In this document: positions 1-64,000 of the stretch, piece by piece
How positions within the stretch are numbered: position 1 is the first letter of the stretch
How the letters are laid out: each line of letters opens with the position of its first letter
DNA from: Gammaproteobacteria bacterium
GTDB lineage: Bacteria > Pseudomonadota > Gammaproteobacteria > Pseudomonadales > Azotimanducaceae
DNA: 64,000 nucleotides
Reading direction: 5' to 3'
Assembly: GCA_026708185.1 (NCBI GenBank)
Contig: JAPOVK010000003.1
Coordinates: 10,799-74,798 of the forward strand
Translations under genes and position numbers: made by a program
The notes under the pieces: model-generated
Databases searched by the model: none
What the model was told of the DNA's origin: nothing
The model's input: the letters and a program-made list of their open reading frames with translations, nothing else

Positions 1-645
1 CTCTTCGAAGGTGCGCACGATGTTGGCGATGGTGGACATCTTCTGGCCGATGGCCACGTAGATGCACTTGATGCCCGTGCCCTTCTGGTTGATCACCGCG
101 TCCACGGCGATCGCCGTCTTGCCGATCTGCCGGTCGCCGATGATCAGTTCGCGTTGGCCGCGGCCGATGGGAACCATCGCGTCGATGCACTTGATGCCCA
201 TCTGCACGGGTTGCTCGACGGTCTGACGGGCGATGACGCCCGGAGCGACCTTCTCGACCGGGGATGTGGCGGTCGCGTTGATGGGGCCCTTGCCGTCGAT
301 GGGTTCGCCGAGTGCGTTGACGACCCGGCCCAGGAGTTCGCGACCCACCGGCACTTCCAGGATGCGCTTGGTGCAGCGCGCGGTCATGCCTTCGGAGAGA
401 CCCTCGTAGTCGCCGAGGACAACGCAGCCGACCGAGTCGCGTTCGAGGTTCAACGCCATGCCGGTCAGGCCGCCGGTGAATTCGATCATCTCGCCGTATT
501 GGGCCTCGGCCAAGCCGTGCACGCGCACGATGCCGTCCGAAACGCTGACGATGGTGCCTTCGTTGGCGGGTTGCGCCGATACGTCGAGCGCCTCGATCCG
601 GTCGCGGATGATGTCGGTGATTTCCGCGGGGTTCAGTTGCTGCAT
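1..645 (-). CDS. atpA: F1 ATP synthase alpha subunit, N-terminal ~215 codons (3' end lies beyond the window start)
   Basis: My reverse-strand translation from ATG at 645-643 reads [18 protein letters not shown]...[31 protein letters not shown] (Walker A). It is absent from the ORF track because it runs off the edge. It follows atpH in the canonical order. Confidence 0.93.
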
Positions 646-679
646 GACTTAACTCTCTAGTGTTTGTGCTTGAGCGCGG

Positions 680-1219
680 TCAGGCGCGCTGAAGCGCTTC
701 GACCAAGCGGGTGAGACGGCCGCGCACGGAGCCGTCGATGACCGTGTCGCCGGCACGAATGACCGCGCCGCCAACCAGGCTCGGGTCCACGGCGACGCTG
801 ACATTGACCTGCTGGCTGAAGCGGCGCTCCAAGGCTTGGGCATAGTCGTTCATCTGGGTCTCGGAAAGGCCGACGGCGGCGGCGATTTCAACGTCGAGGA
901 CTTGCTCCGCCTCGGCCTTCCGGGCCTCGTACTGTTCTGCGATCTCCGGCAGCAACTCGAGGCGCTTGTTGTCCGCCAGGACGAGGACGAAGCGTCGGCC
1001 GGCGTCGTCGAGATCGTCGCGGACGAGGTCGATGAGCCGATGCGCCTTGGCTTCGCTCGGCAATGCAGGCGAGCCGATCAGCGCCTTCGCCTCCGGCGTC
1101 TGGGCCGCTGCGGACAGCAGGCCGAGCATCCGCGACCAACGCTCGAGACGATCCGCCGAACGCGCCAGGTCGAAGGCCGCCTTGGCGTAGGGGCGCGCCA
1201 GGGTTGCGAGTTCCGCCAC
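680..1219 (-). CDS. atpH: F1 ATP synthase delta subunit (OSCP)
   Basis: 179-aa ORF MAELATLARPYAKAAFDLA... with a typical delta-subunit N-terminus, placed between atpF and atpA. Confidence 0.9.
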   Translation of the reverse strand: MAELATLARPYAKAAFDLARSADRLERWSRMLGLLSAAAQTPEAKALIGSPALPSEAKAHRLIDLVRDDLDDAGRRFVLVLADNKRLELLPEIAEQYEARKAEAEQVLDVEIAAAVGLSETQMNDYAQALERRFSQQVNVSVAVDPSLVGGAVIRAGDTVIDGSVRGRLTRLVEALQRA

Positions 1220-1230
1220 CGTCTCGCTCC

Positions 1231-1701
1231 TTAAAGATCCGCGGCGATGCGGTTCAGCAGCGCATCGTGCCGGTCACGGTCGATCGACGCCTCGAGAATC
1301 CGCTCCGCGCCAGCGACGGCCAACTCCGCCACTTGGCCGCGCAGCGTTTCCTTGGCCCGGTTGACCTCTTGCGCCACGTCGGACTGCGCGGCGGTCAGAA
1401 TCCGCGCGCGCTCCGCTTCCGCGTCGGCCTTGGCGTTCTCGATCATCTGCGCCGCCTGGCCGCGGGCCTCGTCAACGATGCCGCGGGCCTGCGCGCGCGC
1501 TTCGTTCAAGGCCTCCTCGGCGCGGGCTTGGGCGTGTTCCAGATCCCGCTCCGCCTTGGCCGCGTTCTCCAAGCCCGCCGCCAGGGTCTCCTGGCGTTCG
1601 CGCATGGCCTGGATGAGGAACGGCCAGATGAACTTCCAGCAGAACCCCACGAAGATGAAGAAGGCGATCGTCTGGCCGATCAAGGTGAACGTGATGTTCA
1701 T
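1231..1701 (-). CDS. atpF: F0 ATP synthase subunit b
   Basis: 156-aa ORF with an N-terminal TM helix (NITFTLIGQTIAFFIFVGFCWKFIWP) followed by a long charged Ala/Glu/Arg helix. Operon position fits. Confidence 0.9.
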   Translation of the reverse strand: MNITFTLIGQTIAFFIFVGFCWKFIWPFLIQAMRERQETLAAGLENAAKAERDLEHAQARAEEALNEARAQARGIVDEARGQAAQMIENAKADAEAERARILTAAQSDVAQEVNRAKETLRGQVAELAVAGAERILEASIDRDRHDALLNRIAADL

Positions 1702-1746
1702 GTGCGCTTCTCCTTGGTCCGCTTGGTGTTACGTCCGGTTGGGCGC

Positions 1747-2924
<1,178 letters not shown>

Positions 2925-2941
2925 TCAGTTCTACGAGTCCA

Positions 2942-3376
2942 CTAATTCCCGCCGACCAACGGCGACGCCAATTGCGCCAGGAGCGCCGCACTGAGCCCCA
3001 CGAAGAACCCGAGGCCGCCAGCATCCGCGACGACGATGGCGGCGACAAGCAACGCGACCGTCAGCGCGATCTTCACAACCCAGCGACCGATCAGTCCGCC
3101 CGCCGCCAGCAGCGCTTCCTGCTCATTCGGGCTTGGGCGCAAGGGGCGCATTGCCGCCCACGCGAAGTACGCGTTCGGCAAGACCACCGCGAAGCCTCCC
3201 AAAAGCGCGGACTTGGCCTCGTCCACGCCCCCGACCAGCATCAGCGCTGCGACCGCCAACGTCACGGCGGCCTGCAAACCGACTACTCGAACCGGCCCCT
3301 TAAGCCGCACGGGTCCGGTAGGACGCGCATCGCCTGCGGTCATACGCCGATTCCGACGTTCCGCGGAGCCTCTCAA
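2942..3376 (-). CDS. atpI: ATP synthase protein I-like small membrane protein
   Basis: Hydrophobic 144-aa ORF immediately upstream of atpB. The true start may be the internal Met at 3343. Confidence 0.65.
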   Translation of the reverse strand: MRGSAERRNRRMTAGDARPTGPVRLKGPVRVVGLQAAVTLAVAALMLVGGVDEAKSALLGGFAVVLPNAYFAWAAMRPLRPSPNEQEALLAAGGLIGRWVVKIALTVALLVAAIVVADAGGLGFFVGLSAALLAQLASPLVGGN

Positions 3377-3631
3377 GGTCGCAAAGCGCGCGGATTATAC
3401 GGTTGCGGGGTGGCTTTTCAAACCGCAGGGCCGTCTTTTCCACGTCTTTTCCAGCCGTTTCCTTCGTTCGGGGCACAGATGGCAGATTTCCTACACGCTG
3501 AAGGGACATTCGTCCATCGACAGGACGCAAAACGCTCGGTAGCGTCTTCGCCCTAGACAACCGACCGTATGAGTCTCAATCGTAGACGCATCACGGCTCG
3601 GGGGAATACTATCTACTGGTCGGGTTGCTTG

Positions 3632-4042
3632 ATGTCCACAGTTCGCTCGATGCCCCTATTCGACACCCACAAGGCCGTGAAGGCGCTGTCTCACGCCGGG
3701 TTCGACGACACCCAGGCGGAAGCGGTGGTCGAGCAGATCAACGAAGCCGTCAACGAGAACGTCGCAACCAAGAGCGACTTCGAGCGCTTTGTTGCCAAGC
3801 TGGATCTCGAACGCTTCGCGACCAAGGAGGATCTCGAGCGTTTCGCCACCAAGGAGGACCTCATGCGCTTCGCCACCAAGGAGGACCTCAAGCGCTTCGC
3901 CACCAAGGAAGATCTGTTGAAGCTTGAGTTGCGCATCAACGAGAAGTTCGACAAGTTCAGCGCATCGCTGCTCAGGTACGCGCTCGGCCTCGTCGGGTTG
4001 GCTGTCGCGCTGACCAAGGCGCTGGATTTCGTCGTCGGCTAA
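3632..4042 (+). CDS. DUF1640-like coiled-coil protein with C-terminal TM anchor and 9-aa tandem repeats
   Basis: ...PLFDTHKAVKALSHAGFDDTQAEAVVEQINEA... resembles the DUF1640 N-terminus. The C-terminal LLRYALGLVGLAVALTKAL is a TM helix. The start is uncertain (3632 or 3650). Its stop overlaps the parB stop convergently. Confidence 0.55.
   Translation: MSTVRSMPLFDTHKAVKALSHAGFDDTQAEAVVEQINEAVNENVATKSDFERFVAKLDLERFATKEDLERFATKEDLMRFATKEDLKRFATKEDLLKLELRINEKFDKFSASLLRYALGLVGLAVALTKALDFVVG
3776..3910 (+). repeat. Five in-frame tandem copies of a 27-nt unit (D-[FL]-x-R-F-[VA]-[AT]-K-[LE])
   Basis: Read directly: gacttcgagcgctttgttgccaagctg / gatctcgaacgcttcgcgaccaaggag / gatctcgagcgtttcgccaccaaggag / gacctcatgcgcttcgccaccaaggag / gacctcaagcgcttcgccaccaaggaa. 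Confidence 0.9.
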
Positions 4043-4914
4043 AGCCCTCCCCGCGCCTCGCCTAAACGCTCGAGGACATTGTCGAGTTCGTCCAGGTTGC
4101 CGTAGCGGATGACGATCCGCCCGGTGCCGCGACGTCCGGTCGAAATGGTCGTCGGCGCGCCAAGGTGTTCGCTCAGACTGCGCTCCAAGCGACGCGTGTC
4201 CGGATCCGGTTGCTGGCGCGCAGGACGCTCGCCGTTCTGCATTCGTTTGACCAACGCCTCGGCTTGGCGGACGGACAGACCCTTCGCGACGATTCGCCGC
4301 GCCGCGGCTTCCTGGTCGCCTGTCGACAACGGCAACAAGGCCCGGGCATGGCCCATTTCGAGCTCGCCGGTCTCTAGGAACTCGCTCGCGCCCGGCGCAA
4401 GGTTCAGCAATCTCAGCATGTTGCTGACCGCGGCCCGCGACCGGCCCACGGCTTCCGCCAACGCCTCGTGCGTGAACGCGAACTCCGCGAGCAAGCCCTT
4501 GAACGCCCGGGCTTCCTCCAACGGGGTCAAGTCCTCGCGCTGTATGTTCTCGATCAGCGCCATGGCCATGGCCTGCCGGTCATCGACGTCGCGCACCACC
4601 ACCGGCACGCTCGCCAAGCCGGCGCGCTCCGCGGCACGCCAACGGCGTTCGCCGGCGATGATCTCGAAACCGCCAGCGGGGCGGCGGCGGACGACGAGCG
4701 GCTCGATGACGCCTTGGGCGCGGATCGACTGGGCCAAGTCGTCAAGGGCCTCTTCGCGGACCCGGGAGCGCGGCTGATGCGGATTGGGATAGAGCAAGTG
4801 AAGGGGCAATTCGGTCGCGGCGGCGCTGGTCCCGCCGTTCGGGCCGTCGTCAGGCACCTCCGGCAATAGCGCATCAAGACCCTTCCCCAAGCCGCCTCTG
4901 CGCCTAGTGGCCAT
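4039..4914 (-). CDS. parB: Chromosome partitioning protein ParB
   Basis: MATRRRGGLGKGLDALL..., GERRWRAA box and an HTH region. I prefer the start at 4914 because GGAGG lies 6 nt upstream. The track ORF extends to 4944. Confidence 0.9.
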   Translation of the reverse strand: MATRRRGGLGKGLDALLPEVPDDGPNGGTSAAATELPLHLLYPNPHQPRSRVREEALDDLAQSIRAQGVIEPLVVRRRPAGGFEIIAGERRWRAAERAGLASVPVVVRDVDDRQAMAMALIENIQREDLTPLEEARAFKGLLAEFAFTHEALAEAVGRSRAAVSNMLRLLNLAPGASEFLETGELEMGHARALLPLSTGDQEAAARRIVAKGLSVRQAEALVKRMQNGERPARQQPDPDTRRLERSLSEHLGAPTTISTGRRGTGRIVIRYGNLDELDNVLERLGEARGGL

Positions 4915-5725
4915 TTGCAGCCTCCGTGTGCGGCGGTCCGCCATTCGGCGTCTGGGCCCGGTGAGCCGCTACTCGTTTCTGAAGCTCCGCAGCGAGCGCC
5001 AAGTACGCCCTCGCGCCGGTGCAGGCCGCGTCGTATTGAATGACAGGCAGGCCGTGGCTAGGCGCCTCCGCGAGCCGGACGTTACGCGGAATCACCGTCC
5101 TGAAGACCTGGTTGCTGAAGTGCTTGAGCAGTTGCCGGGAGACGTCCCGACTCAGCCGGTTCCGGGGGTCGTACATGGTGCGCAGGATGCCTTCGATGGC
5201 AAGTTTCGGGTTGCCCCGCTGGCGCACGCCGCGGATCGTCAGCAGCAGCGCCGTCAGGCCCTCTAACGGGTAGTACTCGCACTGCATCGGTATCAATACG
5301 CCGTGCGACGCCATCAGCGCATTGAGTGTCAACACGTTCAACGACGGCGGACAGTCGATGATGACGAAGTCGAACGCCGAGTCGGCTTCGTCAAGGCGGG
5401 ACCGCAGTCGCGTCGAACGGTCCTCGGTCGAGAGGAGGGCGACTTCAGCCGCGGTGAGATCGCCGTTGGCGGGAACCAACTGGAACAGGCCCGCGGCACG
5501 ACAGGCAACCTCGCTGAATGGCGCATCCTCCGTGAGCCATTCCAACGCGCTCGCATCCAAGGCGTCCTTGTCGACGCCTGACCCCATGGTGGCGTTGCCT
5601 TGCGGGTCGAGATCGACGAGGAGGGTTCGGAATCGGGCGGCGCCCAAAGCGGCAGCGAGGTTGACGCTGGTCGTGGTTTTGCCGACCCCGCCTTTCTGGT
5701 TGGCTATGGCAATCCGCCGTGCCAT
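4904..5725 (-). CDS. parA: Chromosome partitioning ATPase ParA/Soj
   Basis: MARRIAIANQKGGVGKTTTSVNLAA (deviant Walker A), 273 aa, directly upstream of parB. Confidence 0.93.
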   Translation of the reverse strand: MARRIAIANQKGGVGKTTTSVNLAAALGAARFRTLLVDLDPQGNATMGSGVDKDALDASALEWLTEDAPFSEVACRAAGLFQLVPANGDLTAAEVALLSTEDRSTRLRSRLDEADSAFDFVIIDCPPSLNVLTLNALMASHGVLIPMQCEYYPLEGLTALLLTIRGVRQRGNPKLAIEGILRTMYDPRNRLSRDVSRQLLKHFSNQVFRTVIPRNVRLAEAPSHGLPVIQYDAACTGARAYLALAAELQKRVAAHRAQTPNGGPPHTEAANGH

Positions 5726-5776
5726 CGCGATTCCTTCGCTCTATGGGGCGATCATACACGCCCCGGTCGGCAACCG

Positions 5777-7186
5777 TCATCGCGCCGGGCGCCGAGCGAA
5801 CACAATCGGCAGGCTCCCGCTGGGCCGAAGCACGGGCAAATGCTCGATGGCCGGTGCGTTCGTCGTTGCCAGCTCGAGATCAAACGACCGCAGCAGCGCG
5901 ACGAAGAACGCCTTGGCTTCAACCAAGGCGAAGTGCGTTCCCATACACATGTGTCTACCCCTCCCGAACGGGATCCACGTGAACGGGTCGACGGTGCGCA
6001 CCGAACCCTCGAGGAAACGTCCAGGCTGGAAGGAGTCCGGATTCTCGAACGCTTGAGCGTCCCGGTGGCAAACCTGGGGTGGCAGGAGAATGTGACTGTT
6101 GGCCGGGATGCGGTGGCCGGACCAATCGAAAGGCCGCACGTTGCGCCGCGGAAGTAGCTGTATGGGAGCGTAGAGCCGCAACGTCTCCCGGAAGACCGCT
6201 TCGAAGACCGGCATCTCGGACAGTTCGTCCAAAGTGGGTGCCTCGCCGGGACGCCTCGCGACGATCTCCGCGCGCACTTCGGCCTGCCATTCGGTATGCC
6301 GTGCCAGGGAGTACATCACCAGCGCCATGGCGCTGGCCGTCGTCTCATGGGCGGCAAACACCATGCCGAAAACGTGGTCCACGACGTCCTGGTCGCGCAA
6401 CGCGCGGCCACTTTCGTCGGCGAGGCGAGACAACCGACTGAAGAGATCGCTCGCATCGCCGTCTCGCCGCCGCGGCAACTCGGCAAGCAGAGCGGCGCGA
6501 AGCCGGTCGCGCGCCTGCAACGCGCGACGGTAGCGGCTGCCGGGCCACCGGCTCCGCCGCGTCATCACGCCGTCGAGCACGCGCACGGTGTCCGAGTAGA
6601 TCGCCTCGACATTCCTCCCCGGCTCGAATCCGCCAAAGACGGCAAGCGCTATATCCAACGCAAGCCGTTTCGCGAGCCGGTATGCGTCCGCCGCGCCGCC
6701 CAGGGCGGTGACCTCGTCCCGAATCAGACCATTGATGCACACGAGATCGCGTCGTAGCGCGTCGGCTGCGAAGAACGGACGCAGCAAAGTGCGGTGAAGA
6801 GCATGATCCTCGAAGTCGCGCAGCAGCACGAAGCCACCGAGGACGTCGAGCGCCACCTCCCAACCCAACCGGCTGGAGAAGTTGCCGTCGCTGTCGAGGA
6901 GCACGTACCGATTCGCCGCCTGTCCTGCCAGCACGACCACGCGACGATTGCGCAACAAGCCGACGGTGAAGCAGTCGCCGTGCCGCGCCTTCATCTCGAG
7001 CAGGAACGGGGTCGGATCGGGCAGCAGACCTCGGAGATTGCCGAAGTAGAAATGCCCGTGCGGGCCGGGAGGTGCGCCAGGTCGTTGGTCGGGGTCCGCG
7101 GGAGCCCATCCGATGCGACTGAGAGGGCTGGCACGTATTGCACGACGACTCCGGGCTTCCCGCCTTGCTAGTATCCGAGCGATCAC
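5777..7186 (-). CDS. Cytochrome P450
   Basis: Heme-thiolate loop FGRGRHMCMGTHFA (FxxGxxxCxG), ExxR (ETLRL) and an I-helix-like AAHETT. The start is uncertain. Confidence 0.88.
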   Translation of the reverse strand: MIARILARREARSRRAIRASPLSRIGWAPADPDQRPGAPPGPHGHFYFGNLRGLLPDPTPFLLEMKARHGDCFTVGLLRNRRVVVLAGQAANRYVLLDSDGNFSSRLGWEVALDVLGGFVLLRDFEDHALHRTLLRPFFAADALRRDLVCINGLIRDEVTALGGAADAYRLAKRLALDIALAVFGGFEPGRNVEAIYSDTVRVLDGVMTRRSRWPGSRYRRALQARDRLRAALLAELPRRRDGDASDLFSRLSRLADESGRALRDQDVVDHVFGMVFAAHETTASAMALVMYSLARHTEWQAEVRAEIVARRPGEAPTLDELSEMPVFEAVFRETLRLYAPIQLLPRRNVRPFDWSGHRIPANSHILLPPQVCHRDAQAFENPDSFQPGRFLEGSVRTVDPFTWIPFGRGRHMCMGTHFALVEAKAFFVALLRSFDLELATTNAPAIEHLPVLRPSGSLPIVFARRPAR

Positions 7187-7215
7187 TAGGTTTTCCTACT
7201 CGGATTCCCCGCGCA

Positions 7216-7852
7216 ATGCCCGACGCAACCGCGACCCGCGCTCAGCCTGCGTACGCGCTACGCAAGCGCCCGAAGCAAGGCCGCTCCAAAGCCACGGTGA
7301 CGGCGATACTCGACGACGCCGCTCGGATACTGACCGAGTCCGGCTACGCCGCCGCCAGCACGAACCGGATCGCCGAGCGCGCCGGCGTCAGCATCGGGTC
7401 GCTCTACGAGTACTTTCCCGGCAAGGAGGCGATCTTCGCGGAGTTGCGTCGGCGGGAGGGCCAGACGTACTACGCCGAACTCATGGCCGGACTCCGACCC
7501 GAAAGCCCACGCGTCGCCATCCGCCACATCGTGCGATCGCGGCTCGGCTGGATGCGACGCAACCCAACCCTCTACGCCGCCTTGGAGGCCGAGATACCGG
7601 CATGCCATCGCGGAGGTCGAGGCGGAGATCTTCCAAGACTTCCTCGGGCTCTCGCTCGCATTCTTGAACGCTCACCGCGATCTCTTGCGCCCGACGGTGG
7701 AGCTCGAGTTCCTGGCCGAGTTCCTGATCCACGCGGTAAGCGCGACCGCCAACACCTACGGGCTGCGAGCGCCCGAACGGCTAGACGATCCCCAACTCGA
7801 ACGAGCCCTGATCGAGATGGTGGAACGCTACCTCCTAGAGGACGGCCGCTAG
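7216..7852 (+). pseudogene. TetR/AcrR-family regulator with an apparent 1-nt frameshift near 7603
   Basis: Frame 1 gives RKRPKQGRSKATVTAILDDAARILTESGYAAASTNRIAERAGVSIGSLYEYFPGKEAIF (TetR HTH) up to ...NPTLYAALEAEIPA, then turns Arg/Pro-rich. Frame 2 from 7604 gives AIAEVEAEIFQDFLGLSLAFLNAHRDLLRPTVELEFLAEFLIHAVSA...ERYLLEDGR, a plausible TetR C-terminal domain. Confidence 0.7.
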
Positions 7853-7887
7853 ACGAACCGCGGACCGCGACGTTGTAGCATCCCGCC

Positions 7888-9072
7888 ATGACCGCCCGCG
7901 AAGTCACCCGCTACGCGCGTTGGTTCCTTGCCACGCTCGGACGCCAATTCGTGGCGCGCGACTGCGCCCGTGCCGCGGCGGCATTGACCTTCACAACGCT
8001 GATCGCGGCCGTGCCGTTCATCGCGGTCATCTACCGGGTGCTGTCGCTCATGCCCCTGTTCGACGACACCGGGGACGTGATCACCGGCTTCATCTTCGAG
8101 AACTTCGTCGCCGGATCGAGCGACGTCGTGGTGGACAAGCTGCGCGAGTTCTCGGCCAACGCCAATCAATTGACGCTGGCCGGCATCATCTTCGTATTCG
8201 TCACCACCATGCTGCTCTTGATGAACGTCGAGCGGACGTTCAACGCCATCTGGGACGTGGCGGACGTACGCCGCGGCGCGGCGCGCTTCTTCACGTATTG
8301 GGGCGTCATCACCCTGGCCGTGCCGCTGATCGGAGCCGCAGTCGTCGCGGCGAGCTACGACTTCGGCCTGTCCTTCATGCGCAACCTCGACACCGGTCTA
8401 TACGGCGGCTGGCTGCCCCTCATCGCGACCGCCGCCACGTTCTCCTTGCTCTACTACGCCGTGCCGAGCACACCGGTTCGCGTCGTCCATGCCCTCGCCG
8501 GGGGCATCGTCACCGCGGCCGTGTTCGAAGCCGCAAAGACACTGTTCGGCGCCCTTGTCCCGCTGCTGCAGCATCAGTTCGTCTACGGCACGTTCGCCGC
8601 GTTGCCGCTGTTCCTGATGGGCCTGTACCTGCTCTGGGCACTGGTCCTTGCCGGCGCGCTGTTCGTGCGCACGCTCGGCCTCAAACCACCGCCCAGCCAG
8701 GCGTCCGCCGACGCCCCGCTCCTGATGCGCTGCCTCACGGTCCTGCGGCTGTTGCGTGATGCGCATCTCGAGGGTGCATCGGTCGACGATGCAGCCGTGG
8801 ACTCCGCCGTCGAACTCGCGCCGTCCGAGCGGGAACGCGTCTTCAGCGCGCTTCAGGACACGGGCCTCGCGGCCCGCGTAAACGCCGACGACGCCTGGGT
8901 GCTGGGCCGCAGCCTGGCGCAGGTGACGCTTTGGGATCTCTGCCAGCGCCTGCCGGAAGGGCTCGATGACCCGCTGATCGGGAACGACCGCGTGGCGATG
9001 CGTCTGCAGGCGTTTTCCGCCCACGTCCGGGTCGAACTGGGCGTCGGACTGGATCAAGTGTTGAAGGACTGA
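7888..9072 (+). CDS. YihY/BrkB-family inner membrane protein
   Basis: The N-terminus ...ARDCARAAAALTFTTLIAAVPFIAVIY is typical of the YihY family. Polytopic, 394 aa. Confidence 0.78.
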   Translation: MTAREVTRYARWFLATLGRQFVARDCARAAAALTFTTLIAAVPFIAVIYRVLSLMPLFDDTGDVITGFIFENFVAGSSDVVVDKLREFSANANQLTLAGIIFVFVTTMLLLMNVERTFNAIWDVADVRRGAARFFTYWGVITLAVPLIGAAVVAASYDFGLSFMRNLDTGLYGGWLPLIATAATFSLLYYAVPSTPVRVVHALAGGIVTAAVFEAAKTLFGALVPLLQHQFVYGTFAALPLFLMGLYLLWALVLAGALFVRTLGLKPPPSQASADAPLLMRCLTVLRLLRDAHLEGASVDDAAVDSAVELAPSERERVFSALQDTGLAARVNADDAWVLGRSLAQVTLWDLCQRLPEGLDDPLIGNDRVAMRLQAFSAHVRVELGVGLDQVLKD

Positions 9073-9077
9073 GCGGG

Positions 9078-9761
9078 CTAGGGTGGTTCGGCGTTTTCTT
9101 TGCTAAGCGTCAGCGGGGCCGCAGCGATGGGCGTGTGCATTTCGCCGATGAAAGCGTCGCCGCTGACCGCGCCGACGACCTCGTATCCGGGCCGCGCAAA
9201 AAAGCGCACACCGTCGCTGAGGTCTACGTTGGCAGGCTCGGTCTCGCCACCGTAGGTGCGCAGCTCGATCACCCCGGTCAGCTCGCCAATGTCGTTCAGC
9301 GCGAAGCGCAGGGCGACCTCCAACGTCGCCCAGTCGAACTCCACCGTGCCGGCCCAGGCGCCGCTCAGCCGCTCGACCTCGGCGGGCGTGGGTAGCGGCC
9401 GGGCGTACCGCGACAATCGCAACGGCACGTCGGTGCCCGGCTGCGTCCATCGCGCGGTTAGAACGTCGTCGGCAACGGTGCCTTCAACCACGGCTCCGAG
9501 CCGCTCGAAGGCCAAGCGAACGCGCCCACCTTCGATGGTCGCCGAATCCGCACGCGCGCCGTTGACGTTGGGCCACGGTCCCTGCGCCAGGTACACCGCG
9601 TGCCCGCCGCCGACCGTTCGTACAACCAGGTCCACGGCGAGTTCTGTGCCCGCACCGGTCACGAGCGATCCGCGCCAGCCGCCTTCGATGCCCGCTTGGT
9701 CCGGATGGGCCGCAAGAGTTGACAGGATCAGGATCACAACCGCGGATCTGTGCAGGTTCAT
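9078..9761 (-). CDS. Secreted hypothetical protein with an internal ~100-aa duplication
   Basis: I set the start at the internal Met MNLHRSAVVILILSTLAA (signal-like). Two similar halves begin GGWRGSL... and GAWAGTV..., each ending PL(R/T)LS(R/K). No family recognised. Confidence 0.45.
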   Translation of the reverse strand: MNLHRSAVVILILSTLAAHPDQAGIEGGWRGSLVTGAGTELAVDLVVRTVGGGHAVYLAQGPWPNVNGARADSATIEGGRVRLAFERLGAVVEGTVADDVLTARWTQPGTDVPLRLSRYARPLPTPAEVERLSGAWAGTVEFDWATLEVALRFALNDIGELTGVIELRTYGGETEPANVDLSDGVRFFARPGYEVVGAVSGDAFIGEMHTPIAAAPLTLSKENAEPP

Positions 9762-9849
9762 CAGCCAACCGAAAGACCTAGAATCCCGACACTGTGCCTC
9801 ACGGTCTTCCGATCGGCAACGATGAGGCCAGTCCTCAAAGGAGCCCGCA

Positions 9850-11004
9850 ATGCTGCTTCGATCTCTCGCTGCACTCGTAGTCGCCGCCCTCGCGGCAACC
9901 CCTGCCACCGCCGACGACGTCGCGCTGCCGAGCGGCGACACGTCGTCGCTGTTCTGGACACAGGAAGAACGCATTGTCGGCTTTCGTAACTTCGACACCA
10001 TCTACCAGACCCGACCGGTCGACAACGGCAGCGAAGCCCTGGCCTTGGTAGACGACCCGCAGGACTTCTCGGACGTGAGCTACGAGGTCGAAGGCGCGAG
10101 CCACACGCTCGACGACTACCTCGAGGCATTCTACGTCGCGGGCATCCTGGTGGCGAAGGGCGAGCGTATCCTGCTCGAGCGCTACCGCCTCGGTCACAGC
10201 GAGACTTCCCCTTGGGTGTCCTATTCCATCGCCAAGTCGGTCACGTCGCTCCTGGTCGGCGCGGCGATCAGGGACGGCTACATCAAGAGCTTGGACGAGC
10301 CGGTCACCGACTACCTGCCGCGACTCAAAGGCGGGCCGTACGAGGGCACGACGATCCGCAACCTCCTGCACATGGCCTCCGGGGTCGCCTGGAACGAGAG
10401 CTATACGGACCCGGACTCCGATGTCGCGCGCGCCGGCGGCGCCAACGGCATCGCGCTCTTCGACTACCTAGGCGATCTCCAGGTGGCGAACGAACCGGGC
10501 TCACTCTTCAACTACAACACCGGGGAAACCAACCTTGTCGGCGCCTTGTTGCGCGCCGCGATCGGCAACAACGCCTCGAGCTACCTTGCGGCCAAGGTCT
10601 GGCGACCCTTCATGGAACATCCGGCGAGCTGGAGCATCAGTTCGGGCGTGGAACTCGGGGGCTGCTGCATCCATGCGACCCTGCGCGACTACGCGCGGCT
10701 CGGACGTTTCGCACTGCGCGGCGGCGTTCTGCCCGAGGGCACACCGGTCCTGCCCGACGGTTGGATGCTCGAGTCCACGACCGGCTCCGCCGGAAACCCC
10801 GGCTACGGGTACCTGTGGTGGCTTTGGAACGACGGGGCCTACGCCGCGATCGGCATTTTCGGACAATTGATCTGGATCGACCCGCGGCAGGACGTGGTCA
10901 TCGTGACTCAGAGCGCCGCACCTGAGGCCACGAGTGGCGTCCAGTCGACGCATCGTGGTGCGCTGATCGACGCCTTGTACCGGCGCGCCACGGCTCTGCC
11001 CTGA
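9850..11004 (+). CDS. Beta-lactamase-related serine hydrolase (class C/esterase-like), secreted
   Basis: Signal peptide MLLRSLAALVVAALAATPATA and an SxxK motif (YSIAKSVTS). Length 384 aa. Confidence 0.8.
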   Translation: MLLRSLAALVVAALAATPATADDVALPSGDTSSLFWTQEERIVGFRNFDTIYQTRPVDNGSEALALVDDPQDFSDVSYEVEGASHTLDDYLEAFYVAGILVAKGERILLERYRLGHSETSPWVSYSIAKSVTSLLVGAAIRDGYIKSLDEPVTDYLPRLKGGPYEGTTIRNLLHMASGVAWNESYTDPDSDVARAGGANGIALFDYLGDLQVANEPGSLFNYNTGETNLVGALLRAAIGNNASSYLAAKVWRPFMEHPASWSISSGVELGGCCIHATLRDYARLGRFALRGGVLPEGTPVLPDGWMLESTTGSAGNPGYGYLWWLWNDGAYAAIGIFGQLIWIDPRQDVVIVTQSAAPEATSGVQSTHRGALIDALYRRATALP

Positions 11005-11010
11005 TCGGGC

Positions 11011-11934
11011 TTAGGACGCGGCCAGAACCGCCTTCGGCACAGGGAGTACTTGAGACTGGTACGGATTGCCGAACCCGGCCAGTTCCTTGAACAGGTCCGG
11101 ATCGCTGCAGTCATCCGCTAGAGCGCGCGGAAAGTGGTTCGGGATGTCGTCTTGCGGCTGGATGGACGCGTGGCGGAAGTAGTTGACGATCGTCACCCGC
11201 AAGCCCGGCGTGGTTCGTGGATACGCGCCGTGCCAGAGTTGACCGTGGAAGGCGATCAGCGAACCGCGGGGACACTCGACGGGTATCGCCTCCTTGACAG
11301 CTCCCGGCATGGTCGGCGGCCGCGAGCGCAGGTGCGATCCGGGTACGCACGCAAAGGCCCCGTCTGCGTGGGTGTACTCGGTCAGGCACCAAGTGCAGTT
11401 GGCGTTCAGGGCGACGCGTCCCCACGGCAGCGGCACACCCATCTGGTCGCAGTGCAGGCCGAGTGACTCTCCGTAGCCGTCACCCGCCCACTTGACGAAG
11501 CAGTTGTGCGAACTGAACCGGGCTTCCGGGCCAATCATGTGGCGCGTGAGCGCCGTCGCGACCGGGTTCACGGCGAGGTCGCGGAAGGCCCGGTCGAACG
11601 TGCAAAGCTGCATGAGCTGAAACTGGCTGGGCTTCACTTGCGAGAACAACTCGAGCGTGCCGCGGTAGTCGCCGTAGTCGAGCTCGCACTCCGGGCCGTC
11701 GGCGACTGTGAACCGGCAACCGACAAGCTCTTCGGACTTGTCGAGCAGCAACTGGGTCAGGCGGTCGATCTCGGCATCGGTCACACCGGTGACTTCCGGC
11801 GGTACGACCGCATAGCCGTGCAATTCGATATCGAGGACGTAGGGCTCGAGTCCCAAGTCGGCAATCGCCTGCGATACGTCCGGCTGCTTGGGTCGCTTCG
11901 CCACGGTCTTCCCCTCCCTTAAAGAAGCTGGCAT
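11011..11934 (-). CDS. Phytanoyl-CoA dioxygenase (PhyH) family Fe(II)/2-oxoglutarate oxygenase
   Basis: Only the C-terminal 307 aa of track ORF 11011..12993 look genuine (MPASLREGKTVAKRP...). LHCDQ ... GSLIAFHGQLWHGA fits the HxD...H facial triad. The upstream part is antisense to metY. Confidence 0.72.
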   Translation of the reverse strand: MPASLREGKTVAKRPKQPDVSQAIADLGLEPYVLDIELHGYAVVPPEVTGVTDAEIDRLTQLLLDKSEELVGCRFTVADGPECELDYGDYRGTLELFSQVKPSQFQLMQLCTFDRAFRDLAVNPVATALTRHMIGPEARFSSHNCFVKWAGDGYGESLGLHCDQMGVPLPWGRVALNANCTWCLTEYTHADGAFACVPGSHLRSRPPTMPGAVKEAIPVECPRGSLIAFHGQLWHGAYPRTTPGLRVTIVNYFRHASIQPQDDIPNHFPRALADDCSDPDLFKELAGFGNPYQSQVLPVPKAVLAAS

Positions 11935-11988
11935 CGAGTTTACCCCGCGAACTGCGCGTACGCGGCAGGTCGTTGTAGCATCACCGCC

Positions 11989-13299
11989 ATGGCAGACCCA
12001 GAACATCGCGGCCCGCGGCCCACCGGGTTCGACACGCTCACCCTGCACGCCGGGCAGCGGCCCGATGCCGCCACGGGCGCACGAGCGACCCCCATCTACC
12101 AGTCCGCTTCCTTCGTCTTCCCCGACACCGACTTCGCGGTGGGCCTGTTCAACATCGAGCGCGCGGGCCACGTCTATTCCCGCCTCTCCAATCCCACCAA
12201 CGCCGTCCTCGAGGAGCGGATCAGCGCCCTGGAAGGCGGTGTCGGCGCGATCGCCACCGCCAGCGGCCAGGCGGCGATGCATCTCGCGGTCGCCACCCTG
12301 GCGAGCGCCGGTGATCATATCGTTGCTTCGCGGTCGCTCTACGGCGGCACACACAATCTCCTCGAATACACGCTGCCCCGTTTCGGTATCGAAACCACGT
12401 TCGTTGATCCGCGCTCGCCGGACGCCTTCGCTGCCGCGATACGCGACAACACCAAGCTGCTGTTCGGCGAGATTCTCGGCAACCCGGGCCTCGAAGTACT
12501 CGACATTCCGCGCGTCGCTGAGGTGGCCCACGCCGCAGGCTTGCCCCTCATGGTCGATGCGACCTTCGCGACGCCCTGGTTGTGCAAACCACTCGATTTT
12601 GGCACCGACATCGTGGTCCATTCGGCGACCAAGTTCTTGAGCGGCCACGGCATCGTGATCGGCGGGTTGCTCGTCGACGGCGGCACGTTCGATTGGGAGG
12701 CAAGCGGGCGTTTTCCAACCCTGACCGAGCCCTACGACGGCTTCCACGACCTCGTCTTCGCCGAGGAGTTCGGTCCACAGGCGTTCATCACCCGCGCCCG
12801 CAAGGAGGGCATGCGCGACTTCGGCGCATGCATGGCACCGACGACGGCCTTCCACATCCTGCAAGGTCTCGAGACGTTGCCCTTGCGCATGGCGAAGCAC
12901 GTGGAGAATACGCGCCAGGTCGTCGCCTTCCTCGACGCGCACGACGCGGTGGCATCCGTGAGCTACCCCGAGCTTGCCAAGCATCCCGATCACGAACTTG
13001 CGGGCAAGCTACTACCCAACGGCGCCGGCGCCGTGTTCAGTTTCGAACTCCAGGGAGGGCGCGAGGCCGGGCGCGTGTTCATCGAGAGCCTGTCGCTGTT
13101 CTCGCACCTCGCCAACGTCGGGGATGCCAAATCGCTGGTGATCCACCCGGCCAGCACGACCCATCACCGCATGGACGCCAAGGCGCTCGCCGCCGCCGGC
13201 ATCGGCGAAGGCCTAGTCCGGCTCTCCATCGGCCTAGAGGATCCGCGCGACCTGATCGACGACTTGGGCCGGGCGCTGCGCCGGGCATCACGCGCATGA
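11989..13299 (+). CDS. metY: O-acetylhomoserine sulfhydrylase (PLP-dependent)
   Basis: [10 protein letters not shown]..., [16 protein letters not shown]..., PLP-lysine motif [11 protein letters not shown]. 436 aa. Confidence 0.92.
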
Positions 13300-14099
13300 G
13301 CGGCACCCGCATCGAGGTCGCGGGGGCGACCGTCTATGTCGGCACCGGGTCCGGCAAGCCCGCATCCGATGCGGCATGCGTCGCCTTCGTGCACGGTGCC
13401 GGCATGGACCACACCGTCTGGGCACTGCCGACGCGGCACTTCGCTCGCAAAGGCCTACGCGTCCTAGCTCCCGACCTGCCTGGTCACGGCCGCAGCAACG
13501 GCACGGCCCGGTCGTCAATCCCCGCCATGGCCGACTGGCTCGCGGGCGTGTTCGATGCGACCGGCGTCGATCAAGCCGCAGTCGTCGGGCACAGCATGGG
13601 GTCGCTCGTGGCCTGGCAGTTCGCACAGAGCCATCCGGATCGCTGCCGCACATTGGCATTGCTCGGAACGTCGATGCCGATGCCCGTCACCGACATGCTG
13701 CTGAACGCCGCCAAGGACAACCACCACGCGGCGATCGACATGGCCAATGCCTGGAGCCACAGCCCGGGCGGCTCGCTGGGCGCCAACGACAACCCGGGCG
13801 TCTGGATGCTCGGGGCGGGGGAACGGCTGCTGGAGCGGTCGGGTCCCGGCGTCTTCCATGCCGACCTCGCCGCCTGCAACGCCTTCAACGCCGACGAGGC
13901 AGACGGGGTCGTGAATTGCCCGGCCCTGGTCATCGCCGGTGACGAAGACCGCATGACGCCGGCCCGAGCCGGTCTCGACGTCGCGTCGCACTTGGCCGGC
14001 GCCAAGGTCGTGCGGCTAGCCGGCTGCGGTCATGCGATGCTGAACGAGCGCCCGAACGAGATCCTCGACGCGTTGATCGATATCGTGACCGAGCGCTGA
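13296..14099 (+). CDS. Alpha/beta-fold hydrolase
   Basis: [10 protein letters not shown]...FVHGAGMDHTVW...APDLPGHGRS...VGHSMGS (nucleophile elbow). Its ATG overlaps the metY TGA (ATGA). Confidence 0.8.
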   Translation: MSGTRIEVAGATVYVGTGSGKPASDAACVAFVHGAGMDHTVWALPTRHFARKGLRVLAPDLPGHGRSNGTARSSIPAMADWLAGVFDATGVDQAAVVGHSMGSLVAWQFAQSHPDRCRTLALLGTSMPMPVTDMLLNAAKDNHHAAIDMANAWSHSPGGSLGANDNPGVWMLGAGERLLERSGPGVFHADLAACNAFNADEADGVVNCPALVIAGDEDRMTPARAGLDVASHLAGAKVVRLAGCGHAMLNERPNEILDALIDIVTER

Positions 14100-14286
14100 C
14101 CTGAGACGCCGCGCACCTTGCGCGGTGCGGCAGGATCGCGCCACATCTTCATCCCAAGCCACCATGGTCGCGATCCTTTTCCCGGCCGCGGGACGCCCAA
14201 TCCCAGCCGCAGGTTCCCTATGCGGGGCCGCCGACCTCGCTTGCCCCTCCGTACGGCGGAGTGCATCTCGCAGCGCGCAGAACGGT

Positions 14287-15228
14287 TCACTTGATCGTGG
14301 AGCGCAAGATGCCGTCTCCACTAACCGCCGGTGGTGACGGATTCGCCGCTGGCAACAGAATTTCGGCGTCGAAGTCTGCCGAGGGCAATGGGGTGAGCGT
14401 CAGCAGTGGCCCGTCACCTAAGGTCTCTGGCAGCGCGTGGGCACCGCAATTCGCCGGAAGTGCTCCCTCGCGGGACAGGCGACAAGTCCAAGCAGCTCCG
14501 CGTCGAAACCGAATGTGGACGCTGAAAACGTCATCCGCTGGCAACCAATCGACCATGGTTCGCCTGCGTCCCTCGGGAGAGCGTCTGGCGTGGAAGCCGC
14601 CGGTCAACATCAGAGCATAGTCGAAATCTCCCGCACCCCACTTTCTGGCAACGTTCGTCGCCATCAGTTCCTCGCGCGTGTTCGCCGGCTCCTCTTCCCC
14701 CTCGAACCACAGGGACGCGTCGTCGAAAGCGACGGTCTCCACCTCGAGCCCAGACCGGACCAACTCGCGAACTCGGGTCAGCAGACCAAGCATTGCCCGG
14801 CTGCTCCGCCCGTCGCGGGTCTCCTGCCACCACTGCTGTTCTGAGCCGGCGAGCGGACTCCCGTCGGCGCGCATGACCGGGCGTTCTGCAGTCGTAAGGG
14901 TGGCCACATCGAGCTCGCCCGCGACGAAGGCCGCGATGTCCTCGTCGAGCCAGCGGGGCAGTTCGATGCCCACGAGCACACGCCCGTCCACGGCGAGGTG
15001 GCAAGCGAGGTCCCCAACGAGCGCCGGTGACTCCTGCGTGCCGTGCGTCTCTCCGAAGACCACCACCCGGCCCCGCTGCCGCCGCAGCGAGTCGGCTGTG
15101 GGAAGAACGGCCTCCACGCATTCAAGGTCCTTGCCAGCTGCAGTCCCCGTCGGTGTCAAGAGACAGGCCGCGGCCAACAGTACCCCTGTCCCCTTCGACA
15201 CCGCCGCGCCCAGTTTCGCCTTTGTCAT
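14287..15228 (-). CDS. Secreted hypothetical protein (possible ChaN/erythromycin-esterase/Tiki-like fold)
   Basis: I chose the start at MTKAKLGAAVSKGTGVLLAAACLL (signal). VVVFGETHGTQESP resembles the GExH motif of that superfamily, but the match is weak. Confidence 0.4.
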   Translation of the reverse strand: MTKAKLGAAVSKGTGVLLAAACLLTPTGTAAGKDLECVEAVLPTADSLRRQRGRVVVFGETHGTQESPALVGDLACHLAVDGRVLVGIELPRWLDEDIAAFVAGELDVATLTTAERPVMRADGSPLAGSEQQWWQETRDGRSSRAMLGLLTRVRELVRSGLEVETVAFDDASLWFEGEEEPANTREELMATNVARKWGAGDFDYALMLTGGFHARRSPEGRRRTMVDWLPADDVFSVHIRFRRGAAWTCRLSREGALPANCGAHALPETLGDGPLLTLTPLPSADFDAEILLPAANPSPPAVSGDGILRSTIK

Positions 15229-15296
15229 CCAACCCCCGTGGCCGCCCCCTTTCCTGCCTGACGCCAACGCACACTGGCGAGAGGCAGTGCCTGGTG

Positions 15297-16283
15297 TCAA
15301 TCGCGATCTCGGGTTCGTTCGCCCTTTTCCGGTTGAACACTCCGGTAGGTCTGCGCGGCCCTCTCGAACGCCTTGCTACCCAACGACCGGGCGAGGTCCG
15401 CGCAGGCGAAGGCCAGCTTGGCGTCGTGTTCGTCGTCGATGGTCGCAGGTCGCGGTTCGGCCGCGGGGTCGAACCGCGGAGTGCCGACAGTGACGTATGC
15501 GGCCAGCAGTCCGGCGCTCAGCAGTCCGTCCGCCTCCATGCCGATCGCGTCGACGCACACGCCGAGCGCATGGGTGCCGGTCACCATGTGCAATGCAAAG
15601 AAGTCCTGCGTGTCGTTGAAGACTGCCAGACTCAGTTCCGCGAGACGTCGGCGGTTGTCCGGGCCGACGACGACGCGTCCCGTCAAGACGCCCGAAGCAA
15701 CCGTTGCGTTGTAGCGCCGCTCGAACGGTTCATCCAAAGGCGGGGCCGGAGGCGCCGACAGCGGCTCGTCGCCGTAACGCGCCCCGTCGGCCAAGGCCTG
15801 CAATGCCTGATCCGTGCCCGCGCTCGCAAGGTAGGCGAGCCCGGCGACGATTTCGGACGCGACGTCGAATCGAATGCCGTATGCGAGTCGAATGACCGGA
15901 TGGAAGGCGAAGCGGACCCAGCCGCTGAGGAGCCCGGGAAGCCAGTTCTCCAAGGTCGCCCGAGTCCCCACGCGCGCGACTTCCCGGTCGAAGTAAGCCA
16001 ACAGCGAGCCGTAAGCTCCGACGTCTCCCACCGCGCGTGCGATCTGCGTCGGCGGGTGCCGGAAATGCTGGACCGGCGGGTCGAGACGCTGCCGGTATCG
16101 CGTCGCGTACGACTCCAGCGCGTCCTGGCCAGCACCGTTCGCCCACATCGCCAAGAGGGCCATCGGCAGATGGTCCGACAGGTGTCCGCCGTAGTGAGGC
16201 CCGTGCTGGTTGCGGTGGGCGAGGAGCTTCTCGGAGAGCCACTCCGGCACGCGTTGACGGTCGCGCTGTTCGGTGTGCGCCAT
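15297..16283 (-). CDS. Questin-oxidase-like (DUF4243) family protein
   Basis: The N-terminal ...GGHLSDHLPMALLAMWANGA... is the pattern I associate with DUF4243. 328 aa. Confidence 0.5.
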   Translation of the reverse strand: MAHTEQRDRQRVPEWLSEKLLAHRNQHGPHYGGHLSDHLPMALLAMWANGAGQDALESYATRYRQRLDPPVQHFRHPPTQIARAVGDVGAYGSLLAYFDREVARVGTRATLENWLPGLLSGWVRFAFHPVIRLAYGIRFDVASEIVAGLAYLASAGTDQALQALADGARYGDEPLSAPPAPPLDEPFERRYNATVASGVLTGRVVVGPDNRRRLAELSLAVFNDTQDFFALHMVTGTHALGVCVDAIGMEADGLLSAGLLAAYVTVGTPRFDPAAEPRPATIDDEHDAKLAFACADLARSLGSKAFERAAQTYRSVQPEKGERTRDRD

Positions 16284-16384
16284 ATGTGCTCCTTGTCACA
16301 CCGATTAAGAAACCTTTTGATTTCCTAATTGTTCCGCCGTCAAGCTTGTTTCGCAACCTTTTTCTTGTCTTATTATTGACGGAC

Positions 16385-17029
16385 ATGGAAAAACACACCG
16401 ACTCGTCGGCCGATCGGTTGCTCCTGCGCCTGAAGGTCGAAGGACCGCAGACGACCCGCGCCCTCGCGAAGTGGCTGGGAGTCTCGATGCCGGCGGTACG
16501 CCAGCAAACCCGCCGGCTGGCGGACGAGGGCGTCGTCGCGATGACGGAGCTGCGCGGATCCGTGGGCCGGCCGCGACAGCGATGGTCGTTGACCCGCTTG
16601 GGTCATCGGCAGTTCCCCGACGCCCACGCAGATGCGACGGTCGCCCTGATCGCATCGATTCGCGACGCGCTCGGCGAAGGTGCACTCGGCTCGGTCATTG
16701 CCGACCGTTACCAGGCAACTCTAGTCACCTACCGGGAACGCATGAAAGGCGTCGAAGGGCTGGCGGAGCGGCTGGAACGGCTGCGCGCGATTCGCTCCGA
16801 AGAGGGATACATGGCCGAGGTACAGCCGGAGGGCGACGGCTTTCTCTTCGTCGAGCATCACTGCCCGATCTGCGCCGCCGCCGAGGCCTGTCAGGGCTTC
16901 TGCAGCAACGAACTGCGGCTGTTTCGCGAGCTGCTCGGCGACGAAGCTTCCGTGGAGCGCGTCGAATACCTGATCGTCGGCGACCGAAGGTGCGCGTACC
17001 GCGTCCGTAGTTTGGTGCGCCCTACGTAG
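16385..17029 (+). CDS. Winged-helix (ArsR/MarR-like) transcriptional regulator with C-terminal Cys cluster
   Basis: LLLRLKVEGPQTTRALAKWLGVSMPAVRQQTRRLADEGVV is the HTH. The C-terminus carries HHCPICAAAEACQGFCSNE...RRCAY. Start taken at MEKHTD (ATG 16385). Confidence 0.62.
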   Translation: MEKHTDSSADRLLLRLKVEGPQTTRALAKWLGVSMPAVRQQTRRLADEGVVAMTELRGSVGRPRQRWSLTRLGHRQFPDAHADATVALIASIRDALGEGALGSVIADRYQATLVTYRERMKGVEGLAERLERLRAIRSEEGYMAEVQPEGDGFLFVEHHCPICAAAEACQGFCSNELRLFRELLGDEASVERVEYLIVGDRRCAYRVRSLVRPT

Positions 17030-17795
17030 GGCGAGACCTAGACGCCCTCACGCGGTATTGGCCGTTCTCAAGCACCGGCACCACATCACTGCAGTCGAAG
17101 TCCACGGCGAGTTCCACATCCGCCGCGAAACCCCGGTCGATGATCTCCCGGGCCGATGCGCAGGACCGGACGAGTTCCTTCAAGTCGCCGCCGGCTGCCG
17201 CGAACATGCGCTCGGCGGAGGACGCCTCGGGCGACTTGGACCCGTCCAAGGCCGCGATGACCGCGCCGGCACCCAGCCAGTCCTCAAGCGACGGCCGCAG
17301 ACTGCCATCCGGCCATTTCTCCCCGCAGGGTACGACAGCGATCCGTGCACCGGAACGTGCGGCCACGCGGGCGACTGCCGTCGCGTTGCGCAGGCAGCCG
17401 GCGATCGTTCGAGTTCCGGGAGCGGCGAGCGAGATGGTCGCGCCGTTCGGCGAGGGCAGCACGAGCCGCGTACCGGCGGGAATCCCAACTAGGGAGGCGG
17501 GCGAGAGCGAATAGCCGCGGCCGTCGCGCGACGAGGCGAGGAGCGCGTCCGACCGGGCCGCAAAGTCCGACGCGGTGTCGTCCTTGAACCTGTACGGCAG
17601 CACGACGGCACCGCTGGCAGCCGCGACCTCGACGCAGGTCGTGAAGGAAAGCACGTCGACGACCACCACGACATCGCTTGCTGGCGCCAAAGCGGCGATA
17701 CCCGAAAGCCCCCACTCGCAACGCACGTCGAAGCCTTCCTGGACGTGGGCGGGCACCAAGCCCTCTGCCCTATGGGGCTTCTCATTCCGGCTCAA
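17022..17795 (-). CDS. 2-phosphosulfolactate phosphatase (ComB)-like family protein
   Basis: VVVVVDVLSFTTCVEVA resembles the ComB-family VIDVLRATT segment. It starts 3 nt downstream of rsmG. Confidence 0.5.
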   Translation of the reverse strand: MSRNEKPHRAEGLVPAHVQEGFDVRCEWGLSGIAALAPASDVVVVVDVLSFTTCVEVAAASGAVVLPYRFKDDTASDFAARSDALLASSRDGRGYSLSPASLVGIPAGTRLVLPSPNGATISLAAPGTRTIAGCLRNATAVARVAARSGARIAVVPCGEKWPDGSLRPSLEDWLGAGAVIAALDGSKSPEASSAERMFAAAGGDLKELVRSCASAREIIDRGFAADVELAVDFDCSDVVPVLENGQYRVRASRSRPT

Positions 17796-17798
17796 CCG

Positions 17799-18452
17799 TC
17801 ACTCCTCGTCGTTTGATTGCGTGCCATCTGTGCTCCCGGGATGCAGATCAGAGAGTGGCGGACGGCCGCGTGGGGTCATGCCTTGCACGCACCGGACTTC
17901 AGTCACCCATCCGCGGTCGACGGGGGCCTCATCGGCAATCCACCCAGCGTCGAATACCGGCGATTGCAGCCGCTCGCGGGACTGCAGCAACGCCGAAGCG
18001 CCGGACTTGAGCAGGTGACGGACGAGGGCCCAGGCCTGACGGGGCGGTGCGACCGCCCGAACCGTGACGATGTCGAACGCACTCGACGCTTCGTAACCAC
18101 GGATGTCCTGCGCCACGACGTCGACGTTCGGCAAGTCCAGTTCGATGACCACATGCTGCAGGAAGGCGCACTTGCGCGTGCTCCGCTCGATCAGGACGAC
18201 AGGCACGCCGGGGCGCGCGATGGCGAGCGGTATGCCGGGCAGCCCGGCACCGGAGCCGACATCGGCCAAGCGCCCGGTGACCCAAGGCAAAAGCGCGAGG
18301 CTGTCCGCCGTGTGTCGCTCGCGCAAATGCGGTATGTCGCCACGAGCGACCAGATTGGCGCGGGCATTCCAGCGCTGGACCAGGGCTTCGAACGCCGCAA
18401 ACTTGGCGGTCGCGCCGTCGGGCAGGGCGGCTGGTGCCGGCTCTTTGCGCAC
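17799..18452 (-). CDS. rsmG: 16S rRNA (guanine527-N7)-methyltransferase
   Basis: ...LADVGSGAGLPGIPLAIARP... SAM motif, 217 aa, immediately downstream of mnmG. Confidence 0.9.
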   Translation of the reverse strand: MRKEPAPAALPDGATAKFAAFEALVQRWNARANLVARGDIPHLRERHTADSLALLPWVTGRLADVGSGAGLPGIPLAIARPGVPVVLIERSTRKCAFLQHVVIELDLPNVDVVAQDIRGYEASSAFDIVTVRAVAPPRQAWALVRHLLKSGASALLQSRERLQSPVFDAGWIADEAPVDRGWVTEVRCVQGMTPRGRPPLSDLHPGSTDGTQSNDEE

Positions 18453-18455
18453 GTG

Positions 18456-20336
18456 CTACGCGCGGCGGCGTTCGCCTTCGGCACGCTTGGCGTGCACGAG
18501 GAGCAGGGACAGCGCGGCGGGGGTGACCCCGGGTACGCGCGCCGCCTGGGCGAGCGTGGCTGGCGCGCGCGTGCGCAGCTTTTCCTTCAACTCGTTCGAC
18601 AAGCCGGAGATTCGCGCATAGTCGAAGTCTGCGGCGAGCGCCACGTTCTCGTTGTCCTTCACGCGTGCGATTTCGTCGTCCTGACGCTGCATGTAGCCCG
18701 CGTACTTGGCCTCGATCTCGAGTTGCGCCAGGACGGCCTCATCCGGCGAATCGCCAACCTCCGCAGCGATGGCCTGCGCGTCGATGCCCGGACGCTTCAA
18801 GAGTTCAAAGAGCGATGTCGACTTGGCGATGGTCTCGCCGGTCGCCGTTTCCAAAGCCCGCGCCAAGTCGGTCCCCGGCGCAGCGACGATTTCCGCCAAA
18901 CGCTCGGCGCCGGCCTCCAAGGCCCGCTTTCTCGCGCTGAACACCCGCCAGCGGTCGTCGTCGACAACGCCGAGCGAACGCCCGATGGGCGTCAGACGCA
19001 GATCGGCGTTGTCTTGGCGCAAGCGCAGGCGGTACTCCGCGCGACTGGTGAACATGCGGTATGGCTCCGTCACGCCCAGGGTGACGAGGTCGTCGACCAG
19101 CACGCCGAGATAACCCTCGTAACGCGCGGGGCACCAAGCGTCCTTGCCATCGGCCGCGCGAGCCGCGTTGATGCCGGCGAGAAGCCCTTGCGCGGCCGCT
19201 TCCTCATAGCCGGTCGTGCCGTTGATCTGGCCCGCGAAGTACAGCCCCTCGATCACCCGCGTCTCCAGGCTCGAATGCAGGTCCCGGGGGTCGAAGAAGT
19301 CGTACTCGATGGCGTAGCCCGGCCGCGTGATGTGCGCGTTCTCGAAGCCGCGGATGCTGTTGACGGCCGCCAACTGCACATCGAAGGGCAAGCTGGTCGA
19401 GATTCCGTTCGGATACACCTCGTGGGTGTTGAGACCCTCGGGCTCCACGAAGACCTGGTGCTGCGTGCGATCGGCGAAGCGCACGACCTTGTCCTCGATG
19501 GACGGGCAGTACCGAGGACCCTCGGCCTCGATCACGCCAGCGTACATCGGCGAGCGGTCGAGACCAGAGCGGATGATGTCGTGGGTGGACGCGTTGGTGT
19601 GCGTGATGTGGCAAACGGTCTGGGCGGGATGGACATCCGGCGTGGATAGGAAGGACATCACGGGCCGCGGCTCGTCGCCGGGCTGCGTCTCCATCACGGC
19701 GAAGTCCACGCTGCGCCCGTCAAGGCGTGGCGGCGTCCCGGTTTTTAGGCGGTCCACGCGCAGCGGCAAGGCGCGCAGGCGTTCGGCCAACGCGTTGGCA
19801 GGCGCGTCGCCGGCGCGCCCGCCAGGCCCGTTCTCCAGGCCGATGTGGATGCGTCCGCCCAGGAACGTGCCGGTGGTGAGCACGACGCGGTCGGCCTCGA
19901 TGCGCAGCCCCATCTGCGTGTCGACCCCACGGATCCGGTCGCCGTCCACGACGAGATCCACCACCGATTGCTGGAAAACGGTGAGGTTGGCCTGGGATTC
20001 CACGATCGCACGCATCGCGTTTCTGTACAGGACGCGGTCGGCCTGGGCGCGCGTGGCCCGCACCGCCGGACCCTTGCTGGAATTCAGCGTGCGGAAGTGG
20101 ATGCCCGCGCGGTCAGCGGCGATCGCCATGGCGCCACCCAAGGCGTCGATTTCGCGGACCAGGTGGGACTTGCCGATGCCACCGATGGCGGGGTTGCATG
20201 ACATCTGGCCGATGGTTTCGATGCTCATCGTCAGCAGCAACGTCTTCGCGCCCACGCGGGCGGATGCCAGCGCGGCCTCGGCGCCGGCATGGCCGCCGCC
20301 GATGACGATGACGTCGAAACGTTGGGGGTGGTTCAT
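18456..20336 (-). CDS. mnmG: tRNA uridine 5-carboxymethylaminomethyl modification enzyme
   Basis: [68 protein letters not shown]... 626 aa from ATG 20336. The track ORF extends further upstream, which I regard as artefact. Confidence 0.95.
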
Positions 20337-20377
20337 GGCGCGTCCCCTCATGGGGCCGATGGCCAACGGGGCGCGGA

Positions 20378-21208
20378 TTATACGCTCGCTGCCTGCGCTG
20401 TCTTCGGCCAGGCCTCGAGGCCCGCGATCCGGCGACCCAGGGACGTCAACTCGGCAACCGGCCCCGGTTCCGGATCGCGCTGGCCCCTCACCTTCTGCCG
20501 CAAGGCCCAGCCGGGTGCCCGCTTCTCGCGGAAGGCCGCGGCGAGCTTGAGCCGTGCCGCTTCGTCCGCGGCCGGACTCATCGTGACGTATTGAACCCAG
20601 CGTGGCCGGGCACCGTCGTTGCGAGCCGACGAGTGCGGCATAAGCCGTGACCAGATCAGGAGCGACCCCGCCTTGCCGCCGACGCGCTTGGCATGCGGCG
20701 TTGCCTCGGCCAGCTCTTCGGTGATGCTGTCGCGATGCGTCTCCAGCCAATCCGGCAGGTCGCGGTAGATCTCGGGCGCGCAGCAGAATGCACCCTGATG
20801 GTCGTCGGTGTCGGTCAGGTAGACCAGGCCTTGATAGCCAGCGACATCCTTTGGCTGGCGCGGATCCGCATCCCAATGCAGCTTGCTGATCCGCACGGTT
20901 TCGTCGCCCGCGGGCGGCTTGAAGGAGGCACGGTCGACGCTCGACCACAGGGCGCGGCTGCCGTAGAGCTCGGCGAAGATCGCATGCACCGCGGGGTGTT
21001 GGCGGACCTCCCAGAGCGCCGGGTGATGGTGCAGCGGGACGATTCCGTGGCCATGGGCGACACCCCAGGTCGACGCGTCGCCCGGGTCGACATGCAGGAA
21101 CGACGCCACGGCCTCGATGACCGCTTCGCAGAGTGGCTTCGGGACCACGCCGTTCACCACCGCGTAGCCCCGCTCGGCCAACGCGTCTTTCGTCGCCTTC
21201 GTCAACAT
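20378..21208 (-). CDS. PhyH-family dioxygenase-like protein
   Basis: [23 protein letters not shown]... with HWDAD and later ...[10 protein letters not shown]. Its ATG shares 1 nt with the TGA of the upstream VIT-vWA gene. Confidence 0.65.
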
Positions 21209-23490
21209 CAATCCACGGTCGTGCTGTAGCGCACCCCATCCGGTACCGGCACCGCCTGGTAGACAGTAACACCGTGGTCGCCGGCCGTTCGCCCCCGCGA
21301 ATCCACCGCCACGAACGACGTATAGCCCGACATCAACTGATGCGCGAGCGCCGTGGTGGTGATCGTGTCCTTGAGTTCGCCGCCCGGGTCGCCAGCCCAA
21401 GACACCCGATCCGCCAATTCTGCGATCCGTTCCCGCGCCCAGACCTTGGCCAAGGATGGCCTGTCAGCGTGGTCCGAACCGACCACGACGCTCAGAGGTT
21501 CGCCCCCGGCTCTTGCAGAGACAGTCACGCTTCCCGGTTCCCCGGTGAACGTCCCCGTCACCACCAGCGGGCGACCGACAAAGAGGGCCGGCGTGGCGCG
21601 CGGATACGCGTCGGCGACGCGCATGTCGCCCCAGTCGATCGCGATGTCGGTCAGCACGGGATGGCTGATCCGATCCAGGAAGTCGCCCATGACCACGCGC
21701 GCCGAGTCGTTCAGTCCTAGGTAGGCCACCACGCCGCGGCCGGTCTTGGCCATGCGTTCGAGCAGATAGCGATTGACCGACGAGCCGACGCCGAAGCTGA
21801 AGATCCGCGAAGCGCCGAGACGGCGATGAATCGCCCCGAGGATGTCCGACTCGTTGCCGATGTAGCCGTCCGTCATGAACGACACGAAACGCAGCCGTGT
21901 CGGATCGTGGGGGAAGTCAAGCGCCGCTTTGACGCCCTCGACCATGTACGTCCCACCGCCGCTCGTGAGATTCGCCAGGTAGGTTCGAGCCCGCGCGATG
22001 TTCGCAGGCGTGGCGCGAACCGGTGCGGCCCCGAAGTGGCTCGCCCCTTCGGAGAACCGGATAATCTGGAACGTGTCGTCGCCGCCGAGCCGGTCCAGCG
22101 CCGTGGCCACGGCCTCCTTCGCCTGCTCGAGCGGCCGGCCCTGCATGGAGCCGGAGGCGTCGATGACGAACACCAACTCCAAGGGTTGTCGCGCAGCGTC
22201 GTTTTGCGCACCGGGCGGGATCAGCATCAGCGAGAAGAAGCCTTTGCCGCTGTCCGCATCCCGGTGGGTGAGCAGCTTGGACTTCACCGTTTCACCGGCA
22301 ACGCGGAAGTCCAGGACGAAGTCCCGGTTCGGCAGTGTCTTTTCGTTCTCGAGCGACACGCTCGCGAGCGTCGACGACAGCCGCTCGATAGCGACACCAT
22401 GCGTGGATTTCAGATCCTCGATCTGGACTCCGGCGTCGATGTTGAGGTTGATGCTGATGTCGTGACCGGAGCGTTCCGTCGGCGCCAGGTACTCGACAGC
22501 GGCGGTGGTGTCGCGACGACTTCCACGGCGGACGGCGCTAAGCGGATCCGGATGGTCCGGCGGATTGAAGCGTGGACCGACGACGGTGGGAAACACGAAG
22601 GAGTACCAGCCATCCTTGTACGCTAGGGTATGGAAGTAGGTGATATCGACTTCGATGGTCTTGCCGGGCTCGATGTTCGCCACCTTCTGCTCGAATACGT
22701 TGGGCCGTTGCTGGACGAGCAGGCTCGCGCGATAGCCCTGCGCCCGGGCCTGGCGGTAGATCTCCTCGGCCTCTTGCTTCTCGCGAACGATGCCGCGGAT
22801 GGTGCGTTCGCCGATCACCATGAGGAACTCGCTGACGGCCGCTTTTTCCGGCAGAGGGAACAGGTAGACGGCCTCGATCTTGGTGTCGAACGGGTTTCCG
22901 AATCGCTGGTTGACGGCAACCGTGCTGATGTGACCCTCGATGGCCGCTTCCACCGCCGTGTGCTCGAGTGGCAAGGGGACGTACTGGGGTGCGCCGATGG
23001 GCGCCCTTGCCGGGAAACTCGCCAGCATTGTCCCTGTGCCAACTTGGTGCTCGTCGTACTGCGCGCGTGTGCCAGGTGCACTGGGCCCGAACTGGCGGGC
23101 GTTGGCGGGCGCGGAGACGCCACGCTGGAAGGTTTGATCGAAAACCACATCCCCCAGTTCGGCCTCCGACAGGGACACGTCAATCGAGTCCACCACACGC
23201 CCGTGACCAGCCCGAATGTAGCTGCCGGTTACGACCATCTCGCGCGCCGCGCTCACGTCGGCACCCTGCTGGGGGGCAGGCGCAGTCGGCTTGGCGATCA
23301 CCCAAACTTCCTGGTCCTGCGGCGCATTAGCGCGAGCCGATGGCAGTTGGTCGGGGTCGGATGCCGGCACGGGTGGAGGTCCAGGCGCGCGATACTGACA
23401 CGCGCCCAGGCCGACGAGTACGCCAATCACGCTCGTCGCAGCCCCAGCCACGATCAGGCAGCGGGTTCTTCTGTCCATCCGTTCCTCCAT
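21208..23490 (-). CDS. VIT + von Willebrand factor A domain lipoprotein
   Basis: Lipobox [11 protein letters not shown] region ...[43 protein letters not shown].... v[18 protein letters not shown]. The start may instead be Met 23478. Confidence 0.85.
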
Positions 23491-23939
23491 GGGTCATCTG
23501 TGGCGAGCACCGCGCGGATTGACGCGTCGATGCTGCGCCCGTCGGCCGTCGCCGCGGTCACCAGCGTGAGTTCCAAGTCGAGTTCTCCGACAACCATCAC
23601 GTGCACCGTGGCGATCCTCGCCCGACCGACCGGCAACACGTCGGCGCCGGCCAGGGAGTAGTCGGCGACGACAAGCCTTTCGACCTCCCCCGCCTGCGTC
23701 GCCGCGCGGTCGTAGTACGGGGCGTCCGCGAACGCCGAACTGTCGCCGTTTTCGACGCCGACGACCTTGATCGCGCCATGGCGATCCGAGAGTTCGAACT
23801 GCCACGCAGCCACCGGTTCCGGGCTGTCGAGGACGATGTCCACGGGCACGAACCGGGGACCCTGGCCGGCATCGCCTTGTTCGGCGGCGTCCGCCAGCGC
23901 GGCCAGCGCGATGGCGAGGATGCAGCCCAAGCGCTTCAT
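23454..23939 (-). CDS. Secreted cohesin-like domain protein
   Basis: Signal MKRLGCILAIALAALADA. VDIVLDSPEPVAAWQFELSDRHGAIKVVGVENG... resembles the cohesin beta-sandwich pattern. Assigned from memory only. Confidence 0.4.
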   Translation of the reverse strand: MKRLGCILAIALAALADAAEQGDAGQGPRFVPVDIVLDSPEPVAAWQFELSDRHGAIKVVGVENGDSSAFADAPYYDRAATQAGEVERLVVADYSLAGADVLPVGRARIATVHVMVVGELDLELTLVTAATADGRSIDASIRAVLATDDPWRNGWTEEPAA

Positions 23940-24325
23940 CGGGTCGCCACGCCGTCCAAGGCCACGACGCGCTGCGCGAACGCCTCGAGTTCGCGCGGAC
24001 TGGCCGTGCCGCTACGCGCAAGGGCGAGCACGTCCGCGATGTCGACGCGGCCCGAGGCGTCAACGTCCGCGTAGACCACCTCATCCCCGCCATCCCAGCG
24101 CACCGCGACCACGGTGACCAGCGCCAGCGATGCCGCAAGTGCCGCCCAACCGCCGGGATGCCGCCACGCAGGACGCGCTCGGCGCGCAGCGAATTGCGCC
24201 TCAGCCGCAGCACCCACCGCGCGATCGACGCTGCGGGTTACGACCATAGGGGCACGATCGACGCGATCCAGCGTGTCGATCCAATCTGCGGGCAGACCCT
24301 CAAGGGCCTCGTCTCGATCAGGCAT
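23936..24325 (-). CDS. Single-pass membrane protein with dockerin-like Ca-loop repeat (positional anti-sigma candidate)
   Basis: Start ATG 24325 is preceded by AAGGAGAG. TM segment GGWAALAASLALVTVVAV, then DVDASGRVDIADVLALAR (D-x-D-x-S-G-x-V-D-x-x-D). It lies directly downstream of the ECF sigma gene and has no zf-HC2 motif. Confidence 0.45.
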   Translation of the reverse strand: MPDRDEALEGLPADWIDTLDRVDRAPMVVTRSVDRAVGAAAEAQFAARRARPAWRHPGGWAALAASLALVTVVAVRWDGGDEVVYADVDASGRVDIADVLALARSGTASPRELEAFAQRVVALDGVATR

Positions 24326-24372
24326 GTTCTCTCCTTGCTTGTAGAGCGCGGCGCGGCCCAAAAAGGTTCATT

Positions 24373-24942
24373 TCAATCGCGCAAGTCGTCCCCAGCACCT
24401 GACGATTTCAACCGATCGATGCCAATGTGCAGGCGCGACTTGACCGTTCCTAACGGAATATCAAGAACTTGTGAAATCTCAGCCAAGCTCATGCCATCGA
24501 CGAAGCGCAGCAGGAGTACCTCGCGTTGCCGCGCCGGCAGGGCGGCGATGACCGCTGCCGCGTCGCCGGTTGCGTCCGGTTCCGTCGCCACGGCCAGTTC
24601 ATCGGGCTCGACATCGGCGGTCGGGAACCGGTTCCCGCGGCGCAACGCCGTCAGGGCGGTGTTCTTGGCCACCGGGTAGAGCAGCGTGGTCAGCCTAGCG
24701 GTGAGCTCGATGCCCGGCCCCGCGGGCGGAAACTGCCGCAACAGGTAGAGGAACGTCTCCTGCAGGACATCGAGCGCCGTGTCGGTGTCCGGCACGAAGC
24801 GCAACGCGACGCGCAGTACGTAGTCCTTGTGGCGCCGATAGAGGACGTCGAACGCCCGGGCCGCTTCCCGCGCGCTGCCGTCGTTGCAGACCGCGATCAG
24901 CGCATTGTCGCTGCGCGGATCATCGACTCGGCGGCGAGCCAT
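24373..24942 (-). CDS. ECF-type RNA polymerase sigma-70 family factor
   Basis: MARRRVDDPRSDNALIAV..., region 2 (DVLQETFLYLL) and region 4.2 (REVLLLRFVDGMSLAEISQVLDIPLGTVKSRLHIG). 189 aa from ATG 24942. Confidence 0.85.
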   Translation of the reverse strand: MARRRVDDPRSDNALIAVCNDGSAREAARAFDVLYRRHKDYVLRVALRFVPDTDTALDVLQETFLYLLRQFPPAGPGIELTARLTTLLYPVAKNTALTALRRGNRFPTADVEPDELAVATEPDATGDAAAVIAALPARQREVLLLRFVDGMSLAEISQVLDIPLGTVKSRLHIGIDRLKSSGAGDDLRD

Positions 24943-25717
24943 GGAGTTCGGCGTCGAAGGACATGCGTTCCCCGTATTCGCGGACCCCCGCCGTCGCCCG
25001 GTCGCCGGTGAGGAAGACGTGCTGCCAACGCCGCTGCCCGCGCATGTCCTCGTTGGCGTAGTCGAAGTTGACGAAATGCAGCCCAACGCCCGCCCGGCCC
25101 GCACACGTCGGGTTCGGACCTGTCGCGTGGGGAGTCCCGAAGCAGAAGAACACCACGCCGCCGGCTTCCAGCTCGCAGTGCACGGCGCGCTCGCCGCCCT
25201 CGGCGAGGTACGTGCGAATGTGGTGGTCGCTGTCCGGATCCCGTTCGTGGGGGAACTCGCGGTCGAAAACGCCGGGCACGACCTTGAGCGTGCCGTTTTC
25301 CCGCGTGGCGTCGTCGATCGCGATCCACATCGCGCAGCCGCGCAACGGCTCGGCAAGGTGGAAGTACGCGTTGTCGGTGTGCCAGTTCGTGCCGATGCCG
25401 GTACGCGCCGGCTTGTAGAACATCTGGTCCAGGATCTTCACCACGGGGTCGCCCAACAGGGCCGACACGGCCGAGCGCACCTTGGGATGGAAGGGCAGCG
25501 CACGAAACAGGCGGCTGTGGGGCCAAAGCGGGATGAGTTGCAGGTTGCGCTTGGCGTCGGGAATCGACACGTCCCGGGGCAACCCCCGCTCGACCCAGCG
25601 GTCCACTTCGCCCTTCAACGCCGCGACTTCGTGCGGTGCGAAGAAGCCGGGAACGGTGGTATAACCCGTCTCCTTGTACTGACTGACCTGTTCCGGGGTC
25701 ATGGAAGGTACCGACAT
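24920..25717 (-). CDS. Phytanoyl-CoA dioxygenase (PhyH) family oxygenase
   Basis: ...TNWHTDNAYF... (HxD) and ...FFCFGTPHATGPN. 265 aa. Overlaps the sigma gene start by 23 nt. Confidence 0.78.
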   Translation of the reverse strand: MSVPSMTPEQVSQYKETGYTTVPGFFAPHEVAALKGEVDRWVERGLPRDVSIPDAKRNLQLIPLWPHSRLFRALPFHPKVRSAVSALLGDPVVKILDQMFYKPARTGIGTNWHTDNAYFHLAEPLRGCAMWIAIDDATRENGTLKVVPGVFDREFPHERDPDSDHHIRTYLAEGGERAVHCELEAGGVVFFCFGTPHATGPNPTCAGRAGVGLHFVNFDYANEDMRGQRRWQHVFLTGDRATAGVREYGERMSFDAELHGSPPSR

Positions 25718-25789
25718 CCGCGCGTCGTCGCGGCAAGCATACCGGACGCCGCAGGGCGTCCCCTACGAGAAGACGAGATCGAGAGGGGC

Positions 25790-26692
25790 ATGATGAGCGA
25801 TTTCTCAGACAGCGAGTTCCAAGGCAAGGTAGCGGCAGTCACCGGCGCCGGAGGCGGCATCGGCCGCTGCCACGCCATCGAGTTCGCCAAGCGTGGCGCC
25901 AAGGTCGTCGTGAACGATCTCGGCGGCTCCGTCGACGGCACCGGATCCGGCGACGCCGCCGACGCGGTGGTCGCGGAAATCGAGGCGCTCGGCGGCACGG
26001 CCGTCGCGAACAAGGGCTCGGTGTCGGACCGTGAAGGTGCGAAGAGCATCGTCGACGACGCCATCGCCGCTTTCGGGCGCATCGACATCCTGGTCAACAA
26101 CGCCGGCATCCTGCGCGACCGGACCTTCAAGAACATGACCCTCGACGAGTTCGACCTGGTCATGGACGTGCACCTCACCGGCACGGCCTACGTCACCCAC
26201 GCCGCTTGGCCACACATGTACGAGCAACGCTACGGGCGCGTCGTGTTCACCAGTTCGGGCTCCGGCATCTTCGGCAATTTCGGCCAGTCCAACTACGGCG
26301 CCGCCAAGATGGGCATGCTCGGACTCGCCAACGTGCTCGCCCTCGAAGGCGCGAACCGCAACGTGCGCGTGAACGTCCTCGGCCCCGGCGCCGCAACGCG
26401 CATGACCAACACCGTCCCCGGCCGCGACGAAGACCTGGCCAACCCGGATCCCAACCGGCATCCGGCGCTGGTGAGTCCGGCGGTCCTCTTCATGTGCAGC
26501 GAAGACGCGCCGAACGGCGCCGTCATCCACGCTTCCAGCGGCAATTACCACCGCAGCGAAGTTTGGGTGAACAATGCCGTTCAGCTAGGAGCGGGTGCGA
26601 CCTACGAGGACCTCCTCGAGCACGTCGACAAGCTCATGGACATGTCGAACGCACACCCCCGCGCGCCGAGGGCACCGCGACCGCGCCGTTGA
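25790..26692 (+). CDS. Short-chain dehydrogenase/reductase (MFE-2/hydroxyacyl-CoA dehydrogenase-like)
   Basis: GKVAAVTGAGGGIGR (TGxxxGxG), NNAG, and SNYGAAK (YxxxK). Confidence 0.88.
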   Translation: MMSDFSDSEFQGKVAAVTGAGGGIGRCHAIEFAKRGAKVVVNDLGGSVDGTGSGDAADAVVAEIEALGGTAVANKGSVSDREGAKSIVDDAIAAFGRIDILVNNAGILRDRTFKNMTLDEFDLVMDVHLTGTAYVTHAAWPHMYEQRYGRVVFTSSGSGIFGNFGQSNYGAAKMGMLGLANVLALEGANRNVRVNVLGPGAATRMTNTVPGRDEDLANPDPNRHPALVSPAVLFMCSEDAPNGAVIHASSGNYHRSEVWVNNAVQLGAGATYEDLLEHVDKLMDMSNAHPRAPRAPRPRR

Positions 26693-26832
26693 GTAGCGCC
26701 GTGTCGGCATAGGTCTGGTGTGGGTGGCAGGAAGCTAACGAGCCTGTTCGGCATCAAGTTCGATGTCAGCCCGCTAGGCTCGAGACAGCGGCTCTGATCA
26801 GGGAACCCAGATCGGCCTCCCCACGGTTTGTT

Positions 26833-26875
26833 GGGTGAAGAGACGCCGAGAGTCCTGCCTCTCTCCTCTTCACCC
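26833..26875. terminator. Strong hairpin between convergent SDR and GNAT genes (possible bidirectional terminator)
   Basis: GGGTGAAGAG (26833-26842) pairs perfectly with CTCTTCACCC (26866-26875), and an inner GAGAG/CTCTC pair extends the stem. The plus-strand tail is TGGTGTGTTTCCC. There is no clean U-run on the minus strand. Confidence 0.4.
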
Positions 26876-26906
26876 TGGTGTGTTTCCCACTGCGAAGTTG
26901 GAGAGT

Positions 26907-27707
26907 TCAGGAGTCGCTAAACTCTGCAGACATATACGCCAACTGGAAACCTAGTTTGGATAGATTGCGGTGACTGGCTGAGTGAAACTCGGTATCTGAA
27001 ATCGCCAAGTTACACCCTAGCTCTCGAGCCCTCCTGATTCTTCTCGAGATCAATGCGGCGTGACACCCCCGTCTGCGGAATTCCGGCCTAGTTATAGCAT
27101 TGGAAAACCAACAGACGTGGCCTGAACAAAACAACGAAGCGCGAGCGGCCAACTCCCCATCGATGAAGGCAAGAAAGTACTCGAGGCTACTGTTGGAATA
27201 ACGCCGACTGAGCTCTTCCACCGATCGGCGAATGGGTGCCGTTGCCTGACTAAGCAGTTCTGGGACGAGCACACGCGATACGCCCGCTTCTTCTGCAGTG
27301 AGGATGGAAATAGCCCGATTGTCCTCAACCCTCGAAAGTTCGGTTGGTCGCGTAAAATACACTGCGTCAGTCCCAACATAGTGGAACCCCGCCGCCCGCA
27401 GTGCCGTTACCGACTCTTCGTTGGTTTTCTGTGGTGGGAGCGAAAAGTTGCATGAAATACCATCGTCGCGGTACCAATCAACAGCGCCTCTAAGAGCATC
27501 GAGTGATTCGGTATTCATGCAAATGATTCGGTTATAGTAGGTAGAGTTTGGTTTTCCTGAATCTTTCAGCGCAACTAAAGACGAGCCGAAATTCTTCTCT
27601 TGAATCGGAGCCATATCTGCGGGTTCTAAGTAATTGTTGAGCCTAGTGAATTCATGATCCAGCTTGGTCGAGACGGTATCAATTTCGTCGAATTCAATTG
27701 GTTTCAT
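26907..27707 (-). CDS. GNAT-family N-acetyltransferase (low-GC gene)
   Basis: The C-terminal ...RPEFRRRGCHAALISRRIRRARELGC... fits the acetyl-CoA-binding R/Q-x-x-G-x-A motif. My hand count gives 48% G+C for 26907-27006. Confidence 0.65.
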   Translation of the reverse strand: MKPIEFDEIDTVSTKLDHEFTRLNNYLEPADMAPIQEKNFGSSLVALKDSGKPNSTYYNRIICMNTESLDALRGAVDWYRDDGISCNFSLPPQKTNEESVTALRAAGFHYVGTDAVYFTRPTELSRVEDNRAISILTAEEAGVSRVLVPELLSQATAPIRRSVEELSRRYSNSSLEYFLAFIDGELAARASLFCSGHVCWFSNAITRPEFRRRGCHAALISRRIRRARELGCNLAISDTEFHSASHRNLSKLGFQLAYMSAEFSDS

Positions 27708-27759
27708 CCGTGTGACTCAACTTGACAGTGCGTTGCAGCATACAATGGCATAGATCACG

Positions 27760-29370
27760 TCAATGCCCGGTATGGCGTAGCATGACGACGTCCCGAACGA
27801 TCTCCCGTGCCGCGTTGCGTCCCGGCAAGCCGGTGACGCCGCCGCCGGGATGCGCGCCCGCGCCGCAGTGGTAGAGGCCGCCGATCGGCCCTCGGTAGTC
27901 GGCGCAGCCCAGCACCGGCCGATTTATCCACAACTGGTCGGGCGACATCGCGGCGTGGAAGATGTCCCCGCCCGGAAGGCCGAAGCGCTGCTCGAGGTCG
28001 GCAGGGGTCAACACCTGCCGGGCGATCACCGCATCGGAGAAGTTCGGCGCGAAGCGATCAATGGCCGCGAATACCGTGTCGGCCGCCGACTCGCGCAAGG
28101 CATCCCAGTCGCGGTCGCGGGGGAAGTGCTGGCAGAAGAGACTCGCGACGTGCTTACCCCGCGGCGCCAGCGAGCCGTCAACGGTCGACGGGATCAGCAT
28201 CTCGATCACCGGGGAACCTGAGAAATCACCGCTCCGGGCGTCCAGGTAGGCCTGCTCGAGGTAGGTCATCGTGGGGCCGATGACGATGCCCGAGCGGTGA
28301 TGGTCCTGGCACTCGAGCCCCGGTCTGCAGGTGAAGTCGGGGAGTTCCCGGAGCGCGACGTTGATCCGCAGCGTCGCGGATTCGGTACGCACGCCGCGAA
28401 TCCGGCGCAGGAAGTCGCGAGACAGATGTTCTCTCGCCACCATTTCGAGGTAAAGGACCTTGGGCGCGACATTCGCGGCCACCCTCCGGGCCGATCGCGT
28501 CGTGCCATCCGCGAGAGCGACGCCGACGACACCATGGCGCTCAATCAACACCTCGGTGACCTCCGCCTCGGTTTCGATCACGGCGCCGAGCGCTTGGGCT
28601 TCCTCGCGCATGGCAGCCGTGATCGCACCCATGCCGCCGATGGCGTGCCCCCAGGCGCCCGGCACGCCGTCGAGTTCGCCGAGCGCATGGTGCAGCAGTC
28701 CGTACGCTGTGCCGGGAGCAAAGGGCGAGGCGTAGTTGCCGACGACGGCATCGAAGGCGAGTGCGGCCATCACGTGGTCGTTCTCGAACCAGCCGGCGAG
28801 CAAGTCGGCGACGGGCTTCAGGAGCACCTCGGCGAGGTCCCGGCGGCGGGTCATCGCTAGGTCCGCCGCATCCAACGCCGCGGCTCCGGCCTTGAGCGCC
28901 GCGCTGATGCCGCCGCCGACATTGGGGGGCGTGCGGTCCATCTGTCGACGAACCACGGTACCGACGGCCCTGACCATGGCGCGAAAGCCGGCCAGCGCCC
29001 GGGCGTCGTCCGCCGAGAACCGGGCGAACTCCCGCGCCGTGTGCGCATCGTCGTTGAAGATGGACAGCGACTCCGTCGCTGACAGGGGCACGAAATTCTG
29101 CTGCGGGCGCGCTACGAAGCGCAGGCCGTGGGCCTTCAGATGCAGGTCGTCGACGATCCGCGGTGCCAACAGGCCGACCGTGTAGCTCGCCGTGGAGTTG
29201 CGGAAGCCCGGATGGAACTCCTCGGTGACCGCGGCGCCGCCGACGATGGCCCGGCGCTCCAGTACGCGGACGCGCAAACCCGCCTTGGCCAGGTAGCAGG
29301 CGCAGACCAGGCCGTTGTGGCCAGCGCCGACGACGATGACATCGGCAGCGCCGTCCCCGGGACAGGTCAC
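27760..29370 (-). CDS. Phytoene-desaturase-family (CrtI-like) FAD/NAD(P)-dependent oxidoreductase
   Basis: DVIVVGAGHNGLVCACYLAKAGLRVRVLERRAIVGG Rossmann motif. 536 aa. Confidence 0.83.
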   Translation of the reverse strand: MTCPGDGAADVIVVGAGHNGLVCACYLAKAGLRVRVLERRAIVGGAAVTEEFHPGFRNSTASYTVGLLAPRIVDDLHLKAHGLRFVARPQQNFVPLSATESLSIFNDDAHTAREFARFSADDARALAGFRAMVRAVGTVVRRQMDRTPPNVGGGISAALKAGAAALDAADLAMTRRRDLAEVLLKPVADLLAGWFENDHVMAALAFDAVVGNYASPFAPGTAYGLLHHALGELDGVPGAWGHAIGGMGAITAAMREEAQALGAVIETEAEVTEVLIERHGVVGVALADGTTRSARRVAANVAPKVLYLEMVAREHLSRDFLRRIRGVRTESATLRINVALRELPDFTCRPGLECQDHHRSGIVIGPTMTYLEQAYLDARSGDFSGSPVIEMLIPSTVDGSLAPRGKHVASLFCQHFPRDRDWDALRESAADTVFAAIDRFAPNFSDAVIARQVLTPADLEQRFGLPGGDIFHAAMSPDQLWINRPVLGCADYRGPIGGLYHCGAGAHPGGGVTGLPGRNAAREIVRDVVMLRHTGH

Positions 29371-30653
29371 TTTGGCGTCTTGGCGGCGCGGGCCGCCTCG
29401 ATCTCCTTCTTCATCCGATAGATTCCAAGGCCTTCCCTGACCTCATCGGGCACCGGCGAGCGCATGTGTCCAATGCGCTGGTACTCGCCGTCCTCCATGG
29501 CGAGGCGCAATGCCCGCGTGGTCTTCGGCCCGGAGTAGGTGGCGATCTCGATCAGCCCAGACGAGTAGAAACCCATCCGCTGCAGCAACTTCTCGGAGGC
29601 GTTGCGCAAGACCTCGGGGGCCACCGAGAGCTGCCAATTCTCCTGCTGGCGCAGCCACGGTTTCACGTTGGAGTTGGTCATGATGTAGCGCCACTCGTCG
29701 GTGTGGTTGACGCCCGTGCCGTGCAGGACGCGACCGTCCATCAGCATGACCGTACCGCCCTTGGCCTCGACGTTCACGGCCGGCGGCAGGGGCCCGACTT
29801 CCTCGCCGGGTTTGACCCCGGAGACCAGTCGGTGGCTGGTCGGGATCACGAGCGTGCCCCCGTTGACCTCGTTGACGTCCTGCATGATGTAGACGGTGTT
29901 GACGAGGATCGGCGCGCCGGGCGTCTGGATCGGGTGGATCGCGCCCGAGTCCTGATGCAGGTTCTGCGGATAGCTTCCGGGACGGGCGATGTTCGAGGCG
30001 AACGAGTAGGCGTAGTGGCCACGACCGAGGAGCTCGTTGTTGAGCTGCTCGATCATGGGTCCGCCCTGGACCCATTCGGGGTCGAACTCGATGCACTTGG
30101 CGAAGCACTCGCCCTTGTTGACCAAGGTCCACATGATGTGGAAGTGCGGCGTCATGTCGGCGAGCCCGCACTCGCGCTCGGCGACCGCCTGCTCCTCGAG
30201 CCGGTCGCGCATGTAGCCGCATTGCCGCTCGCTCATGGCGTCTTCGATGAGGCAAAAGCCGTACTTCCTAAGGTGATGCCGCGCCAGGTTGATGTCCTTC
30301 GTTTCGTGCGGCAGATCGTTGAACTGCTTCCAGTAGTCGTGCTTGCGGGCAACAGTCGTGTCGTAGTACGGCGTGCCATTCAATCCACCGCCCTCGGCGC
30401 TCTTACCCGACTCGAAAAGCGGACAGCGGAACCGCTCGGTGAGCGAGCCGTCCGGTCGCGTCGCCCGAAGCCCATTGCCGCCCACCGGCGGCTTGAGCCA
30501 CGGGTTGTTCTTGTGCATCGACTTGAACGGCTCGCCGGAGGCGAACCACTCGGCATCCGTCAGGCGGTCGCCATCGCCGGACAAAGCCGCGACGCTCTCG
30601 GGGAGGAACTCGTCTGGGATGGTCTCACTATCGTCGGTCGGGACGTCGGCCAT
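29367..30653 (-). CDS. PhyH-like Fe(II)/2OG oxygenase with ~130-aa N-terminal extension
   Basis: NLHQDSG (HxD) ... GGTVMLMDGRVLHGTG. Stop/start overlap with the CrtI-like gene (29367-29370). Confidence 0.68.
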   Translation of the reverse strand: MADVPTDDSETIPDEFLPESVAALSGDGDRLTDAEWFASGEPFKSMHKNNPWLKPPVGGNGLRATRPDGSLTERFRCPLFESGKSAEGGGLNGTPYYDTTVARKHDYWKQFNDLPHETKDINLARHHLRKYGFCLIEDAMSERQCGYMRDRLEEQAVAERECGLADMTPHFHIMWTLVNKGECFAKCIEFDPEWVQGGPMIEQLNNELLGRGHYAYSFASNIARPGSYPQNLHQDSGAIHPIQTPGAPILVNTVYIMQDVNEVNGGTLVIPTSHRLVSGVKPGEEVGPLPPAVNVEAKGGTVMLMDGRVLHGTGVNHTDEWRYIMTNSNVKPWLRQQENWQLSVAPEVLRNASEKLLQRMGFYSSGLIEIATYSGPKTTRALRLAMEDGEYQRIGHMRSPVPDEVREGLGIYRMKKEIEAARAAKTPK

Positions 30654-30795
30654 TGTCTGCGCACCCGCACTTTCAACGGATGCGAGTTTAGCGCCTAATT
30701 CGAGAGCAAGAATCGGGCTGCACGTTCGTGATCGCGGGCCTAGGATTGCTCAACAGTCCACGCCCAGTACCGGGCGGCCGGGAGAGAGAGACTTC

Positions 30796-31872
30796 GTGAC
30801 CGTAACGGCTGCAACGCATGAATCTGGGGTGCGTAGCGAAGACCCACGCTGGGAGGCGGTGGTGCGACGAGATCACGCCGCCGCCGGCGAGTTCGTCTAC
30901 GGCGTAACGACGACCGGCGTCTATTGCCACCCGGGCTGCGCGGCCCGGCGCCCGCTGCGCGAGAATGTACGTTTCTACGCTTCGGGCGCAGACGCCGAGA
31001 ACGCGGGTTTCCGGCCATGCCGTCGCTGCCGTCCGCAGGAACCGCCGCTCGCAGAGCGACACGCGCGATCGGTGGCCGCCGCGTGCCGCCTAGCGGAGAC
31101 GGGGGATGAAGTTCCGACCCTCGACGCACTGGCCCGTGCCGCCGGCATGAGCCGGTTCCACTTCCACCGCGTCTTCAAGGCCACCACAGGCGTCACCCCG
31201 CGGGCCTACGCCGTCGCCTGTCGAGCGGATCGGACGCGCGAGGCGCTGCGCAAGTCGCGAACGATCACCGATGCCATCTTCGACGCCGGCTTCGCCTCCT
31301 GCGGGCCGTTCTACGCCGAGTCGATGGAGATGCTCGGGATGGCCCCCAGCACGTTTCGGAGCGGTGGCGCAGACGAGACCATTCGATTCGCCGTCGGCGA
31401 ATGTTCCTTGGGCTCGATCCTGGTGGCCGCGACGGCCAGGGGCATCTGCGCGATCCGCCTTGGCGACGATCCTGCCGGCTTGACTCGCGAGTTGGAGGGT
31501 CTCTTTCCGCGAGCCGACCTGATCGGCGGGGACAAGGTGTTCGAATCCCTGGTGGCGCGGGTCGTCGGTCTCGTCGAAAACCCGGCCTTGAGTCTCGATC
31601 TCCCGCTCGACATCCGCGGGACCGCTTTTCAGCGACGCGTCTGGCAGGCGCTTCGGGACATCCCCGCGGGCGCGACGGCCAGTTACGCCGCCATCGCCGA
31701 GCGGATCGGCTCGCCCAAAGCGGCAAGGGCGGTGGCGAACGCATGCGCGGGCAATCCGCTCGCTGTAGCGATTCCCTGCCACCGCGTAGTGCGTCGCGAT
31801 GGCGCGCTCGGCGGCTACCGCTGGGGCGTGGAACGCAAGCGGGCTCTCCTCGCCCGCGAGGCGTCCCGTTGA
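30796..31872 (+). CDS. ada: Bifunctional Ada: methylphosphotriester-DNA / O6-methylguanine-DNA methyltransferase with AraC-type HTH
   Basis: Ada Zn motif (YCHPGCAARRP...FRPCRRCRP), AraC HTH (LARAAGMSRFHFHRVFK) and MGMT active site AIPCHRVV. GTG start at 30796 with GGAGAG upstream. Confidence 0.88.
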   Translation: MTVTAATHESGVRSEDPRWEAVVRRDHAAAGEFVYGVTTTGVYCHPGCAARRPLRENVRFYASGADAENAGFRPCRRCRPQEPPLAERHARSVAAACRLAETGDEVPTLDALARAAGMSRFHFHRVFKATTGVTPRAYAVACRADRTREALRKSRTITDAIFDAGFASCGPFYAESMEMLGMAPSTFRSGGADETIRFAVGECSLGSILVAATARGICAIRLGDDPAGLTRELEGLFPRADLIGGDKVFESLVARVVGLVENPALSLDLPLDIRGTAFQRRVWQALRDIPAGATASYAAIAERIGSPKAARAVANACAGNPLAVAIPCHRVVRRDGALGGYRWGVERKRALLAREASR

Positions 31873-31939
31873 GCTCCGGGCTGGCGCTTTGCTGTGCCAG
31901 CACTTACGCTTGACCGCTTTTTCCAAGGGGTACCTTTCC

Positions 31940-32689
31940 ATGCATCGCACCAAGGACAAGCTGAAGGCCGGCGAGACGGTTGTCGGAACCACTGCGGGCG
32001 CAACCAGCGACGTGCGTTTCCTGGCGGGCGCGGGTTTCGACTTCGTGCTCTTCGACACCCAGCACTCGACCGATGACATCAAGGGCCTCGCGCGCGCCGT
32101 GGGCGGCACGCGGGGTACAGAGGCAAGCCCGATCGTCCGGGTCGGCGACCTGCGCCCGGATCAGATCTGCTACGCGCTCGATATCGGGGCCAAGGGCATC
32201 GTGGTCCCCATGGTGAACAACAAGGCGGAAGCCGAGGCCATGGTGAACTGGTGCAAGTACCCGTTCGCCGGGGCGCGGAGTTCCGCAGGCATGCGCGGCG
32301 AGTGGGGCGAGTTTTCGAACTACCGCGAGTACATGGACGCCGTCAATGACCAGCTCCTGATCATTCCGATGATCGAGACCCAGGAAGCCTTGGACGGCAT
32401 CGAGGACATCTTGAGCGTCGACGGCATCGACGTGCTGCTGGTCGGGCCGTCCGACCTGTCGATCAACATCGACGTGCCGCTCGACTACACGAATCCGAAG
32501 TACCACGCCGCACTCGACAAGATCGCAGCCGCGTGCAAGGACGTCGGCGTGGCACCGGGCATGTTCTTCGTGCCGCCCGGGATCCCGCCGGGGGAGTTGA
32601 TGGCGAAGGGCTTCCGCTTCTTCACGCTGCCGTGGGCCGGCTGGGCGACCGAGGGCATCGAGAGCGGCCTGGCATCGGTGCGGGGCTAG
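31940..32689 (+). CDS. HpcH/HpaI-family aldolase
   Basis: ...FDFVLFDTQHS..., ...VVPMVNNKAEAE..., ...IPMIETQEAL... and ...LLVGPSDLS... are typical family blocks. Confidence 0.83.
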   Translation: MHRTKDKLKAGETVVGTTAGATSDVRFLAGAGFDFVLFDTQHSTDDIKGLARAVGGTRGTEASPIVRVGDLRPDQICYALDIGAKGIVVPMVNNKAEAEAMVNWCKYPFAGARSSAGMRGEWGEFSNYREYMDAVNDQLLIIPMIETQEALDGIEDILSVDGIDVLLVGPSDLSINIDVPLDYTNPKYHAALDKIAAACKDVGVAPGMFFVPPGIPPGELMAKGFRFFTLPWAGWATEGIESGLASVRG

Positions 32690-32699
32690 GCGACCCGCC

Positions 32700-33191
32700 C
32701 TATTCGCGTAGCGAAATCGGTTGCGCGGGCGGTCCGCTGGCGACGAGGTGCGCGACCAGGCGCGGTAAAGCCCTCGGCGCGAACTGGTCGCCGGTTGCAG
32801 CCTGTAGAGCCGGCAACGTCCACCAGCGGAATTCGTGGAAGATGCCGACTTCGCTCTGTTCCGGGTTGTGACGCGCCGTCGGCTCGAATCGCCGAGCGCG
32901 CACGAGGTAGATGGCCTCGTGCTGCTCGGTGACGTCCACATGCTCGTCCAAGCCGCGACCGAATCGGTGTACACGCCGCCACAGCAAACGGGGCTCGCCG
33001 GGTAGCTTCAAGCCCGTTTCCTCCCACACCTCGCGGCGGAGCGCCTCGAGTCGCTCCTCCTCGGGCTTGATCCCGCCGCCGGGTAGCAGCCAGAAGTCGC
33101 CCGAGCGATCCGGGCGCTGCATACGCAGGAGCAGCACGCACGCCTCGTCCTCCGACAAGATTAGTGCGCGTACGGCTTGTCGACATCGCAT
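32700..33191 (-). CDS. Nudix hydrolase
   Basis: Nudix box LPGGGIKPEEERLEALRREVWEETGL. I prefer the start at Met 33191. Confidence 0.85.
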   Translation of the reverse strand: MRCRQAVRALILSEDEACVLLLRMQRPDRSGDFWLLPGGGIKPEEERLEALRREVWEETGLKLPGEPRLLWRRVHRFGRGLDEHVDVTEQHEAIYLVRARRFEPTARHNPEQSEVGIFHEFRWWTLPALQAATGDQFAPRALPRLVAHLVASGPPAQPISLRE

Positions 33192-33363
33192 GGCGGCTCG
33201 TGACGGCGGAACGCAACCGAAGGACGCGCAGTATCGCGCAACGGGTATCGCAGCGGTTTCGTCGCCTTGGTGTAATCTCCAGGGCAAAGCGCTCCGCCCG
33301 CGGAGCGAAAAAAGCCGGCACCCCGGAGCCCAAAGGCCAACCGGGGTGCCGGAGGCCGCCCCT

Positions 33364-34014
33364 TCAATCCTCGAGTTCGAAATGAATCCTCAGCAACATG
33401 CCCGGCGTCGCCGTAGGCACGCCAGCGACGATCTGCGGGCGATATCGGTAGCGCATGACCGCGCGCAACGCCGCTGCGTCGAAGACCCCCGGCGGATCCG
33501 CATCGACCACCACGGGATCGGCCACGACCCCCGACGCCGCGATCGTGAACGACACCAGCACCCAACCTTCGACCCCACGCGCCAACGCGCGCTGCGGGTA
33601 CTCGGGGGCCGGGGTGAGGAATGGGATCGGCATCCGGGCATCGCTCACGGCTCGGCCGACTCTTTCGACGACCGGTACGACGCGATCGAATGTCGTCGGG
33701 TCGCCATCTTCCCCGAACTCGATGTGGTCGGGGATTGGCCGCCGCGGTTCGATCAGCACACGCGGCCGCTCCACTCTCTTTTTGCGAGGCGGTGGCTCCG
33801 GATCGTCCACGGTCCGCGAGAACACCAGCTTCTGCGCTACCGGGCCTTCCTGGTAAGCGGCGTCCGTGGTCGCGACGAAATGGCGCATCAGGAGCAACAG
33901 CCCCGCAGTGATCACCGCCGAAAACAAGCAAGAGAGCAAGGCTGCGCGTGTGCGGCGGAGCGCCTCCGGTCGCACCAGCCCTGCCACCGTGTCGATCTTC
34001 TGTCCTAAATCCAT
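33364..34014 (-). CDS. TonB-family energy transducer
   Basis: N-terminal TM helix, a Pro-rich spacer (DDPEPPPRKKRVERPRVLIEPRRPIP) and a TonB_C block (PEYPQRALARGVEGWVLVSFTI...G). Confidence 0.8.
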   Translation of the reverse strand: MDLGQKIDTVAGLVRPEALRRTRAALLSCLFSAVITAGLLLLMRHFVATTDAAYQEGPVAQKLVFSRTVDDPEPPPRKKRVERPRVLIEPRRPIPDHIEFGEDGDPTTFDRVVPVVERVGRAVSDARMPIPFLTPAPEYPQRALARGVEGWVLVSFTIAASGVVADPVVVDADPPGVFDAAALRAVMRYRYRPQIVAGVPTATPGMLLRIHFELED

Positions 34015-35342
34015 CAGTGTTCCTCCCCGTCAGAGGGCGCCGAGTCCGGCAACACGAAATCGAAACGTCGGATCAGGTGCCGTGGCGGGGTTCCGCCGTT
34101 CGACACCGCGATCGCTCGAGGCGCTGCATGCGCGTACTCCCGCCGCGCGACCGCTCGGAGCACGACGTCCTCGAAGACCCCCGCCGGTTCGCTGGCAATG
34201 ACGGACGGCCGCACCACGCGACCGTCCCCGGTCAGCCGGTATTCGACGACCACGAACCCTTCGATGGCGTCGGCGAGGGCATGCCCGGGGTAGATTGGCT
34301 GACGCGCCTCCCTAGGTCGCAGGTCTCCACCCGCCAGCGCACGTTCCCGCACTTCGGGGAGCTTGAGCTCCGGTGGCCCGAGCACCACGCGTCGTGCGTT
34401 CGCGGGCATCGACGACCAAGCCGATGCCCGTTCGCTTGCCTCGAACTCCACGCTCGTCAACAGCAAGGTCGCCCCCAGCACCGTGACGAGTCCCCAATAC
34501 ACGCGACCCACGTCGAGCTGATGCTCGCGGATGCCAAGGAAACGCTGGAAGCGCGTCACCACTGCCGAGCCGCTCAAGCGGGCGACCACGGCCGGAGGCT
34601 CGGGTTCGTCCCGCACCGCGCACAAGACGCCGTCGAGGTAGTGCGCGCAACTCGGCAGACACTCAGCGGCCCGGTCGTCGCAGCTCTGCTCCATGGCCTC
34701 GATGAACTGCCGGCGCAATAGACCGAGCCAGGGGGCGAACCAATACCAGTGCAGCACGAGGCTCAAGGCCAAGACGGCCAGGTCGTCGCGACGGCTCAAA
34801 TGTACGAACTCGTGCGCGAGCACCGCGCGCAGCGTGCCGATGCGCCAGGTTTCCGCCTCCGTCGGCAGGACGATGCGGTCGCCGGCGAGGCTGGACGAGC
34901 ACGCTTCGTCGCCGAAATGCAGGCGGAACGGCCGCGAAAACCCAAGTTCCCGGGCCACCGTCGCCGCCTCGCGTGCGATGCTCGCATCATCGATCAACGG
35001 CAGCGCTTTCAAGCGTTGGCGCGAGCCTCGCGCCCGCGCAATCGCACGCGCGTTGAGTGCCACCGCAACGCCGGACCAAGCGGCGAGCAGCCAGAGCGGC
35101 ACGGGCACGGCGCCCGCCAGGCTCAACGCCGCGAGGCTGCCGAACGGCGCCGTCCAGTACCAGCCGCTGCTGACGGCAAGAACAAGTGGCAGGGCGATCA
35201 GCAGTCCTCCGGCCAACAAGGCGTAGGCGCGACGCGTCACCGCGTTGCGTCGAAACGCAGTAAGCGCGATGCACGTCAACAGCGCCGAGCACAGCGCAAG
35301 CTGCACTAGGAAGCGCGCCTCGATGTGCAGGACGTCCGTCAC
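34014..35342 (-). CDS. M56 (BlaR1/MecR1-like) membrane metalloprotease-sensor with C-terminal TonB_C-like domain
   Basis: Zn motif LAHEFVHLSRRD (HExxH) in a polytopic N-terminal half. The C-terminus PIYPGHALADAIEGFVVVEYRLTGDGRV is TonB_C-like. Overlaps blaI-like (35339-35342) and tonB (1 nt). Confidence 0.8.
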   Translation of the reverse strand: MTDVLHIEARFLVQLALCSALLTCIALTAFRRNAVTRRAYALLAGGLLIALPLVLAVSSGWYWTAPFGSLAALSLAGAVPVPLWLLAAWSGVAVALNARAIARARGSRQRLKALPLIDDASIAREAATVARELGFSRPFRLHFGDEACSSSLAGDRIVLPTEAETWRIGTLRAVLAHEFVHLSRRDDLAVLALSLVLHWYWFAPWLGLLRRQFIEAMEQSCDDRAAECLPSCAHYLDGVLCAVRDEPEPPAVVARLSGSAVVTRFQRFLGIREHQLDVGRVYWGLVTVLGATLLLTSVEFEASERASAWSSMPANARRVVLGPPELKLPEVRERALAGGDLRPREARQPIYPGHALADAIEGFVVVEYRLTGDGRVVRPSVIASEPAGVFEDVVLRAVARREYAHAAPRAIAVSNGGTPPRHLIRRFDFVLPDSAPSDGEEH

Positions 35343-35746
35343 GGCGCGTCGGTCGCCTTGAACTTGGCGAGCACGGCCTCGATGGACGCCAGCTCGCCGT
35401 CTGACAACTCGCGCTTCGAACCGAGGAGGCCGACGACCGCCGCAGCGGTCGACCCGCCGTAGAAGGTCTCCACGACCCGGTTGAGCGCGCTTCGCCGCGC
35501 CTTGGCCCGGGCCAGCACCGGGCGGTACACGTAACGGCCGCGATCGTCGCGGTAGGCGACGTGGCCCTTGTCGAGGAGCTTGCGGAGCAGGGCTCGCACC
35601 GCGGAGTAGCTCGGCGCGTCCGGAAGTGCATCCTGCACCGCGCCGACCGCCGCCTCGCCATTTTCGTAAAGTACATCCATGATCTGACGCTCCCGGCGCG
35701 TCAGGTGCACGTGATCGTCCCGAGTCATCGCAATTGCTGTTTTCAT
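35339..35746 (-). CDS. BlaI/MecI/CopY-family transcriptional repressor
   Basis: LTRRERQIMDVLYENGEAAVGAVQDALPDAPSYSAVRALLRKLLDKGHVAYR is a winged helix of the penicillinase-repressor family. Alternative start at Met 35728. Confidence 0.85.
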   Translation of the reverse strand: MKTAIAMTRDDHVHLTRRERQIMDVLYENGEAAVGAVQDALPDAPSYSAVRALLRKLLDKGHVAYRDDRGRYVYRPVLARAKARRSALNRVVETFYGGSTAAAVVGLLGSKRELSDGELASIEAVLAKFKATDAP

Positions 35747-35779
35747 AGCACTTAGGTGCTAGTTATTTAGCACTTAAGT
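35746..35779. promoter_or_regulatory. Putative BlaI-family operator: two copies of TAGCACTTA(G/A)GT, each palindromic
   Basis: TAGCACTTAGGTGCTA (35746-35761) has 6-bp arms TAGCAC/GTGCTA. TAGCACTTAAGT (35768-35779) contains the perfect palindrome ACTTAAGT. The copies are 22 nt apart, at and just upstream of the repressor start. Confidence 0.5.
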
Positions 35780-35850
35780 CAGTCCGGGTGGAAGCGCGTT
35801 CTTAGACCGTTTCGTCATAAGCAAGCGGTTTCTTATGCAGTTGGGTCGCT

Positions 35851-37059
35851 TCAATCAATAGCTACGGGCTGGCCTACGGTCTCCTGCCAGAGGTCCTTGA
35901 GCGCCGCGCGGAGCGTCACGTACTGGGTGTCCAACGCACCTTTCAACGTGATCGTGCGGTTCTCCAGGCGGAGCGTATGCGGCACGATTTCCGCCTCCGC
36001 CGACTCGCCCAACTCACGCAGGACGTCGGCATAGGCTTCTGCCGCAGCATCGTCGTGCATCGCCCCGATCAAGAGGGACGCGCCGACCGCCAGCCTCTGT
36101 TCCTGCGGCTCCGGATCCTCACCCTGCAAGCCCACGGTGATGCTATCAATCAAAGCCGCCGAACCGGCCAGCGTCCGGGCACGGGCTTCCTGCGCCAGGC
36201 GACGGTGGGTGAGCTTGGTCTGGTACGTGGCGCGTCGCCAGTGCCGATACGGCAGGAACATGGCCCTGTTGAAGTCGGCGAAATACTCGTCAAGCGTGTC
36301 CAGGAAGAGGTGCTCGCGGCTACGTATCTGGCGCACCCGGGCAAGCAGCGGGTCATTCACGGCAGGCAGGCGTCGCAGGTCGAACGCGCCATCGGGTTCC
36401 TCGACCACGTAGTCCGCGAACGCATCCGGGGCAAGGCCCTGCGCGAAACGCATCTCGGCGATCGTGCGGATCTGTGCCAGTTCGGAGTCCGGGAGTCGGT
36501 GCAGCCAGTCGCGCATGTCGCTAGCGACCTGGCCGTAGATCTCCTCGAACGGATCCCCTTCGGGCCGTAGGGCCGCGTAGGTTTCGGCACTGGCCAACAC
36601 CTCGTAGCGCGTCTCGAACCACAACACGCCGCGCGCATCGGTCACTCGCACCCCTAGTGCCAACACCTCCCCGTCCGAATCCTCGATCGCCGCCTCGACG
36701 ACCACGTCGCTCGTCACGCCGTGCGGGGTCACCCGCACCGCGGCCCAGTCGCCGCGAGAGTTCAACTCCTCCTTCAACAGGTAGGCCTGGTAGTTGCCCT
36801 CGGCCCGGCGCACTTCGGGACGCGCGATCGGGTCGTTCTCGGTGTCGAAGTCCGGCGCGATGTTGGCTGCGAATACGCCGACGCCGACGTCCAAGAGGAG
36901 GTGCTCCGGTATCGGCTCCGCCGACGACCGCGTGAACGGCTCGGGTTCTTGTTTGCGAGGGGCAAGCCCCTCGCGCTCCCCGGCTGAGGGCTCCGGCTCC
37001 ACGACCGGCGCGGTGGTCGCGCAGCCGCCCACCAGCAAGGCCGCGACAACACCTCTCAC
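35851..37059 (-). CDS. Hypothetical lipoprotein
   Basis: GTG start 37059 gives VRGVVAALLVGGCATTAP (lipobox). GTGA overlap with the stop of paralog A. The remainder of track ORF 35851..37596 overlaps paralog A out of frame. No family recognised. Confidence 0.5.
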   Translation of the reverse strand: MRGVVAALLVGGCATTAPVVEPEPSAGEREGLAPRKQEPEPFTRSSAEPIPEHLLLDVGVGVFAANIAPDFDTENDPIARPEVRRAEGNYQAYLLKEELNSRGDWAAVRVTPHGVTSDVVVEAAIEDSDGEVLALGVRVTDARGVLWFETRYEVLASAETYAALRPEGDPFEEIYGQVASDMRDWLHRLPDSELAQIRTIAEMRFAQGLAPDAFADYVVEEPDGAFDLRRLPAVNDPLLARVRQIRSREHLFLDTLDEYFADFNRAMFLPYRHWRRATYQTKLTHRRLAQEARARTLAGSAALIDSITVGLQGEDPEPQEQRLAVGASLLIGAMHDDAAAEAYADVLRELGESAEAEIVPHTLRLENRTITLKGALDTQYVTLRAALKDLWQETVGQPVAID

Positions 37060-37991
37060 GGCGAGACTCCGCTGGTCGGCACCGCTTCCTCCCCCGCGGC
37101 TTGGCGCAGCGTGTCGGCAAGATCGGGTCTCACCAGATCCTTCAACAACCCAATCGCCCGCTCCCGGTCGTTGCGCGCGAAATATACCGGGGCCCACCAC
37201 TGCTCTTCGATGATGAGGCCCTGTTTCGCGGCTTCTTCGGCTGCGGCCGCCAGACGCGACAAGGCCGCGTCGAAATCGTACTCCAGGTCCGCGATCGGAT
37301 CCTCGAGCGTCGCCATCTCCTCGATGATGCGGTTCATCGCGAGGTAGGGACCTACGCCGACGTCGTCGAGGACCGCGATGCCGATGCGCACGTACATGAG
37401 CGCGGCCTCGTAGTCGCCGATCTCGAAGTGCGCGCTGATGAGCCGGTTGAGGGCGACCGACGTATAGCCTATCGGCAGGTAGGGACCTAGCCGCAGTGTC
37501 TCCTTGTAGGCGGCCGCTGCAGTCGCAAAGTCGCCGGTGGCGATGCGCTTGTCGGCCAGTTCCTCGAGCAGGCGGACGATCGTCCTCGTCTGCCAATGGC
37601 TGTGCTTGCGGGCTAACCGAACCGTGTAGCGAAGCGACTCGAGCGCTTCTTCGTGGTCCCCGACCGCCAACCTACGCGCCGCTCGCATGATCCGGTGGGA
37701 CACCGTAGGGCTACCGAACTGCTGGAGCCGTGCCTTGCGCAAACCACGGTCGTCCCAGAGACGCTTGGACAGCCTGTCGATCATGCTGCCTTCCATCATC
37801 TCTCTGGGCGACCAGTTGGAGTCGTCCTTCACCGTGGGCGCCGCTGCGGCCACGTGCGCGATGCAAGGTACCAGTCCGACCAACACCACCGACTGCCACC
37901 AGCGCGAAACCGAACCGGCCCGGCCAAACAACACGCAACAACCCCGAGAAAAGCGTGCTAGGTTTTTAGCATTGCAGCCGTCGTTGGGCAA
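37056..37991 (-). CDS. Secreted TPR-like protein, paralog A of a local five-member family
   Basis: Shares ...LWDDRGLRKAR..., ...HFEIGDYEAALMYVRIGIAVLDDVGVGPYLAMNRIIEEM..., and ...EEQWWAPVYFARNDRERAIGLLKDL... with ORFs 39257, 41159, 41791 and 42753. N-terminal start uncertain. Confidence 0.6.
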   Translation of the reverse strand: MPNDGCNAKNLARFSRGCCVLFGRAGSVSRWWQSVVLVGLVPCIAHVAAAAPTVKDDSNWSPREMMEGSMIDRLSKRLWDDRGLRKARLQQFGSPTVSHRIMRAARRLAVGDHEEALESLRYTVRLARKHSHWQTRTIVRLLEELADKRIATGDFATAAAAYKETLRLGPYLPIGYTSVALNRLISAHFEIGDYEAALMYVRIGIAVLDDVGVGPYLAMNRIIEEMATLEDPIADLEYDFDAALSRLAAAAEEAAKQGLIIEEQWWAPVYFARNDRERAIGLLKDLVRPDLADTLRQAAGEEAVPTSGVSP

Positions 37992-38054
37992 GGGGGCGCG
38001 CTCAACCGTGGATCGGCCCTTACTGACCAGCTCGTCGCTTAGTGTTGCTGTCGG

Positions 38055-39146
38055 CTAAGGGCCCTGACCGGGCATGCCAACCACTCTCCTGAGACGCTCG
38101 GAGAATGCGCGGGTGTCGGCGAAATAGCTCGGATAGGCGTCCCGCAGGGCGTCCACCGACGCGACTCGGACGAGCACGGTGTCGGTTCCGGGGAAGTGGT
38201 CGGTCGCAGCCTCGACATCCTCGAATGCCCGCACCGCCTCCTCGCGCTCGTCGGCTGCGTATTCGTTCCAGCGCACGCGGGCCGTACCGTCGGGAACCGA
38301 CTCGACGACGATATGGAAATATTCGGCGCGCCCGTTGCGGACATGGCCCTCCAGCACACGCAGGGTCTCGCGGTACCGTTCTAGCCGAGGCAAGGCGTCG
38401 ACAGCGTGGGCGAGTGTCGCTAGTTCGTCCTGCAGGGCTCTCGTCTCGACGGGCGTTTCGGGGACAGTGGGCAGTGTCTCGGCACACGCGATCTCGGTGC
38501 CCATCAGCGCGAAGAGGCGCAGCCAATGCGCGTCGCCGACGCTCGATTTCAGCGCCTGTCCAGAGAAAATCGCCACAGTCTCCACGGTCGTCGCCCAGAT
38601 GTGCTGGAGCCGGGAACGCAATTGGATTTCAACTCGCATCCCGTCGTAGACGGATTCGTCCTCTTCGCTGGCATGGAACCGGCTCACCAGGTGGACGCCT
38701 CGATACCCGCTGGCCTTGGGCCGTGCGATGTAGTCGTCGATGTGCGCAATCGCGTGAACCGGCGGTCGGCTCCGGTAGGCCTCGGCCGCGGCGAGAGCGT
38801 CCCGTGCCGTCGGCAGCACGGCGCGACACCCGCCGATGTCCTGCATCCGCGCCAGTTTCATGGCGCGGAAACGGCGCAACTTCGCTTCCGTGGAGGGTAG
38901 CCGCTTCAAACGTTGCGCCACCCAAGCGTCTTTGGGAACACGTTCCTGCAACTCTCTACGCACGCGTTCCAAGGGGAGGCTGTGCGCAGCGCGCCAATCG
39001 TTGAGGACCATTCTGGCCTGCCGCCGGTCGTCCAGCGAGGCGGATGAGGCGATCAGCGCATTGCCTGCGGCATTAACCTCTGCACGCGAATACGCCGGTT
39101 TGGGCCAGGATGTACTGGATTCACTGGGCACGTTGCCTCGCGCCAT
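38055..39146 (-). CDS. Stand-alone RelA/SpoT-domain (small alarmone synthetase / toxSAS-like) protein with ~150-aa C-terminal extension
   Basis: RLKRLPSTEAKLRR..., MQDIGGCRAV, ARPKASGYRGVHLV and VEIQLRSRLQHIWATTVE are nucleotidyltransferase blocks of the RelA_SpoT synthetase fold. No hydrolase (HD) domain is present. Confidence 0.8.
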   Translation of the reverse strand: MARGNVPSESSTSWPKPAYSRAEVNAAGNALIASSASLDDRRQARMVLNDWRAAHSLPLERVRRELQERVPKDAWVAQRLKRLPSTEAKLRRFRAMKLARMQDIGGCRAVLPTARDALAAAEAYRSRPPVHAIAHIDDYIARPKASGYRGVHLVSRFHASEEDESVYDGMRVEIQLRSRLQHIWATTVETVAIFSGQALKSSVGDAHWLRLFALMGTEIACAETLPTVPETPVETRALQDELATLAHAVDALPRLERYRETLRVLEGHVRNGRAEYFHIVVESVPDGTARVRWNEYAADEREEAVRAFEDVEAATDHFPGTDTVLVRVASVDALRDAYPSYFADTRAFSERLRRVVGMPGQGP

Positions 39147-39256
39147 GCGTGGCGTGAGGCAATTTTAGCGCGTCGGCCACCGCGAACGGCGGCACATCGG
39201 TTGGGGCCGGATTGGGTTGAGCTATGGTTACGGGGCGGCGAGCACGCGCGTGGAAA

Positions 39257-40258
39257 TCACGGCGAGAGAGTCTGCGCCGGTACTGGCGACTCCGCGGCCG
39301 CCTCGCGAAGGGCATCCCCGAGCTCGGGACGCAACAGGTCCTTTAGCAGCGTGATGGCACGCTCACGATCATGCCGAGCGAAGTACACCGGCGCCCACCA
39401 CTGGTCCTCGATGACAAGACCCTGGGCTTGTGCTTTCGCCGCCGCCGCTTCCAGCCGCGCCATGGCCGCGTCGAAGTCGTACTCGAGGTCTGCGATCGGA
39501 TCCTCCAAGGCCGACATTTCCTGGATGATGCGGTTCATCGCCAGGTACGGGTCAACGCCGACGTTGTCGAGCACGGCAATGCCGATGCGGACGTACATGA
39601 GCGCGGTCTCGTAGTCACCCAGGTCGAAGTGCGTATTGATCAACTGGTTGAGGGTCGTCGCCGTATAGCCCGTCGGCAGGTAGCGGCCGAGCTGGAGCAT
39701 CTCGCGATACACCAGCGCGGCACTGGCGAAATCTCCCCTCGCGATGTGTCTGTCCGCCAGTTGGCCCAATACCTGGTGCGTCATCAACGTTTGCTGGTGA
39801 TTGTGAGTCCGCGCTTGACGCACCGCACCCCGTAGCCAATCGAGAGCCTCGCGATCGTCACCTTCCGCCATCGCCCGCATGGCGCGTTCGACACGCTGGA
39901 ACACGGCCGTACTTCCCGCCCGCTGCACGCGCGCCTTGCGCAAACCGCGATCCTCCCAAAGGCGCCTGGACAAGCCTTCGATGATGCTCTGCTCCTCTAC
40001 AGCGGGTTGCGGCGGCATGTCCGGCTCTTCCTCGGGAGCCTCGCCGGAGCGTTCGGTCGGTCTCCAGGGTGGCAGTTGCGGAGCCACCGCAGGGCCCGCC
40101 ATTGCCGCCAACGGCAATGGTCGCTCGCCGAGGTGGACACCGGCGACCGCCATTGATACGCAGGCGACCAGTACCGCTTTTCGGCACCGGCCGCCCCCGG
40201 TCTTCGAGTCCATCAGTGCTGCATTCCGCTCGGCCAAGGTCCCCTCCCACGTGTTCAT
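39257..40258 (-). CDS. Secreted TPR-like protein, paralog B
   Basis: ...LWEDRGLRKARVQ..., HFDLGDYETALMYVRIGIAVLDNVGVDPYLAMNRIIQEM, EDQWWAPVYFARHDRERAITLLKDL. Start uncertain (40258 or 40213). The track ORF runs to 40426, overlapping the divergent Sel1 gene. Confidence 0.6.
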   Translation of the reverse strand: MNTWEGTLAERNAALMDSKTGGGRCRKAVLVACVSMAVAGVHLGERPLPLAAMAGPAVAPQLPPWRPTERSGEAPEEEPDMPPQPAVEEQSIIEGLSRRLWEDRGLRKARVQRAGSTAVFQRVERAMRAMAEGDDREALDWLRGAVRQARTHNHQQTLMTHQVLGQLADRHIARGDFASAALVYREMLQLGRYLPTGYTATTLNQLINTHFDLGDYETALMYVRIGIAVLDNVGVDPYLAMNRIIQEMSALEDPIADLEYDFDAAMARLEAAAAKAQAQGLVIEDQWWAPVYFARHDRERAITLLKDLLRPELGDALREAAAESPVPAQTLSP

Positions 40259-40406
40259 GGGCCGCGCTTTGAGACTATCAGGAAGGCGGTGGCCGGGTGT
40301 CCTCGCCACATCGAACCGGGGCGCATCCCCTGTGCGGGCCAGAGGCCCGGGCACCCAAGCCTCCAGCTCTAGTCGAGTGGGCGGTAAGATCTGGGTTGGG
40401 GTTTGC

Positions 40407-41162
40407 ATGACCATTACGCCAATCAACAGTGCACGACTGTCCGTTCTGGTGCTACTTGCCAGTAGCGTCGCGGCGGCTGCGACGCCGGAGTCCTCGGCTG
40501 ACGACGAGGCTGACGCAGCCTATGTCGAGGAAATGGTGGTCACCGCTGAGCGCCTCGAGAAAGGGGAATGGCCGACCGGGACGATCATCACCCAGACATA
40601 CAACGTCCGTCAGCGCGGCATGCTCCTGTACGAGCTCGGCAGGTACGAGGAGGCGCTACCGCTGCTGCTCGTGGCGGCCGAGCGCGGCTTCAAGTGGCCG
40701 CAGGCGATGGCCGGCGACATCTACCTGCATGGCCGAGGCGGCGTTCCGCGAGATCTCCGATCCGGACTCGGATGGCTTGGCGTGGCTGCGTCCCCGCGGA
40801 CATCGTGGCAGATCGACAGCTACTTCCGCCAGGCGATGGCGGAGCTGCCGGATCGGATGCGCAAGACCGCCGAGGCCACCGTGGACGAGTACCGCAAGCG
40901 GTGGAACAGTCGTGGATGGCGCGTCTCGTGTCGACGCACGGTATCCGGGTCCCCGAATTCCGTGGTCACGAGCTTGCGACTGAACAAGCGTCTGCGCTGC
41001 ATTTTTTGGGACGAGATACCCGTCTGTCGCCAGCCGTACCGCTACGCGATGTTCGGGCTGCCTACCGGCGAGCAGCTTGCATGGGAATGCGATCCGGTGG
41101 GCAAGGCGCACGTGGACGTCGCGAGAGTCCAGGTGCCAGCCGCGACGCGCGACCCCGACTAG
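40407..41162 (+). CDS. Secreted Sel1-like repeat protein with Cys-containing C-terminal region
   Basis: Signal MTITPINSARLSVLVLLASSVAAAA. ...AERGFKWPQAMAGDIYLHGRGGVPRDLRSGLGWLGVAA fits the Sel1 repeat consensus. Confidence 0.58.
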   Translation: MTITPINSARLSVLVLLASSVAAAATPESSADDEADAAYVEEMVVTAERLEKGEWPTGTIITQTYNVRQRGMLLYELGRYEEALPLLLVAAERGFKWPQAMAGDIYLHGRGGVPRDLRSGLGWLGVAASPRTSWQIDSYFRQAMAELPDRMRKTAEATVDEYRKRWNSRGWRVSCRRTVSGSPNSVVTSLRLNKRLRCIFWDEIPVCRQPYRYAMFGLPTGEQLAWECDPVGKAHVDVARVQVPAATRDPD

Positions 41163-41794
41163 CCTTGCTGGGTGAGACGATCACCTAGGACAAAGCACGT
41201 CGTCATGGCGCCGACTCCTCGGGCTCGGTCGCCGAGGTCGAAGTGCATGGCGATCCGCTTGTTGAGCGACGCACCGGTGAATCGAGGCGGCAGGTAGCGC
41301 CCCAGCAGGAGCATCTCCTCGTAAATGCGAACGGCACGATCGAGGTCGCCGGCAATGACGTACCGCGCCGCCAAGTCGCTCATGAGCGTATGGATGTGGT
41401 GCGTCTGCCGTTGATACGTGCGCGCCAAACTCGGGACGTGTCCCAGGCTCCGATAGGCGGTTCCGTAGTCGCCTTGCTCGATGTATCGGCTCGTGCGTTT
41501 GAGCCAAATGTATACACGCTGGCCGAGGCCGCGGCCGCCCATGCGCCGCTTCCCGGGCTTGCTCGTCAGGCGATGGATCAACTCCGCCTCGGAAATGCTC
41601 CCCCGGCGCGCGGAGTCCGTCTCCCACAGCCAGCGACGCTCGGCCCGCGTTCTTACGCCGAAATGCCCTTCCGACTCGAGAAGCGAGTGTCCCCGTGGAT
41701 CCCGGTCTCCGCTCTCCGCCTGCGCGGCGAAGGGCGGAACTAGCAAGAGCAGAGCCACTCGGAGCCCCAAACGAGTGCCACAGCACGTCGTCAA
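41159..41794 (-). CDS. Truncated/decayed family member, paralog C
   Basis: Signal MTTCCGTRLGLRVALLLLVPPFAAQA. Family homology runs through ...YEEMLLLGRYLPPRFTGASLNKRIAMHFDLGD and is then lost. About 100 codons of the conserved C-terminal module are missing. Confidence 0.5.
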   Translation of the reverse strand: MTTCCGTRLGLRVALLLLVPPFAAQAESGDRDPRGHSLLESEGHFGVRTRAERRWLWETDSARRGSISEAELIHRLTSKPGKRRMGGRGLGQRVYIWLKRTSRYIEQGDYGTAYRSLGHVPSLARTYQRQTHHIHTLMSDLAARYVIAGDLDRAVRIYEEMLLLGRYLPPRFTGASLNKRIAMHFDLGDRARGVGAMTTCFVLGDRLTQQG

Positions 41795-42756
41795 GGCACC
41801 AACTCTTCGAGCTCGGCGGTTTCACGCAGGATGTCCCCGGCGTCGTCGCGGATCGGCGCGAGCATGGTCCTGAGGATTCGAATTGCCTCCTCGCGATCAT
41901 GGCGGGCCAAGTAGACGGGTGCCCACCATTGGCCCTCGACGATCAGCCCATGACCCTCGGCCGAGGCAACGGCGGACTGCAATCTGGCGAGCGCCGCATC
42001 GAAGTCCTGCTCCAACGCGTCGACCGCCGTCTGGGGATTCGACATCTCCGCGATGATGCGATTCATGGCGCGGTACGGGCCGATGCCGACATCGTCGAGC
42101 ACGGCGATGCCGATGCGGACGTACATCAGCGCTGTCTCGTAGTCGCCAAGGTCGAAGTGCGTGGCGATCAGCTTGTTGAGCGCGCCGGCGGTGTGCTCGG
42201 GCGGCAAGTACCGCCCCAGCAAGAGCATCTCCCTGTAGGCGCGTGTCGCACCGTCGAGGTCGCCCAAGCGAACGTACTCGGCAGCCAAGCCGGCCAACTG
42301 GCCATGGAGGCGCCGGGTGGCCGGGTCGGTGGCGACCGACGCCCACGTAGCGGCGTATTTCAGCCGCCTCAACGCACTGTCGTAGTCGCCCTTCATGAAC
42401 TGGTACATCGCCCTTTCGATGGAAGTGTCGATCGGGCCAACGCCGCCTCTGCTCTTCCGGTCTCGAAAACCACGGTCGGCCCACAAGTCGTTCGTAAGCG
42501 TTTCGATCAGGCCGGCTTCGTCAAAGGCATCGACGTTGTGTTCGGTCGGCCTTTCTCTCCGCCAACGGCGGTCGCTTCTGGTCAGCAAGCCGAACTGGGC
42601 CTCTGTCTCGGTGATCGGGTCGGGCGGCTCCACCTTCGGCACATCCCGCACGGGCTCCTCATCATCCTGGCCGTCGACCGGCTGTGCGAGCGCAGGGGCC
42701 GCTAGCAATAGCGCCGCCCCGAGGATGACCGAGAGAGTCGCGCGGCTCGTCATCAT
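41791..42756 (-). CDS. Secreted TPR-like protein, paralog D
   Basis: Signal MMTSRATLSVILGAALLLAAPALAQP. HFDLGDYETALMYVRIGIAVLDDVGIGPYRAMNRIIAEM. EGQWWAPVYLARHDREEAIRILRTMLAP. Its stop overlaps the paralog C start. Confidence 0.65.
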   Translation of the reverse strand: MMTSRATLSVILGAALLLAAPALAQPVDGQDDEEPVRDVPKVEPPDPITETEAQFGLLTRSDRRWRRERPTEHNVDAFDEAGLIETLTNDLWADRGFRDRKSRGGVGPIDTSIERAMYQFMKGDYDSALRRLKYAATWASVATDPATRRLHGQLAGLAAEYVRLGDLDGATRAYREMLLLGRYLPPEHTAGALNKLIATHFDLGDYETALMYVRIGIAVLDDVGIGPYRAMNRIIAEMSNPQTAVDALEQDFDAALARLQSAVASAEGHGLIVEGQWWAPVYLARHDREEAIRILRTMLAPIRDDAGDILRETAELEELVP

Positions 42757-43380
42757 GGCGTCAACTCTTCGCGCTCGGTGTCTTCGCGCAGAGTGTCCGC
42801 GGAGTCGTCGCGCATGGGCGCGAGCATGGTCCGCAGGATGCGAATCGCCTCTTCCCGGTCATGACGGGCCCGATAGACGGGTGCCCACCACTGGTCTTCG
42901 ACGACCAGCCCCTGATCCACGCTGGGGGCAGCCGCTGACTCCAATCGCGCGAGTGCCGCGTCGAGTACTGCTCCCAAGCGCCGGCCGCCGTCTTGGGATT
43001 CGACATTTCGGCGATGATGCGGTTCATGACGCGGTACGGCCCGATGCCGACATCGTCGAGGACCGCGATGCCGACGCGGACGTACATCAAGGCGGTTTCC
43101 TATTCGCCGCGTTTCGAAATGGCTGGCGATGAGCCGGTTCAACGCCGCGCCCGTGTACTCGGGCGCTGAGCGGCGGCCGACCAGGAAAATCTCCTCGTAG
43201 AGCCTGGCCGCGCTCAAGATCGCCCATCTCCACGTAGGCCGCAGCCAGCTGCCCCATCAGGTCGTGGATCCGGCGGATTCGTCTGTAGCTGGCATGCGTG
43301 CGGCATCGAAATCCTGCTTCAAGGCGTCGATAGCTGTTTGCGGATACTCCATCTACACGATGATACGACTCATGGCGCAA
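42753..43380 (-). pseudogene. Frameshifted, N-terminally truncated family member, paralog E
   Basis: Homologous segments are spread over three frames. ORF 43087..43380 has RRIHDLMGQLAAAYVEMGDLE. ORF 42753..43217 has LYEEIFLVGRRSAPEYTGAALNRLIASHFE and ...EDQWWAPVYRARHDREEAIRILRTMLAP. ORF 42761..43090 has MMYVRVGIAVLDDVGIGPYRVMNRIIAEM. Confidence 0.65.
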
Positions 43381-43710
43381 CGCACCTCATCGCCAACGGT
43401 CGCCCGGATGGGCCCGACCGGGCATGGTCTTCTGCCACCGGCTTTCGCTCCGCCCCGTGGCCGCGTCTCTCGCAACTCCGGACCGTTTACGCAAAAACGC
43501 GTATTTCTACGGGAAAACCCTTATATGGATGTGGTACGGTCAGGGCTCACTCTCACAATAGGCAAATCAGTATTAACCAATCAAACACTTGCATTTCTGC
43601 TCGCGTCAAACGGGGCAGGCACGCTGGGCGTGTCTGCTCGGCCTAGCCACCGCGATCTCCGTCGGCACCAACGCCGACCCCCGAATCACTGATGTGCGGC
43701 TGTCGCCAGC

Positions 43711-45612
43711 GTGGCAGTGGTCGCCGATCTTGCGTCGGGGCACCGCGCTATCGCGGCCAGCAACTTTACACCCCGCGCGCGACTCGACACCTGCGACTGG
43801 GTCAGCAACGAGCGCCTTGTCTGCTCGCTATTCGTTTTCGGACGCAAGGGGATCTTCGGCGGAGAACGGTCGCGGCTCGTCCGGCTATTCGCGGTCGATC
43901 ACGATGGCGCGAATCCACTCCCCCTCCTGGACTCGCCGCTGCGCCCGCCGCCCAAGGCCGGCGGCGTCGGGCCAAACGGCATAACTTCGCCGGGGGCCGA
44001 TCTTGAACACTCGCTCGTGAGCCGTCTGCCGGGCGCACCGGGGTCTGTGCTCGTCAGCGCCTGTCGTCAGGCGAAACCTTACTCTAGCGTCTACCGCGTC
44101 GATGTCCGCAACGGCACCGCGACGCTGGCAGTCGGCTGGCAGGCCGGCATCCAGCTCTGGCACGCCGACTGGCAGGGTCGGGTGCGCATCGGCACCGGTG
44201 CTTACGCCTTCGGCAGCGATGTGCCGTGGTGGAACTTCGAGGAACCTCCGCGCGAGCCAACCGCAGTCGTCCGGCGCGGGGGGCCGCCGACGCAAGGTAC
44301 CGAGATCCAACGGCTAAACACCGCGCGGCTATCGTCGCCGATCGGCCCAACGGAAACGGCGGGGCCGCGTGTGCTCGGCTTCGCGCTCGACGGACGCGGC
44401 GTCTACTACGTTGCACGCGTCAACGCTGCTCATCGGGCTTCAGTCTGGCTAGCGGACGCCGGGACGCTAGAACCGGTGCGGGAGCTGGTGGCCGACCCGG
44501 ACCGCGACGTGGTCGCCACCGCCATCGGCGGCGAGCGCTGCGGCGCGGTGGGCTTCGCACACAGGACCGGAATCTCTTGGCTGGACCCCGCGGTCGCGCG
44601 CTCGGTCGCCACCGCAGCCAGCGAAATCGGCGTGGAAGTCGTGCACGTACCGTCGATGTCTGCCAACTGCCGCCGTCTCGTTCTGGCGTCAACGGACCGC
44701 GCCACGGAACTCCGGTACCACCTGCTCGACCGCGACACCGGCGCTCTACGCAACCTTGGCGGCCACCGCGCCCGTGGCGGCGGGAACGCTCGAACAGTAC
44801 GCCGCACCGATCGGTTTTCTACGCGCGACGGTCTGCAACTGCCGATCGCACTGACACTGCCGGACAGTGCCGAGGGTGCCCGGCCGGTGGTGGTGCTACT
44901 CGCCTACGACGGGAGCTGGACCGCCGACCCTGCCGTGCTCGACGACTGGCCACATGTCTTCGCCAGCCGGGGGTACGTCGTCGCACAGCCAGCGTATCGC
45001 GGCGCGCAGGGCTACGCCCCGGCGCTCCACCTAGCCGGCCTGGGACAGCGCGGATCAAAGATCCAGGAGGACGTGACAGACGCGGTGGCTTGGCTCGCGT
45101 CACAGGGCCTGGGAGACCCGCAGCGTGTTTGCTTCGCCGGCCGCGGCCGCGGTGGCCACATGGCAATGGTTGCGGCGCTCGGCTACGCACCGCCTGACCC
45201 CGCGCGGGCGCGGCGCTGCGTGGCGGTGTTGGCCGCACTCGAAGCGCGGCACACCAAGCGCGGGCCGCACAACGCGCTAGACTCGCGGGTGTGCAGTGAT
45301 TTTCCGTGCGGAGACTGGATGCGCTGGGCCGCCCCCGACGCGATGCGCCTCGCTGCGATGCGCGTCTCCGCGGCCAAGCCAGCGAAAGACACTCCCTTGC
45401 GTTCGCCGGTAGTCGGCGCCGCGCACCCCGGTTTCCCCGTTCTCGTCCACTTCGGTGGGCGAGGCACCGTCCACGAGCGCGGCTCGACCCGGTTCCGATC
45501 GGACTTGAAGAAGATCAGCTTTTTCGAACATGTCGCGTTTGCCGGCGGCGAGGCCGGGACGACGTTCCTAGCGGATGCCGAAGCCTTGTTTGACGAAGTG
45601 CTCGGCACCTAG
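43711..45612 (+). CDS. S9 (prolyl oligopeptidase/DPP)-like protein lacking the nucleophile serine; possibly frameshifted at its 5' end
   Basis: YRGAQGYAP...DVTDAVAWLASQGLGDPQRVCFAGRGRGGHMAMVAAL aligns to the S9 block N-RGS-GYG...D..RI.I.G.SYGGY, with Gly where the Ser should be. A signal peptide plus ITDVRLSP lies in another frame (43589-43710). Confidence 0.68.
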   Translation: MAVVADLASGHRAIAASNFTPRARLDTCDWVSNERLVCSLFVFGRKGIFGGERSRLVRLFAVDHDGANPLPLLDSPLRPPPKAGGVGPNGITSPGADLEHSLVSRLPGAPGSVLVSACRQAKPYSSVYRVDVRNGTATLAVGWQAGIQLWHADWQGRVRIGTGAYAFGSDVPWWNFEEPPREPTAVVRRGGPPTQGTEIQRLNTARLSSPIGPTETAGPRVLGFALDGRGVYYVARVNAAHRASVWLADAGTLEPVRELVADPDRDVVATAIGGERCGAVGFAHRTGISWLDPAVARSVATAASEIGVEVVHVPSMSANCRRLVLASTDRATELRYHLLDRDTGALRNLGGHRARGGGNARTVRRTDRFSTRDGLQLPIALTLPDSAEGARPVVVLLAYDGSWTADPAVLDDWPHVFASRGYVVAQPAYRGAQGYAPALHLAGLGQRGSKIQEDVTDAVAWLASQGLGDPQRVCFAGRGRGGHMAMVAALGYAPPDPARARRCVAVLAALEARHTKRGPHNALDSRVCSDFPCGDWMRWAAPDAMRLAAMRVSAAKPAKDTPLRSPVVGAAHPGFPVLVHFGGRGTVHERGSTRFRSDLKKISFFEHVAFAGGEAGTTFLADAEALFDEVLGT

Positions 45613-45755
45613 CCCGGGAACGACGACTCGGAGTCGCTGAAACGAGCTGTTTGGCATGCAATGACGTAAGCGATCCCACTCGGGATCCTCCTTTGCACCG
45701 AGACGACCAGCAGCGCTGCGGACGTGCCTCCGCGCGCCAGTAACGGGCGGGACGG

Positions 45756-48416
45756 CTACGCCGGTGCGGTCTTGTCCAGATCCAGCCCCGCGCCCGACGC
45801 GTAGTCCAATGCGTCGGCGACCGTGGCCTTGTTGGCTTGCGCCAGGGTCGACAGCGCCGCGAACACCACCCAGTCGCGCGAGACCTCGAAGTAGCCACGC
45901 AGAGAGTCCCGCGACTCCGACAGGCCGTAGCCATCCGTGCCCAGGACGGTGTAGGCACCGGGAAACCACCGGGCTATGGATAGGGGCAAGGCCTTCATGT
46001 AGTCAGACGCAGCAACGAAGACACCCTCTTCGCCCTCCAGCAGCGTCTCGACGTAGGGGCGTTCGTCGGAGCCGCCCGCCGTGAGCATCTGTGCCCGTTC
46101 CGCGGCCGTGCCTTGGCGCGCCAGCTCGGTGTAGCTGGTGACACTCCAGACGTTGACGCGTTTGCCGAGTTCCTTAAGCGCTGACGCCGCGGCCAGGACC
46201 TCGGTCACGATGGCACCGCTGGCGAGCAGGTTGACGTCCGCATCCGGCTGGCGCTGCAAGGCGTACATGCCGCGCACGATGCCGTCTTCCGCGCCGTCGG
46301 GCATCGGCGGCATCGCGTAGTTCTGGTTAGTCAGCGTCAAGTAGTAGAAGACGTCCTCGCGCTCGGCATACATGCGCCGGATGCCGTCGCGGACGATCAC
46401 CGCCACTTCGAACGCGAACGCCGGGTCGTAACTCACGAGATTGGGTACGGTGGCGGCGATCAGGTGCGAGTGGCCGTCCTGGTGCTGCACGCCTTCGCCG
46501 TTCAGCGTCGTGCGTCCCGACGTGCCGCCGAGCAGGAACCCCTTGCACATCATGTCGCCGCAGGCCCAGATCATGTCGCCGACGCGCTGGAAACCGAACA
46601 TCGAGTAGAAGATGTAGAAGGGAACCATGGGCAGGCCGTAGTTCGCATACGCCGTGCCGGCGGCGAGGAAGGACGCCATGGCCCCGGTCTCGCAGATGCC
46701 TTCTTGCAGGATCTGGCCGTCTTCCGCCTCCCGGTACGGTGCGATCGTGCCCGCATCCACGGGCTTGTAGTGCTGGCCGGCCGGCGAGTAGATGCCCGCC
46801 AAGGGAAATAGGCCGTCCATGCCGAAGGTGCGTGCCTCGTCGGGCACGATCGGCACGATGTAGCGCCCGAGGTTCGGATCGTGCAGCAGCTTCTGCAGGA
46901 GTCGCACCATGGCCATGGTCGTGGAGATCTGGCGTTCTCCCGTACCCGCGAGCATGTCGGCGAAGAAGTCCAGCGGCGGTGGCTCGAGGGGCGGGCAGCG
47001 AACTTCGCGGATCGGCATCGGACCGCCCAAGGCGTTGCGATGCGCCTTGAGATAGCGCACCTCTTCGCTGTCGTCTGGCGGGCGGTAGAACTCGGCGCGT
47101 TCGATCTCGTCGTGCGCCAAGGGGATGCCGAGTCGTGCCGCCAGTTCCAAGCGTTCCTCGGGCTTTAGGTACTTCTTCTGGTGCACGGTATTGCTGCCGG
47201 CCGCGCCAGCGCCCAGGCCGTCGCCCTTCACCGTCTTCAAGAGCAGCACACACGGTTTGCCGGCGACCTCCTCGGCCTCCTTGAAGGCGGCGTAGATCTT
47301 CTTGTGGTCGTGGCCGCCGCGCTTGATCGCCCGCACCTCCTCGTCGGTGAGCGCGCTCATGAGGTCGCGGAGTGCCGGGTTGTTCTCCACCCAGTGCTCG
47401 CGTTGCACGTCGCCGGGGGAGACGGTGTACATCTGGTAGTCGCCGTCGACGGCCTGCTCCATGCGATCCTGCAGCACGCCGTCGGTGTCGCGCTCGAATA
47501 GGATGTCCCAGCCGCCGCCCCAGATCACCTTGATCACGTGCCAGTCCGCGCCACGAAAGGCGCGTTCGAGTTCCTGGATGATCTTGCCGTTGCCTCGTAC
47601 CGGTCCGTCCAGGCGCTGCAAGTTGCAGTTCACCGCCAGCACGATGTTGTCGAGTTGCTCGCGGGCCGCGATGGCGATCGTTCCGAGCACCTCGGGCTCG
47701 TCGGATTCGCCGTCGCCGATAAAGGCCCAGATCTTGCCACCGTTCTCCTTCTTGAGCCCGCGGTGCTCGAGGTACTTCGCGAACCGTGCCTGGTAGATCG
47801 CCGACGGCGTGGACAGGCCCATGCTGGCGCAGGGCATCTGCCAGAACCACGGCATGCGCCGCGGGTGCGGATAGGACGGCAGGCCGCCACCGTCGGCCAG
47901 TTCGCGGCGGAAGTTGTTCAGCTCCGCCTCCGAGATGCGTCCCTCGAGGAAGGCGCGCGCGTAGATGCCGGGGGACGTGTGCGCCTGGAAGTGGACCTGG
48001 TCGCCGCCGTAGGTCTCGCCCTGGCTGCGGAACACGTGGTTGAGGCCGACTTCCATCATGGTGGACGCGGACAGGTAGGTGGCGATGTGGCCGCCGACCC
48101 CAGATCCGGCGTCATACGCCTTGAGCACCATGGCCGCCGCGTTCCAGCGCAGGATGTTCTCGATACGGCTTTCGAGTTCGATGTCGCCGGGATAGGGCGG
48201 CTGGTCGCCGAGCGCGATCGAGTTCCGGTAGGGCGTATTGAGTGCCGCATCGGTGAGCACGATGCCCTTGTGCGAAAGCTCGTGCTGCAGGCGGGAGAGG
48301 AGCGACTTGGCCATCTCGCCGCCGTGCTCGTCGAGGACACTCGAGAGCGCGTCGATCCACTCCTGCTGCTCGAGTTCCCACTCGCCGGCTGCCGGGAGAT
48401 GACTGGTCACCGCCAT
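45756..48416 (-). CDS. aceE: Pyruvate dehydrogenase E1 component (homodimeric type)
   Basis: MAVTSHLPAAGEWELEQQEWIDALSSVLDEHGGEMAKSLL..., GGHIATYLSAS, GDGESDEPE. 886 aa from ATG 48416. The track ORF continues upstream as artefact. Confidence 0.95.
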   Translation of the reverse strand: MAVTSHLPAAGEWELEQQEWIDALSSVLDEHGGEMAKSLLSRLQHELSHKGIVLTDAALNTPYRNSIALGDQPPYPGDIELESRIENILRWNAAAMVLKAYDAGSGVGGHIATYLSASTMMEVGLNHVFRSQGETYGGDQVHFQAHTSPGIYARAFLEGRISEAELNNFRRELADGGGLPSYPHPRRMPWFWQMPCASMGLSTPSAIYQARFAKYLEHRGLKKENGGKIWAFIGDGESDEPEVLGTIAIAAREQLDNIVLAVNCNLQRLDGPVRGNGKIIQELERAFRGADWHVIKVIWGGGWDILFERDTDGVLQDRMEQAVDGDYQMYTVSPGDVQREHWVENNPALRDLMSALTDEEVRAIKRGGHDHKKIYAAFKEAEEVAGKPCVLLLKTVKGDGLGAGAAGSNTVHQKKYLKPEERLELAARLGIPLAHDEIERAEFYRPPDDSEEVRYLKAHRNALGGPMPIREVRCPPLEPPPLDFFADMLAGTGERQISTTMAMVRLLQKLLHDPNLGRYIVPIVPDEARTFGMDGLFPLAGIYSPAGQHYKPVDAGTIAPYREAEDGQILQEGICETGAMASFLAAGTAYANYGLPMVPFYIFYSMFGFQRVGDMIWACGDMMCKGFLLGGTSGRTTLNGEGVQHQDGHSHLIAATVPNLVSYDPAFAFEVAVIVRDGIRRMYAEREDVFYYLTLTNQNYAMPPMPDGAEDGIVRGMYALQRQPDADVNLLASGAIVTEVLAAASALKELGKRVNVWSVTSYTELARQGTAAERAQMLTAGGSDERPYVETLLEGEEGVFVAASDYMKALPLSIARWFPGAYTVLGTDGYGLSESRDSLRGYFEVSRDWVVFAALSTLAQANKATVADALDYASGAGLDLDKTAPA

Positions 48417-48485
48417 GCATCCGAGCATACCGGGTTGTCTGGCGACGTTGTATTCTCGCCAAGTTACCCTCGGTAACGAGGGACT

Positions 48486-49430
48486 ATGTCCTCGGGTAAC
48501 GAGGACGTCGACAGCACGAGAGGGAACATGCAAGACGTCACGGGGAAGGTCGCGTTTATCACCGGGGGTGCCAGCGGCATGGGGCTTGCCATGGCGCGGG
48601 CGTTTTCCGGCGCCGGCATGAAAGTGGTCATCGCCGACATCGAGGAGGCCGCACTCGCCGCGGTGCGGCGGGAGTTCGAGGCCAGCAACGCCGAGTTCCT
48701 GACCCTCAAGGTGGACGTTACCGACCGCGAGTCGATGGCCGAGGCCGCGGATGCCGCCGAGGAGCGGTTCGGCAAGGTCCACGTGGTGTGCAACAACGCC
48801 GGCGTCGCCGTCGGCGGGACCGTGGACGAGAACACCTGGGAGGACTGGGACTGGGTGACCGGCGTGAACATCGACGGCGTGGTGAACGGCATCCAGATCT
48901 TCACCGAGCGCATGAAGCGGCACGGCGAGGGCGGTCACTTCGTCAACACCGCGTCGATGGCCGGACACATCCCGGTGCCGGGGCTCGGCATCTACGCCAT
49001 GACGAAGTACGCCGTCGTCGGCATCTCCGAGACCATGCGCATCGACTTGGCGCCGCTCGACATCGGCGTCTCCGTGCTCTGTCCCGGCGTCGTCAACACC
49101 AACATCTTCAACTCGGAGCGCAATCGCCCCGAGTCGCTGCCGGGCGATTCGAAGATCGGGCTGGTTGGCAGGGACCTTCCGGAGAACGCCACCGATGCGG
49201 AGCGCGAGGAACGGATGCGGCTGATCCGCGAAGGCGCCCTCGACCCCGCGATCGTCGGCGACATGGTGCTGCACGCCATCCGCGAGAACGAGTTCTACAT
49301 CTTCACGCACCCGGAACTGAAGGCCATGAGCGACACCCGTTTCGAGGACATGGCCGGCGCCTACGAGCGCTGGGAGGCCTGGCGCGAGGAACGCGGGGTG
49401 AAGCCGACGCCTAGGCCGGCGCAAGGGTGA
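48486..49430 (+). CDS. Short-chain dehydrogenase/reductase
   Basis: GKVAFITGGASGMGLA (TGxxxGxG), NNAG, YAMTKYAVV (YxxxK). The start may be Met 48528. Confidence 0.85.
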   Translation: MSSGNEDVDSTRGNMQDVTGKVAFITGGASGMGLAMARAFSGAGMKVVIADIEEAALAAVRREFEASNAEFLTLKVDVTDRESMAEAADAAEERFGKVHVVCNNAGVAVGGTVDENTWEDWDWVTGVNIDGVVNGIQIFTERMKRHGEGGHFVNTASMAGHIPVPGLGIYAMTKYAVVGISETMRIDLAPLDIGVSVLCPGVVNTNIFNSERNRPESLPGDSKIGLVGRDLPENATDAEREERMRLIREGALDPAIVGDMVLHAIRENEFYIFTHPELKAMSDTRFEDMAGAYERWEAWREERGVKPTPRPAQG

Positions 49431-49477
49431 AGTCGCCCCATCCGGTCTGAGTCCCCGACACGCAGCCGCTACTGCCC

Positions 49478-51673
49478 GTGAAACCGCTCGCTGCCGCGCC
49501 GCTTGCCCTCCTGGTTCTCGCCGCTTGCGGACAGGAACGTGGATCCGACGCCACCGCCCCGGACCGCGCCGTCGAGATTCGCGCCGCCACCGACACCGTC
49601 GACGGCGAGCGCATCGGCGCGGCCAACGAACCGCAAAACTGGCTCTCCCACGGCCGCACCTACGACGAGCAGCGGCACAGCCCGCTCACCGCCGTCGACG
49701 CCGAGAACGTGGGCGAACTCGGACTCGCCTGGTACTGGGACACCGGCGACGTGCGTGGCCTCGAAGCCACACCCATCGTCGTCGACGGCGTGCTCTTCAC
49801 AACCGGTACTTGGAGCCGCGTCTACGCCAACGACGGGCGCACCGGCGAACTCATCTGGCAGTACGACCCGCAGGTGCCGCGCGAATGGGGCAAGTACGCG
49901 TGCTGCGACGTGGTCAACCGCGGCGTTGCCGTGTGGAAGGGGCGGGTATTCGTCGGCACGCTGGACGGTCGGCTGATCGCGTTGGACGCCGGGACAGGCG
50001 AGGTGACCTGGGAGACGCTGACCATCGACCAGGAGCGGCCGTACACGATCACCGGTGCACCCCGGGTGGTGAAAGACATGGTGGTGATCGGCAACGGCGG
50101 TGCCGAGTACGGCGTGCGCGGCTACGTCACCGCCTACGACTGGGAAACGGGTGTCGAGCGGTGGCGGTTCTACACCGTGCCAGGCGACCCCTCCGCCCCG
50201 TTCGAAAGTCCCGCGATGGAGATGGCTGCCGAGACATGGGTCGGCGGCAACTGGTGGGAAGTCGGTGGCGGCGGCACGGTATGGGATTCCATGGCCTTCG
50301 ATCCCGAACTCGACCTCCTCTACGTCGGCGTCGGCAACGGCTCGCCGTGGAACCGCGAAATCCGCAGCCCCGGCGGCGGCGACAACCTCTTCCTCGCCTC
50401 CATCGTCGCGCTCGATCCGGACGACGGAGCGCTGGCCTGGCACTACCAGACCACGCCGGGTGAGACGTGGGACTACACGGCGACGCAGCACATGATCCTC
50501 GCCGACCTCGAGATCGGAGGCAGCCTGCGCAAGGTGATCATGCAGGCGCCGAAGAACGGGTTCTTCTACGTACTCGACCGGACCGACGGCACGTTCATCT
50601 CGGCCAAGCCCTACGTCGCCGTGAACTGGGCAAGCGGCATCGATCAGCAAACCGGCCGGCCGGTCGAGGAACCGGGCGCACGCTACATCGACGACGCCGC
50701 GTTCGTGTTTCCCTCCGCACACGGTGGCCACAATTGGCATCCGATGGCGTACAACCCGGACACGGAATTCGTCTACGTCCCTGCTCTGGACATGGGATTC
50801 CCCTACGGGCAACACGGCGATTTCGTCTACCAGCCGGGCGAAATGAACCCGGGCATCGACATCGGCGCGTTGCTCCCGCCCAAGACGCCCGATGAACGCG
50901 TCGCGATGCTGCAGTCCATGAAGGGCCACCTGGCGGCCTGGGATCCGGTCAACCAACGGGAGGCGTGGCGCGTGCAGCACGCGACGACCTGGAACGGCGG
51001 CGTGTTGTCGACCGCTGGCAATCTCGTCTTCCAGGGCCGTTCCGACGGCGTCTTCGCGGCCTACGCCGCAGACACGGGAGATCTCAAGTGGGAGATGCCC
51101 GTGCACACCGGGATCGTGGCGGCACCGGTGAGCTACGCCATCGACGGCGAGCAGTACATCGCGGTGGCGGCGAGTTGGGGCGGGTCGTTCACACTCTTCT
51201 CCGGCGTGCCGCGACACCGCGGCAACATCCTCAGCCAGGGCCGCATCCTGGCCTTCAAGCTGGGTGGCGAAGCCGAGCTCCCGGAACCCGCGATCACGTA
51301 CGTCAACATCCCGGAGCCGCCGGCCATCGAGGCCACCGCCGAGGAGATCGACCGCGGCGAACTGCTCTACCACACCTGGTGCACGCCATGCCACGGCGCC
51401 GGCGTCACCTCCGGCAGTTCGGTGCCGGACCTCAAGTACCTGCCGGCGGCGTCCCACTCCCGGTGGGACCTCATCGTGCGCCAAGGCGTCTACGCCACGG
51501 TGGGCATGCCGGGTTTCGACCACGTGCTCAGCGAATCGGATTCCGAAGCGGTCCACGCCTACGTCGTCAACGAGGCGAAGGCGGCGATCGCGTTCTGCGA
51601 GTCGGAATACCCCCAACGCTATCCCGAACTGTTCGCCACGGCGTGCACGAAGGCCATCGTCGTCAGCTATTGA
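49478..51673 (+). CDS. PQQ-dependent alcohol dehydrogenase with C-terminal cytochrome c domain (quinohaemoprotein type), lipoprotein-type signal
   Basis: Signal/lipobox LALLVLAACG, propeller W-motif repeats, the vicinal Cys pair YACCDVVNRG typical of quino-ADH, and CTPCHG (CxxCH) near the C-terminus. Confidence 0.9.
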   Translation: MKPLAAAPLALLVLAACGQERGSDATAPDRAVEIRAATDTVDGERIGAANEPQNWLSHGRTYDEQRHSPLTAVDAENVGELGLAWYWDTGDVRGLEATPIVVDGVLFTTGTWSRVYANDGRTGELIWQYDPQVPREWGKYACCDVVNRGVAVWKGRVFVGTLDGRLIALDAGTGEVTWETLTIDQERPYTITGAPRVVKDMVVIGNGGAEYGVRGYVTAYDWETGVERWRFYTVPGDPSAPFESPAMEMAAETWVGGNWWEVGGGGTVWDSMAFDPELDLLYVGVGNGSPWNREIRSPGGGDNLFLASIVALDPDDGALAWHYQTTPGETWDYTATQHMILADLEIGGSLRKVIMQAPKNGFFYVLDRTDGTFISAKPYVAVNWASGIDQQTGRPVEEPGARYIDDAAFVFPSAHGGHNWHPMAYNPDTEFVYVPALDMGFPYGQHGDFVYQPGEMNPGIDIGALLPPKTPDERVAMLQSMKGHLAAWDPVNQREAWRVQHATTWNGGVLSTAGNLVFQGRSDGVFAAYAADTGDLKWEMPVHTGIVAAPVSYAIDGEQYIAVAASWGGSFTLFSGVPRHRGNILSQGRILAFKLGGEAELPEPAITYVNIPEPPAIEATAEEIDRGELLYHTWCTPCHGAGVTSGSSVPDLKYLPAASHSRWDLIVRQGVYATVGMPGFDHVLSESDSEAVHAYVVNEAKAAIAFCESEYPQRYPELFATACTKAIVVSY

Positions 51674-51773
51674 CAGCGGCGGGGTTGCGCTAGGGTGGGA
51701 GTGCTGTTGTCCAAGAGCAGCGACGCGAAGGCACAGAAGTAGGTCTGCGATAGCGGACTTGGAGGTGAGCGAG

Positions 51774-52586
51774 TTGTTGGGTGCTGGCCGAACTGGAACT
51801 CTGGGCGTAATCCGTCGGCTTGATCGGCGCTCTGCCGGACCCTTTGGAACAAGCGGTCACGTAGCTATCGCTGCCGGGGTGGTGTTCGCCGGAGTCCCAC
51901 TACTGTCTGGCCATGCCTTCGCCTGCGTTCTGGTAGGTGCGGTCCTTTGTGGATTCCCGGAAGCAGTTGGGCGATGCGGAGTCTCGCACGTCGGCATGAC
52001 CGCGCCACTTTTTCCCCGCAATCGCGCTCTTTGGTTGAAGTGTGTTACCGCATACACGATTGCAGGATGCGCGACTTCATACGGATTGGGGTTGGTTCTC
52101 GTGTCTGTCGGATCGGCGGTGGGGGAAGCCGGCGCTCACGTCCTCATTGGGACGTCAGGCCTTGCGGCGCTTGCCATGATGCTCCGGGCGATGCAGCTCG
52201 TGCGATTCGAAGTCCCGCAGTGCGACCGGCAGACACATAAGAGGTGGCTTGGCCAGTTCAGCATGCCCACGGCGGTTGGGATGTGGGGAGCGCACATCGG
52301 GCTCGCTGTGACTACGGTGATCGCATACGGCGGCCTGTATCCAGTGTTGTTGCTGGCTGCAGGACTCTCGAACGGTCACGGGGAGTGGCTGCCTGTGGTG
52401 TTCTGGCTTGGCCGAACAGCCGCCATGTGGTTGGCGCCAGTCGTGGTAGGGAGCACTAACGGGTCGGACTACGTCGACGCGCTCATGGAGTCCCGACCGA
52501 CATTCCGCCACGTCGCAGCCATCGGACTCGCGATGCTCGCATCCGGTGCAGGAGTATATGTTGTGTCCTACCTCACTCAGACATGA
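51774..52586 (+). CDS. Polytopic (about 6-7 TM) membrane protein, unassigned family; first gene of the lower-GC operon
   Basis: This is the downstream part of track ORF 51264..52586. TTG 51774 lies 8 nt after GGAGG (51761-51765). Several intramembrane Cys (FACVLVGAVLCGF, TIAGCATSY) and a loop VPQCDRQTHKRW. The start is uncertain. Confidence 0.45.
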   Translation: MLGAGRTGTLGVIRRLDRRSAGPFGTSGHVAIAAGVVFAGVPLLSGHAFACVLVGAVLCGFPEAVGRCGVSHVGMTAPLFPRNRALWLKCVTAYTIAGCATSYGLGLVLVSVGSAVGEAGAHVLIGTSGLAALAMMLRAMQLVRFEVPQCDRQTHKRWLGQFSMPTAVGMWGAHIGLAVTTVIAYGGLYPVLLLAAGLSNGHGEWLPVVFWLGRTAAMWLAPVVVGSTNGSDYVDALMESRPTFRHVAAIGLAMLASGAGVYVVSYLTQT

Positions 52587-52592
52587 GAGCGC

Positions 52593-53162
52593 ATGAGCGT
52601 GGATGTCCTGACAGTTCATCTGGCTCTATGGGCGGTCGTCGCTGTACAAGGGCTGACTATCGCCTTCCTCTTCTACCGTTACTCGCAGCTGCACGCCCTT
52701 GCTACCCAGCCAAGCGTCGGACAAGGCCGGCGGTCACCCGGGGCGGAGATCCCGAGCTTCGAGGCGACGAACGGGGCCACCGGAGAGATCGTGTCGAGCA
52801 ACGACCTGATCGGAGCTAGGCATTTCATCTTGGCCGTGGAGGCTGATTGTGCCGACTGTCGCGAGTTGATCCGCCAGATCGCTGAGGGCGAGGCAGATCG
52901 TGCGCGGTTCCCGCATATGCTCGTGTATTGTCAAGGATCGCCAAGAGGCTGCGCCCGAGTAAAGGATCGCTTAGAGCCGGACAGTTCACCGTTTTGGGTG
53001 CAACGCGAGCAGGATGTCGCCGAGCTGCTCGGCATCCAGGCCTTTCCTGCCTTGGTCGAGGTCGATCCGGCCATGCATCTGGTTGGCTACTCGTATCCGA
53101 CAACCAGAAGACACCTCAACTCGATCATGGGGTCCGTCTCGGAAGCAAGGAGCACCGAGTGA
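52593..53162 (+). CDS. Membrane-anchored thioredoxin-fold (TlpA/ResA/MauD-like) protein with CxxC
   Basis: N-terminal TM LALWAVVAVQGLTIAFLFY, then IPSFEATNGATGEIVSSNDLIGARHFILAVEADCADCRELI (CADC at the canonical position) and FPALVEV (cis-Pro region). Confidence 0.68.
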   Translation: MSVDVLTVHLALWAVVAVQGLTIAFLFYRYSQLHALATQPSVGQGRRSPGAEIPSFEATNGATGEIVSSNDLIGARHFILAVEADCADCRELIRQIAEGEADRARFPHMLVYCQGSPRGCARVKDRLEPDSSPFWVQREQDVAELLGIQAFPALVEVDPAMHLVGYSYPTTRRHLNSIMGSVSEARSTE

Positions 53163-53773
53163 AGTGGTACGTTGCCTGTATCGCCATCGCGGCGGCTGTT
53201 TACTTGGTCCATCGGGCAATGGTCGAGACAATCCGCACCATGAGACGGCTTTCACGGATGCTCCCAGATCCGGGACTTCAGTCGAAGCCAGCCACCAGCG
53301 AACTCAGCGTTGGTTTGGGGATGATGATTCCTGAGTTCGAAGCGACGGAGGTCGTCACAGGCCGCACCTTCGGCACCGCGTCGATTGTTGGGAAGTCCGT
53401 GACATTGGCATTCATCCGTGTATCACAACTGACGGAGCTGAGCAGGCATGTCTTGGGTCGTTTTCTGGATCAATGCTGGCTACGGTCGGACGACAAAGTG
53501 TACGTCTTTCTTGTCGATGCCGTTGACGACGACGTAGACGATGGAGCAACGGAAGTATCTAGACACCTGCGCCTAGATGAGCTGGAGAACCGCGATGACA
53601 TCGTACTCGCGAGAAGCCGAGAGGTGAGCCTTTCCACGGAGCTGAACGTACACCAGACTCCGTGGGCCTTACATGTCGACAAAGGCGGGATCGTGGATCA
53701 GGTAGGCACATTACTCCAAGGGGAAGCGACATCTCGTGAGCCCAGAGCGAATCCGAATGGTCGCTTGGGCTGA
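53159..53773 (+). CDS. Membrane-anchored thioredoxin-fold paralog lacking the CxxC (SQLT instead)
   Basis: GTG 53159 overlaps the upstream TGA (GTGA), with AAGGAG 6 nt upstream. TM WYVACIAIAAAVYLV. IPEFEATEVVTGRTFGTASIVGKSVTLAFIRVSQLTELSRHV aligns with the preceding gene. Confidence 0.55.
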   Translation: MKWYVACIAIAAAVYLVHRAMVETIRTMRRLSRMLPDPGLQSKPATSELSVGLGMMIPEFEATEVVTGRTFGTASIVGKSVTLAFIRVSQLTELSRHVLGRFLDQCWLRSDDKVYVFLVDAVDDDVDDGATEVSRHLRLDELENRDDIVLARSREVSLSTELNVHQTPWALHVDKGGIVDQVGTLLQGEATSREPRANPNGRLG

Positions 53774-54272
53774 TTTGGCTGCGCTCGCCCAACTGGCGAC
53801 GGGGCTGTGCTTTGTCGTAGCAGCCGTCGCGAAGGCACGCGATATGTCTACCTTTCAGGACCAACTCGCGGAGATGGCTACTGCTCTACCGGTTCCAGCC
53901 TTGCTAGCGGTTCTGGTCGTCGCCGTCGAGGTGGTTTTGGGGCTCTGCTTCGTTACCGGGCTCGCAATCTTGGTCGCCGCGCCAGTGGCACTTCTCGTGG
54001 TGGTCGTGTTCGGAACAGGCAGCGTTGTACTGGCTAACAGGTCGCCAAATCGACGACAGTGTCTGTGTTTCGGGATAAACGGCGTCGACACGGCTTCGGC
54101 GGCCGGCGTGGTACGGCTGGGTCTGTTGGCGGGCGGGATAATGGCGACCGCCTTGATCTCTCCCATCGACGGATTTCGGATTCCAGGCCTTGCCGAGTTG
54201 GTGTCAGCCGCCGTAGTCGTTCTGTTGGGTGCATCCGTGCTTCAGTTCGTTGACTTGGCGGTTTATCGGTAG
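53736..54272 (+). CDS. MauE/DoxX-family redox-associated membrane protein
   Basis: Four hydrophobic segments and the CLCFG motif (RRQCLCFGINGV) that I associate with MauE-family proteins. Alternative start at ATG 53757. Confidence 0.62.
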   Translation: MSPERIRMVAWADLAALAQLATGLCFVVAAVAKARDMSTFQDQLAEMATALPVPALLAVLVVAVEVVLGLCFVTGLAILVAAPVALLVVVVFGTGSVVLANRSPNRRQCLCFGINGVDTASAAGVVRLGLLAGGIMATALISPIDGFRIPGLAELVSAAVVVLLGASVLQFVDLAVYR

Positions 54273-54324
54273 AGCGAGGACGGCGAAGAAGATCGGATAG
54301 GCTCAATGCAGGGAGAGTACAGTG

Positions 54325-54690
54325 ATGGAAGGTTCCGGCAGGCGCGGTTTCCTGCGTCGTAGTTTTTTGGTCGTTGGCGCGTTTGTCGCCGGAGTGCTCG
54401 GTGTGGAACCGGCCCACGCCAACAGGCATACCCGGTGCTGCGACCTTTGTCGAACGCCCGCCCAATGCCCGTTTCCATTCGCGGACTGGAAGGACGAGTG
54501 TGAGAGCTGCCTAGTCTGGACGTGTTCTTGGCCCCGGGGCGGGGGCGGTGAAGGATACCAAGTGACATATGCATGCTTCGAGTGCTATTCCACCGTCGAG
54601 TCCGGCAACTGCCGGGACGACGTCGGGTGTGACAATGCCCTTTGCTCGCGTTACCAGCTCTTGAGCGGTCCTTATCCGAGTCCATGTTGA
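54325..54690 (+). CDS. Tat-signal, cysteine-rich small secreted protein (13 Cys in ~89 mature residues)
   Basis: GGGAGAG lies 7 nt upstream of ATG 54325. MEGSGRRGFLRRSFLVVGAFVAGVLGVEPAHA has a twin-arginine motif (RRxFL) and an AHA cleavage site. The mature part is NRHTRCCDLCRTPAQCPFPFADWKDECESCLVWTCSWPRGGGGEGYQVTYACFECYSTVESGNCRDDVGCDNALCSRYQLLSGPYPSPC. Confidence 0.65.
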   Translation: MEGSGRRGFLRRSFLVVGAFVAGVLGVEPAHANRHTRCCDLCRTPAQCPFPFADWKDECESCLVWTCSWPRGGGGEGYQVTYACFECYSTVESGNCRDDVGCDNALCSRYQLLSGPYPSPC

Positions 54691-57284
54691 CCTTGTCGGC
54701 TACACCAATGCGAGCCGCGACGATGTTATTGGTCGCAATTGTCGGCACGCAAGTGTTGGCTGATCGTGTGGTCGAGGTCCAACTCTCAGGCTCCGACGCG
54801 CAGCACGGCACTTGGGTTGGCGTCTTAAGCGAGCCGACTCGATCAAGCGCCGTGGCGCTTAGTTGGGCGCACACGGAAGCGGACACGCTCAGCGTGGATG
54901 TGCCAGACACGGGCGCTGCCAGGATTGTGGCCGTTCGACATGGCATTGTGTCGACGCGACGCATCGCCACGGACGAGCGTGGACCGGTGTACCTGCGGTT
55001 CGAGCGTGGCTTCTCCGTCACCGGCACTGTACGCGACATCCACGGACTCGCCATCGCTCAAGCCAACGTTGTCCTCTCGGCGACTGGAAGGACTGAGTTC
55101 GACCTGCCAAGGTTCGTGTGGCCTCAATGGCTGACAGATAAGGATGGAGTCTTCAAAGCAATTGGCTTGGCCGCCGGTCGATACACGGCTCTGGCGAACG
55201 CGGAAGGTCACGTTATGCTCGACGACATCGAGCTTGAGATCCCTGAAGCAGCCGACCGCGTCGAGATAACGATGGCGCCAGCCTTCCACGTTGAGGGCGG
55301 TGTGGTCGGTGCGATCGACTACCAACCGGTGGTCGGAGCCGAGGTGGAGGCACATGCCAGCGGCCCCGTTCGGATTGTTGAAACAGACTCACATGGTCGA
55401 TTCCGGGTTGGGCCTTTCGCCGTCGGGCAGGAGGTCCGTGTAGCTGCGCACAGTAACGATGGCCGGTCCAGCGACACCGTGCACCTGTCCAAGCCCCAGG
55501 AAAGGCTTGTTCTGAGGCTTAACGAAGGCGTGAGGGTCACGGGTGCCGTCGCTGACGGGACGAACAATAAGGTCGTGACCGGATTCGTACTCACCGCCTA
55601 TGCCAACGGCGATGTGCTCGGGTCGTTTCCTTTCCGTGACACCGGAGGCAAGCTCGACGCCGTGGTGGACTGGCGAACTGATACTCTGGCGGTAGAGGTG
55701 CCAGGCTACTCAGCATGGAGTGCCCGCGCCCAGTTCACTGCGGGCGAGCACTTCGATCTAGGACGGATCCTGGTCGAACCACACCGGCCGGTGTCCGGAC
55801 TCGTCATCGACGGCTCGACGGGAACGCCCATCGCCGGTGCGACGGTCACGCGTCACGGTGTTTACCTTTCGTACACGCAGCGCCTTGGCGGAGAAACCAC
55901 GATCACGGATGGCGCCGGCACCTTCCAGCTCTCCAACGCGAGTAGCGACGGGTACTCTCTGAGTGTTTCCGTAGATGGGTACGCGCATAAGACCATCGAT
56001 TTCCGGGGAACCGCCGACCACGTCACGATCGAACTGGAGAGGGGTGGAACGGTAATCGGGACGTTGAGCACGACCGATGGGACTCCAATAGGGGGAATCC
56101 TGACACTCAGCCCAAGTGGTGAGACGCGACTCCAAGGCATTCGGGAGCGTGCCGCGAGCGATGGTCGTTTCGAGTTCACGAACGTCCGAGCGGGCGTCTA
56201 CCGGCTGTTCGCGCGATCAACAGGCAGTGTGCCGCGCAACCGCTTGGTCACTGTCACCGACGGGCGCCCGACACGGGTCAATGTGGCGCTAGATGCAGGT
56301 CTGCGGATGACCGGAGAACTGAGCGGACTGAGCGACGGTGAGCGCGCTAGGTTTCTGTTTTCGCGCGGCGGTGAGCACGTGCATGTCGTATCAGGGCGTC
56401 ACGGCAATGGACGGTTCGTCGTGGAAGGCGTTCCAAGCGGTCCGTTGCAGGTAACCGCGGCGACATCTATAGGACGGAAGATGACCAAGGTGGTCGATGA
56501 CGAAACCGGTTACGCGGGTGTGGACTTTGCGTTCGGCGGCGGATCCGTTTTGAGGGGTGTCGTCCGTGCGGGCGACACGCCAATGTCCGCAATCGCGGTG
56601 ACGGTCGTGCGGCAGGAAGGCGAAGCTTTTTCGAGTTCGACCAACACGGACAGGGCCGGGTTTTACGAACTGCGCGGGTTGCCGGCGGGCGATTACGTTC
56701 TGACGGTGCAGCAACGGTCGGCCACGTTCCATGACAGGTTCGACGTGGCGGTCGCCGGGGACACGGTATTCGACGTGCCGCTAACGCCGTTGACCATCAG
56801 CGGCGTCGTGCGGTCATTCCGAAGCGTGTACGACGGACGTATCAGGGCTACGAAACTGACTGAGGCAGGCATGATGTCCATCGTGTCGCGAATCAAGAGC
56901 GGCGGGTCATATCGTTTCGACGGCTTGGCGGCAGGCCGGTGGCGCATCACGGTGCTGGAGCCTTTCGCCGATGGCATCACACAGTCTGTCGATCTCCAGG
57001 GTGTCGTGTCCGAATTTGACTTCACCTTGACGCCGAGCGGGACGCAGGCCATTTGGATTGCACCGGACCTCGCAGGCGATCGACCGCCCATGTTGGAGGT
57101 GGTTGTTGAGAGCGGGGATCTGGCGGGGGAGGTCATCGCCTACAGTCTCGACAATGGGGCAAATAGGCAACTGCCTTTAAGCTTGGTGGGGCAGCGACTT
57201 CGATTTGAGGCGGGTGGCTACCTTCCCCAGACTGTCGAGAGTTGGGGTGGTGGAACTTTGGAGATCGAGCTTCGACAGCGTTGA
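54684..57284 (+). CDS. Secreted protein built from multiple carboxypeptidase-regulatory-like (CarboxypepD_reg) beta-sandwich repeats
   Basis: Signal MRAATMLLVAIVGTQVLA. Recurrent (V/I)xGxVxDxxGxPIxGAxV...DGxFxxxxLxxGxYxL units, for example VSGLVIDGSTGTPIAGATVT, VIGTLSTTDGTPIGG and LRGVVRAGDTPMSAIAVTV...AGFYELRGLPAGDYVL. ATG 54684 overlaps the upstream stop (ATGTTGA). Confidence 0.62.
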   Translation: MLTLSATPMRAATMLLVAIVGTQVLADRVVEVQLSGSDAQHGTWVGVLSEPTRSSAVALSWAHTEADTLSVDVPDTGAARIVAVRHGIVSTRRIATDERGPVYLRFERGFSVTGTVRDIHGLAIAQANVVLSATGRTEFDLPRFVWPQWLTDKDGVFKAIGLAAGRYTALANAEGHVMLDDIELEIPEAADRVEITMAPAFHVEGGVVGAIDYQPVVGAEVEAHASGPVRIVETDSHGRFRVGPFAVGQEVRVAAHSNDGRSSDTVHLSKPQERLVLRLNEGVRVTGAVADGTNNKVVTGFVLTAYANGDVLGSFPFRDTGGKLDAVVDWRTDTLAVEVPGYSAWSARAQFTAGEHFDLGRILVEPHRPVSGLVIDGSTGTPIAGATVTRHGVYLSYTQRLGGETTITDGAGTFQLSNASSDGYSLSVSVDGYAHKTIDFRGTADHVTIELERGGTVIGTLSTTDGTPIGGILTLSPSGETRLQGIRERAASDGRFEFTNVRAGVYRLFARSTGSVPRNRLVTVTDGRPTRVNVALDAGLRMTGELSGLSDGERARFLFSRGGEHVHVVSGRHGNGRFVVEGVPSGPLQVTAATSIGRKMTKVVDDETGYAGVDFAFGGGSVLRGVVRAGDTPMSAIAVTVVRQEGEAFSSSTNTDRAGFYELRGLPAGDYVLTVQQRSATFHDRFDVAVAGDTVFDVPLTPLTISGVVRSFRSVYDGRIRATKLTEAGMMSIVSRIKSGGSYRFDGLAAGRWRITVLEPFADGITQSVDLQGVVSEFDFTLTPSGTQAIWIAPDLAGDRPPMLEVVVESGDLAGEVIAYSLDNGANRQLPLSLVGQRLRFEAGGYLPQTVESWGGGTLEIELRQR

Positions 57285-57775
57285 CTCTATGAAGTATTGA
57301 GTGTATTCCATGTGGTGGGTGCACATCCGTCATGTCCATCCACTACTTTCACATTGACTGACGCTTTGCCGTCTCTCGCGGCGTAACCCACGAGGACCAA
57401 CCACACCGACGGAGGTTCGGAGGTGCGGCCTAACCGACCCCTCGCCAAGCCCGCTTGGCCGGCCAAGATGCGGCGGAGGAGCAAGGGCTCCTGCTCGGCA
57501 CGCGGAATCGTTCCACGCGGGTACACTGATCGACGATCTGTTGAAGGCGGCTGCCGAGCAGCCGCGGGACGCGGCGCTGGGGCGCACTTCGCAAGAGGGG
57601 GCAGCAAGACGGGAACCCAGAACCTGTCCTCAACACTGTGCTCATTGGCTACTGACAGCGGGGGTGATTTGCGCTAGGTTCCTCGAGCGAGTCCGATCTG
57701 GACCGAGGAGCGATGCGGATTCTGTCGGTGCGCGGGCGCCCTTGTTCCCACTCAGGCCTTGGAACCAGGTCCGTG

Positions 57776-59755
57776 ATGGGCCGGGCGACCCGGACATCCG
57801 TCATCGGCCTGGCGCTTTACGCGCTCCTCGTTGGGTCGACGGCGACTGCCGCTCAAGAATCCGACCTCTCCGCTTTCCTGTCGCCGAGTTTCGACAACCC
57901 CAGGCTGTCGCCGGACGGCAAGCACGTGGCCGTCCGCCGGGTGGCGCAGGACCGGCCCTTCGTCGAGATCTACAACGTGGCCACCAGCGAATCCCTCGGC
58001 ACCTTCATCATGGAAGAAGGCATCGGGATCGGCGACCACCTGTGGGGGGACAACCGCAGGCTGCTGATCCAAGTACGTCGCGGCGACGAGTTCTGGACGA
58101 GCGGCCCCGCGCGCGGCAACTGGCTGCGCTACGACATCGAGACGGGGAAGAACCACCGGCTCTTCCAGAACACCCCGCGGCGACCGTTGTCTGCCCCTCG
58201 CCTGCTCTGGAGGACGCGCTTCTATGCGTTTTCCGACCACTTCGTCGGCCACGCGTTCGACGACGACCCCAACGACGTGCTGGTGATCTTCCCGGACACC
58301 CGGGACTCCTGGGTCAGTCGGTACGACACCCGGCGGGACCGGTACGACAGACTCGCCGACGTCCCCTCCGAGATCTTCGACGTCTACGCCGACCAACAAG
58401 GCCGCGTACTCGCCACCTGGGGTCAACCACCGTCGGCGTCCCGGACCTACAAGGACCAAGTGCAGTTGCTGTACCGCCGCGGCGCCAACGACGAGTTCAA
58501 GACCGCCTTGGCAGGTCACATCGACGAGTTCGACGTGGACCTCGTGGCGACCGGTCCGCGCAAGGACAGCGTCTACATCCTTGAAAACGCCACAGGCCCC
58601 TACTTGGGCTTGAGTGTCCTCGATCTCACCGACGGCTCCATCGAGGCGGTGTTCCGACCGGGACGAACTGATGTCATTCGGACCTACCTCGACGGGAAGC
58701 GGCAACTCTACGCGGTGCGTTACGACGACCACTTCCCGCAGTTCCACTACCCCGACCCGAACCATCCCGCCGCCGCCTTGCACCGTTTCGCGATGGCCGG
58801 CTTCCGGAACATGGACGTGGAGGTCGCGAGCCTCGCCCGCGATGCCCCGCAAGCGATCCTCGACGTGCGCGGCGACAGCGAGCCCGGGATGTACTACCTA
58901 GCCGAACTCGGCGGCAACGAGGTCAAGGGCCTGTTCCGCCGCGCACCCGGTGCCGCGAATCTCGGAGCCCGCCATCCGATCGAGTTCCCTGCGGCCGACG
59001 GTACCCGGCTAACGGGCTACGTCACGCTGCCGAGCGGCCATACCGAGGGCAACCGGGCCCCCTTTGTCGTGCTACCGGCCGACGACATGTTCCCGCTGCC
59101 CACGACCTGGGGCTACCACGACCAGTCGCAACTGTTCGCCAGCCGCGGGTTCGGCGTGCTGGAAGTCAATACGCGCGGCGCCTTGGGCTTCGGCCGCGAA
59201 CGCCACAGCGCTGGCGTCGGCCATGTCGCCACTCGTGGCCCCGCCGACCTCGGCGCCGGTGTCGAGACCGTGGTCGCCAAAGGCACCGCCGACCCCGACC
59301 GAATCTGCATCGTCGGCCGCCACTTCGGCGCCTACACCGCGCTCCTTGCTTCGATGCGCCGCCCCGCGCAGTACCGTTGCGCGGTGACCATCAGCGGCAC
59401 CTACGATGTCGCCGCGATCCGTAAATTCCTGCCCGCAGGCGGTGCCCGCGAACGCTTCGCCGGCCAAGTCGCCAGCGCTGGCGCGGACGATGCCGCGTTC
59501 CGGGAAATCTCGCCGCGCTACCTCGCCGCGCGCATCGATACGCCGCTGCTCATCGTCGAAGCGGTCCAGCTTGGGAGGACCATGCCCACCCAGGCCCGCG
59601 AGATGATCCGTGCCCTGAAGAACGCCGACATTCCCCACGAGGTGCACGAGGTGTCCACCACGCGCACCAACCGGCTGCTGACCCACGCTTCTAGACGCGA
59701 AGCGTATGCGCGGATCGTGAGCTTTCTTGAAGAGCACCTGGGCCCGCAACCCTAA
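57776..59755 (+). CDS. Secreted S9 (prolyl oligopeptidase/DPP)-like protein lacking the nucleophile serine
   Basis: Signal MGRATRTSVIGLALYALLVGSTATAA. FDNPRLSPDGKHVAV propeller start. NTRGALGFGRE...DPDRICIVGRHFGAYTALLAS has His where the GxSxGG Ser is expected. Start taken at internal Met 57776. Confidence 0.72.
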   Translation: MGRATRTSVIGLALYALLVGSTATAAQESDLSAFLSPSFDNPRLSPDGKHVAVRRVAQDRPFVEIYNVATSESLGTFIMEEGIGIGDHLWGDNRRLLIQVRRGDEFWTSGPARGNWLRYDIETGKNHRLFQNTPRRPLSAPRLLWRTRFYAFSDHFVGHAFDDDPNDVLVIFPDTRDSWVSRYDTRRDRYDRLADVPSEIFDVYADQQGRVLATWGQPPSASRTYKDQVQLLYRRGANDEFKTALAGHIDEFDVDLVATGPRKDSVYILENATGPYLGLSVLDLTDGSIEAVFRPGRTDVIRTYLDGKRQLYAVRYDDHFPQFHYPDPNHPAAALHRFAMAGFRNMDVEVASLARDAPQAILDVRGDSEPGMYYLAELGGNEVKGLFRRAPGAANLGARHPIEFPAADGTRLTGYVTLPSGHTEGNRAPFVVLPADDMFPLPTTWGYHDQSQLFASRGFGVLEVNTRGALGFGRERHSAGVGHVATRGPADLGAGVETVVAKGTADPDRICIVGRHFGAYTALLASMRRPAQYRCAVTISGTYDVAAIRKFLPAGGARERFAGQVASAGADDAAFREISPRYLAARIDTPLLIVEAVQLGRTMPTQAREMIRALKNADIPHEVHEVSTTRTNRLLTHASRREAYARIVSFLEEHLGPQP

Positions 59756-59765
59756 GGGGGGCAAC

Positions 59766-60413
59766 TCAGTTCTCGTCGACCTGTCTGTGCTCACATACGT
59801 ACGCGAACGTCGCCTCGGCAATACGCGCACAGGCCGACTTCACCGCAGCCCAGTCGTGCCACTCCGGTGCGAGGTGCCGGTACTCCGAAAGCTCGGTGCT
59901 GTCGAGATCGTAGGGCAGCGGAGTCGCCAACTGGGCCTGTAGCTGTTGCAGGGCCGATTCGCCGCTCTCCTGCGGGTAGAACTCGTCAAAGGGCACCAGC
60001 GCCTGTCCGGTCGCCTCTTCGCCAAGGAGGTGGGCCAGCGCGACAAAGTCCAGATAGTCCCGAGTTGCGTTGCGGCGGAGTATCAACACGGCCTTGATGC
60101 GCAGGATCTCGGCCTTGGTCGGAATGGTCAGCGGCACGCCTCGATGGTCAAGCGTCGTCGTCTCGAGCGGCCGGTCGCGGATCAGTTGCCGGACCCCGGT
60201 TTCGATGCCGTCCAGGCTGCCGAGGATAAGCACCGGTTTGCGCACTCGGGCCGTTCGCCAGCCTGCCACGTCCTCGAGCTGCTGAAGCACCGCTTCGAAC
60301 CGGTCGCGGAGATCCGTCAGGACGTGATCCGCGTCGCGCGAGAGGCGATGCTCGGCATGTATTGCCGCAGCCGTCCCGCCGAGGCGCACCGCGTCGGGCA
60401 GAACCCGCTGCAA
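59766..60413 (-). CDS. AbiEii/AbiGii-like nucleotidyltransferase toxin family protein (type IV TA)
   Basis: The N-terminal VRLGGTAAAIHAEHRLSRDADHVL resembles the GGTAL...R.S.DLD nucleotidyltransferase motif of PF08843 proteins. At 215 aa it is short for the family. Confidence 0.5.
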   Translation of the reverse strand: MQRVLPDAVRLGGTAAAIHAEHRLSRDADHVLTDLRDRFEAVLQQLEDVAGWRTARVRKPVLILGSLDGIETGVRQLIRDRPLETTTLDHRGVPLTIPTKAEILRIKAVLILRRNATRDYLDFVALAHLLGEEATGQALVPFDEFYPQESGESALQQLQAQLATPLPYDLDSTELSEYRHLAPEWHDWAAVKSACARIAEATFAYVCEHRQVDEN

Positions 60414-60443
60414 CCTATCTGCGGCCGAGAGGACCCCTCCCAG

Positions 60444-60671
60444 TCAGGCAGCGGCTCGGCGGAAGCGGACATGGTTCATCCAGAAGTGGTGCCGCTGGGC
60501 ATACGGGTCGTGGACGTGTCGCGCGCAGACGCGCTCGATCCGGTCCAAGAGGCTCGGATCGTCCATCGCAGCGCGACGCAAATCCGCCCAATCCTGCCAC
60601 CGCCCGCGCGAGATGACGTCGTCGACCGCTGCGGCGGTGTAGTCCTGGTGGTTGAGGTGGCGGTGTTCCAC
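60444..60671 (-). CDS. Small ORF upstream of the AbiEii-like gene (candidate cognate antitoxin or remnant)
   Basis: Only the C-terminal ~75 codons of track ORF 60444..61127 lie clear of the upstream gene: VEHRHLNHQDYTAAAVDDVISRGRWQDWADLRRAAMDDPSLLDRIERVCARHVHDPYAQRHHFW.... The GTG start 60671 is a guess. It ends 30 nt before the toxin start. Confidence 0.25.
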   Translation of the reverse strand: MEHRHLNHQDYTAAAVDDVISRGRWQDWADLRRAAMDDPSLLDRIERVCARHVHDPYAQRHHFWMNHVRFRRAAA

Positions 60672-60727
60672 GGCAATCCGTCGGTACGGTTGGCGGACCC
60701 TGTCGATTGTACGCCCACGGTCGGGTC

Positions 60728-61786
60728 TCAACCCATGCGCAACGCCGTGGAGGACACGTCGTTGCGGAACTCGACCGCGCCGACACCTTCGCACAGCGCG
60801 GCCAGTGCGGGCGGCAGGCTCAAGTCGGCGAGCGTCTTGAAGGTGCCATCGTCGTCCACCCGACCATAGACCAGGAATGCGCAGCCAGCGTCCTTGAGCT
60901 CGGCCAAGGCCGCATCCCGATGGGCGCTGCCACCGTAGTAGCGCGGCGCCGCAATCCGGGTGATCGTATCCGCACCGACCACGAACGTGACGGCGCCGCC
61001 GAGCGCACGCGCCTTCTCGACGAAGGTCGGCGCGTTGGTGACGGCAACCTCGTCGGGCTGGAACTGCGCGAGCCTTGGGTTGATGTCCAGGTAGTCCAGG
61101 GGCGGCTTGTCGACGTTGGCGACGCACAACTCGTAGGCCACGGGGCGGCCAAGGCGCTCGGTCGCGTGGGCACGCATCGCACGGTGGCCGTCGTGGAGCG
61201 GATTGAAGGCGCCCGGCAGCACGGCATCGAAACGACGTCCGGCGACGACCCGCCGCTCGCCCCGCAGGAGTTCGGCGAGCCCGCTATCGCCGAGCGCTTC
61301 CTCGCACGGCAGGTCGGGTGCCGGCGAGATGCCGAGCGCAAAGGCCAACGCTGCCAAGGCATAGCCTGCCACCAGGTCCTCCTCCTCGGCGCGGGAACGC
61401 GTGCCCTTTTCGAGCGCCAACGTCCAAACGCGTGTCGCCGCCGCATCCTGATGTGCAAGATACGCCCGGTGATCCCCACGTTTCGGCCGATTCGTTGCCA
61501 GCGACGCCGTGATCGCGAAGCCGAACTCGCCGCCAAGGGTCCGCGCCCGGGAAAACGCCTGCATCGCGAGCCGCCGGGCGGTGACGGCGCTGCACCACTG
61601 CTCGGGCGCGGCACCCAGGTAGTCGGTCAGCGCCTCGCTCGCGTACGGCACGCTGGCCTCGAGCACGGTGGCCGACGCGCCGGGGACGGACAACAGCCGC
61701 GACAGCAGCCCGGAGCCGCCGCCGGTGACCACGAAGACGCCTTGGCGCGCTACCTCGTGGATCGCGACGACGGTTGAGTCGGTCAT
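60728..61786 (-). CDS. Fusion of a CinA/PncC-like domain with a cytidylyltransferase-like (NadD/NMNAT-like) domain
   Basis: The N-terminal VFVVTGGGSGLLSRLLSVPGASATVLEASVPYASEALTDYLG is CinA C-terminal-like. The C-terminal half has LPGAFNPLHDGHRAM, an H-x-G-H nucleotidyltransferase signature. Confidence 0.5.
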   Translation of the reverse strand: MTDSTVVAIHEVARQGVFVVTGGGSGLLSRLLSVPGASATVLEASVPYASEALTDYLGAAPEQWCSAVTARRLAMQAFSRARTLGGEFGFAITASLATNRPKRGDHRAYLAHQDAAATRVWTLALEKGTRSRAEEEDLVAGYALAALAFALGISPAPDLPCEEALGDSGLAELLRGERRVVAGRRFDAVLPGAFNPLHDGHRAMRAHATERLGRPVAYELCVANVDKPPLDYLDINPRLAQFQPDEVAVTNAPTFVEKARALGGAVTFVVGADTITRIAAPRYYGGSAHRDAALAELKDAGCAFLVYGRVDDDGTFKTLADLSLPPALAALCEGVGAVEFRNDVSSTALRMG

Positions 61787-62664
61787 TCGCTCAAGAAATC
61801 GGTCAGGATGTCGAGGAATCGATCAAGCTGGTCGTGGTGCACCCAGTGGCCGGCGTCCTCTATGCCGACCGACCGGGCGTCCTGGAAGATGTCCACGCGG
61901 CCGTCCTGCTCCGGATCCGAGGCCCAGGACTCCGCGCCGTGCACGAGCAGCGTCGGGCAGGTGATGCGCCGGTAGAGGCCGTAGGTCTGGCGCGCCGACA
62001 GGCCGATCGGCGACCAGGCGCGCATGTAGTTGTCGAACTTCCAACTGAAGGTCCCGTCCTCGTTCTGGTTGCTGCCGTGGATCGTCAGGTGCCGCGCTTG
62101 CGCTTCGGTGAGGTGCGGATTGGCCTGCTGCATGCGCTGGAATGCGTCTTCCAACGTGGGGTAGCGCTTGGGGATGCGACCGGAAAGCTCGCGCAGGTTG
62201 CGGACCCAGTCCACCAGCCGTTCGTGGCCCGGCGTCGAGTCGTCGGATCCTGTGGCCGACATGCCCATGCCTTCGATGGACACGAGCTTAACCACCGTGT
62301 CGGGATACAGCCCCGCATAGGCCAGGGAGACAGAACCGCCCATGGAGTGGCCGACCAGCACGATGTCACGAAGGCCGGTCTGGCGGACCAGTTGGGCGAT
62401 GTCGTAGACGTAGTCGATCGTCGTGTACGCGCCGCCGACCAGCCACTGCGAGTCACCGTGGCCGCGCAGGTCCGGGGCGATCACGTGGTAGTCCGACTTG
62501 AGCGCCTGGGCAACCCAGTCCCAGTTCCGGCAATGGTCTCGGCCGCCGTGGACGAGCAGCATGGCCGCGGCACCTTCGTTGCCCCAGTCCACGTAGTGCA
62601 GCCGCAGCCGCTGCGAGAAGTAGATGTGCGACGTCGGGCCGCCCTTGAGCATCGAATCCGTCAT
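61783..62664 (-). CDS. Alpha/beta-fold hydrolase
   Basis: LLVHGGRDHCRNW, APDLRGHGDS, VGHSMGGS (nucleophile elbow) and a C-terminal DAGHWVHHD. Start at ATG 62664. Confidence 0.85.
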   Translation of the reverse strand: MTDSMLKGGPTSHIYFSQRLRLHYVDWGNEGAAAMLLVHGGRDHCRNWDWVAQALKSDYHVIAPDLRGHGDSQWLVGGAYTTIDYVYDIAQLVRQTGLRDIVLVGHSMGGSVSLAYAGLYPDTVVKLVSIEGMGMSATGSDDSTPGHERLVDWVRNLRELSGRIPKRYPTLEDAFQRMQQANPHLTEAQARHLTIHGSNQNEDGTFSWKFDNYMRAWSPIGLSARQTYGLYRRITCPTLLVHGAESWASDPEQDGRVDIFQDARSVGIEDAGHWVHHDQLDRFLDILTDFLSE

Positions 62665-62672
62665 CGGCGCAC

Positions 62673-63917
62673 TCAGGTCAAACGCTCGGTGCCAGTGACC
62701 GCAAGGCGCACGAGTTCTTCGTACTCGGCGTCGCCGATGCCGAGCTCCTCGGCGAACACCTCGCGGCTGTGCTCGCCGAACCGCGGCGAGTAGGCGACGT
62801 CGATGTCCGGCGTGTGAGCCATCAGCCAGGGCAGCACCGGGAGCAAGTGGGTCCCCGATTCCGGATGCGACACCGGCACGAGGAAACCGCGGGCGTCGAA
62901 CTGGGCATTGGACTCGGCATAGATCGGCTTGAACGGCTCGCACTTCGCAGCGCAGATGCCGAGGGCGCCCAGCGTCTCTGCCTCGGCCGCGGTATCGCGT
63001 CCGGCGAACCACGCGCCGAGGATGTCGTCGAGGGCGTCTTCGTTCCGCTTGCGCGCGGCGTTCGTGGCGAAACGCTCGTCACCAGCGAGGTCGGGACGAC
63101 CGATGTGTCGCGCAAGGCTCGCGAATGCGGCGTCCGACTCCGCCGCCATGGCGATCCACTCGTCGTCGCCGGCACAGGCGTAGACGCCGTGCGGCGCGAA
63201 ACGCGGGTGGCGATTGCCGCCGGGGCCGCGCACCACCCCGTTGGCGTCGTATTCCAGCACCGCGTCGCCAACCTGCACCGCGACGGCTTCGATCATGCCC
63301 GCGTCGATGCGCTGGCCAACGCCGGTGTGCTTGCGGTGATTGAGCGCCGCGATGATCGATGCGGCCAGGTAGTAGCCGGAGATCGGATCGGGGATCAACC
63401 CGCCCGTGTTCATGGGCTCGCCGCCCGCGTAGCCGTGGATCGACGCCAACCCGGCCATGGGCTCCGTGGTCGCGCCGTTGGCCGGGTACTCGGCCAGCGG
63501 CCCTTGCCGCCCGTAGCCGGAAACCGAGGCGAAGATCATGCCCGGATTGTGCTCGTGCAGCGTCTCCAGGGTGACGCCCCAGTTGGTCATCACGTGGGGG
63601 CTGAAATTGTCCACCAGCACGTCGAAGCGCGGAATCAGCCGCCAGAAGATGTCCTTGCCGCGCGGGTGCGTGACGTCGAGATTGATCGCCCGCTTGTTCA
63701 GGTTCACCGTGTTGTACATGCCGTTGGTGTTGATGCCGGCCTGTTCAATGTCCGGATTGCGCACCGCCGGCGGCACGGGCGCCCCCGCGCCGCGCCAGAC
63801 ATCGGGCCGTTTCACGGTCTCGATCTGGACGACGTCCGCGCCGAGGAGGGCCAGCAGCTCCGTGCAGAACGTGCCGGCCCAGGCCTGCGTGAAGCAAAGC
63901 ACGCGGATGCCGGACAA
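62673..63917 (-). CDS. Family III CoA-transferase (CaiB/BaiF)
   Basis: MSGIRVLCFTQAWAGTFCTELLALLGADVVQIE... is a typical N-terminus. 414 aa. Confidence 0.87.
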   Translation of the reverse strand: MSGIRVLCFTQAWAGTFCTELLALLGADVVQIETVKRPDVWRGAGAPVPPAVRNPDIEQAGINTNGMYNTVNLNKRAINLDVTHPRGKDIFWRLIPRFDVLVDNFSPHVMTNWGVTLETLHEHNPGMIFASVSGYGRQGPLAEYPANGATTEPMAGLASIHGYAGGEPMNTGGLIPDPISGYYLAASIIAALNHRKHTGVGQRIDAGMIEAVAVQVGDAVLEYDANGVVRGPGGNRHPRFAPHGVYACAGDDEWIAMAAESDAAFASLARHIGRPDLAGDERFATNAARKRNEDALDDILGAWFAGRDTAAEAETLGALGICAAKCEPFKPIYAESNAQFDARGFLVPVSHPESGTHLLPVLPWLMAHTPDIDVAYSPRFGEHSREVFAEELGIGDAEYEELVRLAVTGTERLT

Positions 63918-64000
63918 CGGCTGGCCGCTCCCCGGAGAACCGCCGCGCGGTTCGGCCGCCTGAAGGTCGTCCGTGGCCCGTTCCCCGAGGACGGGGGCTG

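Follow-up and report, generated by a model that had tools for sequence, protein, structure and literature searches.

A conserved six-gene cassette from a gammaproteobacterium suggests reuse of a MauF/MauD/MauE-type helper module for a new client

In this study, we describe a real, conserved and uncharacterised six-gene unit at positions 51774-57284 of the window (the whole stretch of DNA analysed, 64,000 nucleotides), whose sequence comparisons suggest that a helper module of the MauF/MauD/MauE type, known from methylamine dehydrogenase (mau) clusters, has been reused for a new client. We consider it reasonably probable that the unit is devoted to the oxidative folding, through a relay of the MauE-to-MauD type, of a new disulfide-rich protein that is exported by Tat and paired with a giant. 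A sequence-only reading of this DNA had proposed an uncharacterised Mau-type redox-maturation system for a novel Cys-rich client, and our profile comparisons with the Paracoccus denitrificans mau genes agree with it. Its six same-strand open reading frames were all found, with the following features:

51774-52586, + strand: gene 1, 270-aa polytopic membrane protein and remote MauF homologue
51945-51995, + strand: gene 1 family motif LCGxxExxGRCGxSHxG
52215-52223, + strand: gene 1 family motif PQC
52281-52301, + strand: gene 1 family motif MWGAHIG
52593-53162, + strand: gene 2, 189-aa thioredoxin-fold protein, MauD-like and anchored by an N-terminal TM segment
52848-52859, + strand: gene 2 CxxC motif, CADC
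53043-53054, + strand: gene 2 cis-Pro loop FPAL of the thioredoxin fold
53159-53773, + strand: gene 3, TM-anchored gene 2 paralogue of 204 aa without CxxC
53736-54272, + strand: gene 4, 178-aa membrane protein of the MauE family (171 aa with the start at 53757)
53829-53840, + strand: gene 4 TM1 Lys, residue matching the MauE preprint (bioRxiv 10.64898/2026.03.05.709764)
53922-53936, + strand: gene 4 TM2 Glu, residue matching the same preprint
54060-54074, + strand: gene 4 C-L-C-F-G, CXC site in the TM3-TM4 loop
54325-54690, + strand: gene 5, small Cys-rich protein of 121 aa with a twin-arginine signal
54325-54420, + strand: gene 5 twin-arginine signal, with RRGFL at 54340-54354 and a cleavage site between AHA and N
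54574-54588, + strand: gene 5 C-x-E-C-Y, invariant motif in the mature part
54684-57284, + strand: gene 6, secreted Cys-free beta-sandwich giant of 858-866 aa

The junctions between these genes are as the sequence-only reading had described them, except that the gap between genes 1 and 2 is 6 nt (52587-52592) and not 7. Genes 2 and 3 overlap by GTGA at 53159-53162, with AAGGAG just before it; genes 3 and 4 overlap by 38 nt if the MauE start is GTG at 53736, the start favoured by gene callers being ATG at 53757; a gap of 52 nt separates genes 4 and 5; and the ATGTTGA overlap at 54684-54690 joins genes 5 and 6. The lower GC content claimed for the operon is also seen, at 0.58-0.62 vs 0.65-0.70 in the flanks.

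More than 20 independent loci contain these six protein families together, which is beyond chance. Some of the loci belong to Gammaproteobacteria MAGs of marine or sponge origin and others to soil metagenomes, and four gene orders with differing flanks are seen; a neighbourhood comparison found no seventh conserved gene among them. A search started from the small protein recovers the same cassette independently, and with this protein as the sole query MauE adjoined it in all four new contigs. The combination of MauE, a redoxin, a Tat-signal Cys-rich ORF and a CarboxypepD_reg protein, for which a co-occurrence search had been proposed, is thus conserved in many diverged genomes, which therefore goes against both outcomes named beforehand as unfavourable to the earlier reading (membership of a characterised cluster, or a gene order not conserved in any related genome). 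Gene 5 adjoins MauE and/or the giant in all loci examined, locus L012 excepted. In one contig of complete-genome size (L002), the pair of small protein and giant is kept, MauE is broken and genes 1-3 are absent; the module of genes 1-4 may be dispensable, or this copy may be decaying, and the case counts against the folding relay that we favour.

For genes 2, 3 and 4, the previous assignments were borne out. Gene 4 belongs to the MauE family (Pfam PF07291, E 1e-12, 48.6 bits vs a cut-off of 27), and in hhalign it matches P. denitrificans MauE (95.7%, E 9e-9) with the CXC aligned, as expected of a MauE/DoxX-like protein with CLCFG; C-x-C-[FY]-G is invariant among its orthologues. The CXC of MauE has been demonstrated to be its active site, and a Lys in TM1 and a Glu in TM2 are its likely quinone-binding residues (bioRxiv 10.64898/2026.03.05.709764). 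Gene 4 has all of these, the C-x-C and F-G lying in the TM3-TM4 loop; its catalytic motifs are present, and from the experiments on other MauE proteins we infer a DsbB-like activity. In hhalign, the match of the gene 2 family to P. denitrificans MauD (97.4%, E 1e-11) is full-length and places CxxC on CxxC, a MauD query matches gene 2 orthologues directly in tblastn, and 12 orthologues share the CxxC and 'PAL.E.D' without exception; in Pfam, gene 2 gives sub-threshold thioredoxin matches only. The gene 3 family is a paralogue of it (97%, E 1e-10), weaker in its match to MauD (59%, E 9e-5) and with no match in the Pfam search; none of 10 orthologues has a CxxC, and the thioredoxin-type TP loop is kept at 53657-53665.

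Gene 1, which had been read as a further membrane protein in the MauF role, is by profile comparison a remote MauF homologue within a DsbD/CcdA-like superfamily. Its family alignment (A3) matches P. denitrificans MauF over 165 columns in hhalign (probability 92.7%, E 4e-7), far relatives are borderline for DsbD_2 (24.8 bits vs a cut-off of 24.9), the Pfam search with gene 1 gave no match, and the AF2 model is all-helical (pLDDT 88). The NCBI call for a 99%-identical protein is 155 aa long and misses the conserved N-terminal half.

The small protein of gene 5 has, as claimed, 121 aa, 13 Cys and a twin-arginine signal, its mature part being of about 88 aa; 12 of the 13 Cys are kept in its two close homologues. 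Its family is rare (18 matches among 1.84e9 representative proteins), has the RRxFL motif or Tat signal nearly universally, and shows invariant RR, Cys and Trp65 positions in its alignments. Beyond the two closest homologues, identity is 29-49% around a fixed Cys scaffold, which points to a fast-evolving family. Its members have between 8 and 19 Cys, and in 15 of 33 the number is odd; not every Cys can therefore be in an intramolecular disulfide, which counts against the folding relay. No match was found in Pfam, NCBIfam or PDB sequences; the AF2 model (pLDDT 69), with a small beta-sheet core, has no Foldseek match among PDB folds; and the comparison with MauA shows no similarity (probability 4%), in line with the earlier reading, in which the protein was aligned with neither MauA nor QhpC. 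By analogy with MauA, it would be the client of the redox module.

Gene 6, correctly read as a secreted CarboxypepD_reg-like repeat protein, matches PF13620 in six stretches (E 1e-43) and has no PDB sequence match; it is composed of about eight CarboxypepD_reg/transthyretin-like beta-sandwich domains. Its probable start is ATG 54708, which gives a better Sec signal, ending at VLA before D (54753-54764), than the gene callers' start at 54723. It has no Cys (orthologues have 0-3, mostly within the signal peptide), and therefore it cannot itself be the disulfide client. Because its conserved residues are periodic G/F/P only, with none that looks catalytic, a structural, binding or scaffold role is the most likely one for the giant. 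In nearly every locus its gene is the neighbour of the small-protein gene, and the stop codon of one often overlaps the start codon of the other.

In the oxidative-folding relay that we propose, the gene 5 protein would first be exported by Tat and its signal cut after AHA, as the conserved RRxFL suggests. MauE would behave as DsbB does: quinone would re-oxidise its periplasmic C-L-C, which would oxidise the CADC of the gene 2 protein. The latter would then oxidise the small protein, which would gain up to six disulfides, as MauD and the 12-Cys MauA lead one to expect. The products of genes 3 and 1 would be accessory factors, perhaps for holding the substrate or as the reducing or isomerising side of the relay. 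Finally, once folded, the small protein would bind the Cys-free giant, and the two would form a defined complex, located in the envelope or at the cell surface, given that their genes are near-invariably adjacent, with overlapping stop and start codons. The homologies with MauF, MauD and MauE, the motifs of genes 2 and 4, the co-occurrence of the six families and the closeness of the genes for the small protein and the giant count for this explanation. The small protein is also the sole Cys-rich product of the cassette, with 13 Cys vs none in the giant, and MauA, the known MauD/MauE client, is likewise small, with 12 Cys and a twin-arginine leader. Against it counts that the Gammaproteobacteria hosts probably also have DsbA and DsbB. 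The scheme resembles the DsbB-DsbA and DsbD/CcdA-DsbC relays in combining a quinone-linked membrane oxidase with a periplasmic CxxC thioredoxin-fold carrier, and gene 1 may add another membrane component, one of the DsbD/CcdA superfamily. However, the cassette proteins are not members of the DsbA/DsbB families by sequence, and gene 1 is only borderline for DsbD_2.

A different, unlikely explanation is that the small protein is a metalloprotein (Cu, Zn or Fe-S) loaded before or after Tat export, gene 1 moving metal or electrons, and the thioredoxin-fold proteins keeping ligand thiols reduced or acting as TlpA/Sco-like metallochaperones, not as makers of structural disulfides. Tat normally carries folded or cofactor-loaded proteins, which is awkward for oxidative folding after export and fits a metalloprotein whose family has the Tat signal in almost all members, an invariant C-x-E-C and Cys numbers that vary and are often odd. 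Glu63, His72 and His174, plus two Cys in its membrane helices, are invariant in the gene 1 family and missing from MauF; the Glu and His would suit metal or cofactor handling too, which counts against the folding relay, and the superfamily of gene 1, for which DsbD_2 is borderline, also includes metal transporters. Gene 4 weakly matches HvfX, of the Cu-RiPP maturation family. However, the HvfX score is 21 vs a cut-off of 80, gene 4 has a complete oxidase-type MauE active site, no metal-binding family was matched in Pfam/NCBIfam, the mature small protein has few His (one in the window copy), and its model is not helical like the Csp copper-storage proteins. Among known systems, bufferin/MNIO Cu-RiPP operons (HvfX/BufD) likewise combine an exported Cys-rich small protein with a membrane protein of the DoxX/MauE superfamily, and the Csp1 copper-storage protein also has a Tat signal and 13 Cys. 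The cassette differs from these in that it has no conserved MNIO (DUF692) or DUF2063 gene, and its small protein has a beta-rich model, not a four-helix bundle, and matched neither DUF2282 nor Csp in Pfam.

In an improbable alternative, the small protein would be secreted as a disulfide-knotted toxin, a bacteriocin or an effector of RiPP type after maturation by the redox module, with the giant as carrier, receptor-binding partner, immunity or secretion factor. Its very fast divergence around the Cys scaffold is typical of arms-race peptides, the setting is island-like (low GC, with transposase or integrase genes close to some copies), and Streptomyces candidate RiPP clusters include MauE/MauD. 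Nevertheless, none of the conserved genes codes for a dedicated exporter, a protease, an immunity factor or a modifying enzyme, toxins do not usually take the Tat route to the periplasm, and the mature part, of at least about 88 aa, is predicted to be a small-protein fold rather than a peptide; on maturation, this explanation overlaps with our preferred one.

We give very little credence to genes 1-4 being a general envelope disulfide system, with MauE replacing DsbB and the small protein and giant as mere neighbours. MauE has been argued to be a generalist oxidase that works with DsbA-type partners and occurs for the most part outside mau clusters (bioRxiv 10.64898/2026.03.05.709764); in contrast, the cassette MauE is locked into a rare set of six genes, which supplies it with a MauD-like partner of its own and, putatively, with a dedicated client. 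The six families keep together in all four gene orders and in lineages from both sea and soil, and no further neighbour is conserved; the small protein alone leads to an adjoining MauE, and rarity and a GC below that of the host are unlike housekeeping genes.

The mau cluster of P. denitrificans (mauFBEDACJG) resembles the cassette in the pairs MauF/gene 1, MauD/gene 2 (plus gene 3) and MauE/gene 4, with CxxC and CXC aligned, in a small twin-arginine protein with 12 Cys (12 being conserved in the cassette's), and in the position of its gene beside that of a larger Cys-poor partner, and it differs in that the cassette's small protein is unrelated to MauA by sequence and predicted fold, its partner is not the MauB propeller, and an extra CxxC-less MauD paralogue is present. 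A diverged quinoprotein amine dehydrogenase locus of MADH or QHNDH type, which these likenesses and an invariant Trp in the small protein would favour, is largely refuted and hardly credible: Me-amine-dh_L of Pfam was not matched, MauA, MauB, MauC (amicyanin), MauG and MauJ gave no tblastn match in the 64-kb window or any related locus (the absence of a MauB-like propeller and of MauG had been noted before), neither a radical-SAM gene, whose absence had likewise been noted, nor a flavoprotein gene accompanies the cassette as a conserved neighbour, no QhpC-like sequence or fold was found in PDB, and the giant consists of arrayed beta-sandwich domains and has no conserved catalytic residues.

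A precedent for our preferred explanation is found in the decRiPPter candidate RiPP clusters of Streptomyces, in which MauE/MauD homologues occur outside mau clusters next to Cys-rich small ORFs, the candidate precursors carrying at least 8 Cys (PMC7794033). These clusters belong to another phylum, a MauF-like gene, a Tat signal and a beta-sandwich giant are not reported there, and they are themselves known from computation, as is the cassette. The general idea of MauE/MauD with a Cys-rich client is therefore not wholly new, and the cassette would represent a complete maturation system in itself, acting on a protein outside the cytoplasm, descended from the MauF/MauD/MauE set and serving a different client.

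The cassette on which our study centres consists of six genes on the + strand, in which homologues of the accessory proteins of methylamine dehydrogenase are followed by a small Cys-rich protein and a giant one. The sequence-only reading had proposed a Mau-type accessory module serving a novel Cys-rich client, and all six of its open reading frames were present as it described them. They are given here with their family-level hhalign comparisons and their flanks:

Upstream flank: AceE, SDR and PQQ/cytochrome c quinohaemoprotein dehydrogenase
51774-52586, + strand: gene 1, MauF-like; against MauF 92.7%, E 4e-7, 165 columns
52593-53162, + strand: gene 2, MauD-like; against MauD 97.4%, E 1e-11, residues 1-182 on 1-181, TM anchor included, CADC on CPVC
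53159-53773, + strand: gene 3, paralogue of gene 2 without CxxC; against MauD 59%, E 9e-5, partial
53736-54272, + strand: gene 4, MauE; against P. denitrificans MauE 95.7%, E 9e-9, CLC on CGC
54325-54690, + strand: gene 5, small Cys-rich protein
54684-57284, + strand: gene 6, giant protein
Downstream flank: S9 peptidase and a weak AbiEii-like ORF

The junctions were mostly as first read: the GTGA overlap of genes 2 and 3 (with AAGGAG just before it), the 52-nt gap between genes 4 and 5 and the ATGTTGA overlap of genes 5 and 6 were all found, and the spacer between genes 1 and 2, given as 7 nt, measures 6 nt. The 38-nt overlap of genes 3 and 4 holds if MauE starts at GTG 53736, and it is 17 nt if the start is ATG 53757. 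For the giant, an alternative start at ATG 54708 gives a cleaner Sec signal (MRAATMLLVAIVGTQVLA/D, the slash marking its end). The lower GC content of the region was also borne out, with 0.58-0.62 across 52-57.5 kb against 0.65-0.70 on either side. A simple promoter and terminator scan returned 0 promoters and fewer terminators than shuffled sequence, and is uninformative on operon structure. The sequence of the window is identical to a TARA Oceans scaffold.

Gene 4 belongs to the MauE family (Pfam PF07291, 48.6 bits against a cut-off of 27), and a C-x-C-[F/Y]-G motif is present in it and in all its orthologues, the copy in the window reading CLCFG at residues 109-113. In E. coli, MauE proteins are reported to take the place of DsbB, with a CXC as their active site, a conserved F-G after it, and a Lys in TM1 and a Glu in TM2 near the predicted quinone site (bioRxiv 10.64898/2026.03.05.709764); gene 4 shares the CXC-F-G and carries K33 and E65 at the positions aligned with this Lys and Glu. 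A tblastn search of plasmids with the MauE of the window gave no match. In the case of gene 2, tblastn with P. denitrificans MauD also reaches its orthologues, Pfam gives thioredoxin matches below threshold only, and the comparison with PDB sequences gave no meaningful match. Gene 3 is related to gene 2 (97%, E 1e-10) and lacks the CxxC in every orthologue, while the cis-Pro "TP" loop is kept. Genes 1, 3 and 5 have no match in Pfam, and nothing exceeded the cut-offs of NCBIfam.

The alignment of the gene 1 family with MauF pairs the motifs GRCGxSH, PQ and GR; the kinship is remote, and neither protein falls in a Pfam family. The gene 1 family keeps two Cys, one Glu and two His in its membrane helices, whereas MauF does not have them; these residues are compatible with metal handling. 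Of the two essential Cys of DsbD/CcdA thiol-disulfide transporters, each half of the membrane domain contributes one; the near-invariant C59 and C68 of the gene 1 family are both in the first half, and the equivalent motif of the second half has a His (MWGAHIG). With Pfam DsbD_2 (cut-off 24.9 bits), distant orthologues of gene 1 score 22.9 and 24.8, and DsbD_TM gives a single weak match; gene 1 of the window matches neither. Its AF2 model has a pLDDT of 88, Foldseek against the PDB returned nothing below E 0.2, and its profile had no meaningful match among PDB sequences. The public annotation of a gene 1 homologue is probably truncated: a 99%-identical NCBI hypothetical protein (MAG "Gammaproteobacteria bacterium") has only 155 aa, 57% of gene 1, and is missing the N-terminal half that bears the near-invariant Cys59, Glu63, Cys68 and His72.

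Special attention was given to the small protein, whose close homologues among 5.8e9 proteins number only two and for which exhaustive searching of 1.84e9 representatives with HMMER gave 18 matches. Beyond the two closest homologues identity is 29-49%. In the family alignment the twin arginine is invariant and the F-L that follows nearly so; six Cys (including C-x-E-C-[Y/F]), a Trp and a C-S pair are also invariant, and the rest of the sequence changes fast. The mature part comprises ~75-155 residues with 8-19 Cys. The parity of the Cys count, tried as a test of whether all Cys are in disulfides, gave a mixed result (18 even, 15 odd). In the copy of the window, the signal runs from GRRGFLRR through a hydrophobic stretch to AHA/N, in line with the pattern of Tat substrates (S/T-R-R-x-F-L-K, a hydrophobic region and an AxA cleavage site). 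Of 35 family members examined for an RRxFL-type motif, 33 have one, and in the remaining two a wrong start codon or gene call seems to be the cause. The TIGR01409 HMM scores 11.4 against a cut-off of 16.7. The AF2 model (pLDDT 69, with core blocks at 86-88) is a three-stranded sheet and one short helix, for which Foldseek against the PDB found nothing below E 0.4, and the family profile had no match among PDB sequences. In one 231-aa database protein a small-protein domain follows a MauE-like N-terminal segment, and the RR motif reads "PRMFL"; this could be a real fusion, or an artefact of gene calling or of a frameshift at the MauE-small junction. Locus L005 encodes, just upstream of its Tat small protein, a second, unrelated 114-aa Cys-rich protein (499-843), whose signal is of the Sec and not the Tat type and which has no Pfam match.

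The giant contains six CarboxypepD_reg stretches (Pfam, E 1e-43) and has no meaningful match among PDB sequences. All giants carry a Sec-type signal, and Cys is absent from the copy of the window and numbers 0-3 in orthologues, mostly within the signal peptide. Over 15 giants, conservation is confined to periodic G/F/P in about eight beta-sandwich domains, without any catalytic-looking constellation. The giant gene adjoins that of the small protein in essentially every locus, often with overlapping stop and start codons, and we therefore infer that the two may be translationally coupled subunits of one complex. Locus L007 has three tandem giants (10615-13071, 13714-16161 and 16168 onwards) with near-identical N-termini, which suggests a recent duplication; its small protein is between the first and the second.

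The conservation of the set was examined by a census with family HMMs over loci from four sources. The first comprised gene 1 homologues (34-48% identity) with their contigs, and the second nine loci in GTDB species genomes, every one of them in a Gammaproteobacteria MAG of marine or sponge origin (Pseudomonadales, Ca. Azotimanducaceae, OMG group). Twelve loci from JGI metagenomes made up the third, and contigs with distant relatives of the small protein the fourth. The same six families occur together wherever the contig is long enough, so that the gene set is not peculiar to this genome, and they do so in four arrangements:

Arrangements of the six families in the window and in related loci (g1 to g4, genes 1 to 4)
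g1-g2-g3-g4-small-giant: window, L011, L021
g1-g2-g3-g4-giant-small: L004, L007, L009, L010, L015
small-giant ... g1-g2-g3-g4: L005, L013, L014, L016
g2-g1-g3-g4-small-giant: L029, L034

In some loci (L022-L026) the giant is on the opposite strand. It is important to note that the search starting from the small protein only is an independent test of this linkage: MauE adjoins the small protein in all four newly examined contigs (4/4), and gene 1, 2, 3 or the giant is also present in them where room allows, which is far beyond chance. An all-against-all comparison of the loci collected by then revealed no seventh gene conserved alongside the six, be it a modifying enzyme, an exporter or another.

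Individual loci also show losses, additions and neighbouring mobile elements. L002 (9243-9999, 6804-9176 and 10001-13002), on a 5.8-Mb contig, has an intact small-giant pair, no genes 1-3, and a MauE reduced to two out-of-frame pieces joined to unrelated sequence. Upstream is a second giant paralogue, and the surrounding genes are of the FG-GAP/ASPIC and Fic types; the locus is either a decaying copy or the product of a long-read frameshift and rearrangement. In a sponge-MAG subgroup (L005 6562-8409 and 8475-10340, also L013 and L016), two tandem paralogues of ~620 aa without a Pfam match directly follow MauE and may be lineage-specific additions to the cassette. Genes for transposition or integration are found within a few kb of different cassette copies, namely an IS3-type transposase (HTH_21 and rve; L014 3480-4175), a phage-type integrase (L004 15523-16671) and a DDE_3 transposase (L031 3201-4205); they and the fall in GC content in the window suggest horizontal mobility of the cassette.

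The closest known system is the mau cluster, and the P. denitrificans PD1222 cluster (mauF-B-E-D-A-amicyanin-J-G) was our reference for profile-sequence comparisons. The cassette resembles its accessory half, since genes 1, 2 and 4 are homologous to MauF, MauD and MauE by hhalign, as the accessory logic first proposed had implied. The small protein is indeed unlike MauA (hhalign of the family alignment, 4%, signal region only; no PF02975 match; none by tblastn), and the missing MauB and MauG extend to MauC (amicyanin) and MauJ, with no tblastn match at E 1e-2 in the 64-kb window or any related locus. A genuine mau cluster is thus ruled out by the absence of MauA, MauB, MauG, MauJ and amicyanin. 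A qhp locus, with its QhpC-type gamma subunit, the radical-SAM enzyme QhpD and the flavoprotein QhpG, was rejected as well, the small protein having no PDB sequence or fold match and no further gene being conserved with the cassette; the cassette therefore matches neither of the characterised clusters that had been named as possible refutations. As for a bufferin/MNIO operon with HvfX/BufD, gene 4 reaches 21.3 bits with HvfX, whose cut-off is 80, the small protein matched no precursor family (DUF2282 or BUF type), and no MNIO (DUF692) is among the conserved genes. The Csp copper store is a Cys-lined four-helix bundle, and the AF2 model has instead a sheet and a short helix, with no Pfam match. 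The flanks encode ordinary metabolic functions and do not accompany the cassette at other loci; the upstream dehydrogenase and the downstream S9 peptidase were judged to lie outside the system. The former is a lipoprotein-type PQQ quinohaemoprotein dehydrogenase (49478-51673, PQQ propeller and C-terminal cytochrome c) on the same strand that stops 100 nt before gene 1; downstream, a 215-aa ORF on the - strand (59766-60413) has a sub-threshold match to AbiEii type IV toxin nucleotidyltransferases (E 0.001; 19.5 bits, the cut-off being 22.5).

The homologies, motifs and linkage of the cassette are observed directly, and on them we base a mechanism in which the small protein would be exported via Tat and electrons would pass from its thiols to the CxxC of gene 2, then to the CXC of gene 4 and finally to quinone; genes 1 and 3 would have accessory roles, and the small protein would form a complex with the giant. 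MauA likewise has 12 Cys and a twin-arginine leader, and its maturation requires MauD and MauE; for these reasons it is a direct functional precedent for the small protein. Four points stand against this mechanism or qualify it. Tat export and oxidative folding after export fit together awkwardly, many members of the small-protein family have an odd Cys count, the His, Glu and Cys of the gene 1 family would also suit metal handling, and L002 retains the small protein and the giant with its MauE broken and genes 1-3 absent. A bolder reading, which we consider improbable, makes the small protein the catalytic subunit, bearing a cofactor or a metal, of a periplasmic enzyme of a new kind, in which the giant would be the large subunit. 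The MauF/D/E module would then be a portable kit for cross-linked Cys-rich redox subunits, and the invariant Trp65, the C-x-E-C-[Y/F] motif and the frequently odd Cys count would point to a metal site or to a cross-link derived from Cys. Methylamine dehydrogenase offers a parallel, its small subunit bearing TTQ and its large subunit having no cofactor.

The role of MauD has been assigned by inference, we know of no function for MauF, and to our knowledge MauE, MauD and MauF have been studied solely in the context of methylamine dehydrogenase. MauE was shown to be a DsbB-like oxidase only recently, and it has been argued to be a widespread generalist (bioRxiv 10.64898/2026.03.05.709764). This argument reduces the conceptual novelty of our proposal, as does the report of Streptomyces candidate RiPP clusters in which MauE/MauD homologues are beside precursors with at least 8 Cys (PMC7794033). 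What is new here is a complete MauF, MauD and MauE trio kept as a unit around an unrelated putative client, the additional CxxC-less MauD paralogue, a Tat Cys-rich family whose predicted fold has no PDB match, and the almost constant tie of the system to a Cys-free multi-beta-sandwich protein. Large beta-sandwich proteins are common in environmental bacteria yet functionally opaque.

That the trio stays together while serving a different putative client argues that it is, MauF included, a portable maturation machine for small Cys-dense proteins with twin-arginine leaders. The cassette is a second, simpler system of six genes, without cofactor enzymes, in which the roles of MauF and of the CxxC-less MauD paralogue can be worked out. 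It defines two unannotated protein families, the small Tat Cys-rich proteins and the MauF-like proteins with a conserved set of Cys, Glu and His, and it ties both of them to the class of large beta-sandwich proteins.

Follow-up and report, generated by a model that had tools for sequence, protein, structure and literature searches.

We found that a small, extremely Cys-rich protein with an export leader is encoded in a six-gene island of a gammaproteobacterial metagenome-assembled genome, between a gene for a MauE-family membrane protein and a gene for an 866-aa repeat protein. We put at about even the chance that it is a mini-protein with six disulfides that is oxidized by a DsbB/DsbA-like pair from the same island and acts together with the large protein. 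The system is best read, by analogy, as an analogue of MauE/MauD/MauA and not as a member of that system. The window is the whole stretch of 64,000 nucleotides of contig JAPOVK010000003.1 that we analyzed, and the features that matter here are the following.

51765..52586, + strand: orphan polytopic membrane protein, first gene of the island (gene call from L004; GC3 0.65)
52593..53162, + strand: predicted membrane-anchored thioredoxin-fold protein with CADC, ResA/TlpA/DsbE-like (AF2, Foldseek)
53159..53773, + strand: TM-anchored protein without CxxC (local BLASTP E=3e-4; gene also in L003 and L004)
53757..54272, + strand: MauE-family membrane protein, DsbB-like (Pfam PF07291, 48.6 bits against a cutoff of 27)
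54310..54317, + strand: Shine-Dalgarno-like AGGGAGAG, read from the sequence, 7 nt 5' of the ATG of the small ORF
54325..54420, + strand: Tat-type leader, (M)EGSGRRGFLRRSFLVVGAFVAGVLGVEPAHA (RR-x-F-L motif, invariant AHA site, TIGR01409 scores)
54421..54690, stop included, + strand: mature Cys-rich mini-protein, 89 aa (alignments, dN/dS 0.24-0.27)
54684..57284, + strand: 866-aa protein with CarboxypepD_reg repeats (Pfam PF13620, E=1e-43, five stretches)

The small ORF runs on the + strand from 54325 (ATG), or from 54322 if a GTG is taken as the start, to 54690, and gives a precursor of 121 aa. Its mature part of 89 aa has 13 Cys and 3 Trp, with Cys spacings of CC-x2-C-x5-CP, C-x2-C-x4-C, C-x2-C and C-x5-C-x4-C and a C-terminal Cys, and it contains ADWKDEC, CLVWTCSWP and GGGGEG, a GGxGG turn and a C-terminal end of the form P-x-P-C. 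The ORF, the counts, the spacings and the motifs as given in the initial annotation match the translation exactly. Cys count by itself is not decisive against chance at the sequence level, and conservation is what decides: spurious six-frame ORFs in the window, which has 66% GC, reach up to 10-11 Cys per 89 aa. Four other metagenomic loci carry homologues of the small protein, in frame and in the equivalent place, and the indels between homologues are in-frame. Twelve of the 13 Cys are invariant across the four family members, as are W56 and W66, down to mature-part identities of 41-42%; the variable positions are C63 (Y, I or V in the other members) and W70 (I in P0003). The initial annotation had proposed a family search for conserved Cys and Trp as a check, and this is the family that such a search reveals. 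Between the window and L002 the synonymous sites of the small gene are saturated, yet the 12 Cys are unchanged. The dN/dS of the gene against L001 is 0.24-0.33, and the AGGGAGAG Shine-Dalgarno is kept in L003. Because the 12 Cys and two Trp are invariant, dN/dS is about 0.3 and there is a ribosome-binding site, we conclude from the sequences that the small ORF is a real gene. The contrary reading, a chance ORF in GC-rich DNA between the MauE and large genes, would explain why NCBI annotation passes over it (the GenBank record of the genome does not annotate the small gene, and the MauE, MCY4011216, and the large protein, MCY4011217, have consecutive accessions) and could draw on the Cys content of the spurious ORFs. 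However, in-frame conservation in the equivalent place of four further loci, invariant Cys despite synonymous saturation, purifying dN/dS and the ribosome-binding site effectively refute it, and we consider its probability close to nil.

The family is rare. Searches of 1.8 and 5.8 billion proteins gave four distinct members, all metagenomic: a word-indexed search of the 5.8 billion proteins returned 2 matches to the small protein, and HMMER, run exhaustively against 1.84 billion representatives, returned 2 real matches and 1 spurious one (P0004, a repeat protein that we rejected as a family member). The source environments of the family are represented by the Tara-labelled ENA assemblies ERZ28653422, ERZ28653424, ERZ28654006 and ERZ28653860, by ERZ25069711, and by the bioproject of the metagenome-assembled genome. 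No relatives were found by a pattern scan of GTDB species genomes or by searching JGI metagenomes with the small-protein alignment. A GTDB scan with the large-protein alignment recovered only generic CarboxypepD_reg proteins at 24-39% identity, and none of these (0) is adjoined by a Cys-rich ORF with an RR leader. The small protein has no Pfam, NCBIfam or PADLOC family, matches no Fe-S, haem or other cofactor family in Pfam or NCBIfam, and gave nothing at E up to 10 in a sequence-profile search of the PDB. An AF2 model from the 4-sequence alignment is dominated by beta structure, mature residues 29-56 forming a long hairpin, at low confidence (pLDDT 62); the five models are mutually discordant (pLDDT 39-62). 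When the model was compared with the PDB by Foldseek, no match fell below E=0.7, which for a model of such low confidence is uninformative and is not negative evidence.

The six genes of the island are, in order, those for the orphan membrane protein, the CADC thioredoxin, its possible paralogue without CxxC, MauE, the small protein and the 866-aa protein. GC3 is 0.63-0.70 in all six, compared with 0.84-0.87 in the flanking genes, and the gene order is repeated on L004 (an identical Tara scaffold) and on L003. By composition and gene order, the six genes are one horizontally acquired island. There are no convincing flanking direct or inverted repeats at its boundaries, and PADLOC had no match for any island protein. 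The start of the orphan membrane protein is uncertain (273, 155 or 136 aa depending on the gene caller); it has about 5-6 hydrophobic segments and no Pfam, NCBIfam or PADLOC family. The gene for the CxxC-less protein has a GTG start that overlaps the stop of the CADC thioredoxin gene by 4 nt. This protein has no family match in Pfam or NCBIfam, and its similarity to the CADC thioredoxin is short, local and N-terminal, near the IPxFEAT motif (BLASTP E=3e-4), so the two are possibly related, just in that stretch. Near homologues in other loci we noted mobile-element scars: L005 has an rve integrase, and L001 has a Fic fragment. In the window there is an AbiEii-like gene 5 kb downstream. A promoter and terminator scan gave results at or below chance level, and we regard a terminator-like hairpin at 54341-54358, which lies within the leader codons, as fortuitous.

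The leader of the small protein is GRRGFLRRSFLVVGAFVAGVLGVEPAHA, of the RRGFLRR/AHA type. It matches the S/T-R-R-x-F-L-K consensus, its h-region is Gly-rich, and the AHA site, the RRGFL motif and a VVGAFVAGVxGV segment are invariant in the family. A Tat-type leader on this Cys- and Trp-rich protein, as proposed in the initial annotation, is borne out by the motif and cleavage site, and export by the Tat route is predicted from them. The Tat prediction that it suggested as a check gave a divided answer with the TIGR01409 HMM (cutoff 16.7 bits): the homologue P0002 scores above the cutoff at 17.5 bits and the window protein below it at 11.4 bits. The leader also aligns with the RR leader (SRRxFL...) of MauA precursors at E=4e-4. 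Identity to L002 is 79% in the leader and 41% in the mature part, and the leader dN/dS is 0.07-0.12. By these alignments the leader is conserved above the mature part, and a plain export signal does not account for this.

The initial annotation also placed the gene beside thiol-redox proteins, and these proved to be the MauE (PF07291) and the CADC thioredoxin of the same island. The MauE gene has an alternative GTG start at 53736. We compared its product with active-site criteria from a recent study (bioRxiv 10.64898/2026.03.05.709764), namely a CXC-FG loop after TM3, a Lys in TM1 and a Glu in TM2, and besides the PF07291 profile match we found QCLCFG (CXC, then F-G) in the loop after TM3, K26 at the end of TM1 and E57 in TM2. 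The same study reported that MauE replaces DsbB in E. coli, that its CXC motif is essential, and that it is a generalist. The CADC protein has sub-threshold Pfam matches to Thioredoxin_2 and AhpC-TSA. Its AF2 model (pLDDT 63, low confidence) has the thioredoxin beta-alpha-beta order with the CxxC at the start of helix 1, and its top Foldseek matches are all ResA, DsbE, TlpA, Etrx or SdbA (E about 1e-4, probability 1.00), so by its model this is a thioredoxin of the extracytoplasmic TlpA/ResA/DsbE type, with a predicted N-terminal membrane anchor. The positive-inside rule is ambiguous for the anchors of both thioredoxin-like proteins. The CADC protein has no NCBIfam match to the MauD equivalog TIGR02661 at E up to 10, and by analogy we propose it as the DsbA/MauD-like oxidant of the small protein. 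DsbB/DsbA, VKOR/Trx pairs and the generalist MauE likewise combine a quinone-linked membrane oxidase bearing redox-active Cys in a periplasmic loop with a thioredoxin-fold CxxC carrier. Unlike in those systems, the pair here shares a mobile island with a single candidate client of extreme Cys content, which suggests a dedicated system and not a housekeeping one. Against a dedicated role, a generalist MauE next to the small gene could serve the whole cell.

The 866-aa protein, which has zero Cys, carries a Sec-type signal. Its architecture is an N-terminal domain of about 85 aa plus some 9-10 beta-sandwich repeats of the transthyretin-like CarboxypepD_reg type. Its ATG overlaps the stop of the small gene by 7 nt (ATGTTGA), and the overlap is the same in L002. 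The small and large genes are paired in every locus that reaches that far (window/L004, L001, L002 and L003), and the dN/dS of the large gene against L001 is 0.33. The link that had been suggested between the two proteins agrees with this overlap and conserved pairing, and on synteny we predict that the mini-protein binds the large protein.

Of the functions put forward in the initial annotation, a disulfide-knotted ligand or scaffold for the downstream protein is the best supported, given the 12 invariant Cys, the MauE and CxxC thioredoxin and the 7-nt overlap. Six disulfides are favored by the even number of invariant Cys, the 13th being variable, and by a MauE with CXC-FG and a CxxC thioredoxin in the same island. 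In the mechanism that we favor, the small gene would be translated from its own Shine-Dalgarno, AGGGAGAG, with translation coupled to the 866-aa gene through ATGTTGA. The product would be a small, beta-rich precursor that works outside the cytoplasm, with its fold held by six disulfide bonds. The RRGFLRR leader, judging from its motif and the HMM, would direct it to the Tat translocon, with cleavage after AHA. In the periplasm the 12 invariant Cys would be paired by the DsbB/DsbA-like proteins of the island, a client role suggested by the MauE/MauD/MauA analogy: the membrane-anchored CADC thioredoxin would hand disulfides to the mini-protein, and MauE would re-oxidize the thioredoxin through its CLC-FG loop and pass the electrons to quinone. 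The mini-protein may then bind the Cys-free repeat protein as a small subunit, cap or ligand, as conserved adjacency and coupling would suggest. We speculate that the chain folds before Tat export and is only later "stapled", which would avoid mis-pairing among 12 Cys.

Several points weigh against the six-disulfide reading, among them the generalist nature of MauE, the ambiguous topology of the thioredoxin anchors and the strong conservation of the leader. Tat cargo is usually cofactor-loaded or pre-folded, and proteins stabilized purely by disulfides usually go via Sec. In addition, L001 has intact small and large genes, although its MauE is a frameshifted, 5'-truncated remnant and its thioredoxin genes are absent; therefore, either the dedicated oxidase pair is dispensable or the L001 copy is decaying. 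A 60-aa fragment upstream in L002 was considered as a MauE and set aside, with E=0.26 and an identity that is not demonstrable. To the initial annotation, Tat export and periplasmic thiol-redox partners pointed in different directions, but there is a precedent: the methylamine dehydrogenase (MADH) light chain combines an RR leader with six disulfides, for which it requires MauE and MauD. MauE has since been shown to replace DsbB (bioRxiv 10.64898/2026.03.05.709764). We found nothing directly useful in the literature on Tat export of this light chain.

Cytoplasmic assembly of a cluster would explain a Tat leader, and 12 invariant Cys in 89 aa might ligate metal, for example as three [4Fe-4S] clusters or a Cu(I)-thiolate core; the thiol-redox neighbors would then maintain the required thiol state or act on other clients, and the retention of the small gene in L001 without a working MauE or thioredoxin would fit. 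We nevertheless consider an Fe-S or metal-cluster mini-protein, another of the options first proposed, unlikely. There is no CxxCxxCxxxCP ferredoxin motif, and the Pro that follows C49 (the CP of CC-x2-C-x5-CP) varies among family members. Fer4, HiPIP, Rieske, DUF326/Csp and metallothionein families gave no Pfam or NCBIfam match at E up to 10, we recognized neither a cluster-assembly nor a Tat-chaperone gene in the island, and the oxidizing MauE/CxxC pair fits disulfides better. A known protein for comparison, the Tat-exported copper storage protein Csp1, is likewise small and periplasmic with a Tat leader and 13 Cys. However, it is a four-helix bundle, while the small protein is predicted (at low confidence) to be beta-rich, has its Cys outside the CxxxC helical register, lacks a DUF326 match and is adjoined by a Dsb-like pair. 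A secreted disulfide-rich bacteriocin, toxin or signalling peptide, with the large protein as receptor, immunity factor or carrier, would suit a small, knotted, exported protein of a rare family in a horizontally acquired island, with mobile-element scars near its homologues and an AbiEii-like gene downstream. The absence of PADLOC matches in the island argues against this, as does the failure to recognize a dedicated exporter, protease or immunity-like small membrane gene, and tight translational coupling to a large Cys-free secreted protein would rather be expected between subunits of a single complex; we rate such an effector as improbable.

The remaining option is a TTQ/CTQ-like subunit in which W56 and/or W66 is oxidized and cross-linked, with the 866-aa protein as the heavy subunit. 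Several features are shared with the MADH light chain. Both are small proteins behind a twin-arginine leader, and the 12 Cys (six disulfides) and two key Trp of the light chain are matched here in count by 12 invariant Cys and two invariant Trp. Both are encoded directly after MauE, which has CXC-FG as its active site in either case, and after a thioredoxin-fold protein with CxxC, together with a much larger partner that is probably co-expressed here. In addition, two island genes have no assigned function, and the best hhalign match, which is not significant, falls on the hairpin after TTQ Trp57 of MauA, where both have WxxC..P..G..YxVxY. However, profile-profile statistics led us to reject this look-alike as homology to MauA: against a 117-sequence MauA profile the mature part gave E=0.38 and a probability of 0.16%, and against a single MauA sequence E=0.49. 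The mature part, with 89 aa against about 131 aa, thus has no detectable sequence relationship to the light chain, PF02975 had no match at E up to 10, the PDB profile search did not return MauA, AADH or QhpC, and the invariant Trp are 10 residues apart compared with 51 in MauA. The partner is built from Cys-free beta-sandwich repeats, whereas that of MADH is a 7-bladed propeller. In the island we found no gene for a beta-propeller heavy chain, for a QhpD-like radical-SAM protein or for a LodB-like flavoprotein, nor did a radical-SAM or flavoprotein match appear among the ORFs scanned; the sole nearby propeller is a PQQ alcohol dehydrogenase outside the island, and MauB is not encoded alongside the small gene. 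No ORF with two CxxCH motifs (MauG-like) was found in the 64-kb window or in the 20 kb of L001, though MauG could be elsewhere in the genome; the PQQ-ADH has a single CxxCH in its haem domain, and the only other CxxCH belongs to a short ORF that we did not treat as a gene. MauG, amicyanin, MauF, MauJ, MauM and MauN were not recognized, and the thioredoxin does not match the MauD model. QhpC, the gamma subunit of quinohemoprotein amine dehydrogenase with CTQ and Cys thioether cross-links, is also a small cross-linked Cys/Trp subunit of a periplasmic complex, but it has only 4 Cys, and genes for the radical-SAM QhpD, the QhpE protease and the QhpG flavoprotein were not found nearby. Taken together, these comparisons leave a TTQ/CTQ-like subunit very unlikely. 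An equally long shot is the small subunit of a new periplasmic or surface complex that carries a Trp/Cys cross-link or cofactor (W56, W66) made without MauG, and whose unusually conserved leader would dock to the orphan membrane protein and the CxxC-less paralogue. If true, beta-sandwich repeats would serve as the heavy chain in a second "MauA-like" solution of independent origin.

If the six-disulfide reading is correct, the small protein would be the second case, after the MADH light chain, of a twin-arginine leader combined with six disulfides and a private MauE/thioredoxin pair, and it would bear on how a heavily disulfide-bonded protein uses a pathway for folded proteins. MauE, for which a DsbB-like role has recently been proposed, would also gain a small natural client on which that role could be tested. 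Given its rarity, the family is probably of narrow importance for biology at large. Independent of function, a conserved gene of 121 aa has been skipped in the GenBank record.

The small Cys-rich protein is the product of a genuine, unannotated gene that founds an orphan family within a mobile module. The translation, Cys spacings and GGGGEG stretch reported in the initial annotation match the ORF at 54325-54690 exactly, with an 89-residue mature part holding 13 Cys and 3 Trp behind the leader GRRGFLRRSFLVVGAFVAGVLGVEPAHA. The GenBank record of the source MAG assigns consecutive accessions to the MauE protein (MCY4011216.1) and to the large protein (MCY4011217.1) encoded downstream, and the small gene is therefore unannotated there. 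In that record the start of the large protein is placed 101 codons too far downstream (765 aa rather than 866), and MauE is listed with 142 aa instead of 171. The genes of the island are as follows.

51765-52586: orphan polytopic membrane protein, first gene of the island, unmatched in Pfam, NCBIfam and PADLOC
52593-53162: TM-anchored thioredoxin-fold protein with CADC; sequence-profile hits fall below threshold, fold from AF2 and Foldseek
53159-53773: TM-anchored protein without CxxC (SQLT instead), only a short N-terminal stretch of which resembles the CADC thioredoxin
53757-54272: MauE (PF07291, 48.6 bits; cutoff 27)
54322 (GTG) or 54325 (ATG) to 54690, + strand: small protein, conserved ORF, from ORF translation
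54684-57284: 866-aa large protein with a Sec-type signal and a row of CarboxypepD_reg beta-sandwich repeats; contains no Cys

A Shine-Dalgarno sequence, AGGGAGAG, precedes the small gene at 54310-54317. By itself the Cys count is no proof of a gene, because as many as 10-11 Cys per 89 residues occur in chance ORFs among the six frames of this window, whose GC content is 66%. It is conservation, judged by sequence comparison, that settles the matter. Against the homologue in L001, a locus on a 5.8-Mb metagenomic contig, dN/dS is 0.32 overall and 0.24 in the mature part (the comparison with L002, the most distant locus, is saturated at synonymous sites), and indels among family members are in-frame, so that we consider it exceedingly improbable that the ORF is not a gene. 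Within the leader codons lies a terminator-like hairpin and T-run (54341-54368, GGCGCGGTTTCCTGCGTC then GTAGTTTTTT), which is probably due to chance, since a terminator scan found fewer such sites in the window than in shuffled sequence.

The family is an orphan and very rare. A word-indexed search of 5.8 billion proteins recovered only two relatives, P0001 (93%) and P0002 (67%), and searching 1.84 billion cluster representatives exhaustively with HMMER and a mature-part profile found one further true member, P0003, with 42% mature-part identity; a repeat protein matched in the latter search was spurious. No more members came to light when 185,579 GTDB species genomes and the JGI metagenomes were scanned by pattern, and an identical small protein is carried by a Tara scaffold (L004). 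In a four-way alignment, 12 of the 13 Cys are invariant, together with W56 and W66; the remaining one, C63, is replaced elsewhere in the family by Y, I or V. In P0003 one Cys is shifted by three alignment columns and W70 is replaced by I.

The leader (window 54340-54420; L001 10016-10100; L002 225-310) is more conserved than the mature part; against L002 it has 79% identity, compared with 41%, and a dN/dS of 0.07-0.12. Its VVGAFVAGVxGV h-region and AHA site are invariant. The initial annotation took it for a textbook Tat signal. An RR-type leader is indeed present and aligns with MauA leaders (hhalign, E=4e-4, 117-sequence MauA alignment), but with the TIGR01409 Tat model it scores 11.4 bits, below the cutoff, while P0002 passes at 17.5 bits. 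Signal peptides ordinarily change quickly in evolution. Over about 60 nt the window and L001 leaders are near-identical in DNA sequence although mature-part dS is 1.3. The conserved leader may double as a docking element for a chaperone or maturation partner; alternatively, recombination may have homogenised it.

GC3 is 0.63-0.70 in all six genes from 51765 to 57284, compared with 0.87 and 0.84 in the flanking PQQ alcohol dehydrogenase and S9 peptidase, which marks the block as a horizontally acquired, coherent mobile module. Its edges (region 51500-57500) showed neither flanking repeats nor a tRNA or integrase gene. Gene callers differ on the start of the first gene (273, 155 or 136 aa). L003 and L004 repeat the order thioredoxin, paralogue, MauE, small and large gene, and both keep the 53159-53773 protein. 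L001 retains intact copies of the small and large genes but lacks the thioredoxin genes, and what is left of MauE (9338-9999) is frameshifted, truncated at its 5' end and fused behind a Fic-like fragment. Just upstream of this remnant is a second CarboxypepD_reg paralogue of 790 aa (6804-9176), and several FG-GAP/ASPIC genes ring the locus. The large gene's ATG sits on the small gene's stop (ATGTTGA), a 7-nt overlap also present in L002. In another locus, L005, a truncated large-protein homologue of 507 aa (7288-9903, 68% identity) directly follows an rve-family integrase, suggesting disruption by a mobile element.

According to a 2026 preprint (bioRxiv 10.64898/2026.03.05.709764), MauE proteins substitute for DsbB in E. 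coli. Their active-site CXC lies in the TM3-TM4 loop, usually followed by F-G, and TM1 and TM2 bear a conserved Lys and Glu, respectively. The six disulfides of methylamine dehydrogenase depend, in the same account, on MauD as their DsbA-like carrier. The window MauE carries QCLCFG, K26 and E57. The AF2 model of the CADC protein has the canonical thioredoxin order with the CxxC at helix 1, and its Foldseek matches are only ResA, DsbE, TlpA, Etrx or SdbA-type oxidoreductases (E about 1e-4). With the MauE motifs and the CADC thioredoxin, the island is therefore predicted to encode both members of a DsbB/DsbA-like pair, and immediately downstream of them lies the gene for the protein in which 12 Cys are invariant.

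Given the genes, motifs, conservation and synteny observed, the best reading, to which we give about an even chance, is Tat-type export, six disulfides made through the CADC thioredoxin and MauE, and partnership with the repeat protein. The precursor would be exported behind its Tat-type leader and cleaved after AHA; the thioredoxin would oxidise the 12 Cys of this presumed client to six disulfides and be re-oxidised by MauE, with electrons passing to quinone. The knotted mini-protein would then work with the translationally coupled, Cys-free repeat protein, most likely as its bound small subunit or cap. The initial annotation saw Tat export and periplasmic thiol-redox neighbours as conflicting, a tension for which MauA with MauD and MauE offers a precedent.

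MauA/AADH light chains are alike in outline (RR leader, 12 Cys, two Trp, mauE and mauD adjacent), and the MauA hairpin after TTQ Trp57 (SW..SC.NP.DG.SYLIAY) resembles W66..C68.WP..GG..YQVTY of the small protein by eye, which favours a TTQ/CTQ-like cofactor subunit. However, homology of the mature part was rejected (hhalign against the 117-sequence MauA alignment, E=0.38, probability 0.16%), PF02975 has no match, neither the window nor L001 has a MauG-like ORF with two CxxCH motifs, and a search of the island found no propeller heavy chain, radical-SAM protein or flavoprotein, making this role very unlikely. The module varies the MauE/MauD-client theme in a new way and does not belong to the MauA family. 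A metal or Fe-S cluster protein is unlikely, as there are no matches to Fe-S, HiPIP, Csp or metallothionein profiles and the CP of 'CC-x2-C-x5-CP' varies among family members; that the small protein is a secreted effector we regard as quite doubtful.

The gene immediately upstream of the island (49478-51673) has host-like GC3 and is probably unrelated to it. Its product matches TIGR03075 (E=6e-191) and is a PQQ-dependent alcohol dehydrogenase of the quinohaemoprotein type whose C-terminal part is a cytochrome c domain. About 2.5 kb downstream there is a weak match to an AbiEii-like nucleotidyltransferase toxin of type IV TA systems (59766-60413, - strand, E=0.001). The region 1747-21272 holds P450, a beta-lactamase-fold protein and PhyH dioxygenases alongside the origin-proximal housekeeping genes for ATP synthase subunit c, ParB and MnmG/GidA, and the window probably lies near the chromosomal origin.
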